Part shown: positions 1 to 64,000 of the stretch, piece by piece
How positions within the stretch are numbered: the first letter of the stretch is position 1
Layout of the letters: every line of letters begins with the position of its first letter
Origin: Verrucomicrobiota bacterium
Lineage (GTDB): Bacteria; Verrucomicrobiota; Kiritimatiellia; CAIKKV01; CAITUY01
NCBI GenBank assembly: GCA_011391785.1
Contig: JAABPW010000228.1
Coordinates: 9,946 to 73,945 of the forward strand
DNA length: 64,000 nucleotides
Direction: 5' to 3'
The notes under the pieces: model-generated
What the model saw: only the letters and a program-made list of their open reading frames with translations
The model's database searches: none
What the model was told of the DNA's origin: nothing
Position numbers and translations under genes: made by a program

Positions 1-38
1 TGCCCGCACAGTCACCGTTGAGGGGGGGATGTTTCTCT

Positions 39-3000
39 TTATCCGGCGAATTCCCGGGCATTTTGGAACATTCTCAGCCAGGGACCTTCCTCGCCCTTGA
101 ACAGGTCCCCGGGTTTCCAGGAAAGTTGGATGGCCCGGAAAGCGCGCTCGGGGTGGGGCATCATGATGGTGACCCGGCCATCCCGCGTGGTGAGCCCGGT
201 CAGGCCATGGGGGGATCCATTGGGGTTGGAGGGATACTGTTCCGAGGGTCTGCCGTAATTATCCACATAACGCAGGGCCGCCAGATTGTGGCCGAGAATG
301 TCCGGCAGCGAGCCGGTCCTGCTGAAATTCGTGAACCCCTCGCCGTGGGCCACGGGAATGGGAATCCGTGATCCGGCCATGCCTTTCAGCAGAATCGACG
401 GGGAGGGTTGGATCTCTACCGTCGCATACCGGGCCTCGAACTGCTCAATCCTGTTGCGGGTGAACTGCGGCCATGCCTCGGCACCGGGAATGATGTCCTT
501 GAGCAGCGAGACCATCTGGCACCCATTGCATATGCCCAGGGTGAAGGTGTCGGGGCGGGTGAAGAAAGACTGGAACATATCCCGGAGCCGGTCATTGAAC
601 AGGATGCTCCGGGCCCAGCCAGCCCCGGCCCCCAGTACGTCGCCGTAGGAAAAACCGCCACAGGCCACCAGACCCGAGAAGTTGGCGAGATTCACCCGGC
701 CTGACAGGAGGTCGGTCATGTGCACATCAATACTGGTGAAGCCTGCCCGGGCGAAGGCGGCTGCCATTTCAATGTGACCATTGATGCCCTGTTCGCGGAG
801 AATGGCCATTTTGGGCCGGTCGGTGCCGATGGTGAACGGGCGGCAGGGATCGTAGGTCAGGTTGAAGGAGAGCCCCGGATTGGTTTCGTCCTTGAGTGTC
901 TCATATTCCTCGCGGACGCAAACCTCGTTGTCGCGGCGGGATTGCATCTCGCAGGAAAGTTCCGACCAAACCCTCTTTAAGTGTGAGACTGACGCCTGGT
1001 AGATGGGCGTGTCGCCCATCTTGAAGGTCAGGGTCTTGTCCCCTGTCGGGCTTCCCAGGATGATGGCCAGGTCGCCGATATCGTGGCGTTTCAGGATTTC
1101 GTTTACACGGGGAATGTTCTGGTCGGACACTTGGATCACGGCGCCGAGTTCCTCGGCGAAAAGGGCGGACAAGGGCTCTTCACCTACTTCGTCCAACTGG
1201 GCGTGCAACCCGGAATGAGCGCCGAACGCCATTTCGGCCAAGGTCACAAACAGGCCGCCGTCGGAACGGTCGTGGTAGGCCAGCAACAGCCCTTCGGCGA
1301 CAAGTTCCTGAATGGCGGCGAAGAAGTTGGCCAGGTCCGCCGGGCTATCGAGATCAGGAGGAACGGCACCCACCTGGTTGTAGACCTGGGCGAGGGCGGA
1401 GGCGCCAAGGCGGTTTTTCCCGCGGCCAAGGTCGAGCAGGAGGAGCACTGAGTCGGGTGCGGGCTTCAGTTCGGCGGTGACCGTTTTCCGCACATCCAGG
1501 ACAGAGGTGAAGGCGCTGACAATGAGGCTGAGCGGACCGATCTGGCGCTCGGTTTTACCACTGGAATCTTTCCACATGGTCCGCATGGAAAGGGAATCCT
1601 TGCCCACGGGGATCGAAATTCCCAGTTCCGGACAGAGTTTCATGCCGACCGCCCGCACGGTTTCGAAGAGTGCGGCATCCTCGCCTTCCTCGCCGCATGC
1701 GCACATCCAGTTGGCGGAGAGCTTGATGTTTCCAAGCCGGCCAGTGAGGACGCCCGCGATATTGGTCAGCGCCTCGCCGACGGCCATGCGGCCCGAGGCC
1801 GGGGCATTGAGCAGGGCGATGGGTGTCCTTTCGCCCATGGACATGGCTTCCCCCTGATAACCGTCATAAGTCGCAACGGTCACGGCGGCGTCGGATATCG
1901 GGGTTTGGTACGGCCCCGTCATTTGGTCGCGTGTCACCATTCCCGTCACCGAACGGTCGGCGATGGTGATGAGGAAGGTTTTGTTGGCGACGGCCGGGAG
2001 CCTTAGGACACGTTCCACGGCATCACCAAGATCGATGCTGGAGCAATCCAAATCGGTCTGGGTTTCGGTGAGGCGTTTGACGTCGCGGAGCATTTTCGGG
2101 GGCTTCCCGAGAATAACCTGAAGGTCGATGTCGATGGGGTTGTTGTTGAAATGGGTGTCGTGCAGGGTGAGGTGCCTGTCATCGGTGGCCTCGCCGATGA
2201 CGGCGGCGGGGCAGCGTTCGCGCCGGCACAGCGCCATAAACCTGTCAAGCTGCTCCGGAGCCACGGCCAGGACATAGCGTTCCTGTGCCTCGCAGCACCA
2301 GATTTCCATGGGGCTCATGGAGATTTCCTCGTTATTGATCTTGCGCAGGTCGAACCGGCCGCCGGTCTCCGAGACCAGTTCCGGGCAGCCGTTGGAGAGG
2401 CCGCCGGCGCCGATATCGTGGATGCTGAGGATGGGGTTCTCGTCATTGAGGGCGATGCAGGTGTTGATGACTTCCTGGCAGCGGCGCTCGATCTCGGCAT
2501 TGTCGCGCTGGACCGAATCGAAATCGAGGTTTTCGGCATTGCTGCCGCTCCCCATGGAAGAGGCCGCGCCGCCGCCCAGCCCGATGCGCAGGGCCGGGCC
2601 GCCGATCTGGATGATGAAGGCACCCGGAAGGATAGGCTTCTTGAGGATGTGTTTCCGCTTGATATTGCCCATGCCGCCGGCTGTCATGATGGGCTTGTGG
2701 TAGCCGCGGTAACGGTTGTTGTGGCGGTGTTCGTAGGTGCGGAAGATTCCCGTGAGCTGGGGGCGCCCGAACTCGTTGCCGAAGCGGGCTCCACCCAGCG
2801 GGCCATCGGTCATGATTTCCAGGGGCGTCGCCAGGCGGTTCGGGAATTCGGCATAGTCCTGTTCCCACGGCATGACAAACCCTGGGATCTTCAGGTTGGA
2901 GACAAGGAAGGCGGCCAGTCCGGCCTTGGGTTTTCCGCCGGTACCCGTGGCGCCCTCGTCGCGGATTTCGCCGCCGACGCCGGTGGCGGCACCGGGATAG

Positions 3001-3926
3001 GGCGAGATGGCGGTGGGATGGTTGTGCGTCTCAACCTTCATGAGGATATCGACCTGCTCCGGCAGACTGCCGTAGTGGTTGGATCCGCCGGGATGAACTT
3101 CAAACCAGTTTCCGGGAAAACCTTCCATTACCGAGGAATTGTCCTCATAGGCCATCAACGTGCCCTGCGGGTGCAGGGTGTGGGTGTTGCGAATCATGTC
3201 AAAAAGGCTCAGGGACTGGCGTTCGCCGTCCAGAATCCAATCGGCCTTGAAGATCTTGTGCCGGCAGTGCTCGGAGTTGACCTGCCCGAACATGACCAGC
3301 TCGACGTCAGTCGGGTTGCGCCGGAGCTTGGTGTAGACATCAAACAGGTATTGGATTTCCTCGTCCGAAAGCGCCAGGCCCAGCGTGATGTTCGCCTTTT
3401 TCAAGGCGGGAAGCCCCCCCTCGAGGATGTCGACGCACACGAGCGGGGCGGGGGGAATATGTTGGAAGATATCGGAGAGATCGGTGTAAACCCCCTCGGT
3501 CATCCGGTCGTGAATGACATGGAGCGCGGGCTTCAGCTGCGACAGGGTGGCGGATGAGTCATCGGCCAGCCGGACCTGGAAAAGCGATCCGCGTTCAACG
3601 CGCTGCACGGCGCCGAGTCCGCAGTTGTGGAAGATGTCGGTGGCCTTGGATGCCCAGGGTGACAAGGTTCCCTTGCGGGGCGTGACAAAAACTCCGTCAT
3701 GGGAGTGGGGCTGAATCCGGTTGTCGGTATCAAGCAGGGCGGCAACCCGCGGCCACAGTTCGGCGGGAAAATTCGTCGCGGTTTCAACGATGAAAACGGC
3801 ATGGACCTCGAGGGCGTCGATTTTGCATCCCGGCATTTCCCTGGAAATCTGGTGTTTCAGGGCGGAGAGGCGGAAGGCCGAGTGAACGGGCCCGCCTTTG
3901 AAGATGTGGAGTGTGTGGGTGGTCAT
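39..3926 (-). CDS. purL: phosphoribosylformylglycinamidine (FGAM) synthase, single-chain large form
   Basis: 1295-aa ORF with the PurL N-terminal region, duplicated AIR-synthase-like domains and a C-terminal class-I glutamine amidotransferase; stop TAA at 39-41. Confidence 0.95.
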
Positions 3927-3930
3927 GGGG

Positions 3931-4851
3931 TCAACTGTGTTTGTTTGTGATCAGGGGTTTGGGTTGCTGGTTGTAGACTTTTGAATGGGGGGGGACCGAA
4001 TGCGTGAGCCAGACATTGCCGCCGATTTCAGAGCCGGTTCCGATGACCGTCTCGCCTCCCAGAATGGTGGCGCCGGCGTAGATGGTGACATCGTCCTGGA
4101 CATCCGGGTGCCGCTTGATTCCCTTGATGGGATTGCCGTCGGCGTCCTTCGGAAAGCTCAGTGCGCCCAGGGTGACGCCCTGGTACAGCTTGACGCGGCG
4201 CCCGATGGTCGTGGTTTCGCCGATCACCACGCCGGTGCCGTGGTCAATGAAGAAGCCGGGTCCGATCATGGCGCCGGGATGGATGTCAATTCCCGTCTGG
4301 GAATGGGAGTACTCGGACATGATGCGCGGGATCAGGGGAACGTGCTCCTGATAAAGGACATGGGCTATCCGGTGGACCATGATGGCCTGAACCCCGGGGT
4401 AGCTCATGACCACCTCCATGATGGAACGGGCCGCCGGATCCCCTTCGTAGGCGGCCTGAATATCCTCCTGAAGTATCTTGCGGACGTCCATCAGGGATTC
4501 CATGAGCCGCTTGACGGCCTTGGCCGCCTTGAGGGCGCAGTCACCGCAGTCCTTGCATTGCTCAAAGACGCATTGATAACGGAAGGCGTACTCAATTTGT
4601 TCCGCGAGTGCGGCGGCACTTGTCTGGAGCCGTTTTTCGGTAATGGCACGTATTTGTTCGGCGGGTATCGGGTTTCGGCCGTGGCAACCGGGGAAGAGCA
4701 CGGCGACCAGGTCATCCAGGACCTGGTAGATTGCCTTTCGGCCTGACAGCTGGAAGCCCCGTGACGTATTGGAGGTCATGGCGCAGATATCGCAGCCGCT
4801 CAGGATGCGGGCAAGTTCGGGAATATCAATATTGTTGCCGGGGTTTTTCAT
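3931..4851 (-). CDS. cysE: serine O-acetyltransferase (long form with hexapeptide-repeat C-terminus)
   Basis: 306 aa; SATase N-terminal helical domain followed by left-handed beta-helix hexapeptide repeats ([25 protein letters not shown]...); RBS GAAGGAAA upstream of ATG. Confidence 0.9.
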
Positions 4852-4874
4852 GGCGTTTCCTTCGATGCGACCGG

Positions 4875-6635
4875 TCAGGGTCTGGCAATGTTCACGAGAA
4901 TCCTTTCAGCACCCAGGTTTCGCAATCCGCTCCGCACCAGAAGCCGGCTGATCGGGCTTTCCGCCAGGGGGATGATCTTCTTGACCTTGATGTTGTCCTG
5001 CCGGCAAAGATTCAGGAAATCGGTCCAGGTGGCCATGTGGATGTTGGGGGTGTTGTACCATTCGAACGGTAACGCCTCGGTTTTAGGCATACGGCCGGTT
5101 ACCCCGAGTTTTATCCGGTTGTGCCAATTGGCGAAGTTGGGAAAGCTGACGATGCCCTCGCGGGCGATCCGCAGCATTTCATGCAGCACCTCGCGGGGGC
5201 GACGAACCACCTGGAGGGTTTGGCTGAGGATGACGTAATCATAGGACTGGTCGGGGATCATGGAGAGATCCTCGTCAATATCGTCCTGGAATATATCGAG
5301 TTTCTTTTCCAGTGCCGCGATGAGATTGTGCAGGTCAATGTCCACCCCCATGCCGGTGGTGTTCCGGTTGGTGGCGAGCAAGGAAAGCAGATCCCCGTTG
5401 CCGCACCCGAGATCCAGAACGCGTGAGCCGGGTTCGATGAGATTTGCGATCAGGTCGTAGTCATCGCGCTTGACGACCGGCATGGCCGGATTCGGGGTGG
5501 CGCATCCTCCCAGGAAAGTGCAGATGACCTGTGACATGTGCTCAATGTCCACCAGGAAGGCGTCATGCCCGTACGGAGCCTTGAGCAGGCAATAGGAGAC
5601 GGGCTTGCCGATTTGCACGAAGGCGGAGGCGATCTCCAGCGACTGTTCCGGAGGGAATAGCCAATCAGAACTCAGGGCCACGACCATGAACCGGGCCTTG
5701 ACGTCCTTGAAGGCTGTTTTCAGCTCACCATAGGTCTCGACCAGATCATAGCTATCCATGGCGTGGGTGATGTGGAGGTACGAGTTGGGGTCAAACCGCT
5801 CCACAAACTTTTCGCCCTGGTATTGGAGATAGCTTTCCACTTCAAACCGGGTGCTGAACCGGTCTTCGGCGGCGTGCGCTTTCTTCTTGCGCCCGAATTT
5901 TGTGGTCATGATCTCCGGCGAGAGATAGGTGATGTGCCCGAGCATGCGGGCGGCGGCCAGGCCGTTCCTGGGGAGCTGGCCGGTTCCGTAATAATTGCCA
6001 CCGACCCAGCCGGGGTCGTTGGTGATCACTTCGCGCCCGACGATGTCAAAGGCCAGGGCCTGGGCGGACAATGAGGCTGCCGAAGCGATGCAAATGCAGT
6101 TTTTCGGGACCTCGGGATAGCGGATGCTCCACTCCAGAACCTGCATGCCGCCGAATGAGCCGCCAATCACCGCATGAAGGCGGTTGATGCCAAGCTGCTG
6201 AAGGAACAGGTAATGGACGTGGACGATGTCGCCGATGGTGATGGACGGGAAGTCCTCGCCATAAGCGCGGCGGGTTTCCGGATTGATGGAGGAGGGACCG
6301 GTGGTGCCCTTGCAGCCGCCGAGGATGTTGGCGCAAATGACGTGGTAGAGGTTGGTGTCGAGCCCCTTGCCGGGACCGATCATGTCGTTCCACCAACCGG
6401 GAGCCGTATCCTCCTTGGTGTGGTATCCCGCCACATGGGCATCGCCCGTGAGCGCGTGGCAGATGAAGACCGCATTGTCGCGTTCGGCATTGAGCGTGCC
6501 ATACGACTCGTAGGCCACCGTCAATTCAGGCAGAACCCCGCCGTTTTCCAGCTTCAATCCGCCCGGGGGGAGGGGAATGCTCACGGTGCGGGTTTCAACC
6601 AGACCAACCGATTGTTCAAGATTCACTGTTTTCAT
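4875..6635 (-). CDS. metX: homoserine O-acetyltransferase MetX fused in-frame to a MetW-like methyltransferase-fold domain
   Basis: 586 aa; N-terminal ~380 aa is an MetX alpha/beta hydrolase (GGSFGGMQ nucleophile elbow); C-terminal ~200 aa is MetW-like (VLDLGCGNGDLL SAM-binding fold). Confidence 0.9.
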   Translation of the reverse strand: MKTVNLEQSVGLVETRTVSIPLPPGGLKLENGGVLPELTVAYESYGTLNAERDNAVFICHALTGDAHVAGYHTKEDTAPGWWNDMIGPGKGLDTNLYHVICANILGGCKGTTGPSSINPETRRAYGEDFPSITIGDIVHVHYLFLQQLGINRLHAVIGGSFGGMQVLEWSIRYPEVPKNCICIASAASLSAQALAFDIVGREVITNDPGWVGGNYYGTGQLPRNGLAAARMLGHITYLSPEIMTTKFGRKKKAHAAEDRFSTRFEVESYLQYQGEKFVERFDPNSYLHITHAMDSYDLVETYGELKTAFKDVKARFMVVALSSDWLFPPEQSLEIASAFVQIGKPVSYCLLKAPYGHDAFLVDIEHMSQVICTFLGGCATPNPAMPVVKRDDYDLIANLIEPGSRVLDLGCGNGDLLSLLATNRNTTGMGVDIDLHNLIAALEKKLDIFQDDIDEDLSMIPDQSYDYVILSQTLQVVRRPREVLHEMLRIAREGIVSFPNFANWHNRIKLGVTGRMPKTEALPFEWYNTPNIHMATWTDFLNLCRQDNIKVKKIIPLAESPISRLLVRSGLRNLGAERILVNIARP

Positions 6636-6687
6636 GCTGTCCGATCACTGCGCAAAATTCATTATTTAGTGTTCAACGGGCGAAATG

Positions 6688-7017
6688 TCAATCGCTGCCC
6701 TGTGTTTCCCGGCGGAGCCATGACATATACGCGGGGAATCCCCCTGAAATCGGTGTCGCAATGATCTCCGGGACCTCGTAGGGGTGATGTTCGCGGATAA
6801 AGCGCTGGAGGGCGGTTGCGCGGGCCGCTCGGGTTTTGCAGGACAGCAGGTGCTCGCGTCCTGATTCGATCTTTCCCTTCCATCGGTAGGTGCTGTGGAC
6901 CGGCCATTGCTGGACGCAGGCGGCCAATCCGGCCTTCACGATGGCCGTCGCCATCTCCAGCGCCTGCTTGCGGGTGGCGAGGGTGGTTGTCACAATGCAA
7001 AATCCAGATTTCGTCAT
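6688..7017 (-). CDS. cutA: divalent-cation tolerance protein CutA
   Basis: ~109 aa from the internal ATG (MTKSGFCIVTTTLATRKQALE...EVPEIIATPISGG); CutA1 family signature; the ORF extends upstream but its N-terminus is non-protein-like. Confidence 0.8.
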   Translation of the reverse strand: MTKSGFCIVTTTLATRKQALEMATAIVKAGLAACVQQWPVHSTYRWKGKIESGREHLLSCKTRAARATALQRFIREHHPYEVPEIIATPISGGFPAYMSWLRRETQGSD

Positions 7018-7152
7018 ACCCCGGAAAGTATCGAATTTACCCCCCTCCCAGCAAGGGGAATGGAGAGGGGTGGCCAAGGAATGCGGTTGATTCAGGGCGT
7101 GACGTGGGATATAGATACAGGGCCTGCGATGCAGGCGGGTGAAGGAGCGGCT

Positions 7153-8244
7153 ATGGCAACTGCAATCAATGTCAAACTGGGTGAACGATCCTACCCGATC
7201 CATATTGGACAGGGAGTGCCGTTGGCGGGTGAATTGGATGCCGGTACCCGTGTGATGCTGGTATCGGATTCGAATGTCGATGCATTGCACGGTGAGGCGT
7301 GTGCAAGGCAGCTGTCCGGACACGGACTTGAGGTGGTCCGGGCCGTCATTCCTGCCGGGGAAGCCACCAAATCGCTCCAGTGGGTTGAGTTTCTGTATGC
7401 CAAGGCCGCGGAGGCCGGTCTGGACCGGTCATGTGCCATGGCGGCCCTGGGGGGGGGCATGACGGGCGACCTGGTCGGATTTGTCGCGGCCACATACCTG
7501 AGGGGAGTTCGCTTTGTCCAGATCCCGACCTCCCTTCTGGCCATGGTCGACAGTTCGGTGGGGGGGAAGACTGGAATCAACCTGCCTCAAGGAAAGAACC
7601 TGGTCGGTGCCTTTTACCAGCCGGTCGAGGTCAACGCCGATCTCGTGTTGCTGGCAACCCTGCCGCGTCGTGAATATATCTCCGGCCTTGCCGAAGTGGT
7701 GAAGTACGGTGTTATTTGGGATGCCTCGTTTTTTCATTTTCTAGAGAAGCATCCGGCAGAGCTGCTTGACCGGAATCCGGAGTTGCTGGAGAAGGTGGTG
7801 GCCCGTTGCTGCGAGATCAAGGCCGAGGTCGTGGCGATGGATGAGCGGGAGCTCGGCCCGCGGGCCATTCTGAATTTCGGGCATACATTGGGACATGCCC
7901 TCGAGAAAGTGGATGGCTATGGTCGCTGGTTGCACGGCGAGGCCGTGGCCATCGGGATGAATTATGCGGCACGCCTGTCGGTTGTAACGCATGGATTCAA
8001 GCCTGCCGATGCGGATCGGATTGTTCGGCTGATGGAGCGCCTTGAGTTGCCGGTTCGCCCGGTTGGGGCTCCGCTTGATTGGCGCCTTCTCAGGGAAGCC
8101 ATGATGCTGGACAAGAAAACCCTGAAGAAGCGGCCCCGCTTTGTGCTGGCCAAGCAGCTTGGCGGCGTCGTGACGGGGTGCGAGGTGGATGAGCCGATTT
8201 TGGCGGAAGCTTGGACGGCCTGCTGCAACAAGGAGCCCTCATGA
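7153..8244 (+). CDS. aroB: 3-dehydroquinate synthase
   Basis: 363 aa from MATAINVKL; RBS GAAGGAG at 7141-7147; conserved DHQS motifs (GGGMTGDLVGFVAATYLRG, VDSSVGGKTGIN, NFGHTLGHALE). Confidence 0.93.
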   Translation: MATAINVKLGERSYPIHIGQGVPLAGELDAGTRVMLVSDSNVDALHGEACARQLSGHGLEVVRAVIPAGEATKSLQWVEFLYAKAAEAGLDRSCAMAALGGGMTGDLVGFVAATYLRGVRFVQIPTSLLAMVDSSVGGKTGINLPQGKNLVGAFYQPVEVNADLVLLATLPRREYISGLAEVVKYGVIWDASFFHFLEKHPAELLDRNPELLEKVVARCCEIKAEVVAMDERELGPRAILNFGHTLGHALEKVDGYGRWLHGEAVAIGMNYAARLSVVTHGFKPADADRIVRLMERLELPVRPVGAPLDWRLLREAMMLDKKTLKKRPRFVLAKQLGGVVTGCEVDEPILAEAWTACCNKEPS

Positions 8245-9212
8245 TCCGCTCATTTGTTTTCAATCAGTCCCAGGGGCGCCTGATCAGCCAGGATATCGCC
8301 CCGGATCTCCTGAAAATCGTGCTGCAGGACGAGGGCGTTCAGTTCTGGGTTGATGTCGGGGAATGCACCGACGAGGAGGCGAAGGAGGTTTTGGATGGAA
8401 TATTCCAGTTCCATCCCCTCGCCATCGAGGACTGTCTGGCGCCGAGCGACCGCGCCAAGGTCGAGGAATACGAGGGCTATGTCTTCCTGGTCATCCACGC
8501 GGTGACCTACAACAATGGCGAATTCAAGCGGAGCGAGCTGGATATTTTCATTGGAAAGAATTTCCTGGTGACCTACCACCGTGAACCGCTGCCATGTATC
8601 CATTCCACCATCGAGCGGGTCCTGAAAAACGCGCCCGCCGTGGCGCGTGCCCCTGACCGCTTGACCTACACCATCCTCGATTTTCTTTTGGAGGGGTATG
8701 CCCCCGCGCTCGAGGAAATGTCGCAGGAGATTGCTGAACTGGAGAAGACGATGCTCACGAGCCGGTCGGAGGATATCCTGGCGGGAGTGATGCAATTGAA
8801 GGGGGAAGTCCAGCGGCTCCGTTCGGTGGCCTGGCCGCAGCGCGAGACCATTGCGCGTCTGGCCCACGGTGAGTTCAAGGTGGTTCGGGCCCACATGGTT
8901 CCCTATTACCGGGATCTGCTGGATCAGCTGGTCAAAATCAGTTCGCAGGCGGAAAATGCGCGGGACTCGCTGACCAATGTGCTTCAGATCCACTTGAACA
9001 TCCAGCAGATGCAGGTGAATCATGTCATCAAGGTGCTTACCGTGATGGCTACCCTCTGCATGCCGGCCCTGGTAATCACCAGCTACTACGGAATGAACGT
9101 CTACCACTGGCCTGACCTTGAGAATCACTTCGGGTGGCTTTGGGTTGTGGCGATAACGGGCCTGTCGACGGCCATGCTTGCGTGGCTCCTGAAACGCCGG
9201 GGCTGGTGGTGA
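8241..9212 (+). CDS. corA: magnesium/cobalt transporter CorA
   Basis: 323 aa; ATGA start/stop overlap with aroB and RBS AAGGAG at 8230-8235; C-terminal TM pair with the YGMNV (GMN) signature. Confidence 0.9.
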   Translation: MIRSFVFNQSQGRLISQDIAPDLLKIVLQDEGVQFWVDVGECTDEEAKEVLDGIFQFHPLAIEDCLAPSDRAKVEEYEGYVFLVIHAVTYNNGEFKRSELDIFIGKNFLVTYHREPLPCIHSTIERVLKNAPAVARAPDRLTYTILDFLLEGYAPALEEMSQEIAELEKTMLTSRSEDILAGVMQLKGEVQRLRSVAWPQRETIARLAHGEFKVVRAHMVPYYRDLLDQLVKISSQAENARDSLTNVLQIHLNIQQMQVNHVIKVLTVMATLCMPALVITSYYGMNVYHWPDLENHFGWLWVVAITGLSTAMLAWLLKRRGWW

Positions 9213-9228
9213 GGGGAGTCCCGCCGCC

Positions 9229-11643
9229 ATGAAGATTGAGTTGCTGGCGCCGGCGGGTGACCTTGAGGCGGCCTATGCCGCCTTTCATTACGGTGCCAAT
9301 GCCATTTATCTGGGCCTCAAACGGTTTTCCGCCCGGGCGGAAGCTGCCAATTTCACCCCCGATGAGCTCAGTGAGATCACGGCATTCGCCCACCAGTCCG
9401 CTCCGCGCCGTTCCGTGTTCGTTGCCCTGAACACCCTGATCCTGGATGATGAGGTCAATGATGCCATTGATGCGCTTGCCACGGCCGAGGAGGCGGGCGT
9501 GGATGCCGTGATTGTCCAGGATCTGGGTGTTGCCCGGCTGGTCCGCCGGCACTTTCCAAAGCTGGCGTTGCACGCCAGCACCCAGATGGCCATCCACGAT
9601 GTCGCCGGCGCCGTGGCGGCCGCCAAGCTGGGGTTCAGCCGGGTGACCCTGGCCCGCGAGCTGACCCTCAAGGAGGTGGAGGCGATTGTGCGGGACAGCG
9701 GGCTGGAGGTCGAAACCTTCATCCATGGGGCCTTGTGCTACTCCTACAGCGGCTTGTGCCTCTACTCCTCCATGCTGAGGGGGCGAAGCGGGAATCGCGG
9801 ACGCTGCACCTATCCCTGCCGCGACAGTTTTGGAAAGGAAGGGAATCCGGACCGGTATCCCTTCTCCATGAAGGATCTGGCTGTGGCCTCGGATGTGGTG
9901 AAGTTGCGGGATGCCGGCGTCTACAGTTTCAAGATCGAGGGACGCAAGAAAAGCGCGCTTTATGTGGCCGCGGTGACTCGTTATTACCGGAGTCTTCTAG
10001 ACAACCGGTTGTCACCGGATGACCGGCGCGACGCCGAGGAGGATATCAAGACCATCTTCAGCCGTCCCTGGACCTCCCTTTATTTGACATCCGCCCGGAA
10101 CCGTCAGGTGACCGATGCGGTGGTGGTGGGGCACCGGGGGGCGCCGATCGGGACCGTTCAGGATCTCGTGAAGCAGGGACATGCCGACTGGATCCGCTTC
10201 AAGACCAGCCGCCGGATCGAGCGGCATGATGGAATCCAGACCGATGTCCCTGGGCAGGGCCGTCCCTTCGGGTTTCCGGTGGACAGCCTGAGATTGGCTG
10301 GCGCGCGGGGAAAAAGGCCGGAGGATGTATTTGAGGCTGACGCCCATGCTCTCGTTGAAGTGATGCTCCCCGCGGAGCATCCGAAAATCGAGCCCGGTGC
10401 GCCGTTGTACTGCTCCTCGTCCCAGGAAGTGAAACAGCATTATAAATTCCCGCGGCCGAAGCCGGGGGTGTACCGTGTTCGCACCCCGGCGACTGTTGTC
10501 GTGACCGTCACGGCCGAACTGATTTCCGTTGAGGTCGCGGTTCCATCCACGTCCTTGCGCGCCCGATCGTCGCTGGCGGGAGCCTTTGAACCCGGCCGGG
10601 ATGTTGCCCGGATCGAAGCAACCGCCCGGGATGCCTTCCTCAAGCTTGGCGACACCCGTTTTGACCTGGCGCAATTCACATTGATCAACCGGGCGAACCT
10701 TTTCATTCCGGTCTCCCTGCTCAACCGGGTTCGCCGCGAGGTGATGTCGAAACTCGCGGAGGCCATGACCACCGCCCGCCAGGAACGGGTCCGCGGGGTG
10801 CAGGAAGAGGAGCAGCCTGAACGGCCGGCCCATTCCGCCCGTGAGCCCCTCTGGAGCATCAAGGTTGACCGCCTCGAGCATCTGGCGGCTTTCCAGGAAT
10901 CCGATTGGAAAGGGGTTCACGAGGTGGTCCTGGACATACGGCGGGATGCCCTGCCTGAATTGCAGGCCAGCTTGGCGGTGCTTTCGGAGCGGGTGGGGCC
11001 GGACAGGATCAGGATAGGACTCCCCTTGCTTGCCCGCGAATGGGAGGCTGATGAGATCCGGATCAAGAGGAACACCCTGCGGGACGCAGGCTGGAAGCAA
11101 TGGGAGGCCGCCGCACTGTCGGATTGGCCGGATGGCGATCTGACAACGGATTGGTCCGTGTATATCACCAACCGGTCGGCCGCCCGCCAGGTTCTGGGCA
11201 TGGGGGTCTCCCGGTTCACTCTTTCCCCTGAGGATGGGCGCGACAATATGGAGGCCTTGCTGGCGCAGTTTGGCGATAGGGCCACGGTCATTGTCTTTCA
11301 GGATACCCCGCTCTTCATTTCCGAAACCTGCGCCCTTTCGGCGATGGCGGGTCAGTGTCCGGCTGATCCGAATTGCCGGGATTCCGACAAGGAATGGGTG
11401 TCGGGTAGCGGAGATACCATCCGGCTTGTCCAGCAGGGCTGCCGGACAATCGCCCTCCATCGGAAACCGCACTCGCTAGCCAGGTATCTGGAGGAGTTGA
11501 CGGAAATGGGGGCCTTGCATTTCCGGGCGGACTTCATCAATCACCACTATGAGGCGGCAGAGGTTCGGCGACTGTGGCGAGCGCTCCGCCATGGCGGTAC
11601 GGTGCCGGGTCATGAGGGGAATTACCGGCAGGGGATGAGATAG
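9229..11643 (+). CDS. peptidase U32 family protein, long form with C-terminal DUF3656-like extension (RlhA/TrhP-like)
   Basis: 804 aa; N-terminal U32 core (MKIELLAPAGDLEAAYAAF...FKIEGRKKSALYVAAVTRYYR) with a Cys-rich CxxC..C Fe-S-like segment, then a ~400-aa extension. Confidence 0.8.
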   Translation: MKIELLAPAGDLEAAYAAFHYGANAIYLGLKRFSARAEAANFTPDELSEITAFAHQSAPRRSVFVALNTLILDDEVNDAIDALATAEEAGVDAVIVQDLGVARLVRRHFPKLALHASTQMAIHDVAGAVAAAKLGFSRVTLARELTLKEVEAIVRDSGLEVETFIHGALCYSYSGLCLYSSMLRGRSGNRGRCTYPCRDSFGKEGNPDRYPFSMKDLAVASDVVKLRDAGVYSFKIEGRKKSALYVAAVTRYYRSLLDNRLSPDDRRDAEEDIKTIFSRPWTSLYLTSARNRQVTDAVVVGHRGAPIGTVQDLVKQGHADWIRFKTSRRIERHDGIQTDVPGQGRPFGFPVDSLRLAGARGKRPEDVFEADAHALVEVMLPAEHPKIEPGAPLYCSSSQEVKQHYKFPRPKPGVYRVRTPATVVVTVTAELISVEVAVPSTSLRARSSLAGAFEPGRDVARIEATARDAFLKLGDTRFDLAQFTLINRANLFIPVSLLNRVRREVMSKLAEAMTTARQERVRGVQEEEQPERPAHSAREPLWSIKVDRLEHLAAFQESDWKGVHEVVLDIRRDALPELQASLAVLSERVGPDRIRIGLPLLAREWEADEIRIKRNTLRDAGWKQWEAAALSDWPDGDLTTDWSVYITNRSAARQVLGMGVSRFTLSPEDGRDNMEALLAQFGDRATVIVFQDTPLFISETCALSAMAGQCPADPNCRDSDKEWVSGSGDTIRLVQQGCRTIALHRKPHSLARYLEELTEMGALHFRADFINHHYEAAEVRRLWRALRHGGTVPGHEGNYRQGMR

Positions 11644-11649
11644 GGAGGC

Positions 11650-12543
11650 TTACCGGCTGAAGGTGAAGATCCCCAGCAAGCACAGTCCATAGAGGATCAG
11701 GTCAACGATCAGGATCCCGTCTGTGAGAAGCGTCTTTTCGGGGCGGCCGCCCGCATCTTTCCTGTAAACCAGGTCAAGATACCTGAAAATCCCGAAAATC
11801 ACGAAAGGGATGGTCAGCGACAGGAGCGAGGTTCCGAACTTCTGAACCGTCTCGGTCGAGAGGGTGTAGACCGAGTAGGAGACAATGGTCGAGGCGCAGA
11901 CAATGGCGATGAGCTGGTCCAGCAGCTTGGTGTTGTAATACTCGAGGCTGGCCCGGTGGCCTTCCGCGTTGTCCTCGAGCAGGATTTTTTCGTGGCGCCG
12001 CTTGCACAGGGCCAGGAAGAGGGCCAGCAGAAATGCGCAGACCAGCAGCCATGGTGAAACGTGAACGTGAATGGCCAGCCCGCCGCCCGCCGCCCGCAAG
12101 ACGAATCCGGTTGCAATAATGAAGACATCCAGGAGGGCGATTTTTTTGAGACCGTAGGTGTAGGCGGCCTGCATGGCAACGTAGACGCACACCAGCAACC
12201 CGAAGTTGGGTGCCAGACGGGCGGCGCCCATGAGCGAGATGGCCAGAAGCATTACCGCGAGGCCGGCGGCCAGGGTTTGCGATACCCGTCCGGCGGCGAT
12301 CGGGCGGAATCGCTTGGTTGGATGGAGACGGTCGGCATCGGCATCGTGCAGGTCGTTGATGATGTAGATGCTGCTGGAGGCCAGGCAGAAGAGGGCGCAT
12401 GCGGACAGGATCCGTACCAGGGCATGGCCGGGCATCGATTGGTGCTGGTCGCCGAACGCGAAGAAGTATGCCGCCAGCACCACGAGGTTTTTTGTCCACT
12501 GGTTTGGACGCAGGATCCGGAGGATATCCAGGGGACTGTTCAT
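11650..12543 (-). CDS. UbiA-family prenyltransferase, decaprenyl-phosphate phosphoribosyltransferase (DPPR synthase)-like
   Basis: ~297 aa from MNSPLDIL; NDxxDxxxD motif (NDLHDADADRLHPTKRFRPIAAG); 8-9 TM helices; ATGA overlap with the upstream GT2 gene. Confidence 0.75.
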   Translation of the reverse strand: MNSPLDILRILRPNQWTKNLVVLAAYFFAFGDQHQSMPGHALVRILSACALFCLASSSIYIINDLHDADADRLHPTKRFRPIAAGRVSQTLAAGLAVMLLAISLMGAARLAPNFGLLVCVYVAMQAAYTYGLKKIALLDVFIIATGFVLRAAGGGLAIHVHVSPWLLVCAFLLALFLALCKRRHEKILLEDNAEGHRASLEYYNTKLLDQLIAIVCASTIVSYSVYTLSTETVQKFGTSLLSLTIPFVIFGIFRYLDLVYRKDAGGRPEKTLLTDGILIVDLILYGLCLLGIFTFSR

Positions 12544-13289
12544 GCGTGCGCTTCCGGAGGAGTGTTCCGCCGGGGGGACCGACGAAACCCGTTCCGGAAA
12601 AGGAGGGTCCAAACCATCTTGAGCGCCTCCCGGACGATTTTCTTGCTCATTTTGGAGTAGCCGGAACGGCGATCCTCGAATGTGATGGGGATTTCCTTGA
12701 TCCGGAATCCCTTTCGCCAGGTGGAGTGGGTCATCTCGATCTGGAATGAGTATCCGTTGGAGGTCACGCGGTTCAGGTCAATGGATTGCAGCACCCGGCG
12801 ACGGAAGCACTTGAATCCGCCGGTAGGATCCTCGTAGGGCATTCCGGTGATAAGCCGCACATACAGGCCGCCGCTCATGCTGAGGAGCAAGCGGCTGAGG
12901 GGCCAGTTGGTGATGCGGATTCCGTTGATGTAGCGTGAGCCGAGCACCAGGTCGTTCTCCTCGGCGGCTTTCAGGAAGTTGGGAATTTCGGCGGGATTGT
13001 GGGAGAAATCGGCATCCATTTCGAAGATGAATTCATACTGGCGTTGCAGGGCCCAGACGAATCCCTCGATATAGGCGCGGCCAAGTCCGCATTTGCCCGG
13101 CTGGTGGATGACGAAGACCCGGGGGTCTGCCGCAACCATCCGGTCGAGAATCTGTCCTGTTCCGTCCGGGGAGTTGGCGTCAACGAACAGGACGTGAACG
13201 TCGGGTTTGACTGCGAAAATAGCCTTGGCAATGGCCTCGACATTTTCCTTCTCGTCGTAGGTCGGAATAATGATCAGGACGTTGCTCAT
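12540..13289 (-). CDS. GT2 polyprenol-phosphate glycosyltransferase (Dpm1/Ppm1-like)
   Basis: 249 aa; GT-A fold motifs (IIIPTYDEKENV, VDANSPDGT, DADFSH DxD) typical of dolichyl/polyprenyl-phosphate mannosyl/glucosyltransferases. Confidence 0.8.
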   Translation of the reverse strand: MSNVLIIIPTYDEKENVEAIAKAIFAVKPDVHVLFVDANSPDGTGQILDRMVAADPRVFVIHQPGKCGLGRAYIEGFVWALQRQYEFIFEMDADFSHNPAEIPNFLKAAEENDLVLGSRYINGIRITNWPLSRLLLSMSGGLYVRLITGMPYEDPTGGFKCFRRRVLQSIDLNRVTSNGYSFQIEMTHSTWRKGFRIKEIPITFEDRRSGYSKMSKKIVREALKMVWTLLFRNGFRRSPRRNTPPEAHA

Positions 13290-13339
13290 GCGCGGCAGTA
13301 TGGCGGAAACGAAGGCGTCCGGACAAGTAAAAACATCAA

Positions 13340-13867
13340 TTATGCCTGATAGGCGAGACCGGCGTTAAGCGCCGCCAGGTTGCGGGCGAGAATGACGGGG
13401 CTTCCCGCGAGCAGGTTGCGGAGCAACATCTCGATCTGGGCGGGGTCCACAATGCGCCGGTGGGCCAGCAGGGTGCCCAGCATGATCAGGTTAGCCACAC
13501 GCTGGTCGCCCAGCCGGTCGGCTTCCTCGGTCGCAGGGACCATGACGCAGCTGGGGCAGGGCGTGCCCCGGGCCAGTGAACTGTTTACGATCGCCACGCC
13601 GCCGGGCGCCAGTTGGGGTCGGAATTTTGCCGTACTCGCCGGATTCATGACGATCATGAGGTCGAATTCGCGCGAAACCGGTGAGGATATCTCCTTGGTG
13701 CTCAGAATGACCTGGCAGGATGAATCGCCCCCCCTCACTTCAGCGCCGTAGGAGGGGAAAAAGGTGATGTGCGGGGTGGTTGTGATGGCCGCATTGGCCA
13801 GAAGTTTGCCGATGAAGACAATGCCCTGTCCTCCTGCGCCTGCAATCAGGATCCGTTCCGCGCTCAT
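13340..13867 (-). CDS. 2-oxoacid:ferredoxin oxidoreductase gamma subunit
   Basis: 175 aa; KorC/PorC family (ILIAGAGGQGIVFIGKLLA...); last gene of the four-gene operon. Confidence 0.85.
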   Translation of the reverse strand: MSAERILIAGAGGQGIVFIGKLLANAAITTTPHITFFPSYGAEVRGGDSSCQVILSTKEISSPVSREFDLMIVMNPASTAKFRPQLAPGGVAIVNSSLARGTPCPSCVMVPATEEADRLGDQRVANLIMLGTLLAHRRIVDPAQIEMLLRNLLAGSPVILARNLAALNAGLAYQA

Positions 13868-14646
13868 GCGACAGGTTTGCCCTCCCTGCGGAAAACACCC
13901 AGGGGGAATGCCGGGACCATGCCCTCCTTGACGAATCGGACAGCCTCCAGCGGGCTCAGCCGCATGTGGATGGGGCAGGGCGACAGGATTTCAACCAGGC
14001 TGTAGCCTTTTCCCTCCATCTGGCCCTTGAAGGCGGTCAGCAGGGCTTTGCGGGTTTTGCGCACACCGGCAGGGCTGTCGAGTGCCACGCGCTCGATATG
14101 CCAGGGCGCATCAAGAGTATTGAGCAGTTCACAAACCCGGATGGGACTTCCCATGGTGTGTGCATCCCGGCCGCAGGGAGAGGTTACGGTCTTCTGGCCC
14201 GAGAGGGTAGTGGGCGCCATCTGGCCGCCAGTCATGCCATAAACCGAATTGTTGACGAAGATCACGGTGATGTTTTCGCCCCGGTTGGCGGCATGGATGG
14301 TTTCCGCCATGCCAATGGCGGCCAGATCGCCATCGCCCTGATAGGAGAAGACGATCCGGTCAGGCAGGCACCGCTTGATGCCCGTGGCCACGGCGGGGGT
14401 GCGTCCATGCGCGGCCTCGCTGATATCGCAATTGAGGTAGTAGTAGGCCATGACGGCGCAGCCAACCGGCGCCACGCCAATGGTTTTTTCCCTGATTTTC
14501 AGCGAATCCAGGACTTCCGCGATGAGTTTATGGGCGGTGCCATGACCGCATCCGGGACAGAAGTGGGTGGGCTTGTTCACCAGGGAGACGGGCCGGTGGT
14601 ATACGCTTCGCCTGCTTGCCTGGGTTGGTTTTCTGGAAGGGCTCAT
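13864..14646 (-). CDS. 2-oxoacid:ferredoxin oxidoreductase beta subunit (TPP-binding)
   Basis: 260 aa; TPP-binding GDGDLAAIGMAE motif and N-terminal CxxC; ATGA overlap with the gamma subunit. Confidence 0.88.
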   Translation of the reverse strand: MSPSRKPTQASRRSVYHRPVSLVNKPTHFCPGCGHGTAHKLIAEVLDSLKIREKTIGVAPVGCAVMAYYYLNCDISEAAHGRTPAVATGIKRCLPDRIVFSYQGDGDLAAIGMAETIHAANRGENITVIFVNNSVYGMTGGQMAPTTLSGQKTVTSPCGRDAHTMGSPIRVCELLNTLDAPWHIERVALDSPAGVRKTRKALLTAFKGQMEGKGYSLVEILSPCPIHMRLSPLEAVRFVKEGMVPAFPLGVFRREGKPVA

Positions 14647-15719
14647 TTCCGGGCGCTCCTCTGGGGTGGTTTCGCCAGGCGTTGTATGGCCCGGACCACG
14701 GCGGATTCCTCGGGAATTCCCCCGCCCATGCGCCCCTCGAAGGCAAGGGGAACGCGGTCGCCGGCTGAAAGCTGAACATCCTCAATCATCTGGCCTGCGC
14801 TCATCTCCACGACCAGGATGCCGCGGACCTTTCCGGCAAGTTGCCGGATCCGAGCGCGGGGAAACGGCCAGAGCGTGATGGGGCGCAGGAGTCCGGCCTT
14901 GACGCCTTTTGCCCGGGCCTGGTCAATGGCGCCGCGCGCGATCCGGGCGCTGCTGCCGTAGGCCACCACCAGCACCGTGGCATCGCTCGTGAGGTACTCA
15001 TCATAGCCGACCAGTTCATTCAGGATCGTCTTGTATTTGGCCTGCAAATGGAGATTCCGCTGTTCCAGGGCGCCATCCTCCAGGAGTAATGAGCGGATGT
15101 GGTTGGGTTTCCTTCCCTTGGCTCCCGTGAGCGCCCAGGGTTTCGCGGGAATTTTCTGCGGGCGTCCCGCGTAAAGCGTGAGCGGTTCCATCATCTGGCC
15201 CAGGCGGCCATCGGTGAGCAGCATGACGGGGTTCCGGTAGCGGTCCGCCAAGGCGAATGCATCGATGGTGAAATCATGCATTTCCTGGACGGTATAAGGC
15301 GCCAGGACGATCAGGTGGTAATCGCCGTGCCCGCCGCCCTTGGTGGCCTGGAAGTAGTCGGACTGCGAGGGGGCGATGTTCCCGAGCCCGGGCCCGCCCC
15401 GCTGCACATTGACAATTACGGACGGCAATTCGGCGGCCGCCAGGTAGGAAAGTCCTTCCTGTTTCAGGCTGATGCCGGGCGACGAGGAGCTTGTCATGGC
15501 GCGCCGGCCCGTCACCGCGGCGCCGAACACCATGTTGACGGCCGCCACTTCACTTTCCGCCTGGATGAACACCCGCCCATGGGCCTGCATATGGTTGGCC
15601 ATGTAGGAGGTCAATTCGTTCTGGGGGGTGATAGGGTATCCGAAGTAGGCCTCGCACCCGGCCCGGATGGCACCTTCGCCGATGGCATCGTTTCCATTCA
15701 TGAGGACGCGTTTACGCAT
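14643..15719 (-). CDS. 2-oxoacid:ferredoxin oxidoreductase alpha subunit
   Basis: ~358 aa from the MRKRVLMNGNDAIGEGAIRAGC start at 15719; pyruvate-flavodoxin/ferredoxin oxidoreductase domain I/II; the ORF extends upstream but overlaps the delta gene. Confidence 0.85.
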   Translation of the reverse strand: MRKRVLMNGNDAIGEGAIRAGCEAYFGYPITPQNELTSYMANHMQAHGRVFIQAESEVAAVNMVFGAAVTGRRAMTSSSSPGISLKQEGLSYLAAAELPSVIVNVQRGGPGLGNIAPSQSDYFQATKGGGHGDYHLIVLAPYTVQEMHDFTIDAFALADRYRNPVMLLTDGRLGQMMEPLTLYAGRPQKIPAKPWALTGAKGRKPNHIRSLLLEDGALEQRNLHLQAKYKTILNELVGYDEYLTSDATVLVVAYGSSARIARGAIDQARAKGVKAGLLRPITLWPFPRARIRQLAGKVRGILVVEMSAGQMIEDVQLSAGDRVPLAFEGRMGGGIPEESAVVRAIQRLAKPPQRSARK

Positions 15720-15945
15720 GGGCCGATTCCTCTTCGTCGATCTCGATGGCGGCATCGGGACACATGTCGGAGCACTGGGCGCATCCGATGCAGCTGGCAG
15801 GGTTGGTGACAAACGCATAATGCTGGCCACGGGAATTGAGCTTCGGGGACAAGGCGAGAACGGTTCTAGGGCAAACGTCGACGCAGAGTTCGCACCCCTT
15901 GCAGCGCTCCCGGTCAATAGTGAGACTATACAGTCTGGGACTCAT
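15712..15945 (-). CDS. 2-oxoacid:ferredoxin oxidoreductase delta subunit (2x[4Fe-4S] ferredoxin)
   Basis: 77 aa; two CxxCxxCxxxCP clusters (CKGCELCVDVCP, CIGCAQCSDMCP). Confidence 0.85.
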   Translation of the reverse strand: MSPRLYSLTIDRERCKGCELCVDVCPRTVLALSPKLNSRGQHYAFVTNPASCIGCAQCSDMCPDAAIEIDEEESAHA

Positions 15946-15955
15946 GGGGAAGCCC

Positions 15956-17464
15956 TCAGGAACGGTAGTTCGGGGCTTCCTTCATGATCTTGACGTCATG
16001 AGGATGGGCCTCCGTCACGCCTGCCTGTGAGACCCGGATAAACCTGCCCCGCTGCTGAAGTTCATCGATGGAACGGCACCCGCAGTATCCCATGGATGCC
16101 CGGATGCCGCCGCAGAACTGGACCATGACCTTGCGGACCGAGCCCGTGTAGGGAATGATGCCTTCGATACCCTGGGGAACCAGTTCCTCCTCGCGGATAT
16201 TTCCCTGCCCGTAGCGTTCACGGCTGGCGGCGCCCTCGCGCATGGCGGACAGGCTGCCCATTCCACGATAGACAACGTACTGGCGCCCCTGGTGGATGAT
16301 TTTCTCGCCCGGACTCTCATCAGTTCCGGCGAAGAGTGAACCCGCCATGATCGTATTGGCGCCAGCCACAATGGCCTTGGGTACATCACCGGAATGCCGG
16401 ATGCCGCCATCGGCGATGATGGGGATCGACCCGGCGAGGGCCTTGGCGCACTCATAGATGGCGCTGACCTGGGGGATGCCGACACCGGCCACGACTCGGG
16501 TGGTGCAGATGGATCCCGGACCGATGCCGACCTTGACGCCGTCGGCTCCCGCATCCCTCAGGGCGAGGGCCGCCTCCCCGGTGGCGATGTTGCCGGCAAT
16601 CACGTCAATTTCAGGGTGATGCTTCTTGACCCACTTCACCATTTCAATCACGCCGCGGCTGTGTCCGTGCGCCGTGTCCACGACAACCACATCCACATCC
16701 TCTCGGGCGAGGACGGCGACCCGGTCCTGGTCGTTCGGGCCGATGGCGGCGCCAACGCGCAGGCGGTAGCGGGCATCCCGGTTGTACAGGGGTTCCACGT
16801 TCTCAATGAGCGTGCGCACATCGCAGAAACTGTATAGTCCGGCGAGCTTGCCGTCCTTGTCGACGAGAGGCAACTTGCCGATGCGGTGCTTCTTCATCTG
16901 GGTGTAGGCCTCCTGGAGCGTGGTCTCGGCAGGGGCGCAAATCACGTTGGAGGTCATCACGTCGGCAACGCGGATCTTGTTGTCGCTCGCGAACTTGATG
17001 TCGGCGGCGGTCAGGATTCCAACCACGCGGTCGTTCTCATCCAGAATCGGGAAGCCGCTGAAGGTGAAGCCCTTCTGCTGCTTAGTCTTGTGGACGGTTT
17101 CGAGGGTGTCGGTGTGGCGGAAGGCGATGGGGGCGCGGATCAGGCCGTTCAGGTAATGCTTCACCCGGGCGACATGGTCGGCTTGCCGCTTGGGCGAAAG
17201 GTTCTTGTGGATGATGCCCATGCCGCCAAGCAGGGCCATGCCGATCGCCATGGGGCTTTCGGTCACGGTGTCCATGGCGGCGCTGACGAAGGGGATGTTG
17301 AGGGTGATGTTGCGGGTCAAGCGGCTCTTGATGTCGGCTTCCTCCGGGAGGAAATCGGCATACTGCGTGATCAGCGAGACATCGTCGAATGTCAGCCCCT
17401 CCTGGGGGAACTTTTCCATAAAGGACTGCACAAAGGCATTCAAGCTCATGGGGCGAATCTCCAT
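15956..17464 (-). CDS. guaB: inosine-5'-monophosphate dehydrogenase
   Basis: ~502 aa; IMPDH TIM barrel with tandem CBS domains and the catalytic loop [11 protein letters not shown]; start taken at MEIRPMS (alternative MSLNAF at 17449). Confidence 0.9.
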
Positions 17465-17574
17465 TATTCGTTGAAGTGTTGGCGGGTCATTATGGATTTT
17501 GACAGGGAGGGAATCAAGTGATTTCAACGATTTCAGTCTGGACACGCGGGCATTGCATCAGCAGGATAGGTCCC

Positions 17575-18360
17575 ATGAGTTCGAACACGGTATTTAAAAA
17601 GAAAAAGGACATCAATCCTGAGCGGTGGGTGCAGTCCCTTTTCGAGTTGGCCGCCAACCGCGGCGACACCAAGGCGGTGGCGCAGCGGGCTGTTGTGCTG
17701 AGCAAACAGCTCAATGTCTCGCCCTGGGTTGCCCTGGCCATCGCGGAACGCCTGATCAGTTTGAAAGAAGCGAGGTTGTTGGACCGGGTGGGGCGCTGCA
17801 AGGAGTTGCAGCCCGCCATCCTCGACCGGCGGAAGACGCTTGATGAATTGCGCAATACGATGCCGTATGCCGCGCACTTCCTGGCGGAGGAGTTGCTGGA
17901 ACACCGCAAGGGGCAGGGCTGGGATGTCCGGATCGTCGTGCGGATCCTCGACGCCATCCTGGGGGGGGAGAAAAAAACCGGTGATGAGGACTTCTCATCC
18001 AAGGTCCGGACCCGCCTGCTGGGCGATTACGAGGCGGTTGTGGATCGCGTGCTGGGGGTGATGCGGCGCACCCGTTGTGATGTGGGGATGGCTTTGGACG
18101 TGGAGGCGGGGCGCGCTACCGAGCAATTCGCCGGTGAGTATGTGCGCCGAAAGCGGACACTGGAGCTCGAGGAGCGACAGATGATGGCGCCGCAGGGCGA
18201 AGGAGGTTCTCCCCGGTTTCCCCAGCGCCGCGGGGACCATGAACGCCGACCCTCATTCCATCCTGCCGGGGGGCATAGCCCGGCCCCGGCCCCGCACCGG
18301 GATCATTGGCCAAGGCAGGTTGAGTCCCAGTTCACGCGGGATCACTGGCCGAAAACCTGA
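17575..18360 (+). CDS. hypothetical protein with Arg/Pro/His-rich C-terminal tail
   Basis: ~261 aa from MSSNTVFKKKKD; no recognisable family; divergent from guaB. Confidence 0.5.
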   Translation: MSSNTVFKKKKDINPERWVQSLFELAANRGDTKAVAQRAVVLSKQLNVSPWVALAIAERLISLKEARLLDRVGRCKELQPAILDRRKTLDELRNTMPYAAHFLAEELLEHRKGQGWDVRIVVRILDAILGGEKKTGDEDFSSKVRTRLLGDYEAVVDRVLGVMRRTRCDVGMALDVEAGRATEQFAGEYVRRKRTLELEERQMMAPQGEGGSPRFPQRRGDHERRPSFHPAGGHSPAPAPHRDHWPRQVESQFTRDHWPKT

Positions 18361-18405
18361 CGGTAACCTGCTGTCCTTTGACGTTTCCCGTCTTGTAAAA
18401 CAAAA

Positions 18406-18430
18406 AACCGGCTCATTGCTGAGCCGGTTT
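18406..18430. terminator. bidirectional rho-independent terminator between the hypothetical gene (+) and fusA (-)
   Basis: perfect hairpin AACCGGCTCA-ttgc-TGAGCCGGTT; on the minus strand it is followed by TTTTTTGTTTT, on the plus strand by TTT. Confidence 0.8.
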
Positions 18431-18452
18431 CCGTCAACTTCGACCGTGTCCC

Positions 18453-20543
18453 TTAATTGATCTTCTTGGCTTCGCGGCGCTTGGCCACGATTTCTTCGGC
18501 CAAGGTAAACGGAACCGCCTCGTAGTGCTCGAAGTGCATCGTGTAGGAGGCGCGACCCTGTGAGATCGTGCGGATCACGTTCGAGTACCCGAACATTTCA
18601 CTCAACGGAACCATGCCGCGAACCACCTTGTATTCGGCCTGCTCGTCCATGGATTCGATACGGCCACGGCGCTGGCAGATGGAGCCGGTCGCGCCGCCCA
18701 TGTAATCCTCGGGCGTCACCACCTCGACGGACATCACGGGTTCCAGCAGGACGGGACGACATTCCAGGAACAGCTTGTGGAAACCGGCGCGCGCCGCCTC
18801 AATGAAGGCGAATTCATTCGAGTCCACCTCATGGAACGATCCATCGTACAGGGTGACGCGGATATCCACCACGGGGTACCCACCCACGGGACCCCTGAGC
18901 ATGGCCTTGACGATACCCTTCTCGACGGAGGGGATGAAGTTCTGGGGAATGCGTCCGCCGCGGACTTCGTTGACAAACTCGAAGCCTTCACCGGGGGCGA
19001 GCGGTTCCAGTTTGAGGCAGACATGCGCGTATTGACCGCGACCGCCCGACTGCTTGACGTGCTTGTATTCGCCATCCACCTTGGCGGTACCGGTTTCGCG
19101 GTAGGCCACCTCGGGGCGGCCGATCTGGGCCACCACGCCGTGCTCGCGTTTCATGCGATCCACCAAAATTTCGAGATGAAGCTCACCCATTCCCGCGATG
19201 ATGGTTTCCTTCGTCTCGTCATCGAAGCTGACCACGAAAGTCGGATCCTCGTCGGCGAGGGAATGCAGGGCATGACTCAGTTTCTCGTCGTCTGCCCGGC
19301 TTTCCGGCTTAATGCTGATGGAAATGACGGGCGCGGGGAACTCGATGGACTCAAGCAGGATCGGGTTGTCCTCGCAGCAGAGGGTGTCGCCGGTCTTGGT
19401 TTGCTGCAGACCGACCACGGCCACAATGTCACCGCAACGGGCGACGTCAATGGACTCCTGGCGGTTGGCATGCATGCGCAGCAGGCGGCCGATCCGCTGT
19501 TCCTTCTTCTGCGTGCTGTTGTAGACCGGGGTGCCGGAGGAGATCTTGCCGGAATAAACCCGCATATAGACGAGCTTGCCCATGTGCTTGTCGGACATGA
19601 TTTTGAACGCGAGGGCGGAGAACGGCTCATCCTCGGAATGATTGCGGTGCTCTTCGCCTTCACCAACACGGCCGATGACCGGGGCGATATCCGCAGGCGA
19701 GGGGAGGAAGTCCACGATGCCGTCGAGCAGGCGCTGGACGCCCTTGTTTTTGAAGGCTGAACCGCAGTAAACCGGGATCACGCGGCGGGCGATGGTGGCC
19801 TTGCGGATGATGGCCTTGATTTCCTCCTCGGAAAGGTCGCCGGTCTCAAGGAACTTTTCCAGAAGTGCATCGCACTGCTCGGCGCACTTTTCGACGAGGT
19901 TGGCGCGCCACTTCTTGGCCTTCTCCATCTTGTCGGCGGGAATGGGGTCTTCGGTCCAGGTGCGGCCACGATCCGCCTCGTTATAATGGATGGCCTTCAT
20001 CTTCACCAGGTCGATGATGCCTTCGAAATTCTCCTCCTTGCCGATCGGGATCACGACAGGAACGGCGTTGGCGCCCAGGATGCTTTGGATCTTGTCCACC
20101 ACGCCGAAGAAGTCGGCGCCGGTGCGGTCCATCTTGTTGATGAAGGCGACCTTCGGGACGCTGTACTTCTCGCTCTGGCGCCAGACCTGCTCGGACTGGG
20201 GCTGCACGCCGCCGACGGCGCAGTACAGGGCCACCGCGCCATCGAGGACGCGGAGGCTGCGTTCCACCTCGGCCGTGAAGTCCACGTGCCCGGGAGTATC
20301 GATCAGCGAAATCCGGCAGTCGCCCCAGGTGGTGGTCGTGGCGGCGGATGTGATGGTGATTCCGCGTTCCTGCTCCTGCTCCATCCAGTCCATGGTGGCG
20401 GCGCCATCGTGAACTTCGCCCATCTTGTGGGTTTTGCCGGAATAAAATAGAATGCGTTCGCTGACGGTGGTTTTACCCGCGTCAATGTGGGCCATGATGC
20501 CGATGTTGCGAATCTTGGACAAAGGAAGTTTATCGTCAGCCAT
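18453..20543 (-). CDS. fusA: translation elongation factor G
   Basis: 696 aa; GTPase G1-G4 motifs ([21 protein letters not shown]); stand-alone, with no adjacent rpsG or tuf. Confidence 0.93.
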
Positions 20544-20678
20544 AAGTATTACCTCGAACTACAGTTTCTCCCGAATCATTTCGGGGGTAAAAAGGCGCAC
20601 ACTATGTCTTCTGGGAGGGGGGGAATCAAGAAAATTATTGCGTCGGTTCCCCAGGCGCAGGTTCGGACATGGGTCAGG

Positions 20679-22715
20679 TTATTTCGAGGGCGTGTTCAGT
20701 TTGGCTTTGTTCACGACCGGCAACTCCATCCGTGTCGCCCATTCCGTCCAGCCTGCGTCGTACCAGCGCACGTTGGGGTACCCCAGCAGATGCTTCAGCA
20801 CGAAGAACGTCTGGCTTGCCTGGTGGCCCGTCCGGCAGTGGACTATGACCTCCGTGTTTTGGGAGGGAATGACTTGGCCATACTCCGCCGCCAGGGCCTC
20901 CCGGGACTTGAGCGTGATAACCATGTTGGATGAGGTCGCGACATCCTCCGTGTAGGGACGGTTGATGGCGCCGGGAATGTGGCCTGCCCGGGCCTCATCG
21001 GACTTTTTGCCCGTGTAGAATTCAACGGGTCGGACGTCGATGATCACGGTGCCAGGCTTGCCGACCTTCGCCGCCACAGCCCGGTAATCCACCGTGAAGT
21101 GATCGGCGGGCTGCCTTGCCGGATATTCGGAAGGGGTTACGATGGGGAGCATCGCGTTTGCCGGCCGACCGTCCTGCGCCCATTTGGCCTGGGTGCCGTT
21201 CAGAATGGCGTAGTTGGCGTGTCCCAGCCGCTCGAGCGCCATTCCGGCCAAGGTGGCATCATGAAACTTGTCGCCGGCTACCAGCACGACCGTGTCTGTT
21301 GGCCTGATACCCAGCAACGAAAATTGCGCCGCCAGCATGGGGGCAGGAAGGAGCATGGAGGGCACGCCCCCGACATTTCCGCGGAGGCTCTCCACGTTCA
21401 GGCTGACCGCTCCCGGGATATGTGATGCGTTGTACTCCGGCTGGGGTCTTAGATCGATGATCTTGATCGTGCTGGCGCCAAGCTGGGAGGCTAGCCAGTC
21501 GGTCTCGACCAATCTTGGTCCAGTCTCCGCCGGCGTCACGGTTGTCACGGGGCCGGTCTTGGCCGCCAATCCGGATGCGGCGAAGAAATTTCGCCACGCA
21601 TTCACTTGAGCCGCCTGCGAAGCACTCAGCGGTTCCAGGCGGAGGGAGACCGGCTTGAGACACCGTTCCCGAAAGCCCTGGAGACCGTCCGTCAGCAAGT
21701 ACACGTTTCCGAAACCCTGGCGCTGGAGTGAGTCCCTGGCCTGGGCGGGATGAGTCATGCCATTTGAGTAGAGCACCACCATGCCCTTGTTCTTGAAGGG
21801 CTGTAGCGCCTCGGCCAGGCCGGCAAGCGGCACGTTGATGGCGCCCCGGATGTGGAAGGCGTTGAACTCAATGGCTGGCCGGACATCGACGAGCACGAGG
21901 CCGGTCTCCCCGGCCATCAGGCGGGCGGCCAGCTCCTCGGGTTCTATATGGTCACCTGCCTTCTCGACTCCCGCCAGGAGGGCCGTCTCGTCCCTTGCCG
22001 TTGTGCCGTGGGAGCTGGTTTGTGGCGTGGGACTGTTTGTCGTTGCCGGGGACAGCACAAACAAACCGGCCGCCACGGCCACGAGTGCGACGCTGAACGC
22101 CTTAAGGAAGGGAGATCCGAGGTATTCGGAGTGGCCGGTGCGAGTTCTCTCGGCCCATTCGGCCAGCCAAAAAGCCGCCACGGCCACGAGCGTGAAGACC
22201 AGGATGAAGACGTTTCGCGACATCCCAAGCGTGTCGTACAGCATCTGGACGCCCCGGTCACCGGCGGTATAGAGGCCGCTGATCAGGGGAAAGAGCTCGT
22301 TGAACAGGATGCTGCCGCCAACGGCTCCGAGGAGGAACACAAGTGCGTCAATGCGGCCGGCGGCCATGCCGGCTGCTGCCGTGCCGGGACACCATCCGCC
22401 CATGGCGAACCCCACTCCAAACAAGAGCCCGCCCACGATTTGCGCCCCATAGATGGTCGGCATGAGAAATATCTGGTCCATGCTGATCCATCCGGCTGCG
22501 ACAAGGTAGGACAGTCCCAGCATGGCGGTGACCAGCGCCGTGAACATCACCTTCACCACGGCCATGTCGGTGAAGTAGAAGACCCCTGCCAGGCGGCGTG
22601 AACTGCTGAAGCCTGCGCGTTCAAGCGCGAAACCGAATCCGAATCCGAGCAGCAGGGCCATGAAAAAAGCCAGGGATGTTCCGAGCGCATCGAGGCTGTA
22701 AAGGGTGTTAGTCAT
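20679..22715 (-). CDS. YeeE/YedE-family sulfur-compound transporter half fused to three rhodanese domains (C-terminal domain catalytic, CRTGHQ)
   Basis: ~678 aa from MTNTLYS; N-terminal TM domain with the GGWCPG motif typical of YeeE/YedE (TsuA-like); three rhodanese folds, the last with the active-site Cys (IVHCRTGHQAS); 8-nt overlap with the upstream YeeE gene. Confidence 0.8.
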   Translation of the reverse strand: MTNTLYSLDALGTSLAFFMALLLGFGFGFALERAGFSSSRRLAGVFYFTDMAVVKVMFTALVTAMLGLSYLVAAGWISMDQIFLMPTIYGAQIVGGLLFGVGFAMGGWCPGTAAAGMAAGRIDALVFLLGAVGGSILFNELFPLISGLYTAGDRGVQMLYDTLGMSRNVFILVFTLVAVAAFWLAEWAERTRTGHSEYLGSPFLKAFSVALVAVAAGLFVLSPATTNSPTPQTSSHGTTARDETALLAGVEKAGDHIEPEELAARLMAGETGLVLVDVRPAIEFNAFHIRGAINVPLAGLAEALQPFKNKGMVVLYSNGMTHPAQARDSLQRQGFGNVYLLTDGLQGFRERCLKPVSLRLEPLSASQAAQVNAWRNFFAASGLAAKTGPVTTVTPAETGPRLVETDWLASQLGASTIKIIDLRPQPEYNASHIPGAVSLNVESLRGNVGGVPSMLLPAPMLAAQFSLLGIRPTDTVVLVAGDKFHDATLAGMALERLGHANYAILNGTQAKWAQDGRPANAMLPIVTPSEYPARQPADHFTVDYRAVAAKVGKPGTVIIDVRPVEFYTGKKSDEARAGHIPGAINRPYTEDVATSSNMVITLKSREALAAEYGQVIPSQNTEVIVHCRTGHQASQTFFVLKHLLGYPNVRWYDAGWTEWATRMELPVVNKAKLNTPSK

Positions 22716-23241
22716 GCCATTGCCTCCTGACGAACCATGCCGTCGCGTAGCCGCTGGCAAAAAGACAGAGCATGAACACCATGCTGCCGGTGAGTAGCAG
22801 CGCCCCGCCGCTCAGTGCCTGTCCGGATGTGCACCCCTGGGCCAGGCGGCTGGCGAAACCTGCGATCAAACCGCCCACCAGGGCATATCCAAGCCGCAGC
22901 ATGACAGGCGATGCGGCTCCCCGTTCCACCTGGATCCGTACGCGGTTGGCCAGCAACGCCGAGAAGAGGGCCCCGACAAACGTGCCCGCAAGCATGAACA
23001 CAAGATAGTAGTTCATCGGCTGGGTGCCCCACTTGCCGAAGTATTCGCTACCCAGTGTATGCGCCGGCGATAGACACAGTGACGTTGACGCGCCGATGCG
23101 CGCGATGCCCCCGGAGGCGCCCAGACCGGCGCCAAGGATCACGAAGGACCCAAGGAGCACAAGGCCCAGTAGCACCCCCGCGAGGTAGGGATTGGCATAA
23201 GGACGCGGACCGCTCTTGGAAGTATCGGGATTAGTGTTCAT
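22708..23241 (-). CDS. YeeE/YedE-family membrane protein (second transporter half)
   Basis: 177 aa; polytopic, with a conserved GCTSG cysteine motif. Confidence 0.8.
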   Translation of the reverse strand: MNTNPDTSKSGPRPYANPYLAGVLLGLVLLGSFVILGAGLGASGGIARIGASTSLCLSPAHTLGSEYFGKWGTQPMNYYLVFMLAGTFVGALFSALLANRVRIQVERGAASPVMLRLGYALVGGLIAGFASRLAQGCTSGQALSGGALLLTGSMVFMLCLFASGYATAWFVRRQWHD

Positions 23242-23244
23242 GGG

Positions 23245-25269
23245 TCAGCACCCCGCGCTTTTCTTTTTGGGAGGGGCCGGCGTCGATGGCGCCGATGCGG
23301 CGGGAACCGATGCCGGTGCGCCAGGCTTGATGCCCGGCCCGGGGGCAGGGGGAGGGGAGGCCGGCGGCGGAGTCATGCCGGACTCGTTCCAGTACGTCTC
23401 CAGGCCACCGAATAGCGCTTTGACCGGCCGCAACGTCTTTTGCGAGAGTATACCCCCTGCCGCCATGGCCAGGGAGCCGTCGCGATCAACAATCACCAGC
23501 GGAACCGTGCCGTTCACATAAGCCGGACTGGTGATCACCTCCGCGATATCCACATTCATCGAGCCAGGCAGGTTGAAGTCGGCGAACTGCACAGGAGGGC
23601 GGATATCCACAATCTCAAAGGTGCCCGGCAGATCCATGATCATCCGCTTGAGTTCCGCGGCGGCAAGGCGGTCGGGAAGCTTGATCGAACGGACCGGTGC
23701 CGCGGCGGTGCCGTGTCCGCTTCCACCAGCACTCAGGGTCGGCAGGCCTGCGGCGATCCATGCCTCGCTGCCGCCTTCCATGTTCCGCACATCCTTGAAT
23801 CCAAGTTTCAGGAGAACCGAGCCGCCCAGGCTCGAACGATAGGCCGAGTTGCACACGGTAAGCACAGGCATGTCCTTGGCAAGGCGCGTGCTGTCGGTGA
23901 ATAGCTTGTTGATGGGGATGTTGAGCACGTTGCCGATGCGCAACGCCATCCACTCGGCGGGCAGACGGACATCCACGATAACGGGAGCCGTGCCGGCCTG
24001 CATCTCCCGGTGAAGGGTTTGCGCCTGCACAAGCTTCAGGGTTCCGGAGGGGAGCCCCGCTTTCTTCCAGGCGTCGACAGACCCCTGCAGGAACCCGGAC
24101 GGCGCATCGTAGCCGATCCGCTTCAAACGTGACGCCGATTCGCGGACTTCCTCATCGGATCCAACGAGAACAAAGGGGTTTCCCCACGGGGTCATGATGC
24201 CGGTCCATGTTTCAAACCGTCCACGAATTCCGATGTTGATGGCCCCCTGCGGGTGTGCGGCGGCAAATGCCTTGGCATCCCGCACATCAAGGAGCCACGC
24301 GCCATTCCGGGCCAGGGTCGATGCCTCCGCGGCCGACAAGGCCGGCGGCATAACCTTGTCCCACGCCACCAGGGGGGGGCCATCGTGATTCATCTTCGCG
24401 TTGTGCTTGAAGTACTGGGGCGCCTCGGGAAGGCCGTCAATCACGGCCATGACGTACGAAGCCAGGTCCTTGTGCTGGAGATAGACGTTCTCCCGCTTCT
24501 GCTCCCCGAACGTGGACACAGGCTTGTCGCTCAAATGGGCGCCGCAGAGTGAGCCGGCGCCATGGGCGGGGAACAGTTTTGTTTCATCGGGGATCCTGGA
24601 TAATTTATTGCGCCAGGTTTGGTAGCCCATTTCGGCGAGCGCTGCCGCGCTCATGCCTTCGCCCATGAGGTCCGGGCGACCGACGCTGCCGATGAACAGG
24701 GTGTCACCGGTAAGGACAAAGTCCGGCTTTTCCGTCGAGCCAGGCGCGTAGACCAGCATGCAGGTGCCGTCGGGTGTGTGGCCGGGGGTCATGATGACCA
24801 CGCCCCGGACCTTGCCGACCCTGACTTCGTCGTTATCCTTCAGGGCCTTATGGGGATATCCGGCCTGCGTGTCCGCGTTAATGAGGATTTCGGCGCCAGT
24901 TGACTTCGCCAGCTCCATGTGTCCGGCTACGAAATCGGCATGGGAATGGGTCAGGTACACTTTCGTGATCTTCAGTCCCAGATCCCTCGCGTCGTTCAGG
25001 TATTGGCTGGTATCGCGGGCGGGATCGACGACCATCGCTTCCCCCCCGCTTCCGATCATGTAGGAGTAGTGCGAGAGAACGGCAAGGTTGTATTGGCGGA
25101 AGATGAAGTCGGGAGCTTTCTGCTCGGTCTCCTTGACGAGTTGCACGGTGGCGGCTTCGTCACCGTGCGTCGCCGCCTCCGCGTCGCCGGGCACGGCGGC
25201 TCCCCGGGCCGATGCCGAAGCCAGAACGAGCCATGCCGATAGACCTGTGATCCAGTCGCGCTTCTTCAT
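23245..25269 (-). CDS. secreted MBL-fold hydrolase (persulfide dioxygenase/glyoxalase II-like) fused to rhodanese domains, Pro-rich C-terminal tail
   Basis: 674 aa; signal peptide MKKRDWITGLSAWLVLASASA; metallo-beta-lactamase motif LTHSHADF...GHTPDG; rhodanese domains with CNSAYRS catalytic Cys; C-terminal PPPASPPPAPGPG low-complexity. Confidence 0.8.
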   Translation of the reverse strand: MKKRDWITGLSAWLVLASASARGAAVPGDAEAATHGDEAATVQLVKETEQKAPDFIFRQYNLAVLSHYSYMIGSGGEAMVVDPARDTSQYLNDARDLGLKITKVYLTHSHADFVAGHMELAKSTGAEILINADTQAGYPHKALKDNDEVRVGKVRGVVIMTPGHTPDGTCMLVYAPGSTEKPDFVLTGDTLFIGSVGRPDLMGEGMSAAALAEMGYQTWRNKLSRIPDETKLFPAHGAGSLCGAHLSDKPVSTFGEQKRENVYLQHKDLASYVMAVIDGLPEAPQYFKHNAKMNHDGPPLVAWDKVMPPALSAAEASTLARNGAWLLDVRDAKAFAAAHPQGAINIGIRGRFETWTGIMTPWGNPFVLVGSDEEVRESASRLKRIGYDAPSGFLQGSVDAWKKAGLPSGTLKLVQAQTLHREMQAGTAPVIVDVRLPAEWMALRIGNVLNIPINKLFTDSTRLAKDMPVLTVCNSAYRSSLGGSVLLKLGFKDVRNMEGGSEAWIAAGLPTLSAGGSGHGTAAAPVRSIKLPDRLAAAELKRMIMDLPGTFEIVDIRPPVQFADFNLPGSMNVDIAEVITSPAYVNGTVPLVIVDRDGSLAMAAGGILSQKTLRPVKALFGGLETYWNESGMTPPPASPPPAPGPGIKPGAPASVPAASAPSTPAPPKKKSAGC

Positions 25270-25498
25270 GTGAATTTCCTTCCGTTAGACATCGCAACGT
25301 AACGCTCATCAAGCACGAAAGATGAATACATAAAGACAGTTGCCTGTCAAGGTCAAGAGGTCGTCTTGTTTTGAAATGACAGGAGAATCCGGGGGACAAA
25401 GGTAAGGTGGAGAGGGTCAGCCTGTTTTGAATTGCGCTTGGGGGCGAGCCCGCTCGCCGCGATTTTCAGGGGGCATTTGTTCTGCAAAAAAAACAAAT

Positions 25499-25575
25499 GG
25501 CGGGGACGACGGGGCTCGAACCCGCGACCTCTGCCGTGACAGGGCAGCGCTCTAACCAATTGAGCTACGTCCCCC
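25499..25575 (-). tRNA. tRNA-Asp (anticodon GUC)
   Basis: minus-strand sequence GGGGACGTAGCTCAATTGGTTAGAGCGCTGCCCTGTCACGGCAGAGGTCGCGGGTTCGAGCCCCGTCGTCCCCGCCA; cloverleaf with 7-bp acceptor stem, anticodon loop CTGTCAC and encoded CCA. Confidence 0.9.
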
Positions 25576-25679
25576 CAAAAACAGGCGCGCATCATGTCGA
25601 AAGTTGATTGGGATTTCAACATAAAAAGGAAGAAAAGTTTTTCCGGTCACTAAAGAGTCCCTGCCGGTCCTTTGGAAAT

Positions 25680-26537
25680 TCATCGCAGAAGCAGGATTGC
25701 CGTGGCGAGGGCGAGGGCGATCCGGTAGTAGCCGAAGCAGGAAAGGGGATGGTGTTGGAGATACCGGACGAGCCACTTGACGGCCAGCGCGGCGGAGACA
25801 AATGCGGCGACCAGGCCCGCGAGCGGGGTTTGCCACCCGTAGAGGGCGAGGATGTCGCCCCCGTATTTCACCGTGTCCAGCGCGGTTGCCGCGCCCAGGG
25901 TGATCAGTCCGAGGAGAAAGCTGAATTCAACGGCGGCAACCAGGGAGAGTCCGGCAAGCAGGCCGCCCAGAATGGTCGCCAGGCTCCGGCTTACACCGGG
26001 CCACATCGCCAGGACTTGCATGGATCCGATGAGGAGCGCCAGTTTCCAGGTGATCTCCCGGATCGTCAGCCCGCTGGAGCTGTCCTTGCCGGCCACCCGG
26101 CGGTGACGCTCGACCAGCAGGATGGCAATCCCGCCGAAAAACCACGCGGCCACAACCGGCCACAAGCCCCATTGCCCTCCGCCGAACAAATTATGCTTGA
26201 TCCATTTCTCGAGGGTCAGTCCCATGATCGCGGCGGGGATAAATGCCAGGATCATGTTGGTTCCGAGTTTCAATCCCGCCGGATTGCGGCCGGTGAGCCC
26301 TTCCGCCACTTCCCGGAGCCGGCGGAAATACAAGCCGGCCACGGCAAGAATGGCACCTGCCTGGATGCAGATGGCGTAGGCCTCGGAGGCGTTGCGGGTG
26401 GATGCGGATTGGCCGATGTTCATCAGCTTCTGGGTGAGGAGCAGATGGCCCGTGGAGCTGACGGGCAAATATTCGGTGATGCCTTCCACGATTCCCAGGA
26501 TGGCTGCCTGGATCAGGGTCATTTCAGGTGCGGACAT
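25680..26537 (-). CDS. uppP: undecaprenyl-diphosphate phosphatase
   Basis: ~285 aa; BacA/UppP motifs (GIVEGITEYLPVSSTGHLLL, PGVSRS); start ambiguous (ATG 26537 or 26522). Confidence 0.88.
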   Translation of the reverse strand: MSAPEMTLIQAAILGIVEGITEYLPVSSTGHLLLTQKLMNIGQSASTRNASEAYAICIQAGAILAVAGLYFRRLREVAEGLTGRNPAGLKLGTNMILAFIPAAIMGLTLEKWIKHNLFGGGQWGLWPVVAAWFFGGIAILLVERHRRVAGKDSSSGLTIREITWKLALLIGSMQVLAMWPGVSRSLATILGGLLAGLSLVAAVEFSFLLGLITLGAATALDTVKYGGDILALYGWQTPLAGLVAAFVSAALAVKWLVRYLQHHPLSCFGYYRIALALATAILLLR

Positions 26538-26554
26538 GGAAGGCACGCTCCAGG

Positions 26555-28770
<2,216 letters not shown>

Positions 28771-28906
28771 TTAATCAATATTGAGAATTTCATTTCGGCG
28801 GGATGGGTGAAAAACCTTTCCATTTTGTCATTCTTGAGAAGATTATTAGGGTGATTTAGGGTTGGCATCGCAATTGCTATAGAACTATCCGAAGGAAAGA
28901 AACACC

Positions 28907-29632
28907 ATGGAAAAAGAATTTACAAGTCGGGGTGAGTTGAAGCAAGGCCTACTGGTAAACCTGTTGCAGGAAAAGGCGTTAAATCAGGGATTCAATGGGT
29001 TTATCGATATCTTCAGCTTTAAGCAGCGGGGGCAGATCTGGTTGCGCAAGGGCGTACCGATAGCGGCCCAGTGGCAGGACGAGGGAGGGGACGTTGCGCT
29101 TAAGTCCATGGTGAACCTCGCCCATGGTCGTTTCGAGCTGGGTGAAAGCACGGCGTTTCCTGCCAAAAATATCAACCGCAGCCTGGATGCCGTGCTGAGG
29201 GACTGCACCGTGGTTCCGGAGGTTGTGGTGGCGACTCCCCTCCGCCGCCGAAACGGAAAATGGATCAAGCGTCTGGCCGTGGCGGCTGGACTCATGGCAC
29301 TGTTCGGGGTAGGTGTTCTCCACGCTGTTGAGAGGTGGAACGTCTGGATGGCCCCGGATCCGGTGTTGAACGTTTCGCAAGTGCCTTTGGTTACCGTGTC
29401 CGTTCCCCTTCAGCCTGCGATGCAGATTCAGGACGGGTGGCCTTACTTGAGTCTTTCCGCCCTGGTGGCGTGCGGTCAGGTGCGTGCCTGTGCCATCCTG
29501 AACGGACAGATTATTGAGGCGGGCGGTGAAGTTGATGGCATTAGGGTTCGATCCATCCGCGCCAACGGCGTATTCCTCGAATATCAGGGGAAGCGACGGT
29601 TCGTGGCGATGGAAAAGAGAGTGACGATGTAA
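28907..29632 (+). CDS. hypothetical single-pass membrane protein (DUF4388-like N-terminus, GspC/PilP-like C-terminus)
   Basis: 241 aa; RBS GAAGGAAAGAAACACC-ATG; one TM (LAVAAGLMALFGVGVL); family assignment by weak motif resemblance only. Confidence 0.55.
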   Translation: MEKEFTSRGELKQGLLVNLLQEKALNQGFNGFIDIFSFKQRGQIWLRKGVPIAAQWQDEGGDVALKSMVNLAHGRFELGESTAFPAKNINRSLDAVLRDCTVVPEVVVATPLRRRNGKWIKRLAVAAGLMALFGVGVLHAVERWNVWMAPDPVLNVSQVPLVTVSVPLQPAMQIQDGWPYLSLSALVACGQVRACAILNGQIIEAGGEVDGIRVRSIRANGVFLEYQGKRRFVAMEKRVTM

Positions 29633-29638
29633 GGGATG

Positions 29639-31456
29639 TCAGATGTACAACCGGATCACGGATTCGCCGGTTTCCCAGCGTTGAAGGCGTTTAAGATCCG
29701 TGGTCAATTGCGAGGCTTGCGCCATGGTTTCGTCCCGGGTCAGTTCATCCGCAGCGGATTGCGATTGTTGTTCCAGCGCGCCCCTGCGCCGTTGAAGTTC
29801 GGCGCGCCAGAATCCGAGGATCAGGCTTTCCACGGCTTCCTTATGGGTCCCGTCGCTTCCGGTCTTGGCGGGAGCGCTCAGGACCTGTGCGGCAAAACAG
29901 GAAAGGGACCGTTCCGCATCGTCGCGCTCGGCAATCAGCTGCATGACGTCACCCCCGTTGTGCTGGCTGTCCCGCAGGGCCTCGATGAGGCGGCGGCAGA
30001 GCGGGTCAGTGATCATGGTGACGGGCAGGTATAATTCGAGCAGGGTGATGAGGCTGGGCGCCGCCCCCAGATGTTCCGTCAGGAGGACTTCATTGGAGGG
30101 GCGACTATCGGGGGGCTTGGGCGGCGTGGTGGCTTCACGCTGGGCCTGGTTTTTCAGCAGGGGACGCAGTTCGACCTGAAGGGCGGCGGCCGAGACACCC
30201 AGCCGGCGTGCGGCGGTCTGGATAAGGACATCGCGCTGGACGGCGTTGGGGCTCTGGCTGATGGTCGCCAGGACCGACTTACAGGCCTGCATCATGCCGA
30301 TTTCCGTGCGGATATCCTCCTGGGTCAGGAGCAGGTTCAGTTGGAAATCTATGGCGGGAACCGCCCGGCTCAGGGCCTCGGCAAAGGCATTGGCGCCCTG
30401 CTTGAGGATGAGCGAATCGGGGTCTTCTCCCTGGGGCAGGGAGGCGACCCTGACGGCCAATCCCGCCTGCATGAACATCACCGACGCCTTCAGGGCGGCG
30501 TTGCGACCGGCGTTGTCGGAGTCGAACACCAGCACCACGCCATCGGCGTAGCGCTTGATCATGCGCGCATGATCCTCGGTGAACGCCGTGCCCTGGGCGG
30601 CCACAGCGGTCTTGAAACCGGCCTGATGGCAGCGGATGACGTCGATCTGGCCCTCGCAGATGATGGCCTCGCGGGTCTCGACAATATCGCGGCGGGCCCG
30701 ATCTAAAGCGTAGAGGATGTGGCTTTTTCTGAACAGGGGGGTTTCCGGGCTGTTGACATACTTGGCGGTCTTGGCATCCTGCAGCAGGGTGCGTCCGCTG
30801 AAGCCGACGATCCGGCCCTGCTCGTTGCGGATCGGAAACATCACCCGGCCGCGGAACCGGTCGTAGTAGGGGTGGCTTCCGCCATCCTCCTCCCGTTTAC
30901 CGACGAGGCCGGCGAGTTCAAGCTTGGCCAGGGGGTAGTTCTTCTGGCGGGCCCAGTCGATGATGAAATCCCGTTTTTCCGGCGCATAACCGATCATGAA
31001 GTCCACGGCGACTTCCGAGTTGATCTGGCGTTTTTTGAGGTATTCCCGGGCGGGTTGGGCATCGGGGGACTGGAGCAGGCACTTGTGGTAGAAGGCCGAG
31101 GCCTCCTCGTTGATCGTCAGGAGGACCGCCTTGTCCTCTGAAGGGCCCGCGCCCTTCTCGTATTGAAGCGTGACGCCCGCCTTCTCGGCGAGAATCTGGA
31201 TGGCGCCCGGAAAATCGGTGTGCTCGTAAAGCATCACGAACTTGAAGACATCCCCGCCTGCACCGCAGCCGAAGCAGTGGAACATCTGGCGCTGACGGTT
31301 GACGGAAAACGACGGGGACTTCTCCTTGTGGAAAGGGCAGAGGGTCTTGATCACGGTTCCCTTGCGCGGCAACGTGATGTAGGAGTCGATCACATCAACG
31401 ATGTCGCACCTGAACCGGATATCATCCAGCACGGACTTGGAAATCATTCCCGCCAT
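29639..31456 (-). CDS. dnaG: DNA primase
   Basis: ~605 aa from MAGMISKSV; zinc ribbon CPFHKEKSPSFSV...CFGCGAGGD, TOPRIM domain; TAATG overlap with the cvpA stop. Confidence 0.9.
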   Translation of the reverse strand: MAGMISKSVLDDIRFRCDIVDVIDSYITLPRKGTVIKTLCPFHKEKSPSFSVNRQRQMFHCFGCGAGGDVFKFVMLYEHTDFPGAIQILAEKAGVTLQYEKGAGPSEDKAVLLTINEEASAFYHKCLLQSPDAQPAREYLKKRQINSEVAVDFMIGYAPEKRDFIIDWARQKNYPLAKLELAGLVGKREEDGGSHPYYDRFRGRVMFPIRNEQGRIVGFSGRTLLQDAKTAKYVNSPETPLFRKSHILYALDRARRDIVETREAIICEGQIDVIRCHQAGFKTAVAAQGTAFTEDHARMIKRYADGVVLVFDSDNAGRNAALKASVMFMQAGLAVRVASLPQGEDPDSLILKQGANAFAEALSRAVPAIDFQLNLLLTQEDIRTEIGMMQACKSVLATISQSPNAVQRDVLIQTAARRLGVSAAALQVELRPLLKNQAQREATTPPKPPDSRPSNEVLLTEHLGAAPSLITLLELYLPVTMITDPLCRRLIEALRDSQHNGGDVMQLIAERDDAERSLSCFAAQVLSAPAKTGSDGTHKEAVESLILGFWRAELQRRRGALEQQSQSAADELTRDETMAQASQLTTDLKRLQRWETGESVIRLYI

Positions 31457-32022
31457 TACTCTTCCCACTTTTCACGGCGTCCGGCGCGGTCTATCCGTGC
31501 TTTCTCGATGACATTCTCGCCCCGCTCGACCCGGTTTCTGATGGATTGCACGAGTTGGGTTTGCGTGCCCACCACTTCCCTCATGATCCAGGATTGCTGG
31601 CCGATCATGGCGGGCTGGCGCTCCGCCGGCAGGCATTCAATAAGCAGGAAGACCAGGATGATGATGCCCGCCGCGGTCAATCCGCCGGCAATGGCGCCGC
31701 CGATCCGGTCCACCCAGGTGGTGAAGGTGATCTTCAGGACAAACCGCAGGAACGTGTAGAGCAGGGTTACCGTCAGGATGGGGACGGCGGTCAGGATGAT
31801 CATTGAGACGATACGGGCGGTGTCGGCCGACAGGGCAAAGCGTGCGGCTAGCCAGGACTGGCAGGGCTCGAGGCCATTGACCAGTGCCGCCCACACGGAG
31901 AGCGCCATCAGCAGGAGTGCCATTTGTGCGGAGAGGCCGTGTTTGAAGCCAACACCCATGCTGATGAGGATAATGATCAGCGCGACGATGTCGGCACTGT
32001 TGAAACCTGTTAGTTCGGTCAT
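31456..32022 (-). CDS. cvpA: CvpA-family membrane protein (colicin V production protein-like)
   Basis: 188 aa; four TM helices and a CvpA-like N-terminus (DIVALIIILISMGVGFKHG). Confidence 0.7.
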   Translation of the reverse strand: MTELTGFNSADIVALIIILISMGVGFKHGLSAQMALLLMALSVWAALVNGLEPCQSWLAARFALSADTARIVSMIILTAVPILTVTLLYTFLRFVLKITFTTWVDRIGGAIAGGLTAAGIIILVFLLIECLPAERQPAMIGQQSWIMREVVGTQTQLVQSIRNRVERGENVIEKARIDRAGRREKWEE

Positions 32023-32048
32023 GATGACACCTTCCCTTTCTGGTTTCC

Positions 32049-33260
32049 CTACTGATACTTGAGCCAGTTGCGGATTTCTTTCGACTTGGGGCTGTCCGGC
32101 TGCAATTTCAGGTAGGTTGAGAGTTCCTTGCGGGCAAGGGACAGCTTGGTTTTGTCTTTCTTGTACAGGAGGCCGAGTGCCAGATGGGCGTCGGCATGAT
32201 TGGGGTTTTTTCCGATGATGGCGGTCAATTGCTTGACGGCCTCATCATCCTTGCCCTGTTCCGTCATCACCAGCGCCAGCATGTAACGGGCATCCGTCAT
32301 TGCCGGGGAGAGCTTGAGCACGGTTTCGAAGGAGGTGCGGGCGGCTTGAAGATCCTGCCTTGTGCGATACAGGAGGCCGAGATTGAAATGGGCGCGTGTG
32401 AGGCCCGGGTCGTTTCGGATGGCCCGCGTATATTCCTGCAGGGCCTTTTCATAGTTCCCTGCCTGATGGAATTGCGTTGCCAGCCGGCAGGCTTCCAGCG
32501 CTTCGGCGGGATTACGCGGCAGGGGCGGAGCGCTGGTGGCGGGCTCGGTGGTGGCGGGAGCGGGAATGCTGCGGGTTATGTGGGCCGGTGTGGTGCGGGA
32601 GGTGACGGGCTGGGGGGCTCCGGTCGGGGGCGCTACCGTTTTGGCGGCCATGGCGGAGCGGGCGATCACGGCGTGGGAATCCGTGGGGGCGACCGCGAGA
32701 TAACGCTGGAAATATTTCCGTCCCTCGGCAGGGTTTTTCAGCCAGTCCCGCTCGATCACGGCCAGGTTGAACAAGGCCGGAGGGTAGCTTGGATTCCGGG
32801 CGAGCACCTGGAGCAGGCGCGTTGTGGCGGATGCGGCGTTCGTTGTATTGATGTCCACCAGCGCCAGCGCGGTCTGGATCGCGGGGGAGTTCGGAGTGCG
32901 CCGGTCCGCCTCGTTCAGGACAAGGCCCGTCTCATGCCACCGGTTGTTGTCCGACAAGATGGCCGCCATATACTCGAGGGCCCGGGAATCCTCCGGGGCC
33001 AGGTCGGCGACCTTGGAGAAGCCGGCAAGCGCGTCATCGGTCCGGCCGTTTTCAAGGTGAATAATGGCGAGGTTCATGATGGCCGAGGCATTCGAAGGAT
33101 CCTGTTCCAGAATCTGGATCAGGAGTGTCTCGGCGTGTTTCAAGTCTCCAGCTTCAATTGCCTTGATGCTGGTGGAGACGGGGTCCCGCCCGCAACCCGG
33201 GGTCAGCAGGAGGGCGGCGAGAAGACTTAAAGCCGGAAATAGGATGGTATTCGTTTTCAT
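32049..33260 (-). CDS. TPR-repeat lipoprotein
   Basis: 403 aa; lipobox LTPGCG; multiple tetratricopeptide repeats. Confidence 0.75.
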   Translation of the reverse strand: MKTNTILFPALSLLAALLLTPGCGRDPVSTSIKAIEAGDLKHAETLLIQILEQDPSNASAIMNLAIIHLENGRTDDALAGFSKVADLAPEDSRALEYMAAILSDNNRWHETGLVLNEADRRTPNSPAIQTALALVDINTTNAASATTRLLQVLARNPSYPPALFNLAVIERDWLKNPAEGRKYFQRYLAVAPTDSHAVIARSAMAAKTVAPPTGAPQPVTSRTTPAHITRSIPAPATTEPATSAPPLPRNPAEALEACRLATQFHQAGNYEKALQEYTRAIRNDPGLTRAHFNLGLLYRTRQDLQAARTSFETVLKLSPAMTDARYMLALVMTEQGKDDEAVKQLTAIIGKNPNHADAHLALGLLYKKDKTKLSLARKELSTYLKLQPDSPKSKEIRNWLKYQ

Positions 33261-33316
33261 GATTATTGGAAGTCAACTATACCATGCGTTGCCCGCTTGG
33301 CAAATATTCCTGCAGC

Positions 33317-36300
33317 CTACTTTTTGCTGATGGCTGCCAGCGCGGCGGTGGCGGCATGGCGGACGTCGGGTGCGTTCTGGAGGTTTTCAGCGGTTTTGAT
33401 GAGGATAGGCAGCGCCTTCTTGTCCTTGATCATGCCCAATGCCCATGCGGCGGCGGCGCGGTAGCAGGGAGTCAGGTCGTTGTGCAGGAAGATGACGCCG
33501 GGGCCGAGGGGGTCCGGGTAACCGGATGCGGCTTCGGGCGGGGATTGCTCCAGGGTGGCAATGAGGGAATCAACCGAATCGGGGGCGGCCAGGTGGCCCA
33601 GGTTGCGTGCCAGGAAGAAGCAGACCCAGTTCTTGACGGGTAGTTTGTTGACAACGGGGATGCCGGTGCTGAATACCCGCTCTATCGGATCGTTCGGCCG
33701 GGTACGGTAACGTTCCAGTGCCGCGCGTATTCTCGGCTCGAATTTCCGGTCCCGGCAGGTGAGCGAGAGGATCTGCGCCGCCCGGTTCTCCAGGTCCGGC
33801 GTGCCGCCCCAGGCGCCATGGACCCTGGCAATGGCGCCGGCTATTTCCGGGGTTCGGCCTGCCTGGGGATCGCCGAGGATCGCGAGGCAGGTCTCCACCA
33901 CGGTCGAGTGGGGGTCGTTGCGCCGGATGACCCGCCCGGCCAGGGTTTCATAGTCATCGTTCCAGATGAAGAGCCCACGGTCAAAATCGGTGGGGACCGA
34001 GCGGATGATGTGCGTCAGGATGGCGCCGGCCTGCCGTGACTCCATCTTATCAAGCGCCTCGAGGATGAAGTAGTGGATGGGGGAAGCGTGGCAGGCCATG
34101 AGGGCCTCGTGATCGCCGTACCAGACGGTGTAGCGGATATAATCCTTGAGCTGGGTGAAGGTGTTGATCAGGAGGGATTCGATCCCGGGGGTGGCAATCA
34201 TTCCCAGCGCCTCCACGCAGGCTTCGGCCAGGAACAGGTTGCCTTTGTCCGGATCGCTGTTGCGGGAAAGGGTTTCGGCGAGCAAGGGCACGGCGTCCTT
34301 GTCCTTCAGGTATCCGAGTGACCGTGCAACAGCCTGTATCCTCCGGGGGTTCACCTCCGCGAGGGAATTGAATTGTGTGCCATCGCCCCTATGGCTTATA
34401 CGCCACCTTGGGAACGGGTTGAAGTCGCGTGCCGTGGTGAGGTAGGTCCGCAGGTGTTGCCTGGCTGTTTCGCCCCCGGTATGGCCAAGTGCCACGGCTG
34501 CCCTCCTCACAACGTTGCTGTCGGCATTGGCGAGACGCTGGACGAGATCCTGCTCGATGGCGTTCCAGTTGGTGGAACGGAACCAGTCGCGCCACTTTCC
34601 GGCTCCGTTGGCGGGGGTGCCCGGAGTGAGGAAGGCGTTGAAGGATTCGGTGTGGCCGGTAAGGTTTTCCAGCGCCACGGAGGCGGCCTGCGCGACAATC
34701 GGGTCGGGGTCGGTAAGGGCGGCCAGTAGCGGCGGGACGGAGTCACGGGTGCCGCAGGCCGCAAGCGCGAGCGCGGTCGCCACGCGAACCTCGCGGTTTG
34801 TTGTTCCGAGTTTTTCCGCCAGTGCCGGGGCGGCGGTCTGGTCGCGGAAGACCGCCAGCCGGTTGGCGGCGGAAATGCAGAGGGTGTCGTCGCTTCCCTT
34901 CAATTGCGCTATCAGGTCCGCCACTTCTGTTTTGCCGCTCATGTCGATGTCTGCCGCGGCCCTGTGGCGGTTGAGTCCCGCGACTTCGCGGAAGCGGTCG
35001 AACTGCAATTCCATAAGACCGGTGACGGCGGGATTGTTACCCCTGAAATGGAGCGGGCTGCCCTGGCCGAGGAGTTTCAGCGGCGGTGCCTGCAGCGCCT
35101 GGGCGCGGGTCGATGCCGTTGAGGGCGTCACCTGCCGTGTCTGGTGACAGCCGAGGCAACTGCGGTTCTCCCCGGGTTTCACGAAAATCCAGGACATCTC
35201 GTTGAGTTCGGAACGGCCCTCGGCATCGACGGCCTGGAGCGCGAGGGCGGTATCGGCCGGCACTTCGACAGAGAAGGAGCCGTCGGGAGCGAGGGGGACT
35301 GTGCCAAGATCGATCGTTTCATTGCCGGCATGGACGATATAGGAATGCGAGGAGCGGGTGGTGATGCCTTTTCCGGCGAGGACGCGGATGGCCCGGACAT
35401 GCGGCCAGCCAGCGGTGGTGTTTTTCGTGAAACGCGCGTTCTGGCAGAAGAGGATTCCTGTGGCAGCAGGTTTCCCGGTTTCATTTTTTCCGGTGGAGCT
35501 TGAAAGGACCGGGGGTCTGGGCCGTGGTCCGACGTAGGTGGGAGAATGGATTTGCATGTCAGGGCACTGAAGGATCGTCTGGGCCTTGTTGGCGGGGCTG
35601 CTGTCAGGATCGAGGATGGCGAGCCGGTTGTAGCTTCCGTTTCCGGCCAGGGTGCAAAGGAGTCTGCCATCGGGCAGGGAGGCGACATCCCCGGCATCGA
35701 TGCTGATGTTCTTCTGGTTATGCTGGCTACTGCCGGGGCGCCCGATGATGATTCCCCCTGCCGAGACGAAGGCCACCCGGCCATCGGGCATGGGGGCGGG
35801 GCTACCGCAGTAGTAGGCGCGCAGGCGGCCGCCGTATTCGGGGCCGAGATCCAGGCCGAACTCCGTGTAGCCGTGGGTACCGTCAGGGTGGATCGCCGAC
35901 AGGAGTGTCTCCACCTTCCCGCGGTCGAAGAAGTTGTCGGACCGGATGAAGAGGATCCGGCCGTCGGCCATTGCCCTGGCCTCGTTGTCGAAACCGAATG
36001 TGTGGGTGAGTGCCCGGATGTTGCCGCCATCGGCGTTCATGGTGAACAGGGACCGTGAGGGCGTGTTGTGGTATTCCTCGAAGGTGCCGATGCGGGTGGA
36101 GGTGAAGACGATGCGCCCGTCGGGGAGTTCGGCCGGGTCGATGTCGTGGAACGGCCCCTCGGTGAGGCGGGTGGGCTTTCCACCGGTTGCGGGAAGGCGG
36201 TAGATGTGGAAGAAGGGCTCGTTGTTGAGGGCCATGGCCACATAGATCCATTTGCCATCGAAGGAGCAACAGGGGGTGCCGATGGCGCCGGTCCCGGCAT

Positions 36301-37159
36301 CGAGGATCACTTTGGGTTTGGCGGTGGCGCTTACCGGGCTGAGAAGGTAGAGCTTGCGGCCCATCTTGATCGGGGAGGGCAGGTCGTGTTCCGGGAAAGC
36401 GCGTGATTTCCTGGCGGTGAACATGGTGACGCCGAGGCTGGTTGCACCGGCACCCCTGTAGTTTTCGCGGTAAAGGCTGCAGTCATCCCCGAGGTAGGCG
36501 ATGCCGCCCTGAGGCCACTTGAAGAGGGTGTCGGGCAGGATTGACTGATTGGCGCGGGGAAGTTCCGCGGTGGCGGGGATTTGCGTGATTTCGCCCCACG
36601 GGGCAACCCCATGGTTTCCGATGGCGTGAGCGGGCTTCCAAGTGGAGTCATTGAACCCGGGGGCTGTCCAGTTCCTGACTTCCACGATGCTGCATTTCCA
36701 GCTGTCATCACTGACAAGTTCGATCTGCTGGCCGTCGGCCAGGGTGATTGAGAGTTTCGCGATGAATCCGGCCGGTCCCATGGCGGTATTGCTGGCCTTG
36801 ACGGCAATCAGGTTGATGCCGGGTTTGAACAGCGAGGTCAGGTTGATCCGCTTGGGCTCGCTCCAGTTCTCGCTTTCACAGGCGACTTTGCCGTTGACGT
36901 GGAGGGTAAACAGGTTGTCGGCGGAGGCAAGGATTTCCACCGATTTGATTTTTGACTTTTTCGGGAGGGACACCGGCAGGCGCAGGTAAACGGTGCCGCC
37001 TTCGAAGGAGTTGAGGGTTGTCTCGGCGGCAGGCTGGTGCCAGATCCATTTCGCCCCGGTGAAGCCGGGGGATTGCGCCCGCACGGGCGAGAGCATGGCG
37101 GAGAATGCCAGGCACAGTGTGACGAGTGGAATCCTGTTGCGGCCAGGTTTTGTTTTCAT
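33317..37159 (-). CDS. giant secreted protein: N-terminal galactose-binding-like domain, TolB-like beta-propeller, single CxxCH motif, C-terminal HEAT/PBS-lyase-like repeats
   Basis: ~1280 aa from MKTKPGRNRIPLVTLCLAFSAMLSPVRAQ (RBS GGGAGA); PD40-like blades (PDGRIVFTSTR, ADGRILF, PDGRVAFVS); SCLGCHQ; HEAT repeats (PPLLAALTDPDPIVAQAASVAL...). Confidence 0.75.
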   Translation of the reverse strand: MKTKPGRNRIPLVTLCLAFSAMLSPVRAQSPGFTGAKWIWHQPAAETTLNSFEGGTVYLRLPVSLPKKSKIKSVEILASADNLFTLHVNGKVACESENWSEPKRINLTSLFKPGINLIAVKASNTAMGPAGFIAKLSITLADGQQIELVSDDSWKCSIVEVRNWTAPGFNDSTWKPAHAIGNHGVAPWGEITQIPATAELPRANQSILPDTLFKWPQGGIAYLGDDCSLYRENYRGAGATSLGVTMFTARKSRAFPEHDLPSPIKMGRKLYLLSPVSATAKPKVILDAGTGAIGTPCCSFDGKWIYVAMALNNEPFFHIYRLPATGGKPTRLTEGPFHDIDPAELPDGRIVFTSTRIGTFEEYHNTPSRSLFTMNADGGNIRALTHTFGFDNEARAMADGRILFIRSDNFFDRGKVETLLSAIHPDGTHGYTEFGLDLGPEYGGRLRAYYCGSPAPMPDGRVAFVSAGGIIIGRPGSSQHNQKNISIDAGDVASLPDGRLLCTLAGNGSYNRLAILDPDSSPANKAQTILQCPDMQIHSPTYVGPRPRPPVLSSSTGKNETGKPAATGILFCQNARFTKNTTAGWPHVRAIRVLAGKGITTRSSHSYIVHAGNETIDLGTVPLAPDGSFSVEVPADTALALQAVDAEGRSELNEMSWIFVKPGENRSCLGCHQTRQVTPSTASTRAQALQAPPLKLLGQGSPLHFRGNNPAVTGLMELQFDRFREVAGLNRHRAAADIDMSGKTEVADLIAQLKGSDDTLCISAANRLAVFRDQTAAPALAEKLGTTNREVRVATALALAACGTRDSVPPLLAALTDPDPIVAQAASVALENLTGHTESFNAFLTPGTPANGAGKWRDWFRSTNWNAIEQDLVQRLANADSNVVRRAAVALGHTGGETARQHLRTYLTTARDFNPFPRWRISHRGDGTQFNSLAEVNPRRIQAVARSLGYLKDKDAVPLLAETLSRNSDPDKGNLFLAEACVEALGMIATPGIESLLINTFTQLKDYIRYTVWYGDHEALMACHASPIHYFILEALDKMESRQAGAILTHIIRSVPTDFDRGLFIWNDDYETLAGRVIRRNDPHSTVVETCLAILGDPQAGRTPEIAGAIARVHGAWGGTPDLENRAAQILSLTCRDRKFEPRIRAALERYRTRPNDPIERVFSTGIPVVNKLPVKNWVCFFLARNLGHLAAPDSVDSLIATLEQSPPEAASGYPDPLGPGVIFLHNDLTPCYRAAAAWALGMIKDKKALPILIKTAENLQNAPDVRHAATAALAAISKK

Positions 37160-37206
37160 CGTGTCTCCCTTGTCGTTAAAGATATGAAGTGCCTTCCGGG
37201 GTGCGA

Positions 37207-37980
37207 TTAATGTTTCAGGCGTGCGGTAATGCGGGCTGCCGCATCGGTAGCCATGCGGCCGAAGTGTTTGAATTTCTCCTTCCGGATTCTCTCCAGCGGA
37301 CCTGTGATCACGATGGCGGCGACGAGCCGGTCGTCGTCGGCGAAGACCGGTGCGGCAACACAATGGGATCCCTCGATCTCCTCGGCCAGATCGAGGGTGT
37401 ATCCTTCCTTGCGTGCCAGCTCCAACTCCTTTTCCAGCTTGGCGGGGGTGGTGATGGTCCGGGCCGTGAACCGTTCGAAGGACTGCGCCGCGAGTTTGCG
37501 TTTCCGTTCCGCTTCGTCGCCAAAGGCGAGGAAAACCTTGCCGGGAGCGTTGCAGTACAAGGGGATTCGCACCCCGATATCATAGATGATGCGGATGGGC
37601 TGGCGTGATGGCTGGAAGTAGACCAGCACGGCCTCGTTGCCGCTGGGGATGAGGAGTCCGACGCTTTCCCCGCTCTCGTGGCGGAGCGCCTTGATTTCAG
37701 GGGTGGCCTCGTCCACGAGGTTCTTGCCGGCGGCATTCGGGACGGCGAGTTCCAGGAGCTTGGTGCCGAGGGAATAGGTTTTGGATTCTGTTTTATGCGT
37801 GTAACCGCGGGAGGATAGGTCCCCCAGGATCCGGAAGATCATGTTCTTGCTGATGCCGAGCAAACGGTGGATGTCGGTCAGGGTGAGCCCTGCGGGGTGC
37901 TGGCTGAGCAGCTCGAGTATGGCCAGGCATCGATCCGTACTGGGGGCAAGTGCTTTGTTGTTTATCGGAATACGCGTCAT
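37207..37980 (-). CDS. IclR-family transcriptional regulator
   Basis: 257 aa; N-terminal wHTH (LAILELLSQHPAGLTLTDIHRLLGISKNMIFRIL) and a C-terminal IclR effector domain; 47-bp gap to the downstream giant gene. Confidence 0.88.
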   Translation of the reverse strand: MTRIPINNKALAPSTDRCLAILELLSQHPAGLTLTDIHRLLGISKNMIFRILGDLSSRGYTHKTESKTYSLGTKLLELAVPNAAGKNLVDEATPEIKALRHESGESVGLLIPSGNEAVLVYFQPSRQPIRIIYDIGVRIPLYCNAPGKVFLAFGDEAERKRKLAAQSFERFTARTITTPAKLEKELELARKEGYTLDLAEEIEGSHCVAAPVFADDDRLVAAIVITGPLERIRKEKFKHFGRMATDAAARITARLKH

Positions 37981-38061
37981 CGGGGTCCCTCCTGTAATTC
38001 TTTATGTAGAATGTGTTCCTCCTGTAGAATAGTCAAGGGAGAGGAGGGGTGGAATTGAAAA

Positions 38062-38085
38062 TCCCCCCTTTCGGGTGGTGCTAAT
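38062..38085 (+). promoter_or_regulatory. conserved 24-nt upstream motif, copy A (TCCCCCCTTTCGGGTGGTGCTAAT)
   Basis: 23/24 nt identical to 48376-48399; lies in the IclR/propeller-A divergent intergenic region, ~28 nt upstream of the 38113 ATG. Confidence 0.6.
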
Positions 38086-38112
38086 CCCCGGAGGGATGAA
38101 CTAGAATGTGGC

Positions 38113-40584
38113 ATGTTTGAATCATGTCATGGAGCCGCAGCACTGTTGCTTGCGGTGATGCTGGTGGGGGGGGATGGCCTTGGGGCCGAGGACCGGTCTT
38201 CCGACGTGGATTCGCCCGGGGCGCGTGTGGCCTTGCGGAAGGCCATTGAGGATTTGTCGGAGACATTCCAGGACCGGTATCCGCGCGGGAAGGAATTCCT
38301 CGCCCGACTTGACAAGCTGAGCGATAAGAAGGCCTTTCTTGCGCTTCAGCGTGAGGCCCTGCTGGCTAATCCCCTGATCTCCGGCCAACCCCTCCTGTTT
38401 GTGGTGCGTCACCAGTACGCGGCGGATCACCACAACACCGAGACCATGTTTCAAACGGGTGAAATCAATACCAAAAAGTTCGAGGGGGGCGGCGCCCTGA
38501 AGTCGATTGATTTCGCCCGGGGCGGCGAGGTCAGGACCCTCGTCGATGCCGGTGACGCGGGCGTGGTGCGGGACCCGGATGTGTATTTCGACGGGAAGAA
38601 GATCCTCTTTTCGATGCGCCGGAACATCCGCGAGGATTATCACCTTTACGAGGTGCAGGCGGATGGGACGGGGCTCCGGCAGCTGACTTCCGCGGCCGGC
38701 GTGTTTGACATAGATCCGCTTTACTTGCCTGACGACAGTATTGTCTTCACGTCCTCCCGGGAACCCAAGTACTGCGGGTGCAACCGCCACATCATGGGCA
38801 ACCTTTTCCGGATGGATTCGGATGGCGCCAACATTCATCAGATCGGGAAGAGCACCTTGCACGAGGGGCATGGCAACCTGTTGCCCGATGGCCGTATCCT
38901 CTATGATCGCTGGGAGTATGTGGACCGTAACTTCGGGAGCGCCCAGGGACTCTGGACGGTCAATCCCGATGGAACCTATCACCAGATCTACTGGGGCAAC
39001 AATACGGCCAGTCCCGGCGCCGTGCTTGAGGGGCGGGTGATTCCCGGAACAGACAAGGTGCTCTGTACGTTTTCGTCCTGCCATGACCGGCCCTGGGGGG
39101 CGCTGGCGATCATTGACCGGCAGCGCGGGGTTGACGGGCGAGATCCTGTGGTGTGGACCTGGCCGGCGTACGCCATTAACCTGGTGGATGAGGACGGGAA
39201 CTACGATTCGTTCGGGAAAATCAAACTCAAGTACGAGGATCCTTATCCCCTCGGCGCGAAATATTTCCTATGTTCCCGGATGAGCGGAAAGGGAGCGGGC
39301 ATGGGGCTTTACCTGGTGGATTTGTTCGGCAATGAAATCCTGCTTCACGCGGAAGCGCCAGGCTGTTTCGACCCGATGCCGATAGTGGCCCGGACCCGTC
39401 CCCCGGTGATTCCCGTCCGGCGCGATTATACTGGGAATGAAGGAACATTTTTCATCCAGGACGTGTATCAGGGGACGCATTTGAAAGGGGTCAAGCGCGG
39501 GGACGTGAAGTTCCTGCGGGTGATTGAGGTTCCGGAAAAGCGGGGGTGGACCTATTCTGACTGGGCGGGGCAGGGGGCCATCGCCCCGGCGATGAACTGG
39601 TTCGATTTCAACAGCAAGCGCATCCTGGGGACGGTTCCGGTGGCGGAGGATGGCTCGGCGCATTTCGTGGTGCCGTCCGACACGTTCGTCTATTTCCAGC
39701 TGCTGGACAAGGACGGCCTGATGATCCAGTCCATGCGCAGTGGAACGATCATCCAGTCCGGGGAGCGCCAGGGTTGCGTCGGGTGCCACGAGAACCGGAT
39801 AACGGTTCCGATGACGTCGGCGCCCAAAAACCTCATCGCGTTGCAGCAGCCGCCGGCCCGGTTGACGGGGTGGCATGGCCCCGCGCGGTACTTCAACTAC
39901 CGGGCCGAAGTTCAGCCCGTTTTTGACCGGAACTGCGTGAGTTGCCACGATTTCGGAAAACCGGCGGGGAAGGTGCTGAATCTCGCAGGCGACCGGGGCA
40001 TGGTGTTTAACGCCTCGTATAGCAGCTTGTGGAACAACAACATGATGAAGGTGATTTCGGCCGGCCCCTCGGCAATCCAGGAAGCCTTGACCTGGGGTGC
40101 CCGCGTCAGCCCCCTGGTGAAGACGCTGAAACGGGGGCACAAGGACGTGAAGTTATCGGCCGAGGACATGGACCGGATTGTGACCTGGATTGATATCAAC
40201 GCTCCTTATTATCCCTCCTATTACTGTGCCCATCCCGCGAATGCGTTCGGGCGGTCTCCGCTCGACCCGGGTCAGCTTGATCAGCTCGAATCGCTGGGGA
40301 TTGACTTGCAGAAGAAGAAAAACATCAGCCGGGTGAGTTTTGACAGGCCTGAAAAGAGCCTTTGTCTGGAGGAGATGGGGGGCCCGGACGGGCACCGGTA
40401 CAAGGCGGTGCTGGCGATCCTCAAGGCCGGGCAGGCGGAATTGGCGGCGCACCCCGAGGCGGACGCAGCGGGATTCGTTCCGTGCGCCAAGGATCAGGAG
40501 CGGGAAGAAAAATATGAAGCCCGCCGCCAGACGGAATTGAGAAACCGGCGGAGTATTGCCACCGGCGCCAAGGCGCACGATTAG
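38113..40584 (+). CDS. secreted TolB-like beta-propeller protein with two CxxCH motifs (PSCyt1-like), paralog A
   Basis: 823 aa; close paralog of 52456-54792 (shared blocks REPKYCGCNRHIMGNLFRMDSDGANI, MRSGTIIQSGERQGCVGCHENR, NCVSCHDFGKPAGKVLNLAGD, IVTWIDINAPYYPSY). Confidence 0.8.
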   Translation: MFESCHGAAALLLAVMLVGGDGLGAEDRSSDVDSPGARVALRKAIEDLSETFQDRYPRGKEFLARLDKLSDKKAFLALQREALLANPLISGQPLLFVVRHQYAADHHNTETMFQTGEINTKKFEGGGALKSIDFARGGEVRTLVDAGDAGVVRDPDVYFDGKKILFSMRRNIREDYHLYEVQADGTGLRQLTSAAGVFDIDPLYLPDDSIVFTSSREPKYCGCNRHIMGNLFRMDSDGANIHQIGKSTLHEGHGNLLPDGRILYDRWEYVDRNFGSAQGLWTVNPDGTYHQIYWGNNTASPGAVLEGRVIPGTDKVLCTFSSCHDRPWGALAIIDRQRGVDGRDPVVWTWPAYAINLVDEDGNYDSFGKIKLKYEDPYPLGAKYFLCSRMSGKGAGMGLYLVDLFGNEILLHAEAPGCFDPMPIVARTRPPVIPVRRDYTGNEGTFFIQDVYQGTHLKGVKRGDVKFLRVIEVPEKRGWTYSDWAGQGAIAPAMNWFDFNSKRILGTVPVAEDGSAHFVVPSDTFVYFQLLDKDGLMIQSMRSGTIIQSGERQGCVGCHENRITVPMTSAPKNLIALQQPPARLTGWHGPARYFNYRAEVQPVFDRNCVSCHDFGKPAGKVLNLAGDRGMVFNASYSSLWNNNMMKVISAGPSAIQEALTWGARVSPLVKTLKRGHKDVKLSAEDMDRIVTWIDINAPYYPSYYCAHPANAFGRSPLDPGQLDQLESLGIDLQKKKNISRVSFDRPEKSLCLEEMGGPDGHRYKAVLAILKAGQAELAAHPEADAAGFVPCAKDQEREEKYEARRQTELRNRRSIATGAKAHD

Positions 40585-40772
40585 AATCCGTTGCACTTTT
40601 CCTTGAAATTGCCAGTCTCTTTAGTGCTTTAAACTTTGTATTGCAAAGTACTCTGCATTTTAATAGTGTTGATGGCGAAAGCAGCGGTAATGCCGGGCAG
40701 GGAGCCTGGACTGGGAGCGGCTGCTCGGGAAACCAGAAGGGGCGCGCAGCCCTGTTTGAAAAGGAGCCGGTC

Positions 40773-41528
40773 ATGAGCGAGATGGATGCAACCAATGGAA
40801 TTCCGGATGCGGGAGGCTATGGGGGGATGAGCGGGCAGGGCAGGACAACGCCCATGATCGCGTTTGAGGGGGACTATCATGCCATGAGGGGGATCGTGGG
40901 TGGGGCCGCGATTATCGAGGCGGTGCTCAAGCATCCGGCAGCGCTGGTCTACGAATTGACGAAGGGACGGGGCCGCTCCGTGGCGGTATGGCTGGTGTTG
41001 GTGGCCGGGCTGTGTCTGCTGGCCTATGGCGTGATCATGGGATCCTACAAGGGAGGCGTCATGTATCTCGTCGCCCCGGCCAAGATGGTCATGGGCGTGT
41101 TCCTTAGTTCGCTGCTGTGCCTGCCCAGCCTGTATATCTTCAGCAGCATGGGCGGGAGCCGGCAGACGCTTGGGGAAACGGCCGGACTTTTGCTGCTATG
41201 CCAGGCCCTTTCCGGACTGCTGCTGCTCGGCTTTGCCCCGATCGCCTGGGTGTTTTCACAATCCACCAGCGCGCTGGCGTTCATGGGGTTTCTCCATCTG
41301 GCGATGTGGCTGTTGGCTACGTTTTTTGCGGTTCGGTTGCTATCCCTCGCCCTGGAGTTCCTCAACAAGCGCAAGATGGGCGTCCTGAAGGTCTGGGCCG
41401 TGATCTTCGTTGTCGTGACGCTGCAGATGAGTGCCGTGCTGCGTCCCCTTATTGACAAGCCCGGGGCTACCCTGATTGAGCACGAGAAGATGTTTTTCAT
41501 GACCCATTGGGGCCGATGCATGGACTGA
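40773..41528 (+). CDS. hypothetical polytopic membrane protein
   Basis: ~251 aa from MSEMDATNG (RBS AAAAGGAG); 5-6 TM helices; paralogous to the next gene. Confidence 0.6.
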   Translation: MSEMDATNGIPDAGGYGGMSGQGRTTPMIAFEGDYHAMRGIVGGAAIIEAVLKHPAALVYELTKGRGRSVAVWLVLVAGLCLLAYGVIMGSYKGGVMYLVAPAKMVMGVFLSSLLCLPSLYIFSSMGGSRQTLGETAGLLLLCQALSGLLLLGFAPIAWVFSQSTSALAFMGFLHLAMWLLATFFAVRLLSLALEFLNKRKMGVLKVWAVIFVVVTLQMSAVLRPLIDKPGATLIEHEKMFFMTHWGRCMD

Positions 41529-41558
41529 TGAGGGTCGCAGCAAGGGAGGACCCCTGAT

Positions 41559-42296
41559 ATGGAAGAATCAAAACACCGTCCTGTAACACTGGCCGCCATG
41601 TGTCGCATGGATGCGGAGTTTGTCGGTTGCCTCGCGGAGGGCCGGAACACGCGGCCCATGCTCATCACGGCGCTGGGGGGGATCCTGATTGGAACCCTGG
41701 CCTACGGGGTGGTTTTCGGGTTATGGCGGGCACCCCTGCAGGCCGTGTTCTCCGGCTTCAAGCTGCCGCTGCTCTTTCTCCTGGTGGTGGCGGCAAGCGG
41801 CGTGATCAATGCCATGCTGGCGCAGGTCATGGGTGCCAGACTGGCCCTGAAGACGGTGGTTCTGCTGATGTTGGTGGGGATGGCGGTCACCGCCCTGCTG
41901 CTGGGTGCCCTGAGCCCGGTGGTGTGGTTCTTTGTGGCGCAAGCCCCGCCACCCGACCCCCTTGTGTTGGGGCTGGCCAAGGATAACGTGGCGGCGGCAA
42001 AATCAATGGGAGTGTATCGTGTCATCCTCGTCACCCATGTCGCGATCATCGGGGTGTGCGGGATTGTAGGGAATGCCCGGTTGTTCCGGATGATACGGGC
42101 CGTGACCGGGTCGGAGACCATGGCCTGGCGGCTTCTGCTCACCTGGATCATGGTTTCGGGTTTTGTGGGGTGTGAATTGTCCTGGCTCCTGAGTCCCTAC
42201 TTGTGCAATCCCCTTACTCCGCCGCACATTGTGAACCGGCAGTATTTTGAGAGTAATTTCTATGAGTATGTCTATCACGCATTACAGGGAAGGTAG
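41559..42296 (+). CDS. hypothetical polytopic membrane protein (tandem paralog of 40773-41528)
   Basis: 245 aa; RBS AGGGAGG; similar TM topology. Confidence 0.6.
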   Translation: MEESKHRPVTLAAMCRMDAEFVGCLAEGRNTRPMLITALGGILIGTLAYGVVFGLWRAPLQAVFSGFKLPLLFLLVVAASGVINAMLAQVMGARLALKTVVLLMLVGMAVTALLLGALSPVVWFFVAQAPPPDPLVLGLAKDNVAAAKSMGVYRVILVTHVAIIGVCGIVGNARLFRMIRAVTGSETMAWRLLLTWIMVSGFVGCELSWLLSPYLCNPLTPPHIVNRQYFESNFYEYVYHALQGR

Positions 42297-42353
42297 GGGG
42301 ATGAAAGTCAGTAGTCAGAAGTTAGGAGACAGGAGTCAGGCTTTGCGATTTCT

Positions 42354-43997
42354 TTGTATCCTGACGGCGGGGATGCGGGTATTTTGGGAGCAAGAGCACG
42401 AAAACCGCAGAGGGGCATTGTCTTGGATATAGTCATCAGTAATTTGCGAATCGCCGTTGAACGGGACGGGCTGGAGGAATATGGCCAGGTCGCATCAGCC
42501 AGGCTGAATCTCGGTGTGTCCGATCTCAACGTTGTCAAAATTCTCGGCAAATCACTGGATGCCAAGGATGAGGAGCAGTTTTTCTTCCTCGTATCCATTG
42601 TCGCAAGGGTGCCGGATTCTTTCGCCAACGAGGAGGGGTTTCCCCTTCATGCGGAGGAGGCCAAGCCGGGAAGGACCGCCATCGTTTCCGCGGAGCGGCC
42701 TGTGATCATCGGCTTCGGTCCTGCTGGGATGTTTGCCGCGCTTGAACTTCTCGACTATGGAGTTAAACCCCTGATCTTTGAGCGGGGCAAAAGAATCGAA
42801 GAGCGTGATCTCGATATCCGGGGATTTATCCGCGACAGGACGCTCGATCCCGAGTCCAATATCCAGTTTGGTGAAGGCGGGGCCGGTTCCTATTCGGATG
42901 GAAAACTGTTCTCGCGAATCAATAATTCGCCTCATGCCAACAAGGTGCTGGATACCCTCATCCGGTTTGGCGCGCCCGGGGAAATCGGTTACCTCCGCAA
43001 GCCCCATCTGGGGACCGACGTTCTGCGCGGGATTGTCCGCAATATCAGGAATCATATCCTCTCCCGTGGCGGCGAGATCCATTATTCCTCGCGGTTGACG
43101 GATGTGCTTGTGTCCGGCGGCCTGGTGACTGGGGTCGTGATCAACGGCGCGGCCGAGTATCCTGCGCCAACCCTTTTTCTCGCCGTGGGGCATTCGGCCC
43201 GCGATACCTTCCGGATGCTCCATGATAAGGGCGTGGCGCTCGAGCAAAAGCCTATTTCCGTCGGCGTGCGGATCGAGCATCCGGCGGAGGTCATCAACCT
43301 GGTGAGATATGGCAGGAAATATCAGGCTTTTCCCGGGCTTGGGGCCGCCACCTATTCCTTCAACCATACCAATCGAAAGACGGGAAGGGGGGTCGCCACC
43401 TTCTGCATGTGCCCCGGCGGCGAGATTGTGAATGCCTCGTCTGAAAACGGCTTGTTGGTCCTGAATGGCATGAGTTACGCCGCCAGGTCCTCGGCTTTCT
43501 CGAATTCAGCGCTGGTGGTGAGCTGCCGCACGGCGGATTATCCCTCGGCGCATCCACTGGCCGGACTCGATTTCCAGGCGGAAATTGAGCGGAAAGCGTT
43601 TGAGACGGCCGGGGAGGGATGGACCGTTCCCGCGCAGAATCTGATGGATTTTATCGGCGGGCGGGTCTCTGCCGGAATCAAGGTCAACTCGTACAAGATG
43701 GGCTCCACCGCCGTTGACCTCAACGTGGTTTTGCCGGGATTTGTTTGCGAGGAACTCTCGACCGCCTTTGCCCGATGGAAGGAGGAGGCGCCCTTGTTCG
43801 TTTCGGAGCAGGCCGTCCTGTTGTCGCCGGAAACACGGACTTCTTCGCCCGTGCGAATTCGGCGCAACGAAAATTACGGGTCCGTCTCGCTGGAAAATCT
43901 GGTCCCGATCGGCGAAGGGGCGGGCTATGCCGGCGGAATCACCAGTTCGGCGATTGATGCCATCAAGGCGGTGGAGCGCCGCATGGCCGGGTCATAG
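42354..43997 (+). CDS. FAD-dependent oxidoreductase (COG2509-like uncharacterised FAD-dependent dehydrogenase)
   Basis: 547-aa ORF; dinucleotide-binding VIIGFGPAGMFAALEL; start uncertain (ATG 42354 or in-frame TTG 42423 preceded by AGAGGGG). Confidence 0.75.
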   Translation: MYPDGGDAGILGARARKPQRGIVLDIVISNLRIAVERDGLEEYGQVASARLNLGVSDLNVVKILGKSLDAKDEEQFFFLVSIVARVPDSFANEEGFPLHAEEAKPGRTAIVSAERPVIIGFGPAGMFAALELLDYGVKPLIFERGKRIEERDLDIRGFIRDRTLDPESNIQFGEGGAGSYSDGKLFSRINNSPHANKVLDTLIRFGAPGEIGYLRKPHLGTDVLRGIVRNIRNHILSRGGEIHYSSRLTDVLVSGGLVTGVVINGAAEYPAPTLFLAVGHSARDTFRMLHDKGVALEQKPISVGVRIEHPAEVINLVRYGRKYQAFPGLGAATYSFNHTNRKTGRGVATFCMCPGGEIVNASSENGLLVLNGMSYAARSSAFSNSALVVSCRTADYPSAHPLAGLDFQAEIERKAFETAGEGWTVPAQNLMDFIGGRVSAGIKVNSYKMGSTAVDLNVVLPGFVCEELSTAFARWKEEAPLFVSEQAVLLSPETRTSSPVRIRRNENYGSVSLENLVPIGEGAGYAGGITSSAIDAIKAVERRMAGS

Positions 43998-44030
43998 GCT
44001 CAAGGTGGACGCCGACCGCCTCTTCCCGAT

Positions 44031-44303
44031 TTATCCGCGGTTGACTGGATTTACCGGATGATGCCGGACCCCGTCGGGTGATGAATACGGACTTTCCACC
44101 GGCAGGAACTCTGTTCCCGAGGGCTTGATGCTTGCAAGCTTCGCGGCAAGCTTTTCAAGTAGTTGAATGCGTTCCTTAAGCGCGTCCTTGTATGCGAAGG
44201 CCCGTGTGTGGTGCAATTCGACTTCGCTGCCCCGACATTCCTTCTTGACCAGGAAATCCAATTCCTGCAGTTCCGCATCCGTCAATTCAAGTGTCCGGTT
44301 CAT
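44031..44303 (-). CDS. small coiled-coil hypothetical protein
   Basis: ~90 aa from MNRTLELTDAELQELDF; RBS AAAGGAG 7 nt upstream; in the lower-GC island. Confidence 0.55.
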   Translation of the reverse strand: MNRTLELTDAELQELDFLVKKECRGSEVELHHTRAFAYKDALKERIQLLEKLAAKLASIKPSGTEFLPVESPYSSPDGVRHHPVNPVNRG

Positions 44304-44335
44304 ACTCGCTCCTTTCGTTTTATCCACCGCCACCA

Positions 44336-47300
44336 CTATGGCATAATCCCTACATTGATTTTGTAGTAGCCGCAGGGGGAGAGAGTGGCATTGGTGAAAC
44401 CACTTTTTGTCCAGGGAATATTGCTTTCTAGGCATTGAAACCCGCTTAGCAGATTGGTCGTCCAGTAAACCGAATAGACCCGTCCGGAAACGGCATTCCA
44501 GTCGAGTATATTGTTCGTGCCAGGCCGGTATCCTGTAATGCCAAACCCGGCCTCTTCGTCGTTTGGATCGAATCCGGCTAGATAGGCTTCGAGCACGGTG
44601 TTAATGCCGTTGGAGCAAACAGCATGCGGATTTCCATTTGTAATATTGCCGCAATGCTCCTGTTCCCAGGTATCAGGAATTCCATCACCATCGGCATCCC
44701 ACGGAATGATGGTGAGATGAAAGGTTTGCTGGATAGGCTGGTTCTCGGGTCCTGGCGGGCCCGGTAGACTGGCCATGACCAAAATATCCCATGTACCGGC
44801 AGTGGTCGGGATGCCCTCCAATTTGCCGTTTAAGGCGGATACCCCGGGCGGAAGGGTTGCCATCGGGTTGATGCTGATCTGAGAGGAAAGCGACGTCGCA
44901 AACATCCAAAGGAAACTGACCCCCACACGGGCGGAGGCCGAGCTGGCAGTGGTGAAAACAAGATTCGTAGCTCCTCCCCCGGACACCTCGATACGTGCGG
45001 GATCACTGGAGACAGTGCCACCCGGATTCCTGATCACAACACGAAACCAGCAGGTCGCGGAGAGTGCTGGCGTTGTTACGGTGTTGGATGTAGCGCCCTC
45101 AATGTCCGTATAAAGGCCGCCAAAGTCCGATGCCATCGACCACTGATAGGTCAGCAAATCGCTGGTGGCGGTAACGGAAAGTTGCGCCGTAGATCCCGCC
45201 GTAATTGGAGCGATGCTGCTGGCGGGCTGAACCGTGATCGTGGGGGCAGGATGAGCCGCATAGTAGGCGCTTTGGAGGGGGGCGAGCTCGTCGTTTCTAA
45301 GCCCTGTAACGACACTGTAACTGCCATCGTCCGCCAGAAAAGCCTCATCGGACAAATCCCAGAGTTGATCCATCACCGCGTTGAAACGGGCAATGAAGTC
45401 AGCCTCCGCCATGGAAAACCAGGACGGGACCTCCTCTATGATAACGGCCTTCATGGCCGTGATGCGATGGGGAAGATAATTGGTGGGGGCGTCAAGCCCG
45501 GGATCAGGCAGGTCCCTCATATTCGGCAAGCCGTTCCAATGAAGAATTTGATCCTGAGTCTCTCCTCCCACCGTGGGTTCCCCAGTCAAGCCGGTAAGGC
45601 GCACCGCCTCGCTCGTGTTGAGGAGCGCGTGATAGCGTGCAAGCTGGTTCGACACCGCTGAGGCATCGATCGGGTGCGCCTCTGAAGAATAGGTGGCCGC
45701 ATTGGTCCAGTCATCATAAACAAGCAAACGATGGAGGGAGCCACCCCCTTCGTAGGCTTGAACACGCGCAAAGGCCGCTTGATAGCCGTGCCACGCAGAG
45801 TCGTAAGCGTCTTTGAATGCCGGATTGGCCGTGACTAGAGCCTCATATTTCGACTGCAGGGCGCGAGCCGCAGTAAGTCCTGCGCTCCCCGGCGTGGCGA
45901 GAGCGGCGAGCAGCGAGGTTTTGTAAGTCGCCATCGAAAAGGCGTGCCCAACGACCAGCGTAAAGTCCTCCGGCGTTTGGGAGAAGTAACCGAGGCGCCC
46001 GATTGGCGGGTTCTGGGGTATGTTGAGAATAGGCTCCAACGGTCCGAGTACGAGGCCTGACGATGAAGCCAATGCGTTTTCCCACGCAAGGCCCTGTGCG
46101 ATCAAAACGGCTAAGGCGCCTTCTGCGGCGGAAAGATTTCCGTCGAGGTCAGCGGAAACGGAAGCGATTCCGCCGCTCCAGGTCACCACGGCGTCGGCCA
46201 GTTTATCCGCCAGCGTTTGCGCATTAACGAGTGACACGGGAAGCTGAGTCAAATACTGACCAAGACTAACCGCCAAATCCTCTGCCGGAGCTTGCCCCAT
46301 GCCGGGAATGTTGCTCCAGCCGGAGGAATAATAATTCTCAGGTGTGTCGCTATAGCCGCTCTCCTCGAGCAACGTCTTGAGCGAACGAGTCTGGTTCTGC
46401 AGGTTGAAAAGGGTGTTGTAGAGATCCGTGAGCGCCTCAACGTGAACAATTAACCCCGGCAATGCCGGGCCGGTAGGGGTCACATCGGTGACCCATTGTT
46501 GAATGGCGGCGCATGAGCTGATCGAGTCGTTATATGAAGCCGTCGTGTTGGCATCGAGGGTGTCTCCGTAAAAGGTGGAGATAAAGCCGGCGATCCGGGG
46601 CGTGGTGAGATAGACGGATACGCCGGTATCGATGGATGTTTGCCGCGCTTCGATCTGGGCCTGGCAGTTGGTGATTGCGGTGATCGGCGCCTCGGCGTTC
46701 CAGCGCGCAATCGCGGCATTGCGCACACGGGTTTGGTAGTCCGGAATGGGCTCGTTCTCTTCCTGCGGCGGGATTGGCTGATGAACCGGTGGCGAAACGG
46801 CGGACTGATTGGCGGCGAGTCTGGCCGCACCCTCTTCAAGCAGCTGCTGGGCCTTCAAGTCATCCAGCGCCGCAATGAGCGTAGCGAGCTCCTCTTCAAG
46901 GTGGCTCACCTCAGCTTGCGCCAGGGGGAGATCGAGGTCAGCATCGGTCTTGGCGGTGGCCGCTTCCGTGCTGAGGGCGTCCAGGGTCCCCAGGGCGGTG
47001 GCGATCGCGGTACGTACCATGCCGTTCTTGTAATAAATGACGCCAGGGCCTGTGGGGAGGATCACCTTGCCCGTTTGCTTCAGACAGGCACTGGCCACCG
47101 CATAGCCGTCCAACGCCAGTGTTTCCTGAACCAGGCCAAGGTTGGGGAAAGTGGCGCGTGCCGCATCAGAGACCGCCTTGATTTTTACATTGCGCGGACT
47201 ACAGAGCGTTTCGTCGTCAAGCCCCATCGCTTTTTTACGAGCATTATCGGCTCCGCTCTGAAGCGTTTCCAGCGCTACTTTACCCACGGCATTCCGGAGC

Positions 47301-47725
47301 CCGTGGGTAATCAGCGCATTGGCGGCAGTCTTGCCGATATTGATTTTATCAGCGACCTCGTTACAGGTCACGATGCCCAGTTGAATCGTGGTTTTGATGA
47401 GATTTTTGTTGTTGATATCCGCCAGCGTAACATCCGCGCTCCTGAGTTGCTGGCGAGCAGCGGTGATATCACTGGTTTTGGTGTCGAAATTGTCCAGAAA
47501 TTCGCTTAATATCGCAAGTTGGCGCTGTGCGGCGAGCAATTCAGCTTGCTTCGAATTGATCTCGCTCATCTTGGCCGTAATGGCACCTTCGTAGTCACCA
47601 GCGTTCGCCCCTGATTGTCCCTTGATCAGCGCCGAACCCTCGACATTAACGATTGCATTCACATCCTGAGCAATGCAGGCTGCGGTCATAGCCAGAATAA
47701 CTGCAGCTATAAAACTTCTCTTCAT
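44336..47725 (-). CDS. giant secreted hypothetical protein (N-terminal coiled coil, Ig-like region, thrombospondin-type Ca-binding DADGDGIPD motif)
   Basis: ~1130 aa from MKRSFIAAVILAMTAACIAQD; lower GC (~50%) than its surroundings; no catalytic motifs recognised. Confidence 0.7.
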   Translation of the reverse strand: MKRSFIAAVILAMTAACIAQDVNAIVNVEGSALIKGQSGANAGDYEGAITAKMSEINSKQAELLAAQRQLAILSEFLDNFDTKTSDITAARQQLRSADVTLADINNKNLIKTTIQLGIVTCNEVADKINIGKTAANALITHGLRNAVGKVALETLQSGADNARKKAMGLDDETLCSPRNVKIKAVSDAARATFPNLGLVQETLALDGYAVASACLKQTGKVILPTGPGVIYYKNGMVRTAIATALGTLDALSTEAATAKTDADLDLPLAQAEVSHLEEELATLIAALDDLKAQQLLEEGAARLAANQSAVSPPVHQPIPPQEENEPIPDYQTRVRNAAIARWNAEAPITAITNCQAQIEARQTSIDTGVSVYLTTPRIAGFISTFYGDTLDANTTASYNDSISSCAAIQQWVTDVTPTGPALPGLIVHVEALTDLYNTLFNLQNQTRSLKTLLEESGYSDTPENYYSSGWSNIPGMGQAPAEDLAVSLGQYLTQLPVSLVNAQTLADKLADAVVTWSGGIASVSADLDGNLSAAEGALAVLIAQGLAWENALASSSGLVLGPLEPILNIPQNPPIGRLGYFSQTPEDFTLVVGHAFSMATYKTSLLAALATPGSAGLTAARALQSKYEALVTANPAFKDAYDSAWHGYQAAFARVQAYEGGGSLHRLLVYDDWTNAATYSSEAHPIDASAVSNQLARYHALLNTSEAVRLTGLTGEPTVGGETQDQILHWNGLPNMRDLPDPGLDAPTNYLPHRITAMKAVIIEEVPSWFSMAEADFIARFNAVMDQLWDLSDEAFLADDGSYSVVTGLRNDELAPLQSAYYAAHPAPTITVQPASSIAPITAGSTAQLSVTATSDLLTYQWSMASDFGGLYTDIEGATSNTVTTPALSATCWFRVVIRNPGGTVSSDPARIEVSGGGATNLVFTTASSASARVGVSFLWMFATSLSSQISINPMATLPPGVSALNGKLEGIPTTAGTWDILVMASLPGPPGPENQPIQQTFHLTIIPWDADGDGIPDTWEQEHCGNITNGNPHAVCSNGINTVLEAYLAGFDPNDEEAGFGITGYRPGTNNILDWNAVSGRVYSVYWTTNLLSGFQCLESNIPWTKSGFTNATLSPCGYYKINVGIMP

Positions 47726-47790
47726 TTCTGTCCTCCTGACGTCATGGCTCACTGGCGACGAGCCTGACAGTGCGGCCACTTGTTTGCAGC

Positions 47791-48033
47791 TCAGTTCTTC
47801 ATGATGTCAATGATTGAAAGTCCTCGTGATCCTGCCACAATGAGCATGACGCCAAAGACAATCGGCATAATTGTGTACGAAACAAAATGCATCGCGAATC
47901 CAGTTTTCCCGCCCCAAAACCTTTTCATCGCATCCAGCTTTCCGAACTTACTAGGGTCTTTTTTCCTCATATATCCCGTGTAGACCCCATAACCTGCGGC
48001 GACAACACCCAGTCCCATCGTCACTAGATCCAT
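47791..48033 (-). CDS. small two-TM membrane protein
   Basis: 80 aa; immediately upstream of, and co-oriented with, the giant secreted protein. Confidence 0.5.
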   Translation of the reverse strand: MDLVTMGLGVVAAGYGVYTGYMRKKDPSKFGKLDAMKRFWGGKTGFAMHFVSYTIMPIVFGVMLIVAGSRGLSIIDIMKN

Positions 48034-48076
48034 TTCATGCTCCCTTTAGGTTTTGCAAACACAACAGTCGTCTTTT

Positions 48077-48259
48077 TCAGCGGCGAACCTGTGTGCGGGA
48101 CGGAATAAGGGGTGGTTCGGCGTGTCTTTTGAATTCATAACCATGCCATGCCGGGGATGGTACATCCTCCTGTGAATGACAAAGGCTGTCCCAAACTTCC
48201 TCCAGAACGCGAAGTTTCTCGGCTACATCCATTTTGTCGAGCGGTATCGCCACATGCAT
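48077..48259 (-). CDS. putative addiction-module antitoxin-like small protein (TIGR02574-like), orphan
   Basis: ~60 aa from MHVAIPLDKMDVAEKLRVLEEVWDSL; no partner toxin ORF nearby. Confidence 0.35.
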   Translation of the reverse strand: MHVAIPLDKMDVAEKLRVLEEVWDSLCHSQEDVPSPAWHGYEFKRHAEPPLIPSRTQVRR

Positions 48260-48375
48260 GATTGTCTTCTTCAGCTGGCGAAAGAATATCCCAATCATCA
48301 TCCTTCTGCAACATTCAACCCTTCCCTCAAATTGGCAGATGATGATTACGATAAACCCAGTGTTCGACACTGGGC

Positions 48376-48399
48376 GGTCGTAATTTCCCCCCTTTCGGG
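48376..48399 (+). promoter_or_regulatory. conserved 24-nt upstream motif, copy B (TCCCCCCTTTCGGGTGGTGATAAT) with extended -10-like TGATAATAT
   Basis: 23/24 nt identical to 38062-38085; ~80 nt upstream of the AKR gene that heads the propeller/FGE/CCP gene string. Confidence 0.6.
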
Positions 48400-48480
48400 T
48401 GGTGATAATATCTGGCTGGATTCACTATAGTTCGGTTCACAAAAGGTTCCCGATATGGGGCCGTGGGGAGATACCGGACT

Positions 48481-49485
48481 ATGCGTACTAGGAAACTCGG
48501 GAATTCAGGGATTGAAGCTTCTGTTGTCGGGCTTGGCGCCTGGGTGCTGGGCGGGGGGGCGGTGTGGGGGGCTGATACGGATGACAACGAGTCCATCGCC
48601 ACGATCAAATCGGCCCTGGATGCGGGCATCACTCTCATTGACACGGCACCCGCCTACGGGTTCGGGCGCAGCGAGGAGGTTGTGGGCAAGGCGATCCGCG
48701 GCCGGCGCGGCCAGGTTGTCCTGGCCACCAAGTGCGGGCTGTGGTGGGATGACCAGCGCGGATCCTACTTCTGTGAGTTCGACGGGCGCCCGATCCAACG
48801 ATCCCTGCGTCCCGACACGATTGTCATCGAACTCGAAAACAGCCTGCGGCGACTGGGAACCGATTACATCGACCTTTACCAGAGCCACTGGCCAGCGGTG
48901 GCGCCCGACAAGACTCCGATTGCCGACACCATGGCGTGCCTGATGAAGCTGAAGGAGCAGGGGAAGATCCGCGCCATCGGGGTCTCCAATGTGTCCATCC
49001 CGGAGCTGGGTGAGAATCTCGCCAGCGGGGATGTGGCCTCGAACCAGTTCCGCTACAGCATGCTGCACCGGGCCCCGGAGCAGGATATGCTCCCGGCCTG
49101 CCGCCAGAACAATTTGGCCACGCTGACCTACATGAGCCTCGAGCAGGGACTGCTGACCGGCAAGGTAGGCATGGACCGGTCCTTCTCGTCCGGCGATTTC
49201 CGCAGTAACGAAGCCTGGAATCCCTGGTACAAGATCGAGAACCGCCAGCGCGTGCTGGATTTTCTGGCCGGGTTCAAGCCCTTGACTGAAAAGTACGCCT
49301 GCACCACCGCCCAGCTGGTTATCGCCTGGACCCTGGCTCAGCCCGGCGTGACCCACACTCTGGCCGGCGCCCGCCGCGAGGCGCAGGCCCGGGAGAATGC
49401 CCGCGGCGGCGATATCCTGATCGAAATCGATGATTTGAAGGCCATGTGCAAGGCCGTGGAGGTGCTCGGTGAACCGATACGCTAA
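48481..49485 (+). CDS. aldo/keto reductase
   Basis: ~334 aa from MRTRKLGNSGIEAS; AKR TIM-barrel motifs (GITLIDTAPAYG, IDLYQSHWP). Confidence 0.88.
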   Translation: MRTRKLGNSGIEASVVGLGAWVLGGGAVWGADTDDNESIATIKSALDAGITLIDTAPAYGFGRSEEVVGKAIRGRRGQVVLATKCGLWWDDQRGSYFCEFDGRPIQRSLRPDTIVIELENSLRRLGTDYIDLYQSHWPAVAPDKTPIADTMACLMKLKEQGKIRAIGVSNVSIPELGENLASGDVASNQFRYSMLHRAPEQDMLPACRQNNLATLTYMSLEQGLLTGKVGMDRSFSSGDFRSNEAWNPWYKIENRQRVLDFLAGFKPLTEKYACTTAQLVIAWTLAQPGVTHTLAGARREAQARENARGGDILIEIDDLKAMCKAVEVLGEPIR

Positions 49486-52399
49486 GCGATATGCGACGAT
49501 GATCATCGGCGGGGCGTTGTGGCTGGCAGGGCAGACCGCCCCGGCCTTTGAGACAAACGCCCTGGCTCGCGCCATTGAGGACCTGTCGGCCTCGTTCCCG
49601 GCGCACTACACGCAGGGAGCTGATTTCCTGAAGCAATTGGCGGCGGTCCGCACCGAGGCTGAGTTCGCGGCCCTGGAGCGGAAGGCCCTGTTGGCCAATC
49701 CGCTTCTCGATTTCGACCAGGTGCTGGTGGTCAGGCGCGGCGCCGATAAGCTCGCCCTTCCCCAGAATTGGCAGGGAAACTGCGCCCTTCCTCCCAAAGG
49801 CTATCGCAACGACATCGCTGTCCTCTCCCTCTCCAACGGGGTTGCCAGGGCGCTCTTCACGCCGACCAACGGGGTGTTCGTCGGGGATGTGGATCTGGAT
49901 TTCGATGCCGACAAGCTCCTGTTCTCGATGCCTGATGACGCTGGCAACTGGCATGTCTGGGAACTGGTCGCGAACGGGGCCGGCCTTAAAAAGGTCACTC
50001 CCGATGAGCCGATGATTGACCAGTACGACGCCTGTTACCTGCCGGATGGCGGGATTATTTTCAACTCCACCGCCGCCGTTGCCGGGGTGCCCTGTGTCGG
50101 GGGCGGGACGGTTGTGGCCAACCTTTTCCGCATGTCGGCCGACCGGAGCACGATCCGGCGCCTATGCTTCGACCAGGAGCACAATTGGTGCCCCACGGTG
50201 TTGAATGACGGGCGTATCCTGTACACCCGCTGGGAATATACCGACACGCCGCATTACTTCACCCGCCTGCTGTTCTCGATGAATCCGGACGGAACGACCC
50301 AATCGGCCTACTATGGTAGCAATTCCTATTGGCCCAATTCCATCTTCTATGCGCGGCCCATTCCCGGTGTAGCGGGCAAGGTGGTTGGGATTGTCTCCGG
50401 TCACCACGGCGTGACGCGGATGGGGGATCTCATCCTGTTTGATCCGGGCTTCGGCCGCAACGAGTCCGCCGGGGTCGTCCAGCGTATTCCCGGGTTCGGG
50501 AAAAAGGTTGAACCGGTAATCAAGGATCAGCTGGTGGATGATGTCTGGCCGAAGTTCCTGCATCCCTATCCGCTGAGCGCGAAATATTTCCTGGTTTCCT
50601 GCAAGCCCGGACCCCATGAAAAGTGGGGGATATACCTGGTGGACGTTTTCGACAATAGGGTGCGGCTCTACGACGAGCCGGGCATGGCCATCCTGGAGCC
50701 CATCCCGTTCCGGAAGACCGTCAGGCCCCCGGTGATTCCCGACCGTGTCAATCTGGATGAAAAGGAAGCCACGGTCTATCTCAACGATGTCTATACGGGC
50801 CCCGGCCTCGCGGGTGTGCCTCGCGGGACAGTGACAAAACTTCGCGTCTACACCTATCATTTCGCCTACCCGGGAATGGGGGGGCATATCAACGTGGGGA
50901 TCGATGGCCCCTGGGATGTGCGCCGTTTACTGGGAACCGTGCCGGTCAATGCCGATGGCTCAGCATCGTTCAAGGTGCCTGCCAACATGCCCCTGGCCCT
51001 GCAGCCGCTGGACAAGGACGGGCAGGCCCTCCAGATCATGCGGAGCTGGTTCACCGCCATGCCCGGTGAGAGCGTGACCTGCGCGGGGTGTCATGAGAAG
51101 CAGAATACCACCCCGCCATCGCGACCGAACAAGGCGGTTCTGCAGAAACCGGTAACGATCACCCCGTGGTACGGTCCTTTCCGCGGTTTCAGCTTCACCC
51201 GCGAGGTGCAGCCGGTCCTGGACCGGAACTGCACCGGGTGTCATTCCCAATTCGCCGCGAACCAGCCCAAGATCGGCGGCTTTACCCGTTCCTATTTCGC
51301 CCTGCATCCCTTTGTGCGGCGGCCTGGCCCCGAGAGCGATTACCATATGCCGAAGCCCTACGAGTATCATGCAAGCACCAGTGAGCTGGTCCAGATGCTG
51401 CGCCAGGGGCATCATGGTGTCCGGCTCGACAAGGAGGACTGGGACCGCCTCACGACCTGGATCGACCTCAACGTCCCCGATCATGGCACATGGGGCGAGC
51501 ACCACTCCATCCCGGCAAACATGGAGACGTTGCGCCGGGACATGCTGAAGAAGTATGCGCAGATGGACGATAACCCGGAGGTGATCCCGGAGACGCCTGC
51601 CAGAAGCACTAAATTTGTCCCGCCCGCCGCGACGTCTCAGGAAAAACCGGCCGTCAAGGACTGGTCCGTTGATGCCCGCTGGGGCCAGGGACTGGCCCCT
51701 GAAATGAAATTCGATCTCGGGGAGGGGAAGGTTATGGAGCTGGTCCTGATCCCGGCGAAGAAGCCCTTCTATATGGGGCGTTTCGAGGTCGTGAATGCGC
51801 AGTACCGGCTGTTCGATCCGGATCATGACAGCGGTTATGTCCAGATCTTCAACAAGGACCGAACGGCCCGGGGGGTTCCGGTTAATGGGGCGGCCCAGCC
51901 TGTCGTGCGGGTCACCTGGCAGGAAGCCTCGGCTTTCTGTGCCTGGCTGTCGAAGAAAACGGGGAACAAATTCAAGCTGCCCGACGAAGATCAATGGGAA
52001 TGGGCCTGCCGCGCCGGAAAGGCGACCCCGATGTGGTACGGGGAGACCAACGCGGATTTTGCAACGTTCGCCAATCTGGCGGATACCAACCTGGCAGAAT
52101 TAACCCCCGGGAATTCCCCGAAATGGATTCCGGCGATCCGGACGGTCGATGACGGGGTGGCGGCAACGGCCGGGGTGGGGCGCTATCTGCCGAATCCGTG
52201 GGGACTTTACGACATGCACGGGAATGCCGCGGAATGGACCTCGTCCGTGACCCGCGAGGGGGAGCGGATCTGTCGGGGCGGCTCCTTCTATGACCGTCCG
52301 AAACGGGCCACCGCCAGTTCGTACCGCGGCTATCTTCCTTTCCAGCCGGTTTTTGATGTCGGGTTCAGGGTAATCATGGAACTTCCCGATCGTAAATGA
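49469..52399 (+). CDS. secreted TolB-like beta-propeller / CxxCH (PSCyt1-like) protein fused to a C-terminal FGE-sulfatase (formylglycine-generating enzyme family) domain, paralog C
   Basis: 976 aa; GTG start with GGAGG RBS, overlapping the AKR stop; propeller blocks paralogous to A/B; TCAGCHEKQ and NCTGCHSQ; C-terminal ~270 aa is FGE-like (RVTWQEASAFCAWL...WEWACRAG...MHGNAAEWTSS...RGGSF). Confidence 0.8.
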   Translation: MNRYAKRYATMIIGGALWLAGQTAPAFETNALARAIEDLSASFPAHYTQGADFLKQLAAVRTEAEFAALERKALLANPLLDFDQVLVVRRGADKLALPQNWQGNCALPPKGYRNDIAVLSLSNGVARALFTPTNGVFVGDVDLDFDADKLLFSMPDDAGNWHVWELVANGAGLKKVTPDEPMIDQYDACYLPDGGIIFNSTAAVAGVPCVGGGTVVANLFRMSADRSTIRRLCFDQEHNWCPTVLNDGRILYTRWEYTDTPHYFTRLLFSMNPDGTTQSAYYGSNSYWPNSIFYARPIPGVAGKVVGIVSGHHGVTRMGDLILFDPGFGRNESAGVVQRIPGFGKKVEPVIKDQLVDDVWPKFLHPYPLSAKYFLVSCKPGPHEKWGIYLVDVFDNRVRLYDEPGMAILEPIPFRKTVRPPVIPDRVNLDEKEATVYLNDVYTGPGLAGVPRGTVTKLRVYTYHFAYPGMGGHINVGIDGPWDVRRLLGTVPVNADGSASFKVPANMPLALQPLDKDGQALQIMRSWFTAMPGESVTCAGCHEKQNTTPPSRPNKAVLQKPVTITPWYGPFRGFSFTREVQPVLDRNCTGCHSQFAANQPKIGGFTRSYFALHPFVRRPGPESDYHMPKPYEYHASTSELVQMLRQGHHGVRLDKEDWDRLTTWIDLNVPDHGTWGEHHSIPANMETLRRDMLKKYAQMDDNPEVIPETPARSTKFVPPAATSQEKPAVKDWSVDARWGQGLAPEMKFDLGEGKVMELVLIPAKKPFYMGRFEVVNAQYRLFDPDHDSGYVQIFNKDRTARGVPVNGAAQPVVRVTWQEASAFCAWLSKKTGNKFKLPDEDQWEWACRAGKATPMWYGETNADFATFANLADTNLAELTPGNSPKWIPAIRTVDDGVAATAGVGRYLPNPWGLYDMHGNAAEWTSSVTREGERICRGGSFYDRPKRATASSYRGYLPFQPVFDVGFRVIMELPDRK

Positions 52400-52455
52400 T
52401 ACTCTCAACCCCGTTGCCCTGGGAGGGGGGCTGTCTGCATCGAGAAGGGGGAGGC

Positions 52456-54792
52456 ATGAGTATCAGGTTTGATCGTCTCTGTTCCATATTCGTGCTGATA
52501 TCGGCTGTTCCCGTGTTTGCCGCGGACGTGTCGCCGTCGCTGCCTGAGGTGGCGAAGCAATCGGTCCTGTTCGTCACGCGCCACCAATACCAGCGCGACC
52601 ACCATAACACGCACGATTTCTTTCCCGTGGCGGAGCATGAATTCAACCTGGGTGAATTCACGCCCGGCAGCGCCATGAAGATTATCGAGCTGCCGTCGCG
52701 GAAGATCACCACCCTCCTGGAAACGAAGACGGGCGTCATCCGCGACCCGGACCTGAGTTATGATGCCCGGAAAATTGTCTTCTCCATGCGCCGCGACACT
52801 CAGGACAGTTATCACATCTACGAGATCAATGTCGATGGGACGGGCTTGAGGCAACTGACGTCGCTGAAGGATGCCGATGATCTCGACCCGGTCATCCTGC
52901 CGGATGGCCACATCCTGTTCAGCTCTACCCGGGAACCGAAGTACTGCCTCTGCAACCGGCATATCATGGGCAACCTGTACCGCATGGAGCCGGATGGCGC
53001 CAACATCATCCAGATCAGCAAGAACACGCTGTTCGACAACAAGCCCTCCGTGATGCCGGATGGACGGATCCTCTATACGCGCTGGGAATATGTCGACCGC
53101 GAGCAGCTGAGCGCCCAGGGCCTGTGGGTCTGCAATCCCGACGGCACGCGTCACCAGTTGATCTGGGGGAACAACACGCAAAGTCCGGGCGGCATCCAGG
53201 ATGGCCGCATCATTCCTGGCACCCGTCAGCAGATCGTGTGCACCTTCTCTCCCTGCCACGACAGGAGCTGGGGGGCGATTGCCCTTATCAACCGATCCCT
53301 CGGCATGGACGGTCCGAAGCCCGTGGTGAAGATCTGGCCCGCCTCCGCCCGCCGCCTGATTGCGGAGGTCGGTTCCTGTGATGCCTTTGCCGTATGTAAT
53401 CCCAAGTACGAGGATCCCTATCCCCTGACGTATCCCGGGACCGGAATCGCGGGCCGCTATTTCCTCAGCATCCGAACCATCGGCAAGGGCGAAAAAACCG
53501 CGATCGTCCTGCTTGATGCCGAAGGCGAGGATGTTGTCCTGCACGAGGAGGTGGGGCCGCTGGGTTGCTTTGACCCCATGCCGGTGAGGGCAAGGGAAAA
53601 GCCGCCCGTTGTCCCGGCGCAACGCAAATACGATATTGGATCGGAAGGGGCCTTGTATATTTCCGACGTCTATAACGGAACCCACATGCAGGGGATCGCC
53701 AGGGGCGATGCCAAGTTCCTGCGAATTGTCGAAACGCCGGAAAAACGGTTTTACGTGCTACGGCATACCTGGACCGCCCCGGCCATCAACTGGAATGAAT
53801 TCAACACCAAGAGGATCATCGGCACCGTGCCGGTGGAGGAGGATGGCTCTGCCTATTTCACCGTTCCGTCCGAGAAATTCGTCTACTTCCAGTTGCTCGA
53901 CAAGGATGGCATGATGATCCAGTCCATGCGCAGCGGCACCTATGTCCAGCCGGGAGAAACGCAAGGGTGCAACGGCTGCCACGAGAACCGCCTGTCCACC
54001 CCGCTCACGCGCCCTGACAAGTCGGCGGCCTTGAGGAAGAAGCCCGCGGTCCCCTCAGGATGGTACGGGAGCAGGGAGTCCTTCAATTTCCTGTCCGCGA
54101 TCCAACCCATCCTGGACCAGCACTGCCTGAAGTGTCATGACTACGGCGGGCAGGGGGCCAGGAAAGTTGTGCTTGCGGGAGATAAGAGCGTCCCTTTCAA
54201 TGTGTCCTACATGGAACTGCACCGCAAAAAATATCTCGGCAGCATCGGGGCCGGCCCGGTTCCCATTTTCCAGCCGAAAACATGGGGATCCCATGCCAGT
54301 AAACTCATCGACATCCTGCGGAAGGGGCACAAGGAGGTGCGCCTGTCGCGGGAAGAACTCGACAAGATCATCACCTGGGTTGATCTCAATGCCCCTTATT
54401 ACCCCTCCTTTGCCTGTTCCTTCCCGGACAATGTGACGGGGCGCTGTCCGTTGAACGACGAGGAGTTGACGCGGCTCGAACAGATGACCGGGCGACCGGA
54501 CCTGATCGCCAGCCTCAATGAATGGGCCTGGAAAGCGCCTGAACCATTCCTGAATTTCGACCGGCCGGCCCTGAGCCCGATCATGCAGGCCGTTCCTGCG
54601 AAGGACAAGGAAACCGCCTTGAAGATCATTCAGACTGGCGCATTGCGTCTAAGGGACAAGCCTCGCGCCGACATGCCCGGGTTCAAGTTGTCGGGCCTCG
54701 ATGAATGGCGTGAAGAGAAGTATCAGAAGCGCCTTGGCCGTGAAGCGGTCAACCGGGAGGCCGTGACCAAGGGTAAAAAGGTCTATGATTGA
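52456..54792 (+). CDS. secreted TolB-like beta-propeller protein with two CxxCH motifs (PSCyt1-like), paralog B
   Basis: ~778 aa from MSIRFDRLCSIFVLISAVPVFAADV (RBS GGGGAGG); closest paralog of 38113-40584. Confidence 0.8.
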   Translation: MSIRFDRLCSIFVLISAVPVFAADVSPSLPEVAKQSVLFVTRHQYQRDHHNTHDFFPVAEHEFNLGEFTPGSAMKIIELPSRKITTLLETKTGVIRDPDLSYDARKIVFSMRRDTQDSYHIYEINVDGTGLRQLTSLKDADDLDPVILPDGHILFSSTREPKYCLCNRHIMGNLYRMEPDGANIIQISKNTLFDNKPSVMPDGRILYTRWEYVDREQLSAQGLWVCNPDGTRHQLIWGNNTQSPGGIQDGRIIPGTRQQIVCTFSPCHDRSWGAIALINRSLGMDGPKPVVKIWPASARRLIAEVGSCDAFAVCNPKYEDPYPLTYPGTGIAGRYFLSIRTIGKGEKTAIVLLDAEGEDVVLHEEVGPLGCFDPMPVRAREKPPVVPAQRKYDIGSEGALYISDVYNGTHMQGIARGDAKFLRIVETPEKRFYVLRHTWTAPAINWNEFNTKRIIGTVPVEEDGSAYFTVPSEKFVYFQLLDKDGMMIQSMRSGTYVQPGETQGCNGCHENRLSTPLTRPDKSAALRKKPAVPSGWYGSRESFNFLSAIQPILDQHCLKCHDYGGQGARKVVLAGDKSVPFNVSYMELHRKKYLGSIGAGPVPIFQPKTWGSHASKLIDILRKGHKEVRLSREELDKIITWVDLNAPYYPSFACSFPDNVTGRCPLNDEELTRLEQMTGRPDLIASLNEWAWKAPEPFLNFDRPALSPIMQAVPAKDKETALKIIQTGALRLRDKPRADMPGFKLSGLDEWREEKYQKRLGREAVNREAVTKGKKVYD

Positions 54793-54910
54793 GCCACGGC
54801 GCCCTATTGAATAACCACCCGAAAGTGGGGGTTCCAATATTCTTATTTCGGGTTACCTTTAAGCAAATGACCGAGATGGGGTGTCTACTATGGAGAAGGG
54901 GATAATTTTA

Positions 54911-56770
54911 ATGAAAAACTATCTGCGGTTTACGATGTCGGGTGTTGGGGCTGTCCTGGTGTGTGTCCTTGTGTCCCAGGCCCGGGCGGGATGGTTCAGT
55001 GCAAAAAGCGAAGCCCGTTATTATTCCCCTTGCGCCGTTGTGGCATCCGACGATGGTAACGATGTGTTCGTGGCCGAATATTCCGCCAACCAAGTGGTCC
55101 AGGCTGATGTTGTCAAGGGAGGCCTGAAGCGCACCATTGCCACAAAACTACCCCCGTCCGGTCTTGCCCTGGATTCCAGGTCCGGTGTCCTGTTTGTCAC
55201 ACTGGAGTCAAACGAGGGACAGGTTGTCCTGATCGACACCCGCACGGGAAAGCTGGAAGCCCGGATTGCCGTTGGCCATACCCCGCTTGCGCCGGCGTTG
55301 AGTCCCGACGGGAAGACCCTGGCCGTCTGCAACCGGTTCAATAACAATGTCAGCCTGATTGACGTCCCTTCCCGCAAGGAATCGGGGCGGGTTGCCGTTT
55401 CCCGGGAGCCCGTGGCGGCGGCCTTCTCGCCCGATGGTCGTCAGCTCCTGATCGCCAGCCATTTGCCGTCCATGCCCGCCAATGGCGACTATAGCGCTTC
55501 GGTCGTTACGGTGATTGATCCTGCCACGCGGCTTGTGGTGACCAACCTGACGCTTCCCAACGGGTCCACCGGGCTCCGGGGCCTGTGCGTTTCGCCCGAT
55601 GGCCGGTATGCCTATGTGACCCATACGCTTGGCCGGTATCAGTTGCCGACCACCCAGCTCGAGCGGGGGTGGATGAACACCAGCGCCATCAGCATTATTG
55701 ACCTGCAGGGCGTGAAGATGCTGTCCACCGTGCTGCTGGATGACGTTGACCTGGGGGCGGCTAATCCTTGGGGGGTGGCCTGTACGACCAATGGGGCGCT
55801 GTTGTGTGTGGCTCAGGCGGGCACGCACGAGGTCAGTGTGATTGACCGCAATGCCCTCCATGAACGCCTTGGCCGTGTTGCCAAGGGCGAGAAAGTCGGA
55901 GTGTCCCTGTCGCTGGAGGATGTCCCGAATGACCTGAGTTTCCTGGTCGGGATCCGGCAACGCGTCAAGCTGCCCGGGAACGGGCCCCGCGGGTTATGCC
56001 TGGCCGGTGACCTCGCGGTCGCGGGGATGTACTTCAGCGACAATCTGGCGGTTGTGTCGCTGACGACCACCCCGGTGGTGGCCCGCGAGGTGTCGCTTGG
56101 GCCCAAGACACCGCTTTCCGAGGAACGCAAGGGAGAGATGTATTTCAATGACGCCGCGTTCTGTTTCCAGGAATGGCAGAGCTGCGCGAGCTGTCACCCC
56201 GACGGAAGGGCAGATGCCCTGAACTGGGACCTGCTCAATGACGGGATTGGAAACCCGAAGAATACCAAGAACATGCTGCTGAGCGTTCAAACTCCGCCCT
56301 CGATGAGCCTCGCGGTGCGTGCGGATGCGGCCATGGGGGTTCGGGCAGGACTCAAGTTCATCCAGTTCTCCATGCGGCCTGAGGAGGATGCCCTGGCGAT
56401 TGATGCGTACCTGACCAAGATGAAGCCGGTTCCCAGCCCCTATCTCGAGAAAGGCAAGCTTAGCAAGGCCGCCCGCCGTGGCGAAAAGGTGTTCAGGAAG
56501 GCCAACTGCGCCACCTGTCATTCCGGCTCACTCTACACCGACCTCCAGACCCATGAGATGGGTATGGGGCAGGGGATGGACAAGGATAAGCCTTTTGATA
56601 CACCCACCCTTGTGGAGTGCTGGCGCACAGCGCCGTTTCTTCATGACGGGCGGGCCTCCACGATGAAGGAGCTGTTCCAGGAATTTAATAAGGATGACGT
56701 TCACGGTGACACCAGCAAGTTGTCGCCGCGGGAGCTGGATGACCTGGTGGAGTTTGTATTGTCGTTGTGA
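54911..56770 (+). CDS. secreted YVTN-family beta-propeller fused to a di-heme cytochrome c peroxidase (CCP/MauG-family) domain
   Basis: ~619 aa from MKNYLRF (RBS GAAGGGGA); N-terminal YVTN/PQQ-like repeats (SPDGKTLAVCNRFNNNVSLID, SPDGRQLLIASH, SPDGRYAYVTH); C-terminal CASCHPDG and CATCHSG with the CCP signature FDTPTLVECWRTAPFLHDGRASTMKE. Confidence 0.8.
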   Translation: MKNYLRFTMSGVGAVLVCVLVSQARAGWFSAKSEARYYSPCAVVASDDGNDVFVAEYSANQVVQADVVKGGLKRTIATKLPPSGLALDSRSGVLFVTLESNEGQVVLIDTRTGKLEARIAVGHTPLAPALSPDGKTLAVCNRFNNNVSLIDVPSRKESGRVAVSREPVAAAFSPDGRQLLIASHLPSMPANGDYSASVVTVIDPATRLVVTNLTLPNGSTGLRGLCVSPDGRYAYVTHTLGRYQLPTTQLERGWMNTSAISIIDLQGVKMLSTVLLDDVDLGAANPWGVACTTNGALLCVAQAGTHEVSVIDRNALHERLGRVAKGEKVGVSLSLEDVPNDLSFLVGIRQRVKLPGNGPRGLCLAGDLAVAGMYFSDNLAVVSLTTTPVVAREVSLGPKTPLSEERKGEMYFNDAAFCFQEWQSCASCHPDGRADALNWDLLNDGIGNPKNTKNMLLSVQTPPSMSLAVRADAAMGVRAGLKFIQFSMRPEEDALAIDAYLTKMKPVPSPYLEKGKLSKAARRGEKVFRKANCATCHSGSLYTDLQTHEMGMGQGMDKDKPFDTPTLVECWRTAPFLHDGRASTMKELFQEFNKDDVHGDTSKLSPRELDDLVEFVLSL

Positions 56771-56790
56771 TGGGGGGAGGGGGAACCACA

Positions 56791-57873
56791 ATGAAACTGC
56801 CGGAAAAAGATGTGGCGCGTTTTGTACGCCCGATCGGGCACTGCGGCGTAACGGAAGCCTGTCTCGGTGTGCAGCGTCTTGGCGACGACCCGATGTCGGT
56901 TTTCCAGGGGTTCCCTCAGGAACCCGGGGAAGTAGCGGCCCAACTGGTTTTTGGAGGGTGTCAATTCCAGGAAGCCGGCCAGGCGCTCATGGGCGGGGCC
57001 AAGTGGCCGATGATGTGGCTTCAGGGTGATCCGTGCGATGGGAAGCACGTGGCCGGGCTCCAAGCCCTGCTGCTCAAGGGTGCGTCCATCAGGCGGCTCC
57101 AGTTGGACGGTGCGGTGGTCGGATCGGCCTGGTCTGACGAGGATGCCGACTATTGCCTGCTGGCCGGGATTATGCCTTCCGATTTGTCTGCCTCCCGTAG
57201 CGATCAGGCGCGGCAGGTCTTTGAGCGGATCGAGACGGTCCTCAGGCAGGCGGACATGGGTTTTGACGACGTGATCCGAACCTGGCTGTATCTGGATCAC
57301 CTGCTCGACTGGTATGGGGATTTCAATGTCGTCCGCACCCGGTTTTTCGAGGAACGTGGCGTGATGGGGAAGCGGGTTCCTGCGAGCACCGGAATCGGAG
57401 CCCGCAATCCGCTCGGTTCGGCGATTGTGGCGGGTGCCCTGGCGATCCGCCCGAAACACAAGGGTGTCAAGATCACGCTGGTATCCTCGCCGCTCCAGTG
57501 TTCCGCCCTGGAGTACAAGAGTACCTTCAGTCGCGCGGTTGAATTGGAGTTTCCCGGGCGGCGCCAGCTGCTCATCTCCGGCACGGCGAGCATTGCCCCG
57601 GGGGGCGAATCGGTGCACCGGGGTGATACGGCGGCCCAGATCGAACTGACCATGAAGGTGGTTGCCGCCATCCTGGAGTCACGGGGCATGACGTGGAAGG
57701 ACACGACGCGCGCCATCGGTTATTTCCAGGACATGAAGGATGCCCCGCTGCTGGCGGAGTATTGCCGGGCAAACGGGATCAAGGACTTCCCGGTGGTCAA
57801 CGCCCACGCCACCGTCTGCCGCGATGATCTTCTCTTCGAGATCGAACTGGACGCCGCCGTTACCTGCTGCTAA
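56791..57873 (+). CDS. tandem RidA/YjgF-like (Rid family) protein
   Basis: ~360 aa from MKLPEKDV (G-rich RBS); two YjgF-like repeats (IRTWLYLDHLLDWYGDFNVVRTRFF, AIGYFQDMKDAPLLAEYC...VVNAHATVCRDDLLFEIELDA); assignment by motif resemblance only. Confidence 0.5.
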   Translation: MKLPEKDVARFVRPIGHCGVTEACLGVQRLGDDPMSVFQGFPQEPGEVAAQLVFGGCQFQEAGQALMGGAKWPMMWLQGDPCDGKHVAGLQALLLKGASIRRLQLDGAVVGSAWSDEDADYCLLAGIMPSDLSASRSDQARQVFERIETVLRQADMGFDDVIRTWLYLDHLLDWYGDFNVVRTRFFEERGVMGKRVPASTGIGARNPLGSAIVAGALAIRPKHKGVKITLVSSPLQCSALEYKSTFSRAVELEFPGRRQLLISGTASIAPGGESVHRGDTAAQIELTMKVVAAILESRGMTWKDTTRAIGYFQDMKDAPLLAEYCRANGIKDFPVVNAHATVCRDDLLFEIELDAAVTCC

Positions 57874-57962
57874 TCCGGCTACTAAATAGTGGCGATTCCC
57901 GCACGACGAGCAAGATTCACCACCCGCTTCGCTAGAGGCGCGGAGACGCAGAGAAGAAAATG

Positions 57963-58009
57963 TTGCGGGAATTATGCCCGCGGAAATACCGTGGGCATAA
58001 TTCCCGCAA
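57963..58009. repeat. 17-bp perfect inverted repeat with 13-nt spacer (TTGCGGGAATTATGCCC ... GGGCATAATTCCCGCAA)
   Basis: read directly; lies at the GC-content boundary downstream of the RidA-like gene; no T-run follows. Confidence 0.7.
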
Positions 58010-58054
58010 CCCCTCTGGTGGAGAATTCCCAAGAGGAAAAGGATCCTAACGTCC

Positions 58055-58078
58055 CCCTCTCCCGCGTGCGGGAGAGGG
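58055..58078. terminator. GC-rich hairpin (CCCTCTCCCGC-gt-GCGGGAGAGGG), possible terminator for the minus-strand gene 58234-58821
   Basis: ~10-bp stem; on the minus strand it is followed by the T-rich GGATCCTTTTCCTCTT. Confidence 0.4.
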
Positions 58079-58233
58079 CTGGGGTGAGGGGTTCTGATCT
58101 CCGTCCTCTGTTATTCGTCACATTCGGGCTGTTTTTCAGTGCGTTTCTTTCCTGAGGCCGAACTGCCGACATGTCTTTATGGCTCTCCAAGAAGATGGAT
58201 ATATGACTATCAACTCACCTTCGGAGTAAAGCG

Positions 58234-58821
58234 TTACAAGCCACTCTCGAGGGGGCCAGCGGGCTCCGAAGCGGGTGCGTTTGTTGGTTCGACGATCTCT
58301 ATGGTGAAGACTTCCGTTGTGGCGGGTGGGTTCCAGCCGCGAGTAGACGCCCTGCGAGCCTGGCATTTGCGCGCCTCTTGGAAAATGTAGGAAATACCCC
58401 GTCTATGAAAATAACAGGAGGCACTTGTTTGATATTCCGGATGCTCTTGGCGGAAGTCAGCGATTCGCAGAATCAGCTGGTATTCATCTTCGCCATTAGG
58501 CCATTCGAGCCCGCGATGATCTCCAAATTCCGTCCAGCCGCTGTGTTCCAGAATTCTGCTGTTAATTATGTTGTTCAGACGATCAACGGCTCCGGGTAAA
58601 TCATTCTTTCGCTGGAGCAATTCCACAACAGATTGGAACTCGTCCAGCGTGTGATTGTTCTCGGCTCGGTTTTCGTATAACGAAGCTTCCAGGCATTGCT
58701 CCAGATATTGTAGGCGTTGGCGATCTGCAGGTTGCCCATGGGTCCACCCTATGAGGATGCCAAGACCAATGACTATGACTTGCAGAGCAATAAGGAGTAT
58801 GATTTTTCCATTTATCTTCAT
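58234..58821 (-). CDS. hypothetical N-terminally anchored protein
   Basis: 195 aa; MKINGKIILLIALQVIVIGLGILIGW signal anchor; RBS AAGGAA; immediately downstream of promoter cassette 1. Confidence 0.6.
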   Translation of the reverse strand: MKINGKIILLIALQVIVIGLGILIGWTHGQPADRQRLQYLEQCLEASLYENRAENNHTLDEFQSVVELLQRKNDLPGAVDRLNNIINSRILEHSGWTEFGDHRGLEWPNGEDEYQLILRIADFRQEHPEYQTSASCYFHRRGISYIFQEARKCQARRASTRGWNPPATTEVFTIEIVEPTNAPASEPAGPLESGL

Positions 58822-58837
58822 CCGTTCCTTACCTGGT

Positions 58838-58990
58838 TCAAATCAGTTCCCATTCATCATCTCCTTGCTTTCCTTATGTTCAACCCCTCATTCCGGCACC
58901 GTTTTGTCAGGCAGGTGCCTGAATCGCGGAAATGTAGGGGTGGGGGGACAAAGGGTCAAGGGCGATCTGAAGAAGTTCTTGATGGACGCT
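58838..58990 (-). promoter_or_regulatory. promoter-operator cassette copy 1: -35 TTGACC / 17 bp / -10 TACATT, then the 16-bp palindrome TCAGGCA-NN-TGCCTGA and a conserved ATGATGAATGGGAACTGA leader
   Basis: minus-strand reading of 58954-58959 (-35), 58931-58936 (-10), 58907-58922 (palindrome); whole cassette repeated at 63034-63160. Confidence 0.7.
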
Positions 58991-59592
58991 TAATTCGCGC
59001 CAGTATCAATAGCCTGCGACGCTTCGCTGGGTGTATTCATTCTCTTAAGGGCGCGAAGCGACGCCTTCATTTCAGTAAGTGTGTGGAATCCCGCCTCCTG
59101 TTCCCTGCGCCAGCGGTAGGCGTCATCCGCTTCAACCCGGGCAATGGTCCACTCAATCGCTTCAATCTGAAGCTCGGGGAGCGTCTTCTGCTGGTGTGAT
59201 TGCCACCAGGCAGCGATGTTGTCGCGGGTCAGGTAGGAGGGGCCGGACTTGTTGTAGGAGTACCATTCCACCTGCCAGACGATGATATTGAGGCACGCAT
59301 CGCCAACAGTTGTCCGGGTAGAGGTGTCGGCCTGGAAGCAGGGGCAGGCGGGGCGACGGTCTGGCAGGCTCGCGATTAGGGCGGGGAATACCGCCGTTCC
59401 CATGCTGATGAGCTTGTCATAAGCGAGCACCGCCGCCGGTGGATTGAACTGGCTGGTGGTATCCGCGAGCAGGTTGACCAGGTCCTGCGGCCTGTCCGGG
59501 CGAAAATCACTGAACGTCCGTGTCTGGCAGGAGGCGGTAAACATCCCCGCTATAGTCATCACAATCGCAATTGCCTGGTTTATTTTCATCAT
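58990..59592 (-). CDS. hypothetical lipoprotein
   Basis: ~200 aa from MMKINQAIAIVMTIAGMFTASC (lipobox); the ORF extends upstream but its N-terminus is non-protein-like. Confidence 0.6.
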   Translation of the reverse strand: MMKINQAIAIVMTIAGMFTASCQTRTFSDFRPDRPQDLVNLLADTTSQFNPPAAVLAYDKLISMGTAVFPALIASLPDRRPACPCFQADTSTRTTVGDACLNIIVWQVEWYSYNKSGPSYLTRDNIAAWWQSHQQKTLPELQIEAIEWTIARVEADDAYRWRREQEAGFHTLTEMKASLRALKRMNTPSEASQAIDTGAN

Positions 59593-59665
59593 TCTTATGG
59601 AGTGCCGACTCAAGCGACCACTCTCCAAATTTCCCGATGCCCTCTGGCATCTATATTCCTGGGCT

Positions 59666-60493
59666 TTATTCCTGATCACCCTTGGGCTTGATTCCGGCCC
59701 CTGCGATGATTTTCCTGATCTCATCTTTTGAGTCGAGGTTCTCCATTTTGAATCGGAAAGTTTTCACGATGCAGGAGACAAAATCCATCACGTCATTCGT
59801 GCAGCCTTTTCGGGTGCGGATATGCATTCCCACCGTCTGGGTTCCCGCCCTGTTCTGGATCGAGACATGTGATTTGGTGAAGTCATCAGGAGTCTCTCCT
59901 ACTCGAACCAGTCCGCGTGTTTCAGACGTGTGATAGGTGTGGACGCGCCGCATGCCTCGGCCTACTGAGAAGCCCTTTTCTTGAAGGAGTATTGAATTCA
60001 CAACGAAAACGGACCAATCCTCAAGACAGGCCTCCCATAATGATTCCGGGAGCATCTGCTCAGCGCGTATTTCCATGTCCAGGAATGTCGTGCCTGGACA
60101 CGGTGCGAGCGCACGGTAGGGATGGCTGGCGGGCAGCTTGGCTAACGCCTGTGATAAAATATTATTTGTCCATTCAGGCGCTGAAGGGTTGAACGGAATC
60201 AAAAAAAAGAAGCTTAGCCGGTCAGTGTTGCCCAGAACCACGCAACCTTCTCCGGATGACTTCAGTTGAACCGCGTTGGTCGAGGGGATGATGAATTCGG
60301 CATAACCAACATCGCAGGTCACGCCATGTTTGGCCTGGATGGGTGACAAGTCGAGTTCCGTCGCAACGACCCCGGCGCGATATCGCACTTCCGGATGATG
60401 GTACAGCTTATGTAACACATACCACCGCGAGCCCACACGCCATCCCGCGAGTGCGATAGCTAGCACAACAATGCTGATTATCCATTTCTTCAT
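59666..60493 (-). CDS. hypothetical exported protein (N-terminal signal anchor)
   Basis: 275 aa; MKKWIISIVVLAIALAG. Confidence 0.6.
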   Translation of the reverse strand: MKKWIISIVVLAIALAGWRVGSRWYVLHKLYHHPEVRYRAGVVATELDLSPIQAKHGVTCDVGYAEFIIPSTNAVQLKSSGEGCVVLGNTDRLSFFFLIPFNPSAPEWTNNILSQALAKLPASHPYRALAPCPGTTFLDMEIRAEQMLPESLWEACLEDWSVFVVNSILLQEKGFSVGRGMRRVHTYHTSETRGLVRVGETPDDFTKSHVSIQNRAGTQTVGMHIRTRKGCTNDVMDFVSCIVKTFRFKMENLDSKDEIRKIIAGAGIKPKGDQE

Positions 60494-60535
60494 CAGATTT
60501 CCGGTCCAAATGTCAGGACATCTCCGCTCCCTGCA

Positions 60536-60898
60536 TCATCCTGGGTTATAGCTCTTCGAAAGGTGGATTGAATATCCATCCGGGGTATTGAATATCACCT
60601 CGTTCTCTTTCCACTCAACAGCGCACTGCTTCATCCAGCCTGCCTTGTCATTGGTATATTGAATTGAGAATTCCGCGGGATAGTCCCATCCGCCACGATC
60701 AATATAAACCCTTTGCCTTTCGGCATGGAGGAAATCAACAATAGGGCTAAATGTCTGAACTCTTAAGGACAAATTCCCTTCAGGGGCTTTGTAGACATGA
60801 AGATCCTTCCATTCCCCCGCCGTTGAAAGAATTATCATGGCTGTGGGGAGCAGCAGCGTGATGAGGATAAGAAGTGTTGCTGCTGTTGATTTCTTCAT
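60536..60898 (-). CDS. hypothetical small secreted protein
   Basis: 120 aa; signal peptide MKKSTAATLLILITLLLPTA; abuts the upstream SPase-like gene. Confidence 0.6.
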   Translation of the reverse strand: MKKSTAATLLILITLLLPTAMIILSTAGEWKDLHVYKAPEGNLSLRVQTFSPIVDFLHAERQRVYIDRGGWDYPAEFSIQYTNDKAGWMKQCAVEWKENEVIFNTPDGYSIHLSKSYNPG

Positions 60899-60899
60899 T

Positions 60900-62009
60900 T
60901 CATTTTCCTTCCAGGGCGCTGATCCTGGTAAACGGCCAGTAGATCCGGGTCACCCTGCCGAGGATGTTCCGCTCGGGTACGGCGCCCCAGAATCGGCTGT
61001 CAAAGCTGTTCTGGGTGTTGTCGCCAAGAACCAGGTATTCATGGGGGCCAAGGGTGATTTCGTCGGTGGGTTTTGAAAGGCGTCCGCCGACCGGTCCAGC
61101 GAGCTGGAATCCAGCGTAGCCGCCGGACGAGGTCGATATGGTCTTGAATATCGGTGGTTCCATCACCTCGTGGCCGTTCACGATCAGGAAGGGGGGCGCG
61201 ATACGGATCCGTTCCCCGGGAAGCCCGGCGATGCGCTTGATATAGAAAGTGCCGGGAGGGAGGGTAGGGATGCCCTCGGTGCGGAAGACCACGATGTCAC
61301 CCCGCTTTGGCTTGCTGAAAAGATACGAGATCCGCTCGATGAACACGTGGTCACCGGCGGTTACGATGCCTGCCCACAGCGTATCGCCAGCTGACACTTG
61401 CTCGCCGGGCTGCTTGAGCGGTGGCGCGAAGCGCGGTAGCTCATACTGCCGGGAACCGACACGACATGTCAGCCAGGATGGGTCAACTCGGGAAAGAGAC
61501 ATCGCGGAAAACGTGCCGCTGGACTCCGCCTTGACCTCCAGATAACGCTGCCCCGACAGGAGCCACTGGGAAAAGCCAGGCTTGTCACACGAATCCGCAG
61601 GCATGCTTCGCGCATGGGTCCCGAAGATGGTCGGCTGCATTGTGCCGGTTGGCACCTTGAAGGGATGGATGAATTGCCGTGCCAGGAAGCTTGAGCCGCT
61701 TCTGAGAACTATGGCTATAACAATGAGGGTTAGCCAGCCGGGGATCCCGATCCGCTGGACGGGGCGGTATGATTGCTTGAGCATCACGAGCCACAAGACA
61801 ACGCCGGCGGGAATAATGGCCAGTCCGAGAATGAAGGGGGCCATGCCCGGAGTGGCAAGGAGCGCCACGCCGACAACGCCACAGGCAAACAGGCTAATAT
61901 ACCACTTCAGGCCAGCTGCACGCTGGCCCGACAGGAAATGGGCGGCGCCGGCGAGTAGCATCCCAAGCACTACGCCAACCCACTCGCGATATGGTTGTTT
62001 GTTGTTCAT
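60900..62009 (-). CDS. signal peptidase I (S26) homolog with extended polytopic N-terminus and Thr at the nucleophile position
   Basis: 369 aa; boxes B-E recognisable (VPTGTMQPT in place of PSGSMxPT, KRGDIVVF, YIKRIAGLPGE, GDNTQNSFDSRFWG); ~110-aa N-terminal region with 3-4 TM helices. Confidence 0.75.
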   Translation of the reverse strand: MNNKQPYREWVGVVLGMLLAGAAHFLSGQRAAGLKWYISLFACGVVGVALLATPGMAPFILGLAIIPAGVVLWLVMLKQSYRPVQRIGIPGWLTLIVIAIVLRSGSSFLARQFIHPFKVPTGTMQPTIFGTHARSMPADSCDKPGFSQWLLSGQRYLEVKAESSGTFSAMSLSRVDPSWLTCRVGSRQYELPRFAPPLKQPGEQVSAGDTLWAGIVTAGDHVFIERISYLFSKPKRGDIVVFRTEGIPTLPPGTFYIKRIAGLPGERIRIAPPFLIVNGHEVMEPPIFKTISTSSGGYAGFQLAGPVGGRLSKPTDEITLGPHEYLVLGDNTQNSFDSRFWGAVPERNILGRVTRIYWPFTRISALEGK

Positions 62010-62024
62010 CCCTGCATGCGTTTC

Positions 62025-63026
62025 CTAGTAGCAGTCGCTTGCCCATGTGACGTTTCCACGGGTGTCGATCATGAAGTAGATGCAGCCTACGTCTCCAAAC
62101 ATCATTTCATAGAGCTCCCCGTCTGACTCTTCGTCGCCGTCCGATATGCTCCGCGGGAGTGCTTCCATGTTCGTAAACGGCCATTTTTCTTTAGGCTGAA
62201 CACTGCTGAGCGCGCAAATGAACTCCTGGCCCTTTTTGCGGGGATCGCCCTGGATTACATAGGTTTCCCGGCCGATCTTCGTGCTTTGACTCTTTGAGAG
62301 GAGGTAGGATTCATAGTGCCCTTCCTTTTCAAAGATCTCGGTGCTGTCCGGATATTCGTTACAGCGGTGGAGCTCGCCCGCGAGTTCGGGAACAGCAAAA
62401 CCGGGTTTCGGGCAGTCCTTTTGGGTCATCGGTTGCCGGAGCGAGGCGGAAGACCACTCGATATGCACATCGCCCGGGTCGCCTGCATAACTCTCGGAGT
62501 CCTTGAAGAACACCAGCATGATGTCGCCAGGCAACTTGTCCGACACAATATCCTTCGAGTCCAGGAAACAGAACTGGGCTACAAATGTATAGGGCCTGCC
62601 TGTCTTTTCGGTGGGCCATTGCAAGGATTTCTCCCTGTGCGGCACACCCCCTGTTTTCGTCAGGTAAGGCTTCTCCGGCGCCCCATGACTCCAGATAATC
62701 GTGTCAACCGGCACACGCCGTCCCAGATCGTGTTTTTTCGCGACACGCTCCCGGACGAGTTCCACCTGGCAAAGGTCGGAGGGGCTGCTGATGATCGTGC
62801 CGCTGGCCTTCCAGAGATCGAGAGGATCACCCTTCGGGGTAGTCGAGTACTGGTGCGGACCGTCCTTCTTCTCGAAAGTCTCGATAGGGAAGATCGCGCG
62901 CCACTTGGCGAAGTCTACCGTCGGATGGTGCTTCGCCGCAGGTCCCTTGATGGAAGAACTGTCGGGCTCCTGTTTCGTGCACGAAGCAAGGACAGTTGCA
63001 AGAAGTATTACAGGTACTATCTTTTT
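62025..63026 (-). CDS. DUF1963/YwqG-like lipoprotein
   Basis: ~333 aa from MKKIVPVILLATVLASC (lipobox); C-terminal blocks TFVAQFCFLD...GDIMLVFF...GELYEMMFGDVGCIYFMID resemble the YwqG family; directly downstream of promoter cassette 2. Confidence 0.6.
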   Translation of the reverse strand, partial: KKIVPVILLATVLASCTKQEPDSSSIKGPAAKHHPTVDFAKWRAIFPIETFEKKDGPHQYSTTPKGDPLDLWKASGTIISSPSDLCQVELVRERVAKKHDLGRRVPVDTIIWSHGAPEKPYLTKTGGVPHREKSLQWPTEKTGRPYTFVAQFCFLDSKDIVSDKLPGDIMLVFFKDSESYAGDPGDVHIEWSSASLRQPMTQKDCPKPGFAVPELAGELHRCNEYPDSTEIFEKEGHYESYLLSKSQSTKIGRETYVIQGDPRKKGQEFICALSSVQPKEKWPFTNMEALPRSISDGDEESDGELYEMMFGDVGCIYFMIDTRGNVTWASDCY

Positions 63027-63033
63027 CATATTC

Positions 63034-63160
63034 AGATCAGTTCCCATTCATCATTCCGATGCCGTATTGTCAGGCAGGTGCCTGAATTGCGGAAATGTAG
63101 GGGCGGGGGAGTGAACGGTCAAGGGCGATCTGGATAAGTCCTTGGTGACGGAGGGTTTGC
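63034..63160 (-). promoter_or_regulatory. promoter-operator cassette copy 2 (-35 TTGACC 63117-63122, -10 TACATT 63094-63099, palindrome TCAGGCAGGTGCCTGA 63070-63085, leader ATGATGAATGGGAACTGA)
   Basis: near-identical to copy 1 except for a 44-nt indel between the palindrome and the leader; read directly from the sequence. Confidence 0.7.
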
Positions 63161-63808
63161 CTGTTTTGAAGTTATTCCGTTGAGGAGGTCGCATGCCGTC
63201 TTTTTGCGTTTCGCGTTGTTTTCCAGTGCGGTGCGGTAGTCTTTCAGGCGCTCCTCCAGTATGCGAATCTGGCTCTCATTGACTGGCGTCAGCTTGCTTT
63301 GTTTATCAAGGGTGGCTTGAAGCTTGTCGATGACTCTGGCAAGCCGGTTGCATTCCTTGGTCAGCGACTTGATCAATACCTCAAGCTCGCTTTGCTGCGG
63401 ATGGACCTCTTTTCCCAGGGGACGCAGGCTGCATCCGGCATCACCAAGGTCGACGAGCTTGCTCTTCACTATATTGAAACGATATCTCGTGTCTGGGCGG
63501 TACAGGCGGGCCGGGTCGCCTGACGCAAGGTAGCCATCATGGTGGAGCCTGAAATACTGGCCGGCGTAATTGGTTGGTGAGAGCACAAAGAAGAGGAACG
63601 CTCCGGCGCCTGAACCGGTAGCCTTGTCGCCTGTAAATAGCGGGGCATGTTCCCCCGTTGGCAGTTCGCGCCACAATTCATAACCAGCGAGCGAGGCGGT
63701 GACCTCGATCGTTTCAGGGTGCGGCGTGGGGTCCTGCCGGGATGCCTTGTTCATCTGGCAGGCGGAGGTTGTGGCAATGGCAAGAATCAATACGGCAAGT
63801 GTTCTCAT
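63119..63808 (-). CDS. hypothetical lipoprotein with C-terminal coiled coil
   Basis: 229 aa; MRTLAVLILAIATTSAC lipobox; its stop codon lies inside the -35 of cassette copy 2. Confidence 0.6.
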   Translation of the reverse strand: MRTLAVLILAIATTSACQMNKASRQDPTPHPETIEVTASLAGYELWRELPTGEHAPLFTGDKATGSGAGAFLFFVLSPTNYAGQYFRLHHDGYLASGDPARLYRPDTRYRFNIVKSKLVDLGDAGCSLRPLGKEVHPQQSELEVLIKSLTKECNRLARVIDKLQATLDKQSKLTPVNESQIRILEERLKDYRTALENNAKRKKTACDLLNGITSKQANPPSPRTYPDRP

Positions 63809-63881
63809 GATTGTTTTTCGCTATTGAACATCAGCGCACACTCCCGATCCTGCCGGCTGGCATCCATGGCCAGACTGGCTC

Positions 63882-64000
63882 AGGGTTCAAACCTGACCCA
63901 GTCCACGTTGTTTACCGCTCCGCCGGGGAAGACCAGGTACAGGTTGTGAATGCCGGCGGCATGATCGATGCCGCATTCGGACTGGCCGGGAAGGAGCTGG
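63882..64000 (-). CDS. 3' end of an unidentified minus-strand CDS running off the window
   Basis: protein-like reading frame ...LLPGQSECGIDHAAGIHNLYLVFPGGAVNNVDWVRFEP* ending at TGA; too short for the ORF track. Confidence 0.3.

Follow-up and report, generated by a model that had tools for sequence, protein, structure and literature searches.

A hydrazine synthase alpha-like, predicted dihaem protein with a C-terminal, cysteine-less FGE-like domain in a Verrucomicrobiota operon

The window considered here, i.e. the whole 64-kb stretch of DNA that was analysed, contains on its forward strand an operon around a gene for a predicted dihaem c-type cytochrome, which is called the target below. Table 1 summarizes the features of this locus. 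The nearest NCBIfam model of the aldo-keto reductase (AKR) encoded by the first gene is YdjG (NADH-dependent methylglyoxal reductase, NF049922), with 319 bits compared to a cut-off of 550. The product of the last gene matches the Pfam families Ribonuc_L-PSP (E 1.1e-16) and FkbO_Hyg5-like_N (E 7e-8), and its score against the NCBIfam chorismatase subfamily is 71.7 bits (cut-off 325). The inverted repeat lies 89 nt 3' of the last stop codon of the operon and may represent the end of the transcription unit.

Table 1. Features of the operon and of the target protein (positions in the window; aa, residues of the target protein).
Feature	Position	Strand	Basis
Aldo-keto reductase, first operon gene	48463..49485	+	Pfam Aldo_ket_red, E 5.6e-62
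HzsA-like dihaem c-type cytochrome with C-terminal Cys-less FGE-like domain (target)	49469..52399	+	976 aa from GTG
Predicted Sec signal peptide	49469..49546	+	aa 1-26, MNRYAKRYATMIIGGALWLAGQTAPA followed by FETN; by-eye sequence reading
Beta-propeller domain	49718..50707	+	aa ~84-413; repeated beta-strands in AF2 model
HZS_alpha middle domain	50825..51097	+	aa 453-543; Pfam PF18582, E 4.6e-30, profile positions 1-98 of 98
Haem-binding motif 1, CAGCH (C538-A-G-C541-H542)	51080..51094	+	phmmer alignment to 5c2v_A
Haem-binding motif 2, CTGCH (C588-T-G-C591-H592)	51230..51244	+	phmmer alignment to 5c2v_A, second stretch
FGE-like (FGE-sulfatase fold) domain	51701..52396	+	aa 745-976; Pfam PF03781, E 1.4e-29
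Second HzsA-like paralogue without FGE domain	52396..54792	+	Pfam HZS_alpha, E 3.8e-31
Fused HzsB+HzsC homologue	54881..56770	+	beta-propeller and CCP/MauG-like dihaem domain, 629 aa
RidA/YjgF-type protein with FkbO/Hyg5-like N-terminal domain, last operon gene	56767..57873	+	Pfam
22-nt inverted repeat, 95% complementary, 5-nt loop	57962..58010	.	repeat search

The target ORF was confirmed as real. Its GTG start overlaps the AKR gene and its stop codon (TAA, 49483-49485) by 17 nt and is preceded by GGAGG 8 nt upstream, in agreement with the coupling to the AKR gene proposed in the first-pass annotation. An alternative start is the ATG at 49499, from which the identical database protein P0001 (966 aa) was called, but the close homologues have a charged n-region before the hydrophobic core and therefore the GTG is favoured. 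The n-region, the hydrophobic core and the pattern A-x-A followed by F(D/E)TN are common to the target and these homologues, and from its sequence the protein reads as Sec-exported and periplasmic. It had been described as a secreted propeller with CxxCH motifs, and the Sec-type N-terminus, the propeller and two such motifs were all found. The AF2 model of the protein has a pLDDT of 84.7 and a pTM of 0.85.

The N-terminal part of about 720 aa is a distant, full-length homologue of the alpha subunit of hydrazine synthase (HZS), HzsA. Foldseek ranks 5c2v_A/D first for the AF2 model (E 2e-26), with about 795 aligned columns, a TM of 0.58-0.60 normalised to the matched structure and 17% identity to HzsA. 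In the same comparison the propeller region matches TolB propellers as well as the HZS alpha subunit, and it includes the invariant blocks RWEYxD, SGHHG and FLHPYP. In the phmmer alignment, motif 1 coincides with the haem alpha-I motif of HzsA (CSGCH) and motif 2 with the haem alpha-II motif (CAMCH). Motif 1 is kept in 120 of 120 relatives; for motif 2, the cysteines are kept in all 120 and the histidine in 119. The near-invariant Asn546, four residues past the haem-I histidine, takes the position of Tyr591 of HzsA, assuming no indel. With the NCBIfam hydrazine_alpha equivalog the target scores 35.7 bits compared to a cut-off of 800. The body was initially regarded as propeller/PSCyt1-like: the propeller holds, while PSCyt1 was not found in the Pfam search of the target protein. 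A PSCyt1 or TolB identity was rejected in favour of HzsA homology at full length. The structure prediction suggested at that stage showed the propeller and, by Foldseek, the FGE fold.

The paralogy of the target to three other genes in the window, already reported in the first pass, is borne out by BLASTP. The gene at 38113-40584 gives 36% identity over 686 aa (E 1e-107), the one at 52396-54792 gives 33% over 627 aa (E 5e-90), and the one at 33317-37363 on the reverse strand gives 26% over 435 aa (E 2e-19). Pfam HZS_alpha is present in all four paralogues, target included, and the FGE-less ones retain the whole haem body. The paralogue next to the target carries the haem motifs CNGCH and CLKCH and scores 73 bits with hydrazine_alpha (cut-off 800); judged from its sequence and a reading of the signal peptide, its true start is likely at 52456 (ATG), with GGGGGAGG ahead of it. 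The fused HzsB+HzsC homologue (HzsBC-like below) matches 5c2v_B (2.5e-33) and 5c2v_C (1e-25) in phmmer, and both of its haem motifs, CASCH and CATCH, are aligned with their HZS counterparts. With NCBIfam hydrazine_BC it gives E 1.3e-46 and 159 bits, compared to a cut-off of 1250. This gene, two genes downstream of the target, and the HzsA homology of the body had both been overlooked in the first-pass annotation.

The Pfam FGE-sulfatase match covers aa 765-969 and scores above the gathering threshold, and the translation includes every block on which the C-terminal FGE-fold assignment was originally based (RVTWQEASAFCAWL, WEWACRAG, MHGNAAEWTSS and RGGSFYD). The domain itself stands, but its size is about 232 aa instead of about 270, with a linker of about 45 residues to the body. 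The core blocks WxxAxxxCxW, LPTExEWE, GNxxEWT and GGS and the calcium-site residues of FGE are retained. For the catalytic residues, the target and 60 relatives were aligned to human FGE (SUMF1), whose sequence was checked to be identical to 1y1e. This alignment, which had been proposed as a check on the copper-binding cysteine pair, went against an active enzyme: the pair is absent in the target and in all 60 relatives. The Cys336 position is Asp942 (52292-52294) in the target and Asp in 58 of the 60, and the Cys341 position falls inside a 3-residue deletion throughout. Trp299 is replaced by Ala, and the partner cysteines of both human disulfides are gone (Cys346 to Ala/Ser, Cys365 to Val). 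In the target's clade, 22-24 residues are missing at the start of the domain. A sulfatase signature was found nowhere in the 64-kb window and at only 2 of 82 related loci. Since the copper-binding pair is missing, the domain cannot be a copper-dependent FGE and should be unable to produce formylglycine.

The FGE-like domain is C-terminal in every case and kept in 120 of 120 close relatives. Its best PDB profile match is PvdO (E 1.5e-27), followed by PorK (3e-25); PvdO is also the best Foldseek match, in a list with FGEs, CarF and ToxD, while the best single-sequence PDB match is ToxD (E 1e-12, aa 767-968). None of the NCBIfam models of FGE-fold families reaches its cut-off with the target; GldK (68.5 bits, cut-off 350) and PvdO (67 bits, cut-off 500) come closest as partial matches, ahead of any FGE. 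The invariant polar residues are E773, H786, K796, D797, R814, R848 and D942-R943-P944, and judged from the alignment such a dense set looks like an active or metal site more than a passive scaffold. The fold is re-used across many non-FGE proteins, and cysteine-less members are able to act by binding alone (10.1101/2021.05.21.445229). The fusion to an HzsA-like body is itself widespread, since species-representative genomes contain at least 535 such loci. Both points weaken the assumption that a member of the FGE family normally stands alone. Overall the first-pass annotation is partly supported, being right in architecture but not in its functional reading of an FGE-type activity with a dedicated or unusual substrate and electron supply by haem.

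The HzsA-like family is hosted by heterotrophic Planctomycetota, Verrucomicrobiota, Hydrogenedentota and Sumerlaeota, with several paralogues also per related genome. The gene set of the operon recurs in Victivallales, Hydrogenedentota and Phycisphaerae. For example, AKR, HzsA-FGE, HzsBC-like and RidA-like genes all recur in Victivallis vadensis (L068), and a Victivallales MAG (L050) has the last three. The Hydrogenedentes locus (L029) is arranged as Dak1, Dak2, DeoC aldolase, a small Tat protein, HzsA-FGE, HzsBC and RidA-like. AKR homologues with 62-76% identity adjoin HzsA-FGE genes in L040, L055, L063, L068 and L079, and a RidA-like gene follows the HzsBC-like gene in L022, L029, L036, L050 and L068. 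By tblastn, 16 of 85 related loci, including two duplicate copies, have an HzsBC-like gene near HzsA-FGE. Clustering recovered 13 such loci, and there the HzsBC-like gene mostly comes immediately after HzsA-FGE in the same orientation. In about 80% of the loci there is none in the flanks, which extended up to 10 kb on each side with many contigs being short, and so many family members may work without HzsBC. Other recurrent neighbours are GFO/IDH/MocA oxidoreductases with a Tat-type N-terminus, DhaK/DhaL, DeoC/LacD aldolase, GH29 fucosidases, GH78 rhamnosidases and SASA esterase, and further contexts contain fucosidase, GH97 and FGGY kinase genes, with F5/8 type C domains on paralogues. Any one type of neighbour was seen at just 5-8 of the 82 loci, which makes the sugar/carbonyl link circumstantial.

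With an FGE part lacking the catalytic cysteines on an HzsA-like body, the target looks like a subunit of a widespread complex rather than a sulfatase-maturing enzyme. We consider it probable that the protein belongs to an HZS-like periplasmic haem-protein complex, as one of its alpha-type subunits. The protein would have four parts, namely the beta-propeller, the middle domain, a helical C-terminal domain and an FGE/C-type-lectin-like fold, with two covalent c-type haems at the alpha-I and alpha-II positions. The FGE-less paralogue and the fused beta-gamma homologue of the same operon would be the other members. By analogy with HZS, whose alpha subunit is only 17% identical, a small molecule would be converted at the alpha-I-like haem, at the interface of the propeller and the middle domain, with electrons passing via the alpha-II-like haem and possible coupling to the gamma-like dihaem chemistry. 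The FGE-like domain may bind a ligand or a partner, or it may be an auxiliary redox module resembling PvdO. Judging by the cytoplasmic partners, AKR and RidA-like here and DhaK/DhaL and a DeoC-type aldolase elsewhere, a small carbonyl or ketose compound may be formed, which would be taken up and metabolised. Where non-anammox bacteria have alpha and beta-gamma homologues at one location, these have likewise been read as a complex of unknown function (PMC12758564).

Alternatively, the FGE-like domain itself may be catalytic as a PvdO-like periplasmic oxidoreductase, the haems being an electron conduit and the HzsA-like body mainly wiring or scaffold. The two PvdO matches, the invariant polar residues with D942-R943-P944 at the former Cys336 site and the constant position of the domain fit this reading, but in-vitro activity of PvdO itself was never shown, the NCBIfam PvdO score is far from its cut-off, there is no nameable cofactor site and the target's clade tolerates a deletion in the domain. 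As the FGE-less paralogues retain the whole haem body, the body should be more than wiring, and we regard this reading as unlikely. It is somewhat less probable still that members of the family work in the periplasm as a dehydrogenase or oxidase of glycan-derived sugars or polyols, with the FGE-like domain as a lectin-type carbohydrate-binding module. The AKR, oxidoreductase, aldolase, kinase and glycosidase neighbours point this way, but genes of this kind are abundant in these genomes, so that enrichment at 4-8 of 82 loci is unproven, and a known carbohydrate-active family was not matched by the target in Pfam or NCBIfam.

That this operon of a non-anammox bacterium encodes a true hydrazine synthase, or another enzyme that forms N-N bonds with NO or hydroxylamine as substrate, is highly improbable. 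In its favour, the operon has both an alpha and a fused beta-gamma homologue, their four haem motifs all align, the structure matches 5C2V over the full length, and the best single-sequence match of the FGE-like domain is ToxD. ToxD acts with the WD-repeat protein ToxC in making toxoflavin, a toxin that contains an N-N bond. Against this reading are the low HzsA identity, Asn546 at the Tyr591 position (if there is no indel), the four paralogues in the window and several in related genomes, the heterotrophic hosts, and the key HZS residues, which are not conserved in non-anammox homologues (PMC12758564). Since the NCBIfam hydrazine-synthase scores of both the alpha protein and the beta-gamma fusion are all far under their cut-offs, the complex is no hydrazine synthase and the organism is no anammox bacterium. 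Finally, an active FGE for an unusual sulfatase-type substrate, with the propeller recruiting the substrate and a bound haem giving electrons, has the fold, core blocks and calcium-site residues in a periplasmic protein beside haems, but deserves next to no credence and is already refuted by the alignment, with the Cys pair, Trp299 and the domain start lost, almost no sulfatase signatures nearby and no FGE-fold model at cut-off.

When compared to known systems, the target domain shares with SUMF1 and bacterial FGEs the fold, the core blocks and the calcium-site residues, but not the copper-binding Cys pair, Trp299, the disulfide partners or a sulfatase linkage. PvdO (Pseudomonas, PDB 5HHA) is also a periplasmic FGE fold without the FGE cysteines; it is stand-alone and functions in pyoverdine maturation, whereas the target domain is fused and a pyoverdine context is absent. 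PorK/GldK, the Tsi3 immunity proteins and TvpA are Cys-less FGE folds used as structural or binding scaffolds, and Tsi3 works by binding its effector. Unlike these, the target domain is part of a fusion with a haem protein and has no lipoprotein, T9SS or T6SS context. ToxD (PDB 7SPQ), from toxoflavin biosynthesis, is cytoplasmic and stand-alone, unlike the fused domain of the target. For the body, HzsA of Kuenenia stuttgartiensis (PDB 5C2V) has the same propeller, HZS_alpha middle and C-terminal haem domain, with two CxxCH at aligned positions and beta and gamma homologues co-encoded. The target differs in its low identity and bit score, in the extra C-terminal FGE-like domain, in probably lacking the Tyr591 axial ligand, and in belonging to a multi-copy family of non-anammox heterotrophs. 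The clusters of clades I-IV (Hagglund et al. 2025, PMC12758564), which occur in Planctomycetota and other anaerobes with variable gene order, resemble the target operon in that a distant alpha and a fused beta-gamma homologue are co-located. As in clade IV, the operon has no FG-GAP or ABC-transporter gene (PMC12758564). The FGE-like fusion is not mentioned in this account of the non-anammox homologues, and the alpha homologues are described there as few (PMC12758564), in contrast to the at least 535 loci of the fused form alone and the 1,958 clusters (50% identity) at E <= 1e-30.

The target ORF, first line of the table, begins with GTG, as the first-pass annotation had it, and encodes 976 aa; the four sequence blocks quoted in that annotation were all found in the translation. 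As also reported there, its start overlaps the end of the upstream aldo-keto reductase (AKR) gene; the overlap, stop codon included, is 17 nt, and GGAGG is located 8 nt upstream of the GTG. An identical database protein (P0001), for which a lookup by exact sequence returned no genomic context on record, is 966 aa long, i.e. it starts at the ATG at 49499. The N-termini of the closest homologues all consist of a short charged n-region, a hydrophobic core and an A-x-A↓F(D/E)TN site, and this pattern fits the GTG start followed by a 26-residue Sec signal peptide. The target is thus seen to carry a predicted Sec-type N-terminus.

Positions of the target, its operon and other features of the window
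Feature	Position (strand)	Remark
HzsA-like dihaem protein with FGE-like domain (target)	49469-52399 (+)	976 aa
Deletion site in the FGE-like domain	51701-51770	aa ~762-767 of target
Second HzsA-like protein, FGE-less (alpha-prime)	52396-54792 (+)	Downstream of target; probable start 52456
Fused HzsB+HzsC homologue (HzsBC-like)	54881-56770	629 aa; phmmer 5c2v_B 2.5e-33, 5c2v_C 1e-25
RidA/FkbO-like two-domain protein	56767-57873	Downstream of HzsBC-like gene
Inverted repeat, 22 nt	57962-58010	95% complementary; 5-nt loop; 89 nt past the operon's last stop codon; no obvious T-run on + strand
HzsA-like paralogue	38113-40584 (+)	49% identical to alpha-prime
HzsA-like paralogue	33317-37363 (-)	1348 aa; HEAT repeats added; one CxxCH only; weak match to alpha-L-rhamnosidase N-terminal domain
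ORF directly 3' of 38113-40584	40641-41528 (+)	295 aa; no Pfam/NCBIfam match; no homologue in related loci
Large ORF	44336-47779 (-)	1147 aa; no Pfam match; weak ZirU-family NCBIfam match; homologues in 0/85 related loci
Adjacent pair of large sulfur-handling proteins	20679-22760 (-) and 23245-25269 (-)	One with sulphur-transport and three rhodanese domains; the other with metallo-beta-lactamase fold and rhodanese domains

The body of the protein had been described as a PSCyt1-like, TolB-type propeller. No PSCyt1 match was obtained in the Pfam search, and this description is replaced here by homology to HzsA, the alpha subunit of hydrazine synthase (HZS). The middle domain of that subunit, PF18582, was matched at aa 453-543 with E 4.6e-30. 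It is also present in all three window genes that had been called paralogues of the target, a relationship borne out over the N-terminal ~720 aa by identities of 36%, 33% and 26% (E 1e-107 to 2e-19). AlphaFold2, run on an alignment of 65 sequences, gave a confident model (pLDDT 84.7, pTM 0.85), whose best solved-structure match in Foldseek was HzsA of Kuenenia (5c2v_A/D, E 2e-26): ~795 columns are aligned, the TM normalised to the Foldseek target is 0.58-0.60 and the identity is 17%. The next matches were partial, to TolB propellers and to FGE-fold proteins. We consider this structural identification to be very probably correct.

Like HzsA, the target is arranged as a propeller, a middle domain and a C-terminal haem domain. 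The two CxxCH motifs in the first-pass annotation proved to be CAGCH (538-542) and CTGCH (588-592), which are invariant in 120/120 relatives; CAGCH aligns with CSGCH of haem alpha-I and CTGCH with CAMCH of haem alpha-II. In HzsA the ligation of haem alpha-I is unusual, with Tyr591 on the iron, and His587 and Cys303 on zinc. The phmmer alignment to HzsA ends at the motif His; if there is no indel, the residue at His+4, which would correspond to Tyr591, is a near-invariant Asn546. Loss of Tyr591 is reported for other homologues (PMC12758564). The invariant residues H613 and H648 are candidate axial ligands of haem II. Unlike HzsA, the target scores only 35.7 bits against the NCBIfam model hydrazine_alpha (NF052339), for which the cut-off is 800. 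The target protein is not an HzsA orthologue.

The C-terminal domain matches PF03781 (FGE-sulfatase) at aa 765-969 with E 1.4e-29 (104 bits; cut-off 23.3), and FGEs were matched by Foldseek at E ~2e-9. It had been read as an active formylglycine-generating enzyme, with loss of the active-site cysteines named as the mark of a non-catalytic fold. For comparison, the human SUMF1 core sequence, checked to be identical to PDB 1y1e, was placed in one alignment with 60 C-terminal domains, those of the query and of 59 relatives. It was found that Cys336 of human FGE is replaced by Asp942 in the query (Asp in 58/60 of the aligned domains), while Cys341 is located inside a 3-residue deletion, a gap in 60/60. 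Trp299 becomes Ala in the target domain, and neither human disulfide keeps its partner cysteine. Catalysis by FGE needs two cysteines holding Cu(I) (10.1101/2021.05.21.445229). Since this pair is absent, the active-enzyme reading is refuted by the very observation that it had singled out. The PROSITE-type sulfatase signature was found 0 times in the 64-kb window and in 2/82 related loci. The calcium-site residues (human N259, D273, N293 and E300) are kept as N869, D895, D915 and E922, in 58-60 of 60 relatives.

Two other members of the same fold were considered. In a PDB profile search with the domain, PvdO (1.5e-27), PorK/GldK (3e-25) and true FGEs (2e-24) were about equally distant, and all NCBIfam equivalog scores of the target are far under their cut-offs. 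For PvdO, the dihydropyoverdine dehydrogenase, the target scores 67 bits (NF051459, cut-off 500), and no pyoverdine genes were present among the window ORFs scanned. For PorK/GldK, the T9SS ring lipoprotein, the score is 68.5 bits (TIGR03525, cut-off 350) with the match limited to the core 810-928; this assignment was rejected on the equivalog score and the lack of a T9SS context. A parallel to ToxD, a possible lead linking the FGE-like domain to N-N bond chemistry, was also followed in the literature; the search returned no mechanistic detail on ToxC/ToxD and likewise nothing for 7SPQ.

The domain is a distinct Cys-less subfamily, characterised by a set of invariant polar residues: E773, H786, K796, D797, R814, R848 and D942-R943-P944. 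Its position in the relatives is always C-terminal. A deletion of 22-24 residues at the domain start sets apart the query and its eight closest relatives; it covers the 'GEFVMGD..DE.P..V.I' segment, which the remaining 111 relatives retain, and because of it the Pfam FGE-sulfatase match starts at model position 35.

As in HZS, homologues of the beta and gamma subunits are co-encoded with the target, here fused and only distantly related. In the HzsBC-like protein, the first gamma haem motif recurs unchanged as SCASCH, and the second is aligned with CATCH; the match to NCBIfam hydrazine_BC has E 1.3e-46, but its 159 bits compare with a cut-off of 1250. The AKR encoded upstream of the target is closest to the YdjG methylglyoxal reductase. 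A sigma-70/terminator scan of the operon gave sites no more numerous than in shuffled sequence. Four HzsA-like paralogues, the target and alpha-prime included, are located within 22 kb. The remainder of the window is ordinary chromosome, including PurL, IMPDH, EF-G, DnaG and 2-oxoacid:ferredoxin oxidoreductase.

Conservation of these neighbours was evaluated within up to 10 kb either side of the match at each related locus. An HzsBC-like homologue was found by tblastn in 16/85 loci, two of the 16 being duplicate copies of other loci, and by clustering in 13 loci, in most of which it follows directly and in the same orientation. A second HzsA-like gene occurs in 26 loci, a RidA-like gene in 8 and an AKR gene in 7. 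In a MAG assigned to Victivallis vadensis, a cultivable species, an HzsA-like gene is located upstream, and the target relative is accompanied by AKR (76% identity), HzsBC (54%) and RidA-like (48%) genes; a Victivallales MAG (locus L050) has HzsBC, RidA-like and the target relative. The linkage of the alpha-prime and beta-gamma homologues with the target is conserved across phyla. The closest relatives of the operon genes come from Victivallales/Lentisphaerae and an unclassified lake MAG.

A different, likewise conserved operon is seen in Hydrogenedentota and others. At the Hydrogenedentes locus L029, 324-10886 (+), a tight same-strand row consists of DhaK, DhaL, a DeoC/LacD aldolase, a small Tat-signal protein (~220 aa, no Pfam match), the target relative, HzsBC and a RidA/FkbO-like gene. 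Loci L012, L013 and L036 have a similar gene order, and DhaK/DhaL were found in 7/82 loci. The DhaK/DhaL/aldolase operon suggests that the complex supplies a pathway of the ketose or dihydroxyacetone type. Further neighbours are GFO/IDH/MocA oxidoreductases, GH29, GH78, GH97, an FGGY kinase and sugar-type regulators. GH29 fucosidases, whose count had been inflated to 11 loci by antisense ORFs and single-linkage chaining, remained in 5 loci after neighbour ORFs were filtered on GC1-GC2 and coverage was tightened. A "366-aa conserved neighbour" was likewise discarded as an antisense artefact. The neighbour links may point loosely to small carbonyl or sugar metabolism.

Two further loci show how the HzsA-like genes are arranged elsewhere. 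In the closest related genome (L006, 25-7109, 70-73% identity), the gene directly upstream of the target relative is orthologous (74%) to 38113-40584 in the window, and a third HzsA-like gene follows; the paralogues have therefore been shuffled between genomes. In a Kiritimatiellae locus (L002, 2098-19088) there are five HzsA-like genes in a row, two of them with the FGE-like domain and two with F5/8 type C (discoidin) domains, with an IclR regulator and an alpha-L-fucosidase nearby.

The target is a member of a large, already-sequenced, uncharacterised family. PF18582 and PF03781 are combined in all of the best 120 database matches (54-78% identity), which come from Planctomycetota, Kiritimatiellae and one MAG labelled Nitrospiraceae. 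A scan of one genome per species gave at least 535 loci with this combination, and several genomes have more than one copy. The best 80 of these cover query residues ~30-971 and belong to Planctomycetota, Verrucomicrobiota (Akkermansiaceae, Lentisphaerae, Victivallales), Hydrogenedentota and Sumerlaeota, with isolated MAGs labelled Nitrospirales/Nitrospiraceae, Anaerolineales and Bacillota. When the query was searched exhaustively against 1.84 billion cluster representatives, 1,958 clusters (50% identity) gave E <= 1e-30. The full-length HzsA-like dihaem proteins are thus a very large family; in a large subset of it the FGE-like domain is present in degenerate form, often together with a fused HzsBC-like partner. 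Longer relatives are extended by 150-300 residues at the N-terminus.

The best 120 matches bear the names 'SUMF1/EgtB/PvdO family nonheme iron enzyme' or 'formylglycine-generating enzyme required for sulfatase activity'; the latter is the JGI name on many members (P0010, P0013, P0018 and others). Judged by the missing Cys pair, which contradicts the name, the JGI-named members cannot have FGE activity, and an annotation problem is corrected here.

We consider it reasonably probable that the target is an alpha-type subunit, with a Cys-less FGE-like domain, of an HZS-like haem-protein complex. The target, alpha-prime and beta-gamma proteins would form a periplasmic complex in which a redox transformation takes place at the alpha-I-like haem, possibly coupled to a CCP/MauG-like gamma site. 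The FGE-like domain may serve as a binding module or an unrecognised auxiliary site, and the product would be processed by the cytoplasmic AKR and RidA-like proteins, elsewhere by DhaKL and aldolase. Any specific statement on function, for the protein or for the complex, is doubtful. Less likely again is a bolder reading, that the gene set encodes a periplasmic haem enzyme of a new, two-site kind, which is widespread among heterotrophs of the PVC group and Hydrogenedentota and would be an extant sister or ancestral type of HZS. Under it, the Cys-less domain would be a new catalytic or substrate-recognition site, and the chemistry could be N-O/N-N heteroatom work or oxidation of an amine/carbonyl sugar derivative, with the product passed to RidA-like, AKR, DhaKL and aldolase partners. 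The target system is not a new kind of system.

Hydrazine synthase is widely regarded as an evolutionary orphan. The known range of its relatives is considerably widened by this family, which offers a tractable route to ancestral HZS function; the role of the complex in ordinary glycan-degrading anaerobes would reveal the chemistry from which HZS evolved. Distant alpha and fused beta-gamma homologues have been reported as co-located in a few non-anammox anaerobes (Hagglund et al. 2025, PMC12758564), with no more than "a few" such alpha homologues beyond the anammox bacteria, key HZS residues not conserved and the function unknown according to the authors. The terms FGE, sulfatase and formylglycine do not occur in that paper, and our literature search found no paper treating hydrazine synthase together with formylglycine-generating enzyme. 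In its clade IV, gene order is specific to the taxon, and FG-GAP and ABC-transporter genes are lacking (PMC12758564); the target locus type matches it in both the variability of gene order and the lack of these genes. The most fitting description of the family is that of a variant, tagged with an FGE-like domain, of the non-anammox hydrazine-synthase-like alpha subunit.

Follow-up and report, generated by a model that had tools for sequence, protein, structure and literature searches.

A duplicated promoter-like and leader module in an exported-protein gene island of an uncultured PVC-group bacterium

The gene island and its layout

The sequence analysed here (the window, 64 kb in full) comes from an uncultured PVC-group (Planctomycetes-Verrucomicrobia-Chlamydiae) bacterium whose closest affinity is to Kiritimatiellia. 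Between 58 and 64 kb the GC content falls to 0.53-0.56, compared with ~0.60 elsewhere in the window, in agreement with the lower-GC island described in a first-pass annotation of this DNA. The island carries a co-directional array of genes interrupted by two non-coding cassettes. In the direction of transcription, its features are:

63119-63808, minus strand: P0100, probable lipoprotein (229 aa), coiled coil in the C-terminal half; upstream of cassette copy 2
~63031-63150, minus strand: cassette copy 2 (~120 nt), delimited by alignment with copy 1
62025-63029, minus strand: P0001, DUF1963 lipoprotein (334 aa); first gene past copy 2
60900-62009, minus strand: P0099, signal-peptidase-I-like membrane protein (369 aa)
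60536-60898, minus strand: P0102 (120 aa), N-terminal hydrophobic segment
59666-60493, minus strand: P0101 (275 aa), N-terminal hydrophobic segment
58990-59592, minus strand: probable lipoprotein MMKINQAIAIVMTIAGMFTASC (200 aa); last gene before copy 1
~58834-58988, minus strand: cassette copy 1 (~155 nt, including a 31-nt extra segment), delimited by alignment with copy 2
58234-58821, minus strand: membrane-anchored protein MKINGKIILLIALQVIVIGLGILIGW... (195 aa); only gene after copy 1
57960-58012, minus strand: long perfect hairpin TTGCGGGAATTATGCCC ... GGGCATAATTCCCGCAA with a T-rich tail

A hydrophobic N-terminal segment is present in all seven island proteins. Cassette-driven lipoprotein genes had been proposed for both copies, and this holds for copy 2, where the DUF1963 protein has the lipobox MKKIVPVILLATVLASC, but not for copy 1, where the 195-aa protein has an N-terminal hydrophobic anchor and no lipobox cysteine. 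Box B of P0099 reads PTGTMQPT, with threonine at the usual position of the nucleophile serine, and most of its relatives have alanine there; given this replacement, peptidase activity is doubtful. In Bacillus subtilis, the tapA-sipW-tasA operon combines a type I signal peptidase with the proteins that it is dedicated to cleaving. The island resembles that arrangement in that a gene for a signal-peptidase-I homologue has neighbours whose products carry signal peptides or lipoboxes, with a putative promoter in common, and differs from it in the replaced nucleophile serine and in the putative nature of the tie to the neighbouring genes.

The hairpin at 57960-58012 is likely the terminator that closes the array. 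No terminator was found between either cassette and its upstream gene. The cassettes had been taken as the heads of transcription units; they do sit upstream of genes in a same-strand array, but with no terminator ahead of either they would, if promoters, be internal ones rather than isolated unit heads.

Two copies of one non-coding module

The two cassettes lie 4.2 kb apart on the same strand. A repeat search aligned a gapless 97-nt core at 85% identity (58888-58984 with 63051-63147), and blastn of copy 1 against copy 2 recovered this pair at E ~1e-25 together with a separate 24-nt leader block at 96% identity (58837-58860 with 63031-63054). The longest identical run is 21 nt. This bears out the minus-strand duplication recognized in the first-pass annotation, with a correction to its geometry. 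That is, the insertion of 44 nt ascribed to copy 1 is in fact a shorter segment, listed below, whose exact position is uncertain by 4 nt, since ATGA occurs on either side.

58857-58887, minus strand: 31-nt segment present in copy 1 only, between CGGAATGA and TGAATGGG

The core of copy 2 occupies the interval 22-118 nt upstream of the DUF1963 gene, whose start we place at 63029 rather than at the 63047/63026 given earlier, since this choice reproduces a database protein exactly. The core of copy 1 lies 67-163 nt upstream of the start of the 195-aa gene (58821). On the upstream side, each neighbouring gene had been said to stop inside its cassette. P0100 does so, with its last 10 codons within copy 2 and its TGA (63119-63121) within the -35-like hexamer described below; the gene before copy 1 ends at the outer edge (TAA, 58990-58992). 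The two upstream genes are not homologous to each other, and neither are the two downstream genes (when the seven island proteins were compared all against all by BLASTP, no hit was better than E = 0.29). Since the flanking genes are not paralogous, the non-coding module alone was copied.

No third copy was found in the 64-kb window, including by a profile search. Exact-pattern scans of 185,579 species genomes, JGI metagenomes and viral contigs returned chance matches only, blastn of plasmid and phage collections gave no match, and no copy lies upstream of five DUF1963 orthologues. Rfam families do not match the cassettes at gathering thresholds, nor at E up to 1, and a known Rfam cis-regulatory RNA was rejected for lack of a covariance-model match at those thresholds. 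The sole relaxed Rfam match in the search was a spurious miRNA (E = 0.37) outside the cassettes.

These searches bear on a mobile or recombination origin, such as a MITE, an insertion-sequence end, attL/attR-type repeats around the 4.1-kb five-gene segment, or an integron-like boundary. In its favour, the direct repeats bracket a distinct set of genes where the GC content is lower; copy 2 also replaces the 3' end of its upstream gene, as insertions do, and carries a 10-nt inverted repeat (90%) close to both of its ends. We nevertheless consider this origin very improbable, given that copy 1 has no such terminal inverted repeat, that the island genes encode no integrase, transposase or recombinase domain, and that the repeats, just 85% identical with no identical run beyond the 21 nt, are unlike fresh attachment sites. 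The idea of a multi-copy mobile-element terminus, named in the first-pass annotation among the outcomes that would refute its reading, found no support in the 64 kb or in the exact-pattern scans. Specifically, a MITE or insertion-sequence end was rejected because the inverted repeat occurs in copy 2 only and the 64 kb contain just the two copies, with no other in the collections searched. An integron cassette or attC site was rejected on the missing island integrase domain, a dyad of only 7 bp, and folds not consistently better than those of shuffled sequences.

Promoter-like hexamers and the pattern of substitutions

Both cassettes contain the same pair of hexamers, TTGACC and TACATT, at an identical spacing of 17 nt, exactly as first reported:

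58954-58959, minus strand: -35-like hexamer TTGACC, copy 1
58931-58936, minus strand: -10-like hexamer TACATT, copy 1, after a 17-nt spacer
63117-63122, minus strand: -35-like hexamer TTGACC, copy 2; contains the stop codon (TGA) of the upstream gene
63094-63099, minus strand: -10-like hexamer TACATT, copy 2, after a 17-nt spacer

The pattern TTGAC-N18-TANNNT occurs on either strand of the whole window only at these two cassette sites, against 0.47 expected, and at least two occurrences were seen in 8 of 100 shuffles. A generic promoter scan flagged both sites at 9 of 12 positions relative to TTGACA/TATAAT, the sigma-70 consensus, in a phylum whose own promoter rules are not established experimentally; matches at this level are not rare (5 against 3.7 expected in a 6.5-kb scan). 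In both copies, near-consensus hexamers are thus separated by a distance within the 16-18 nt typical of sigma-70-type promoters.

The 15 core mismatches between the copies are unevenly distributed. All of them spare the -35, the -10 and the dyad described below, 28 positions in total (P = 0.0037), and six lie within the 17-nt spacer (P = 0.023), both values being post hoc and weak, as they come from two copies. Invariant hexamers and dyad, a fixed spacer length and a free spacer sequence fit a sigma-70-type promoter under selection. From these sequence features, the cassettes likely function as promoters. Each TTGACC-17-TACATT would be read by the housekeeping RNA polymerase, and transcription would start ~7 nt past the -10, at the A/G of 58924-58925 and 63087-63088.

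The same distribution weighs on a rival account, in which local duplication or illegitimate recombination of ~120 nt left a relic that has yet to decay, with no function or with function in the ancestral copy only. In its favour, the copies number only two and share one strand of a variable island, separated by 4.2 kb, and doublets are the commonest class of duplicated promoters and can be produced by random recombination (Matus-Garcia, Nijveen & van Passel, Nucleic Acids Res 2012, PMC3488235). On the other hand, the 15% divergence is uneven, with mismatches avoiding the 28 motif positions (P ~0.004) and clustering in the spacer, and the 24-nt leader block is still 96% identical across the 31-nt indel. 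We therefore regard a neutral relic as unlikely.

A dyad downstream of the -10 and a conserved leader

Two further elements are shared by the cassettes:

58907-58922, no strand assigned: dyad TCAGGCA-CC-TGCCTGA, copy 1, at ~+3 to +18 of the predicted transcript
63070-63085, no strand assigned: dyad TCAGGCA-CC-TGCCTGA, copy 2
58843-58860, minus strand: leader ATGATGAATGGGAACTGA, copy 1, which reads as a mini-ORF, M-M-N-G-N-stop
63037-63054, minus strand: leader ATGATGAATGGGAACTGA with the mini-ORF, copy 2; its stop lies 7 nt before the DUF1963 start codon

The perfect 16-bp palindrome noted earlier just past each -10 is confirmed as an invariant 7-2-7 dyad that starts 8 nt after the hexamer. 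In its exact form it occurs at only these two places in 64 kb; at up to two mismatches there are 3 matches against 0.38 expected, and none of 100 shuffles reaches three. A palindrome search for a wider regulon, suggested in the first-pass annotation, yielded no further site in the 64 kb and none in public collections by exact pattern, and the dyad is not conserved upstream of the five DUF1963 orthologues. The dyad would give both units one common control element. As a dyad-symmetric site overlapping a putative promoter and start site, it may be a repressor operator, the likeliest reading and one drawn from its position: a dimeric repressor whose gene lies elsewhere in the genome would bind it and block initiation or promoter escape.

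Operators of this kind overlap +1 in classical sigma-70 promoters, e.g. lac O1 and LexA-type boxes. The cassettes share with them a 17-nt distance between the hexamers and, after these, a perfect dyad over what would be the first ~20 transcribed bases. Unlike those cases, the candidate operator comes without a cognate regulator in the visible part of the island; the search proposed for one found no DNA-binding or helix-turn-helix domain among the seven island proteins. We know of no operator consensus that fits the dyad sequence. The only transcription factor annotated among the scanned ORFs is an IclR-type protein 21 kb away.

An equally simple reading is that the dyad may act, alternatively or additionally, as a 5'-terminal RNA hairpin shielding the mRNA. 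As RNA, six of its base pairs are predicted to close a 4-nt loop (-9.4 kcal/mol, z = -3.4 and -4.1), giving a hairpin that begins no more than 2-3 nt from the predicted 5' end in both transcripts. This recalls the 5'-terminal stem-loop that stabilizes the E. coli ompA mRNA from its 5' UTR. The difference is that the cassette hairpin is purely predicted and that the DNA symmetry includes an innermost (seventh) pair, which RNA cannot use because the loop would be just 2 nt. Symmetry in excess of what a hairpin needs mildly favours recognition at the DNA level.

The conserved leader reported near the gene starts is likewise present as ATGATGAATGGGAACTGA in both copies. Its five-codon mini-ORF, ahead of the real start codon, may aid ribosome loading, which would suit these messages, whose Shine-Dalgarno sequences are weak or absent.

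Taken to the RNA level altogether, the block could be an intercistronic hairpin, processing or stability site plus a translation leader within one long message from further upstream, the hexamers being incidental. Such an arrangement would agree with the lack of a terminator ahead of either cassette, with the stable dyad hairpin, and with a leader and mini-ORF conserved up to the start-codon region. In addition, RNAalifold places a C-rich/G-rich helix around the hairpin, in which three pairs have both bases changed between the copies, although two sequences have no real covariation power. Folding the entire cassettes gives no consistent advantage over shuffled sequences (with RNA energy parameters for both strands, z = -1.6 and -0.85 on the minus strand and -3.75 and -0.22 on the plus strand), and no Rfam family was matched even at relaxed thresholds. 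An RNA-only element leaves unexplained the invariant hexamers at an exact 17-nt spacing, and we judge it improbable.

A putative two-member promoter family

On balance, we lean towards reading both stretches as copies of one compact promoter and 5'-leader module that was copied inside an accessory island of lower GC content whose genes encode exported proteins. Copy 2 would drive the DUF1963 lipoprotein, the signal-peptidase-like protein and three small exported proteins, and copy 1 the last gene (195 aa), as far as the putative terminator near 57.97 kb. As internal promoters, the copies would boost or uncouple sections of the co-directional array.

In alignment, distance and flanking genes, the pair fits the operational definition of a putative mobile promoter family, with two members. 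These families, described under the name of promoter propagation, consist of non-coding sequences of >50 nt and at least 80% identity located within ~150 nt upstream of non-homologous genes (PMC3488235). Here, 97 nt align without gaps at 85%, both copies lie within the distance used, and the coding sequences on either side do not align. As to a known insertion sequence or riboswitch, which such families should not represent, Rfam and the plasmid and phage collections gave no match. As in the published families, the conserved sequence extends nearly as far as the start codon, with a variable insert interrupting it (figures 2 and 3 of PMC3488235), the neighbouring upstream genes are also non-homologous, and the family is of the commonest size. 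Published doublets average ~92% identity, compared with 85% for the cassettes. Unlike dispersed mobile promoters, both copies sit 4.2 kb apart in one co-directional array, in an uncultured PVC-group host.

Bacteria commonly re-use promoters; the cassette pair is accordingly real but fairly ordinary and, with thousands of duplicated promoter families on record, leaves the general picture unchanged. Should both copies be active, they would be a clean, small case of regulatory rewiring through promoter copying, in a phylum whose promoters and regulators have hardly been studied. They would also provide one promoter in two natural sequence variants, together with a defined candidate for its operator. 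They could serve as an entry point for promoter and regulator work, and for expression tools, in Kiritimatiellota/Verrucomicrobiota-like bacteria.

Related genomes

Island gene content varies between relatives. A broader and quite unlikely proposal is that this PVC lineage copies a portable promoter-operator-leader module in fast-changing exported-protein arrays around a signal-peptidase-like protein whose nucleophile serine is replaced by Ala or Thr. If so, the lineage would repeatedly use module copying to bring newly acquired surface or secreted proteins under a single regulatory circuit, and the pseudo-peptidase would perhaps handle those proteins. A related Kiritimatiellae genome bin (L023) has a 377-nt upstream duplication, 92.6% identical, that contains CTTGACC-17-TATCCT and precedes a lipoprotein gene and the orthologous signal-peptidase-like gene. 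As an independent duplication, it shows that both the promoter type and the duplicating habit are present in this lineage, which counts in favour of the promoter reading of the cassettes, and it is also the parallel on which the portable-module proposal draws. Likewise in favour of the promoter reading, the DUF1963 orthologue in another relative (L022) is preceded by TTGACT-16-TACCGT, with the -10 exactly 64 nt from the start codon, as in copy 2.

The duplicated module and its gene array

From ~63.9 kb down to 58.2 kb every gene lies on the minus strand, and from ~58 kb to the window end the GC content is 53-56%, compared to ~60% elsewhere in the window. This lower-GC island contains seven genes for exported proteins and two copies of a non-coding cassette.

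Features of the island, in transcription order
63808-63119, minus strand: probable lipoprotein of 229 aa with a coiled-coil tail, the first gene, before cassette copy 2
~63150-63031, minus strand: cassette copy 2
63029-62025, minus strand: DUF1963 lipoprotein, after copy 2; this start gives an exact match to a database protein (P0001, 334 aa)
62009-60900, minus strand: signal-peptidase-I-like membrane protein, after the DUF1963 gene
Between the signal-peptidase-like gene and the 200-aa gene, minus strand: two proteins (120 and 275 aa) with hydrophobic N-termini
59592-58990, minus strand: probable lipoprotein of 200 aa, the last gene before copy 1
~58988-58834, minus strand: cassette copy 1
58821-58234, minus strand: membrane-anchored protein of 195 aa, after copy 1
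Near 57.97 kb: long hairpin with a T-rich tail, after the 195-aa gene

A first-pass annotation had proposed a duplicated promoter-operator cassette here, and reading the minus strand and aligning both regions bears out the duplicated non-coding module, with four corrections. Its core aligns without gaps over 97 nt (58888-58984 versus 63051-63147; 85% identity, blastn E ~1e-25), and with one further indel the similarity reaches 5' edges at ~58988 in copy 1 and ~63150 in copy 2. A further 24-nt block (58837-58860 versus 63031-63054) is 96% identical; in copy 1, 31 extra nt come between this block and the core, not the 44-nt insertion originally described. An origin of this insert as a tandem duplication of the leader/Shine-Dalgarno region was considered but lacks significance, with 262 of 2000 shuffles reaching as high a score. 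The order common to both copies is CAGATCGCCC-TTGACC-(17 nt)-TACATT-TCCGCRAT-TCAGGCA-CC-TGCCTGA-CAAWACGG...CGGAATGA, then TGAATGGGAACTGATYTGAA. The leader, ATGATGAATGGGAACTGA, forms a five-codon mini-ORF whose stop lies 7 nt (copy 2) or 21 nt (copy 1) ahead of the real start codon.

The gene after copy 2 starts at 63029, which reproduces P0001 exactly, rather than at the 63047/63026 first assigned. The view that the cassettes head lipoprotein genes is half right: copy 2 precedes the DUF1963 lipoprotein, but copy 1 precedes a membrane-anchored protein. Likewise, the upstream gene ends inside the cassette in copy 2, where the TGA within the -35 TTGACC is the stop codon of the 229-aa gene, whereas in copy 1 the stop falls at the repeat's outer edge. 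Neither cassette is preceded by a terminator-like site.

A segmental duplication with paralogous flanking genes was rejected: no two of the seven island proteins are alike, so only the non-coding module is duplicated. Five of the seven are on record as singleton clusters, all from a single NCBI contig, and two short Logan contigs span the island's central part. The island is also present in the sequencing runs SRR29699982 and SRR29699983. When these proteins were scanned for NCBIfam and defence-system matches, the signal-peptidase match was the sole informative result, and none of them has a defence-system domain.

A probable promoter with an adjacent dyad

A duplicated sigma-70-type promoter with its leader is the best-supported reading of the sequence. 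Within the 64 kb, the exact dyad (TCAGGCA-CC-TGCCTGA) occurs only at these two sites, as does TTGAC-N18-TANNNT when both strands are scanned, and a generic promoter scan picks out both copies. None of the 15 core mismatches falls in the 28 positions of the hexamers and dyad (hypergeometric P = 0.0037), while 6 fall in the spacer (P = 0.023), which is 17 nt long in both copies; the test is post hoc and compares two sequences only. This is the pattern to be expected if a promoter and a functional dyad lie side by side. The pair might instead be a neutral relic of duplication, which is hard to square with mismatches distributed in this way. The promoter originally proposed is plausible and moderately supported, given mismatch-free hexamers and dyad, a fixed spacer length and two sites flagged by the promoter scan.

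An extended conserved RNA structure could also account for a conserved module. The z-scores of extended folds, however, disagree between the copies on both strands, with no consistent gain over shuffles, and no Rfam family matches the cassette. The dyad by itself is predicted to form an RNA hairpin (6-bp stem, 4-nt loop; -9.4 kcal/mol; z = -3.4 and -4.1).

Under the promoter reading, transcription would start at ~58924 and ~63087, the usual 7 nt past the -10, which places the dyad at ~+3 to +18. There it may serve as an operator, bound by a dimeric repressor whose gene lies elsewhere, or as a 5'-terminal hairpin that stabilizes the message. Both putative roles fit with equal simplicity; the innermost symmetric pair of the dyad is impossible in RNA, which tips the balance slightly towards recognition as DNA. 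The suggestion that a cognate regulator might be encoded in the island found no counterpart, as none of its seven proteins has a DNA-binding domain. The leader mini-ORF, in turn, could aid ribosome loading. GGCAC...TGAC in the dyad was also inspected by eye as a sigma-54 site and dismissed, since the GG/GC spacing is wrong.

Searches for further copies, and putative mobile promoters

Exact-pattern scans for the -10 plus dyad returned 2 matches in 185,579 species-representative genomes and 12 in the JGI metagenome collection, all unrelated (e.g. within a gyrB coding sequence). In viral contigs, the dyad with its flanks gave no match, and the leader gave five, every one within coding sequence. 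No cassette match was found in plasmids and phages by blastn, nor any diverged third copy in the window or the fetched loci by nhmmer --max. Beyond its two copies, the module is absent from the window and from the collections scanned.

These results also bear on whether the cassette is a mobile element or attachment site, such as the terminus of a multi-copy element. The duplication itself would suit this idea. Against it, the two copies have no terminal repeats in common, the seven island proteins include no recombinase domain, and the window, fetched loci, plasmids and phages hold no further copies.

By the operational criteria of alignment length and identity, position ahead of the gene starts and unrelated flanking genes, the window pair qualifies as a putative mobile promoter family. 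A survey of 1043 genomes found >4000 such families, mainly doublets, and suggested that families of two or three copies result from recombination, not transposition (PMC3488235). The pair therefore belongs to a known kind, to which it adds one member.

Related loci in other genomes

The cassette is absent upstream of five DUF1963 orthologues (L035, L015, L021, L022 and L016; 62-76% protein identity), whose upstream regions are unrelated to it; likeness is confined to a few bases around the start codon. At L022 the 64 nt from -10 to ATG match the distance in copy 2, but sequence homology lends this no support: in-register identity is 30% against a null of 27 +/- 4.5%. Separately, the region before the 73%-identity orthologue (L015:41-97) has two palindromes, ACAGGCA-N3-TGCCTGT, at 48-62 and 76-90, nested within CTGGGAG...CTCCCAG. 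Their half-site resembles that of the window dyad (CAGGCA/TGCCTG) with different spacing and context, a likeness that could reflect chance or a related binding motif.

A parallel duplication occurs at L023, from a Kiritimatiellae genome bin (NCBI GCA_028718445.1, JAQULY010000002.1). A direct repeat of 377 nt (1069-1445 and 3041-3416; 92.6% identity) ends just 5' of the start codons of two unrelated genes:

L023, ATG at 1461: uncalled lipoprotein ORF, after the first repeat
L023, 3433: orthologous signal-peptidase-like gene, after the second repeat

This repeat has no Rfam match and no nucleotide homology to the window cassette. It includes CTTGACC-17-TATCCT, whose position implies a 5' leader of ~220 nt. 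As an independent case, it shows that TTGACC-type promoters occur in the lineage and that, within arrays of this sort, upstream modules are copied ahead of different genes for exported proteins.

Relatives of the signal-peptidase-like gene are numerous, at 65-71% identity. Its neighbours differ at every locus, so the island is a variable array and not a conserved operon. The closest relatives (L025-L029, e.g. L025:5357-6679) belong to extended arrays, all on one strand, that encode small hypothetical exported proteins. A gene for a 440-aa reverse transcriptase (RVT_1) lies ~1.3 kb upstream, and the array also includes one for a type II secretion pseudopilin. Members of this family (window 60900-62009, minus strand; homologues P0223-P0341) mostly have another residue in place of the nucleophile serine of box B (consensus SGSMxPT): of the ~120 matches listed, 61 have Ala at this position, 16 have Ser and 5 have Thr. 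Box B of the window protein reads PTGTMQPT, and the catalytic-lysine box YIKRIAGLPGE is retained; an insert of ~90 residues lies between box B and the remaining domain. The members of the family may be pseudo-peptidases.

Surroundings of the island

At the window end, a gene running off the edge (63882-64000, minus strand) encodes a C-terminus, ...HNLYLVFPGGAVNNVDWVRFEP, that by eye resembles the end of a CBM6-like carbohydrate-binding module; in that case the island would begin directly after a glycoside-hydrolase-type gene. At the other side, between the island and a convergent chorismatase-like gene, lies a perfect intergenic palindrome, CCCTCTCCCGC-AC-GCGGGAGAGGG (58040-58090, minus strand), with the look of a repetitive extragenic hairpin.

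Outside the island the window consists of ordinary chromosomal sequence: it encodes purL, EF-G, primase, 3-dehydroquinate synthase, isopropylmalate dehydrogenase and a tRNA, as well as several HZS-alpha-domain proteins that are paralogues of one another. The EF-G shares 94-97% identity with genome-bin proteins and ~75% with those of Kiritimatiellia, which places the host among the uncultured bacteria of the PVC group. Four large paralogues share the hydrazine synthase alpha middle domain (PF18582), with added PD40/beta-propeller, HEAT or FGE-sulfatase parts (33317-37363, 38113-40584, 49469-52399 and 52396-54792), and a beta-propeller/cytochrome c protein (54881-56770) adjoins them. Four members of this family in 20 kb is an unusual concentration. 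One more upstream element is present twice (42 nt, 81% identity; TCCCCCCTTTCGGGTGGTGMTAAT...; 38062-38103 and 48386-48427, plus strand). It lies directly before the HZS-alpha-domain gene at 38113, beside a divergent IclR-type regulator gene (37207-37980), and before an aldo-keto-reductase/HZS-alpha-FGE-sulfatase pair (48463). Paralogous operons may have this element in common as their promoter or operator.

Follow-up and report, generated by a model that had tools for sequence, protein, structure and literature searches.

Signal peptidase I, which cleaves signal peptides after Ala-X-Ala, is essential and serves as a target of antibiotics; a Ser/Lys dyad is regarded as its diagnostic feature. 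In LepB, SipS and SpsB (MEROPS S26A, PF10502, TIGR02227), the periplasmic domain with the Ser nucleophile and the general-base Lys is preceded by a membrane anchor of one or two simple transmembrane (TM) helices. Enzymes of the ER or SipW type have a Ser-His dyad and a cargo gene alongside. Natural S26 homologues that are inactive have also been described, i.e., SipA/LepA of the pilus loci of Streptococcus pyogenes (4n31, 4k8w; PMC4049620) and SpsA of Staphylococcus aureus (PMC12414704). These proteins have kept the S26 fold and the peptide cleft but have lost the catalytic Ser and the Lys, and also Gly272 and Ser278, and a non-catalytic binding or chaperone role has been proposed for them. 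SipA is encoded in sortase/pilin operons, and spsA adjoins spsB. A related state has been constructed in the laboratory: SpsB S36A is a folded, stable and crystallizable catalytic mutant (PMC4704075), and its chain in 4wvg shows Ala at the nucleophile position, with the Lys and the cleft intact.

The window, i.e., the whole 64-kb stretch of DNA of a Verrucomicrobiota bacterium that was analyzed, contains a gene for a 369-aa protein (Table 1) that resembles LepB, SipS and SpsB in fold, in boxes B to E and in the order of these elements. The YIKR motif with the Lys, a box E of the form GDNxxNSxDSR, the S1-pocket residues and a membrane anchor N-terminal to the periplasmic domain are common to all. 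In contrast to these enzymes, with their Ser, the nucleophile position is Thr in the window protein and Ala in most of its family, and the Lys column is variable in the family. Furthermore, its anchor is a conserved four-helix module, and an 87-aa insert lies directly after box B, whereas domain II of E. coli LepB is located between boxes D and E. The absence of the catalytic Ser from a preserved S26 fold and cleft is shared with SipA and SpsA. Unlike those proteins, the window protein keeps the Lys (as does 82% of its family), the Gly and the Ser278 equivalent, its gene has no conserved neighbors, and it comes from another phylum (the diderm PVC group) and has another membrane anchor. The family consensus of Ala with Lys and cleft intact equals the state of SpsB S36A, but it occurs in nature and has persisted across deep divergence. 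We interpret the protein as a pseudo-peptidase of the PVC lineage that derives from LepB, or at best as a crippled enzyme, comparable to a natural substrate-trap mutant of the Ser-to-Ala type.

The S26 domain and box B

Residues 217-358 match Pfam PF10502 (Peptidase_S26; E 2.4e-32, 112.7 bits, cut-off 22.9), and the protein scores 108.7 bits with NCBIfam TIGR02227 for signal peptidase I (cut-off 47). With Foldseek, the model of the protein matched SpsB and LepB (E 3e-9 to 1e-7) as well as SipA 4n31 (E 3e-7). Thus, the S26 fold is present. The best matches are of the P type (LepB, SpsB), and the Lys is kept where an enzyme of the ER or SipW type would have His. Scores for the conjugative TraF peptidases stayed below the cut-offs (36.6 bits for TIGR02771, cut-off 100.25; 22 bits for PRK13884 and PRK13838, cut-offs 156-186). 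One unannotated S26-like family of PHROGs matches the protein, and PADLOC gave zero matches for the protein and its six neighbors.

Boxes C to E had been described as intact in the original prediction, and all three are indeed found: box C (RGDIVVF) at residues 236-242, YIKR with K258, and box E, which was aligned by phmmer with GDNRDNSADSR in chains of E. coli LepB and contains the equivalents of Gly272, Ser278, Asp280 and Arg282. From the S1 pocket and the nearby cleft of E. coli LepB, for which a published residue list was used (PMC2259416), F117, V119, P120, M124, I128, V241, Y256 and I257 are kept. In box B, phmmer pairs pfkvpTgTmqptif with PFQIPSGSMMPTLL of the E. coli LepB chains in the PDB, which places T123 at the nucleophile Ser90 and T121 at Ser88. 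The reported Thr at the nucleophile position is, therefore, confirmed; no Ser lies within two residues of Thr123 that could take its place in the alignment, and the observation stands.

Table 1. Features of the S26 gene and its surroundings, in positions of the window.
Feature	Position	Strand	Remarks
S26 (LepB-type) ORF	60900..62009	-	369 aa, ATG start, Thr at nucleophile position
N-terminal membrane module, residues 1-113	61671..62009	-	Based on conservation, AF2 helices and Lys+Arg per segment
Box B, residues 117-128	61626..61661	-	FKVPTGTMQPTI; M124 and P126 family-invariant
Thr121 codon	61647..61649	-	ACC (forward strand ggt); E. coli Ser88 position (oxyanion-hole hydroxyl)
Thr123 codon	61641..61643	-	ACA (forward strand tgt); E. 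coli Ser90 position
Insert, residues 129-216	61362..61625	-	~87 aa, between box B and next core strand; beta-rich
S26 core, residues 217-362	60924..61361	-	Boxes C, D, E
Lys258 codon	61236..61238	-	AAG, in YIKR; E. coli Lys145 position (general base)
Box E, residues 329-339	60993..61025	-	GDNTQNSFDSR; S335 = Ser278; D337 and R339 invariant
Upstream gene, same operon	62025..63047	-	15-nt gap; 340-aa lipoprotein, lipobox VLASC, DUF1963/YwqG domain
Downstream gene	60536..60898	-	1-nt gap; 120 aa, N-terminal signal peptide or anchor, no family match
Candidate operon promoter	63094..63122	-	Sigma-70-like site TTGACC-17-TACATT, upstream of 340-aa gene

The active site across the family

Any small residue is accepted in the nucleophile column, where Ala is the consensus. 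Among 120 close homologues, this column contains Ala in 78, Ser in 27, Thr in 7 and Gly in 6, and D and V also occur; all homologues that are 59-72% identical to the window protein have Ala or, rarely, Ser. The counts were A97/S72/G12/T8 (Ser 37%) in 197 proteins with the N-terminal membrane module and S29/A15/G9/T4 in the 50%-identity representatives with this module, as against Ser in 60 of 63 canonical S26 controls (95%) recovered by the same searches. In a neighbor-joining tree, the column switched independently many times. The Ala is old, since its codons vary synonymously (GCA, GCG, GCC).

These data bear on the proposal in the original prediction that the protein is a Thr-nucleophile variant. 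The nearest relatives (~70% identity) have Ala encoded by GCA, from which the window codon ACA is one transition away; in general, Thr (ACN) is one mutational step from Ala (GCN). Most relatives, including all the closest ones, have Ala, Thr is sporadic (~4-6%), and in four Thr123 members the general-base Lys is replaced by Arg. Thus, the sequences of the family argue against a selected Thr nucleophile, and Thr is no conserved alternative to Ser. Probably, Thr123 of the window protein is the Ala of its family changed by one step and would represent no adaptation.

The Lys258 column contains K in 99 of the 120 close homologues and F, Q, M, Y, R or N in the other 21 (~18%). Because Lys losses are found in Ser-bearing members as well as in others, Ser and Lys do not behave as a dyad. 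The substrate-pocket residues, box E and H24, W36, S80 and R86 of the N-terminal module are conserved above the catalytic dyad. About a third of the wider family, however, has both Ser and Lys intact and may consist of real enzymes; hence, the family is not uniformly dead.

In most members, Lys258, Ser335, Gly329 and the complete box E are preserved, which is unexpected if catalysis is irrelevant and counts against a pseudo-peptidase. Their retention would fit an active but slow or specialized signal peptidase that uses a Thr123-Lys258 dyad, or the hydroxyl at position 121 as the nucleophile, the latter taking over in the Ala123 relatives. The Ser88 O-gamma of LepB, at the equivalent position, is located at the scissile carbonyl (PMC2259416, PMC4704075), and both positions are Thr in the window protein. 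Of 175 family members, 141 have T or S at position 121, and 166 (95%) have a hydroxyl at 121 or 123. The two hydroxyls are anticorrelated (2x2 table 41/100/25/9, odds ratio 0.15, p 3e-6 by Fisher's test with kinship ignored), also in the 50% representatives (p 0.005, kinship ignored), and of all columns scanned for Ser/Thr/Cys, that of position 121 showed the strongest negative association with Ser at 123. Thus, a hydroxyl could still do chemistry here. However, the same scan, which applied no phylogenetic correction, gave p values of ~4e-5 for unrelated columns. Moreover, two relatives (P0008, 70% identity, and P0028, 61%) have P-N-G-A-M in box B, i.e., Asn121 and Ala123 without any hydroxyl at either position, but are otherwise conserved to the same degree as the family. 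Members without the Lys have the 121/123 hydroxyl equally often (31 of 33), which points to hydrogen bonding with the backbone of a ligand rather than to Lys-activated catalysis. The Arg in four Thr123 members also speaks against a slow enzyme, as does the fact that a Ser-to-Thr swap in serine proteases usually costs orders of magnitude in activity. Altogether, we consider a slow or specialized peptidase possible but unlikely; the bolder claim that family members stay active through Thr/Ser121 or Thr123 with Lys258, the window protein being a genuine Thr-Lys signal peptidase, is distinctly doubtful.

The degenerate catalytic residues could also be those of a decaying gene without function, but the ORF is intact, 17 columns are invariant and ~50 nearly so across 80 sequences with identities down to ~41%, the AF2 model is confident (pLDDT 94), and the homologues number in the hundreds. 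Decay is already contradicted by this conservation and is hardly credible.

Of the three functions that had been suggested, the pseudo-peptidase fits best, although the kept Lys and box E set the protein apart from SipA and SpsA. We give about an even chance to the conclusion that it is a LepB-derived inner-membrane protein of which the peptidase activity has most likely been lost, or nearly so, and which probably binds rather than cuts.

Gene neighborhood and distribution

The gene lies in a single minus-strand operon with short intergenic gaps (Table 1), among six small genes with hydrophobic N-termini. The candidate promoter sits within a repeat that recurs at 58931-58959. In the original prediction, this run of genes for signal-peptide or lipobox proteins was considered to comprise the likely substrates, reminiscent of SipW with its cargo. 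The hydrophobic N-termini were found in all six neighbors, but three of the six have a lipobox or lipobox-like sequence (VLASC, TTSAC, FTASC), and lipobox lipoproteins are processed by signal peptidase II, not by signal peptidase I. A signal peptidase or chaperone devoted to the adjoining exported proteins, as in SipW/TasA or SipA/pilins, would agree with the operon structure and with the presence of a small exported protein next to the gene in some relatives as well. Yet, tblastn searches with the six neighbors gave no match in the loci of three relatives (L001-L003), and gene content in nine relatives' loci was wholly different from locus to locus, no neighbor being conserved. Also, the neighbors form a stretch of lower GC content (51-57%), whereas the S26 gene has the overall 60% of the window. 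As nothing is shared between the loci, the cargo idea was dropped, and a dedicated function of this kind is improbable. Neither the window nor the loci of the relatives contained a sortase or pilin gene. The unconserved neighbors in the nine loci were also counted against the pseudo-peptidase reading.

Searches with tblastn and phmmer revealed no second S26 gene in the window and in 12 relatives' loci (~150 kb), and a single copy of the gene was present wherever it occurred. It might thus encode the housekeeping and sole S26 signal peptidase I of the organism, with an unconventional active site. However, the visible sequence is a small part of any genome, and the relatives often adjoin integrases, toxin-antitoxin pairs, a group II intron or a transposase; their surroundings are a flexible-genome context, not one of the lepA/rnc type. 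Furthermore, substitutions to A, G, N, D or V at the nucleophile, and to F, Q or M at the base, would be incompatible with an essential enzyme. A housekeeping role is, therefore, very improbable.

Among the matches listed in a scan of contigs were two full-length relatives, from Kiritimatiellales SZUA-494 and Pontiellaceae B12219; the listed matches also included canonical LepBs of other phyla but none from the genome of the window. A search seeded with P0169, an outer member with Ser and Lys intact, recovered relatives labelled Verrucomicrobiae and none labelled Kiritimatiellia. In the literature on signal peptidase I in Kiritimatiellae, no paper was found.

The membrane module and a possible binding role

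The unusually long N-terminus mentioned in the original prediction is real. It consists of a kinked or re-entrant helix pair at residues 9-26, with the motif G21-S/A-A-H24-F-L-S-G28, and three subsequent TM helices; the AF2 model has helices at 9-18, 22-26, 30-52, 56-79 and 88-113. Near-invariant in this module are G12, G21, H24, G28, G33, W36, S80, R86, G91 and W92. A small membrane module with G-x-G-H/Q-x-Y/F-x-G followed by an S26 domain is also found in proteins with DUF6677/DUF5683/TM2-like motifs (P0341, P0288, P0314), and hhalign aligned residues 4 to ~80 of the window family with the DUF6677/DUF5683-type motif region of P0341. The nucleophile of those proteins is still Ser, except in P0339 (Asn), whereas the window protein has Thr. 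In contrast to theirs, its module stays below every Pfam threshold: no match to DUF6677, DUF5683 or TM2 was obtained at E<=10, and DUF202 (E 0.14) and DUF6541 (E 0.65) were sub-threshold. One further protein, P0182, gave a weak match to DUF6677 (E 0.0097).

H24 and S80 of the module were considered as suppliers of a nucleophile and rejected, as both would lie on the face with the positive charge, which is presumably cytoplasmic and remote from an S26 site in the periplasm; moreover, H24 is replaced by Q, L or I in the outer clade.

The original prediction did not mention the insert after box B. It is present in the long form of the family and missing from the short form (~280 aa). It has no Pfam match, and Foldseek detected a weak likeness to small beta-barrel domains (cytochrome f, RNAP SI3).

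Since positive charge sits there, the N-terminus and the loops 27-35 and 78-88 are probably cytoplasmic, with helix 9-26 being re-entrant. The N-terminal extensions of longer family members, which consist of extra TM helices or of a soluble domain without a Pfam match, support a cytoplasmic N-terminus. Three TM helices would then bring the S26 domain to the periplasmic face. There, the pseudo-peptidase may dock the c-region of a signal peptide or signal anchor leaving the translocon and leave it uncleaved, as a Ser-to-Ala mutant would, possibly acting as a holdase or receptor, or by competing with the true LepB. On the presumed cytoplasmic side, the conserved residues H24, S80, R82 and R86 may contact a partner or lipid.

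In the PVC group, this whole family carries the annotation signal peptidase I, although the Ser is usually Ala, and this misleads genome annotation and secretome predictions in Kiritimatiellia, Lentisphaerae and Verrucomicrobia. If the protein is active, it would show that a Ser/Lys protease can have its hydroxyl relocated or provided by Thr, and the family would amount to a natural experiment on shifts and exchanges of the nucleophile in such a protease. If it is a binder, it would be the diderm counterpart of the Gram-positive pseudo-peptidases SipA and SpsA, and a natural substrate trap that may be used to capture signal-peptide clients.

Alignment with E. coli LepB

The S26-like gene starts with an ATG codon and encodes a protein of 369 aa. 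Residues 217-358 match the C-terminal S26 signal-peptidase domain (Pfam PF10502, E 2.4e-32), and the protein scores 108.7 bits against NCBIfam TIGR02227 (signal peptidase I), for which the cut-off is 47. In a phmmer search of PDB sequences, it shares three colinear aligned blocks with E. coli LepB, in which box B (pfkvpTgTmqptif) pairs with PFQIPSGSMMPTLL of LepB, boxes C and D (kpkRGDIVVF...fYIKRiaGLPGe) with hPKRGDIVVF...dYIKRAVGLPGD, and box E (GDNtqNSfDSRfWG) with GDNRDNSADSRYWG. In LepB, Ser90 is the nucleophile and Lys145 the general base, in a numbering that also includes Ser88, Gly272, and Ser278 (PMC4049620; PMC2259416); the corresponding residues are T123, K258, T121, G329, and S335, respectively. 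The original prediction that boxes C-E are intact, including the general base, and that Thr replaces the catalytic Ser was borne out. Direct codon reading gives ACA for Thr123 (tgt at 61641-61643, minus strand) and AAG for Lys258 (ctt at 61236-61238, minus strand), and the Thr observation stands, as a displaced Ser was sought within two residues of T123 and none is present there. Overlooked at first was an insert of ~87 residues (129-216), which separates box B from the next core strand (GDHVFIERISY) and for which Foldseek found a weak resemblance to small beta-barrel domains.

Gene neighbourhood

The gene had also been suggested to encode a dedicated signal peptidase located beside its cargo, an idea for which the neighbourhood offers no support. 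No homologues of the six neighbours were found in the loci of three relatives, the gene contexts of nine relatives are completely different from one another, and three of the six neighbours are of the lipoprotein type and would, therefore, be substrates of signal peptidase II.

Features of the DNA around the S26-like gene and elsewhere in the window
Feature	Coordinates	Strand	Remarks
798-aa protein	52396-54792		hydrazine-synthase-alpha middle domain (PF18582, E 4e-31)
629-aa beta-propeller protein	54881-56770		C-terminal c-type cytochrome/CCP_MauG-like domain
Inverted repeat, 22 nt	57962-58010		95% complementary, 5-nt loop, between convergent genes
195-aa protein	58234-58821	-	sixth in run, after repeated promoter-like element
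Direct repeat, ~120-150 nt	58837-58984 and 63031-63147		97 nt at 85% and 24 nt at 96% identity
244-aa ORF	58990-59724	-	fifth in run; likely start MKINQ...FTASC
275-aa protein	59666-60493	-	fourth in run; signal peptide or anchor
120-aa protein	60536-60898	-	third in run; signal peptide or anchor
S26-like gene	60900-62009	-	second in run
340-aa DUF1963/YwqG-domain lipoprotein	62025-63047	-	first in run; lipobox VLASC
229-aa lipoprotein-like gene	63119-63808		upstream of run

Small exported proteins and lipoproteins without Pfam match fill the stretch 58000-64000, which has a lower GC content (51-57%) than the whole window and the S26-like gene itself (~60%) and may represent an accessory island or a series of genes for immunity-like proteins of the periplasm. 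In both copies of the direct repeat, a sigma-70-like site on the minus strand (TTGACC-17-TACATT) is accompanied by the initial codons of the gene that follows; the repeat looks like a duplicated promoter with 5' region in front of the genes for the 340-aa and 195-aa proteins. The inverted repeat is probably a bidirectional terminator at the left end of the minus-strand run. Several relatives of the S26-like gene (loci L086, 3167-4264, and L088, and the contigs of homologues P0055 and P0027) have as neighbours a complete or fragmentary phage-integrase gene, toxin-antitoxin pairs such as HicAB, Toprim/DUF5906 primase-like genes, a Y1 transposase, or the reverse transcriptase of a group II intron, which suggests that these relatives reside in the flexible genome. 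Elsewhere in the window, the adjacent hydrazine-synthase-alpha/cytochrome gene pair is unusual for a Kiritimatiellia-like genome.

Nucleophile and general-base columns across the family

A search in 5.8 billion proteins yielded >400 relatives, with the source labels Kiritimatiellae/Kiritimatiellia, Verrucomicrobia, and Lentisphaerae. In the aligned best 120 of these, the nucleophile column 123 contains Ala in 78, Ser in 27, Thr in 7, Gly in 6, and Asp and Val in one each, and column 258 contains Lys in 99, Phe in 7, Gln in 6, and Met in 4, besides Tyr, Arg, and Asn. Ser and Lys occur together in only 19 of the 120, and loss of Lys is at least as frequent in Ser-bearing as in Ala-bearing members. 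Among the 28 listed homologues of at least 59% identity, 25 have Ala at column 123; the others are the protein under study (Thr), P0029 (Ser), and P0020, in which Ser is combined with a Met at the position of the Lys. The family consensus at the nucleophile column is Ala and the Thr is an outlier, which weakens the earlier proposal of a Thr nucleophile.

The Ala123 codons vary among relatives (GCA, GCG, and GCC), indicating that the Ala is old, and the ACA codon of Thr123 is one transition away from GCA. Since Ser-type relatives encode Ser123 by AGC, the exact one-step intermediates between AGY-Ser and GCN-Ala are Thr (ACN) and Gly (GGN), and this position may account for both as minor states. 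On a crude NJ tree, Ser, Ala, Gly, and Thr are intermixed through many independent switches, and the protein nests among Ala-bearing sequences. Ser is present in 60 of 63 canonical signal peptidases from other phyla, a control found in a later search, vs. 72 of 197 proteins carrying the N-terminal module of the family; thus, the degeneracy of the nucleophile is specific to the family.

In four homologues (P0075, P0160, P0193, and P0216), Thr at the nucleophile column co-occurs with Arg at the general-base column. A sub-clade of ~505 aa (P0071, P0074, P0079, P0084, P0090, and P0130) has ~135 additional N-terminal residues, which form three further TM helices in P0079. Phe replaces Lys in all its members and Ala replaces Ser278 in all except P0074, yet they retain a Ser or Thr at 121/123; by the canonical mechanism, they would surely be inactive. 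Both dyad residues are also replaced in P0355, a cyanobacterial S26 paralogue of Moorena sp. (IPSGAM and FIERVVG), which would be an independent case, from outside the PVC family, of a signal-peptidase homologue that is dead.

The main rival explanation is an enzyme that is still active by way of Thr123 or the residue-121 hydroxyl; the protein has Thr at both positions and the Lys is present. With phylogeny ignored, Ser/Thr at 121 and at 123 are anticorrelated over all sequences (OR 0.15, p 3e-6; 41 with both, 100 with 121 alone, 25 with 123 alone, 9 with neither) and over representatives at 50% identity (18/24/15/3 in the same order, p 0.005). When every column was scanned for Ser/Thr/Cys, again ignoring phylogeny, the strongest negative association with Ser123 was that of position 121 (p 1.7e-6), with unrelated columns attaining p ~4e-5. 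Homologues P0008 and P0028 (P-N-G-A-M) have a hydroxyl at neither position, and it is retained in 31 of 33 Lys-less members, as often as in others. In LepB, Ser88 O-gamma forms a hydrogen bond with the substrate backbone at P1/P2 (PMC2259416; PMC4704075). Thus, a hydroxyl for holding a peptide fits the pattern at least as well as one for attack.

The membrane module and the peptide cleft

When residues 1-115 alone were searched against 1.84 billion cluster representatives, only 115 clusters were found, and an S26 domain follows the module in those long enough to judge. In the non-redundant set, column 123 contains Ser in 29, Ala in 15, Gly in 9, Thr in 4, and other residues in 4, and 24 of 61 have retained the complete Ser/Lys dyad. 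The long polytopic N-terminus noticed earlier is present in the AF2 model of the whole protein, which is of high confidence (pLDDT 94.2, pTM 0.86), as helices 9-18, 22-26, 30-52, 56-79, and 88-113. Across the family, the mean number of Lys+Arg is 2.9 in residues 1-9, 2.4 in loop 27-35, 0.04 in loop 53-56, and 3.5 in loop 78-88. By the positive-inside rule, the N-terminus would be cytoplasmic, followed by a re-entrant helix pair (9-26), three TM helices, and a periplasmic S26 domain. A cytoplasmic N-terminus is supported by longer members, some with a soluble N-terminal extension of ~140 aa without signal peptide and others with additional TM helices and then an Arg-rich linker. In this topology, the conserved H24, S80, and R86 would be on the cytoplasmic face and could not stand in for the missing nucleophile. 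The module has no significant match in Pfam, and its model no structural match among PDB structures. However, hhalign places it on P0341, an S26 protein of another lineage, at the "PGxGHxY" region of DUF6677/DUF5683 type, so the architecture of a small TM2-like module plus S26 has precedents.

In an alignment of 80 sequences, 41-72% identical to the protein, G21, H24, W36, S80, M124, P126, D220, P234, R236, G237, R259, P264, D330, D337, R339, P359, and R362 are invariant; neither dyad residue is among them. The S1 pocket of LepB is formed by Ile86, Pro87, Met91, Leu95, Tyr143, and Ile144 (PMC2259416), and the equivalents V119, P120, M124, I128, Y256, and I257 are all conserved in the family, as are F117 and V241. 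From these residues, the peptide cleft looks maintained.

Among the options raised originally, a pseudo-peptidase is the most likely, given the Ala consensus at the nucleophile column and the conserved cleft residues. The protein is best explained as a putative pseudo-peptidase derived from LepB or, at most, as a peptidase of crippled activity; it lacks the Ser nucleophile, one of the defining features of S26A enzymes. It would keep the signal-peptide cleft, present it on the periplasmic side at the surface of the membrane, and bind peptide without cutting. As such, it would be the natural equivalent of the Ser-to-Ala mutants of SpsB made for crystallography (PMC4704075), and SipA and SpsA would be functional analogues (PMC4049620; PMC12414704). 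Unlike these, it retains the equivalents of Lys, Gly272, and Ser278 and has a different genomic setting, which places it outside the SipA/SpsA type. The main finding is not the Thr itself, but the family-wide degeneracy of the dyad combined with a strongly conserved membrane module.
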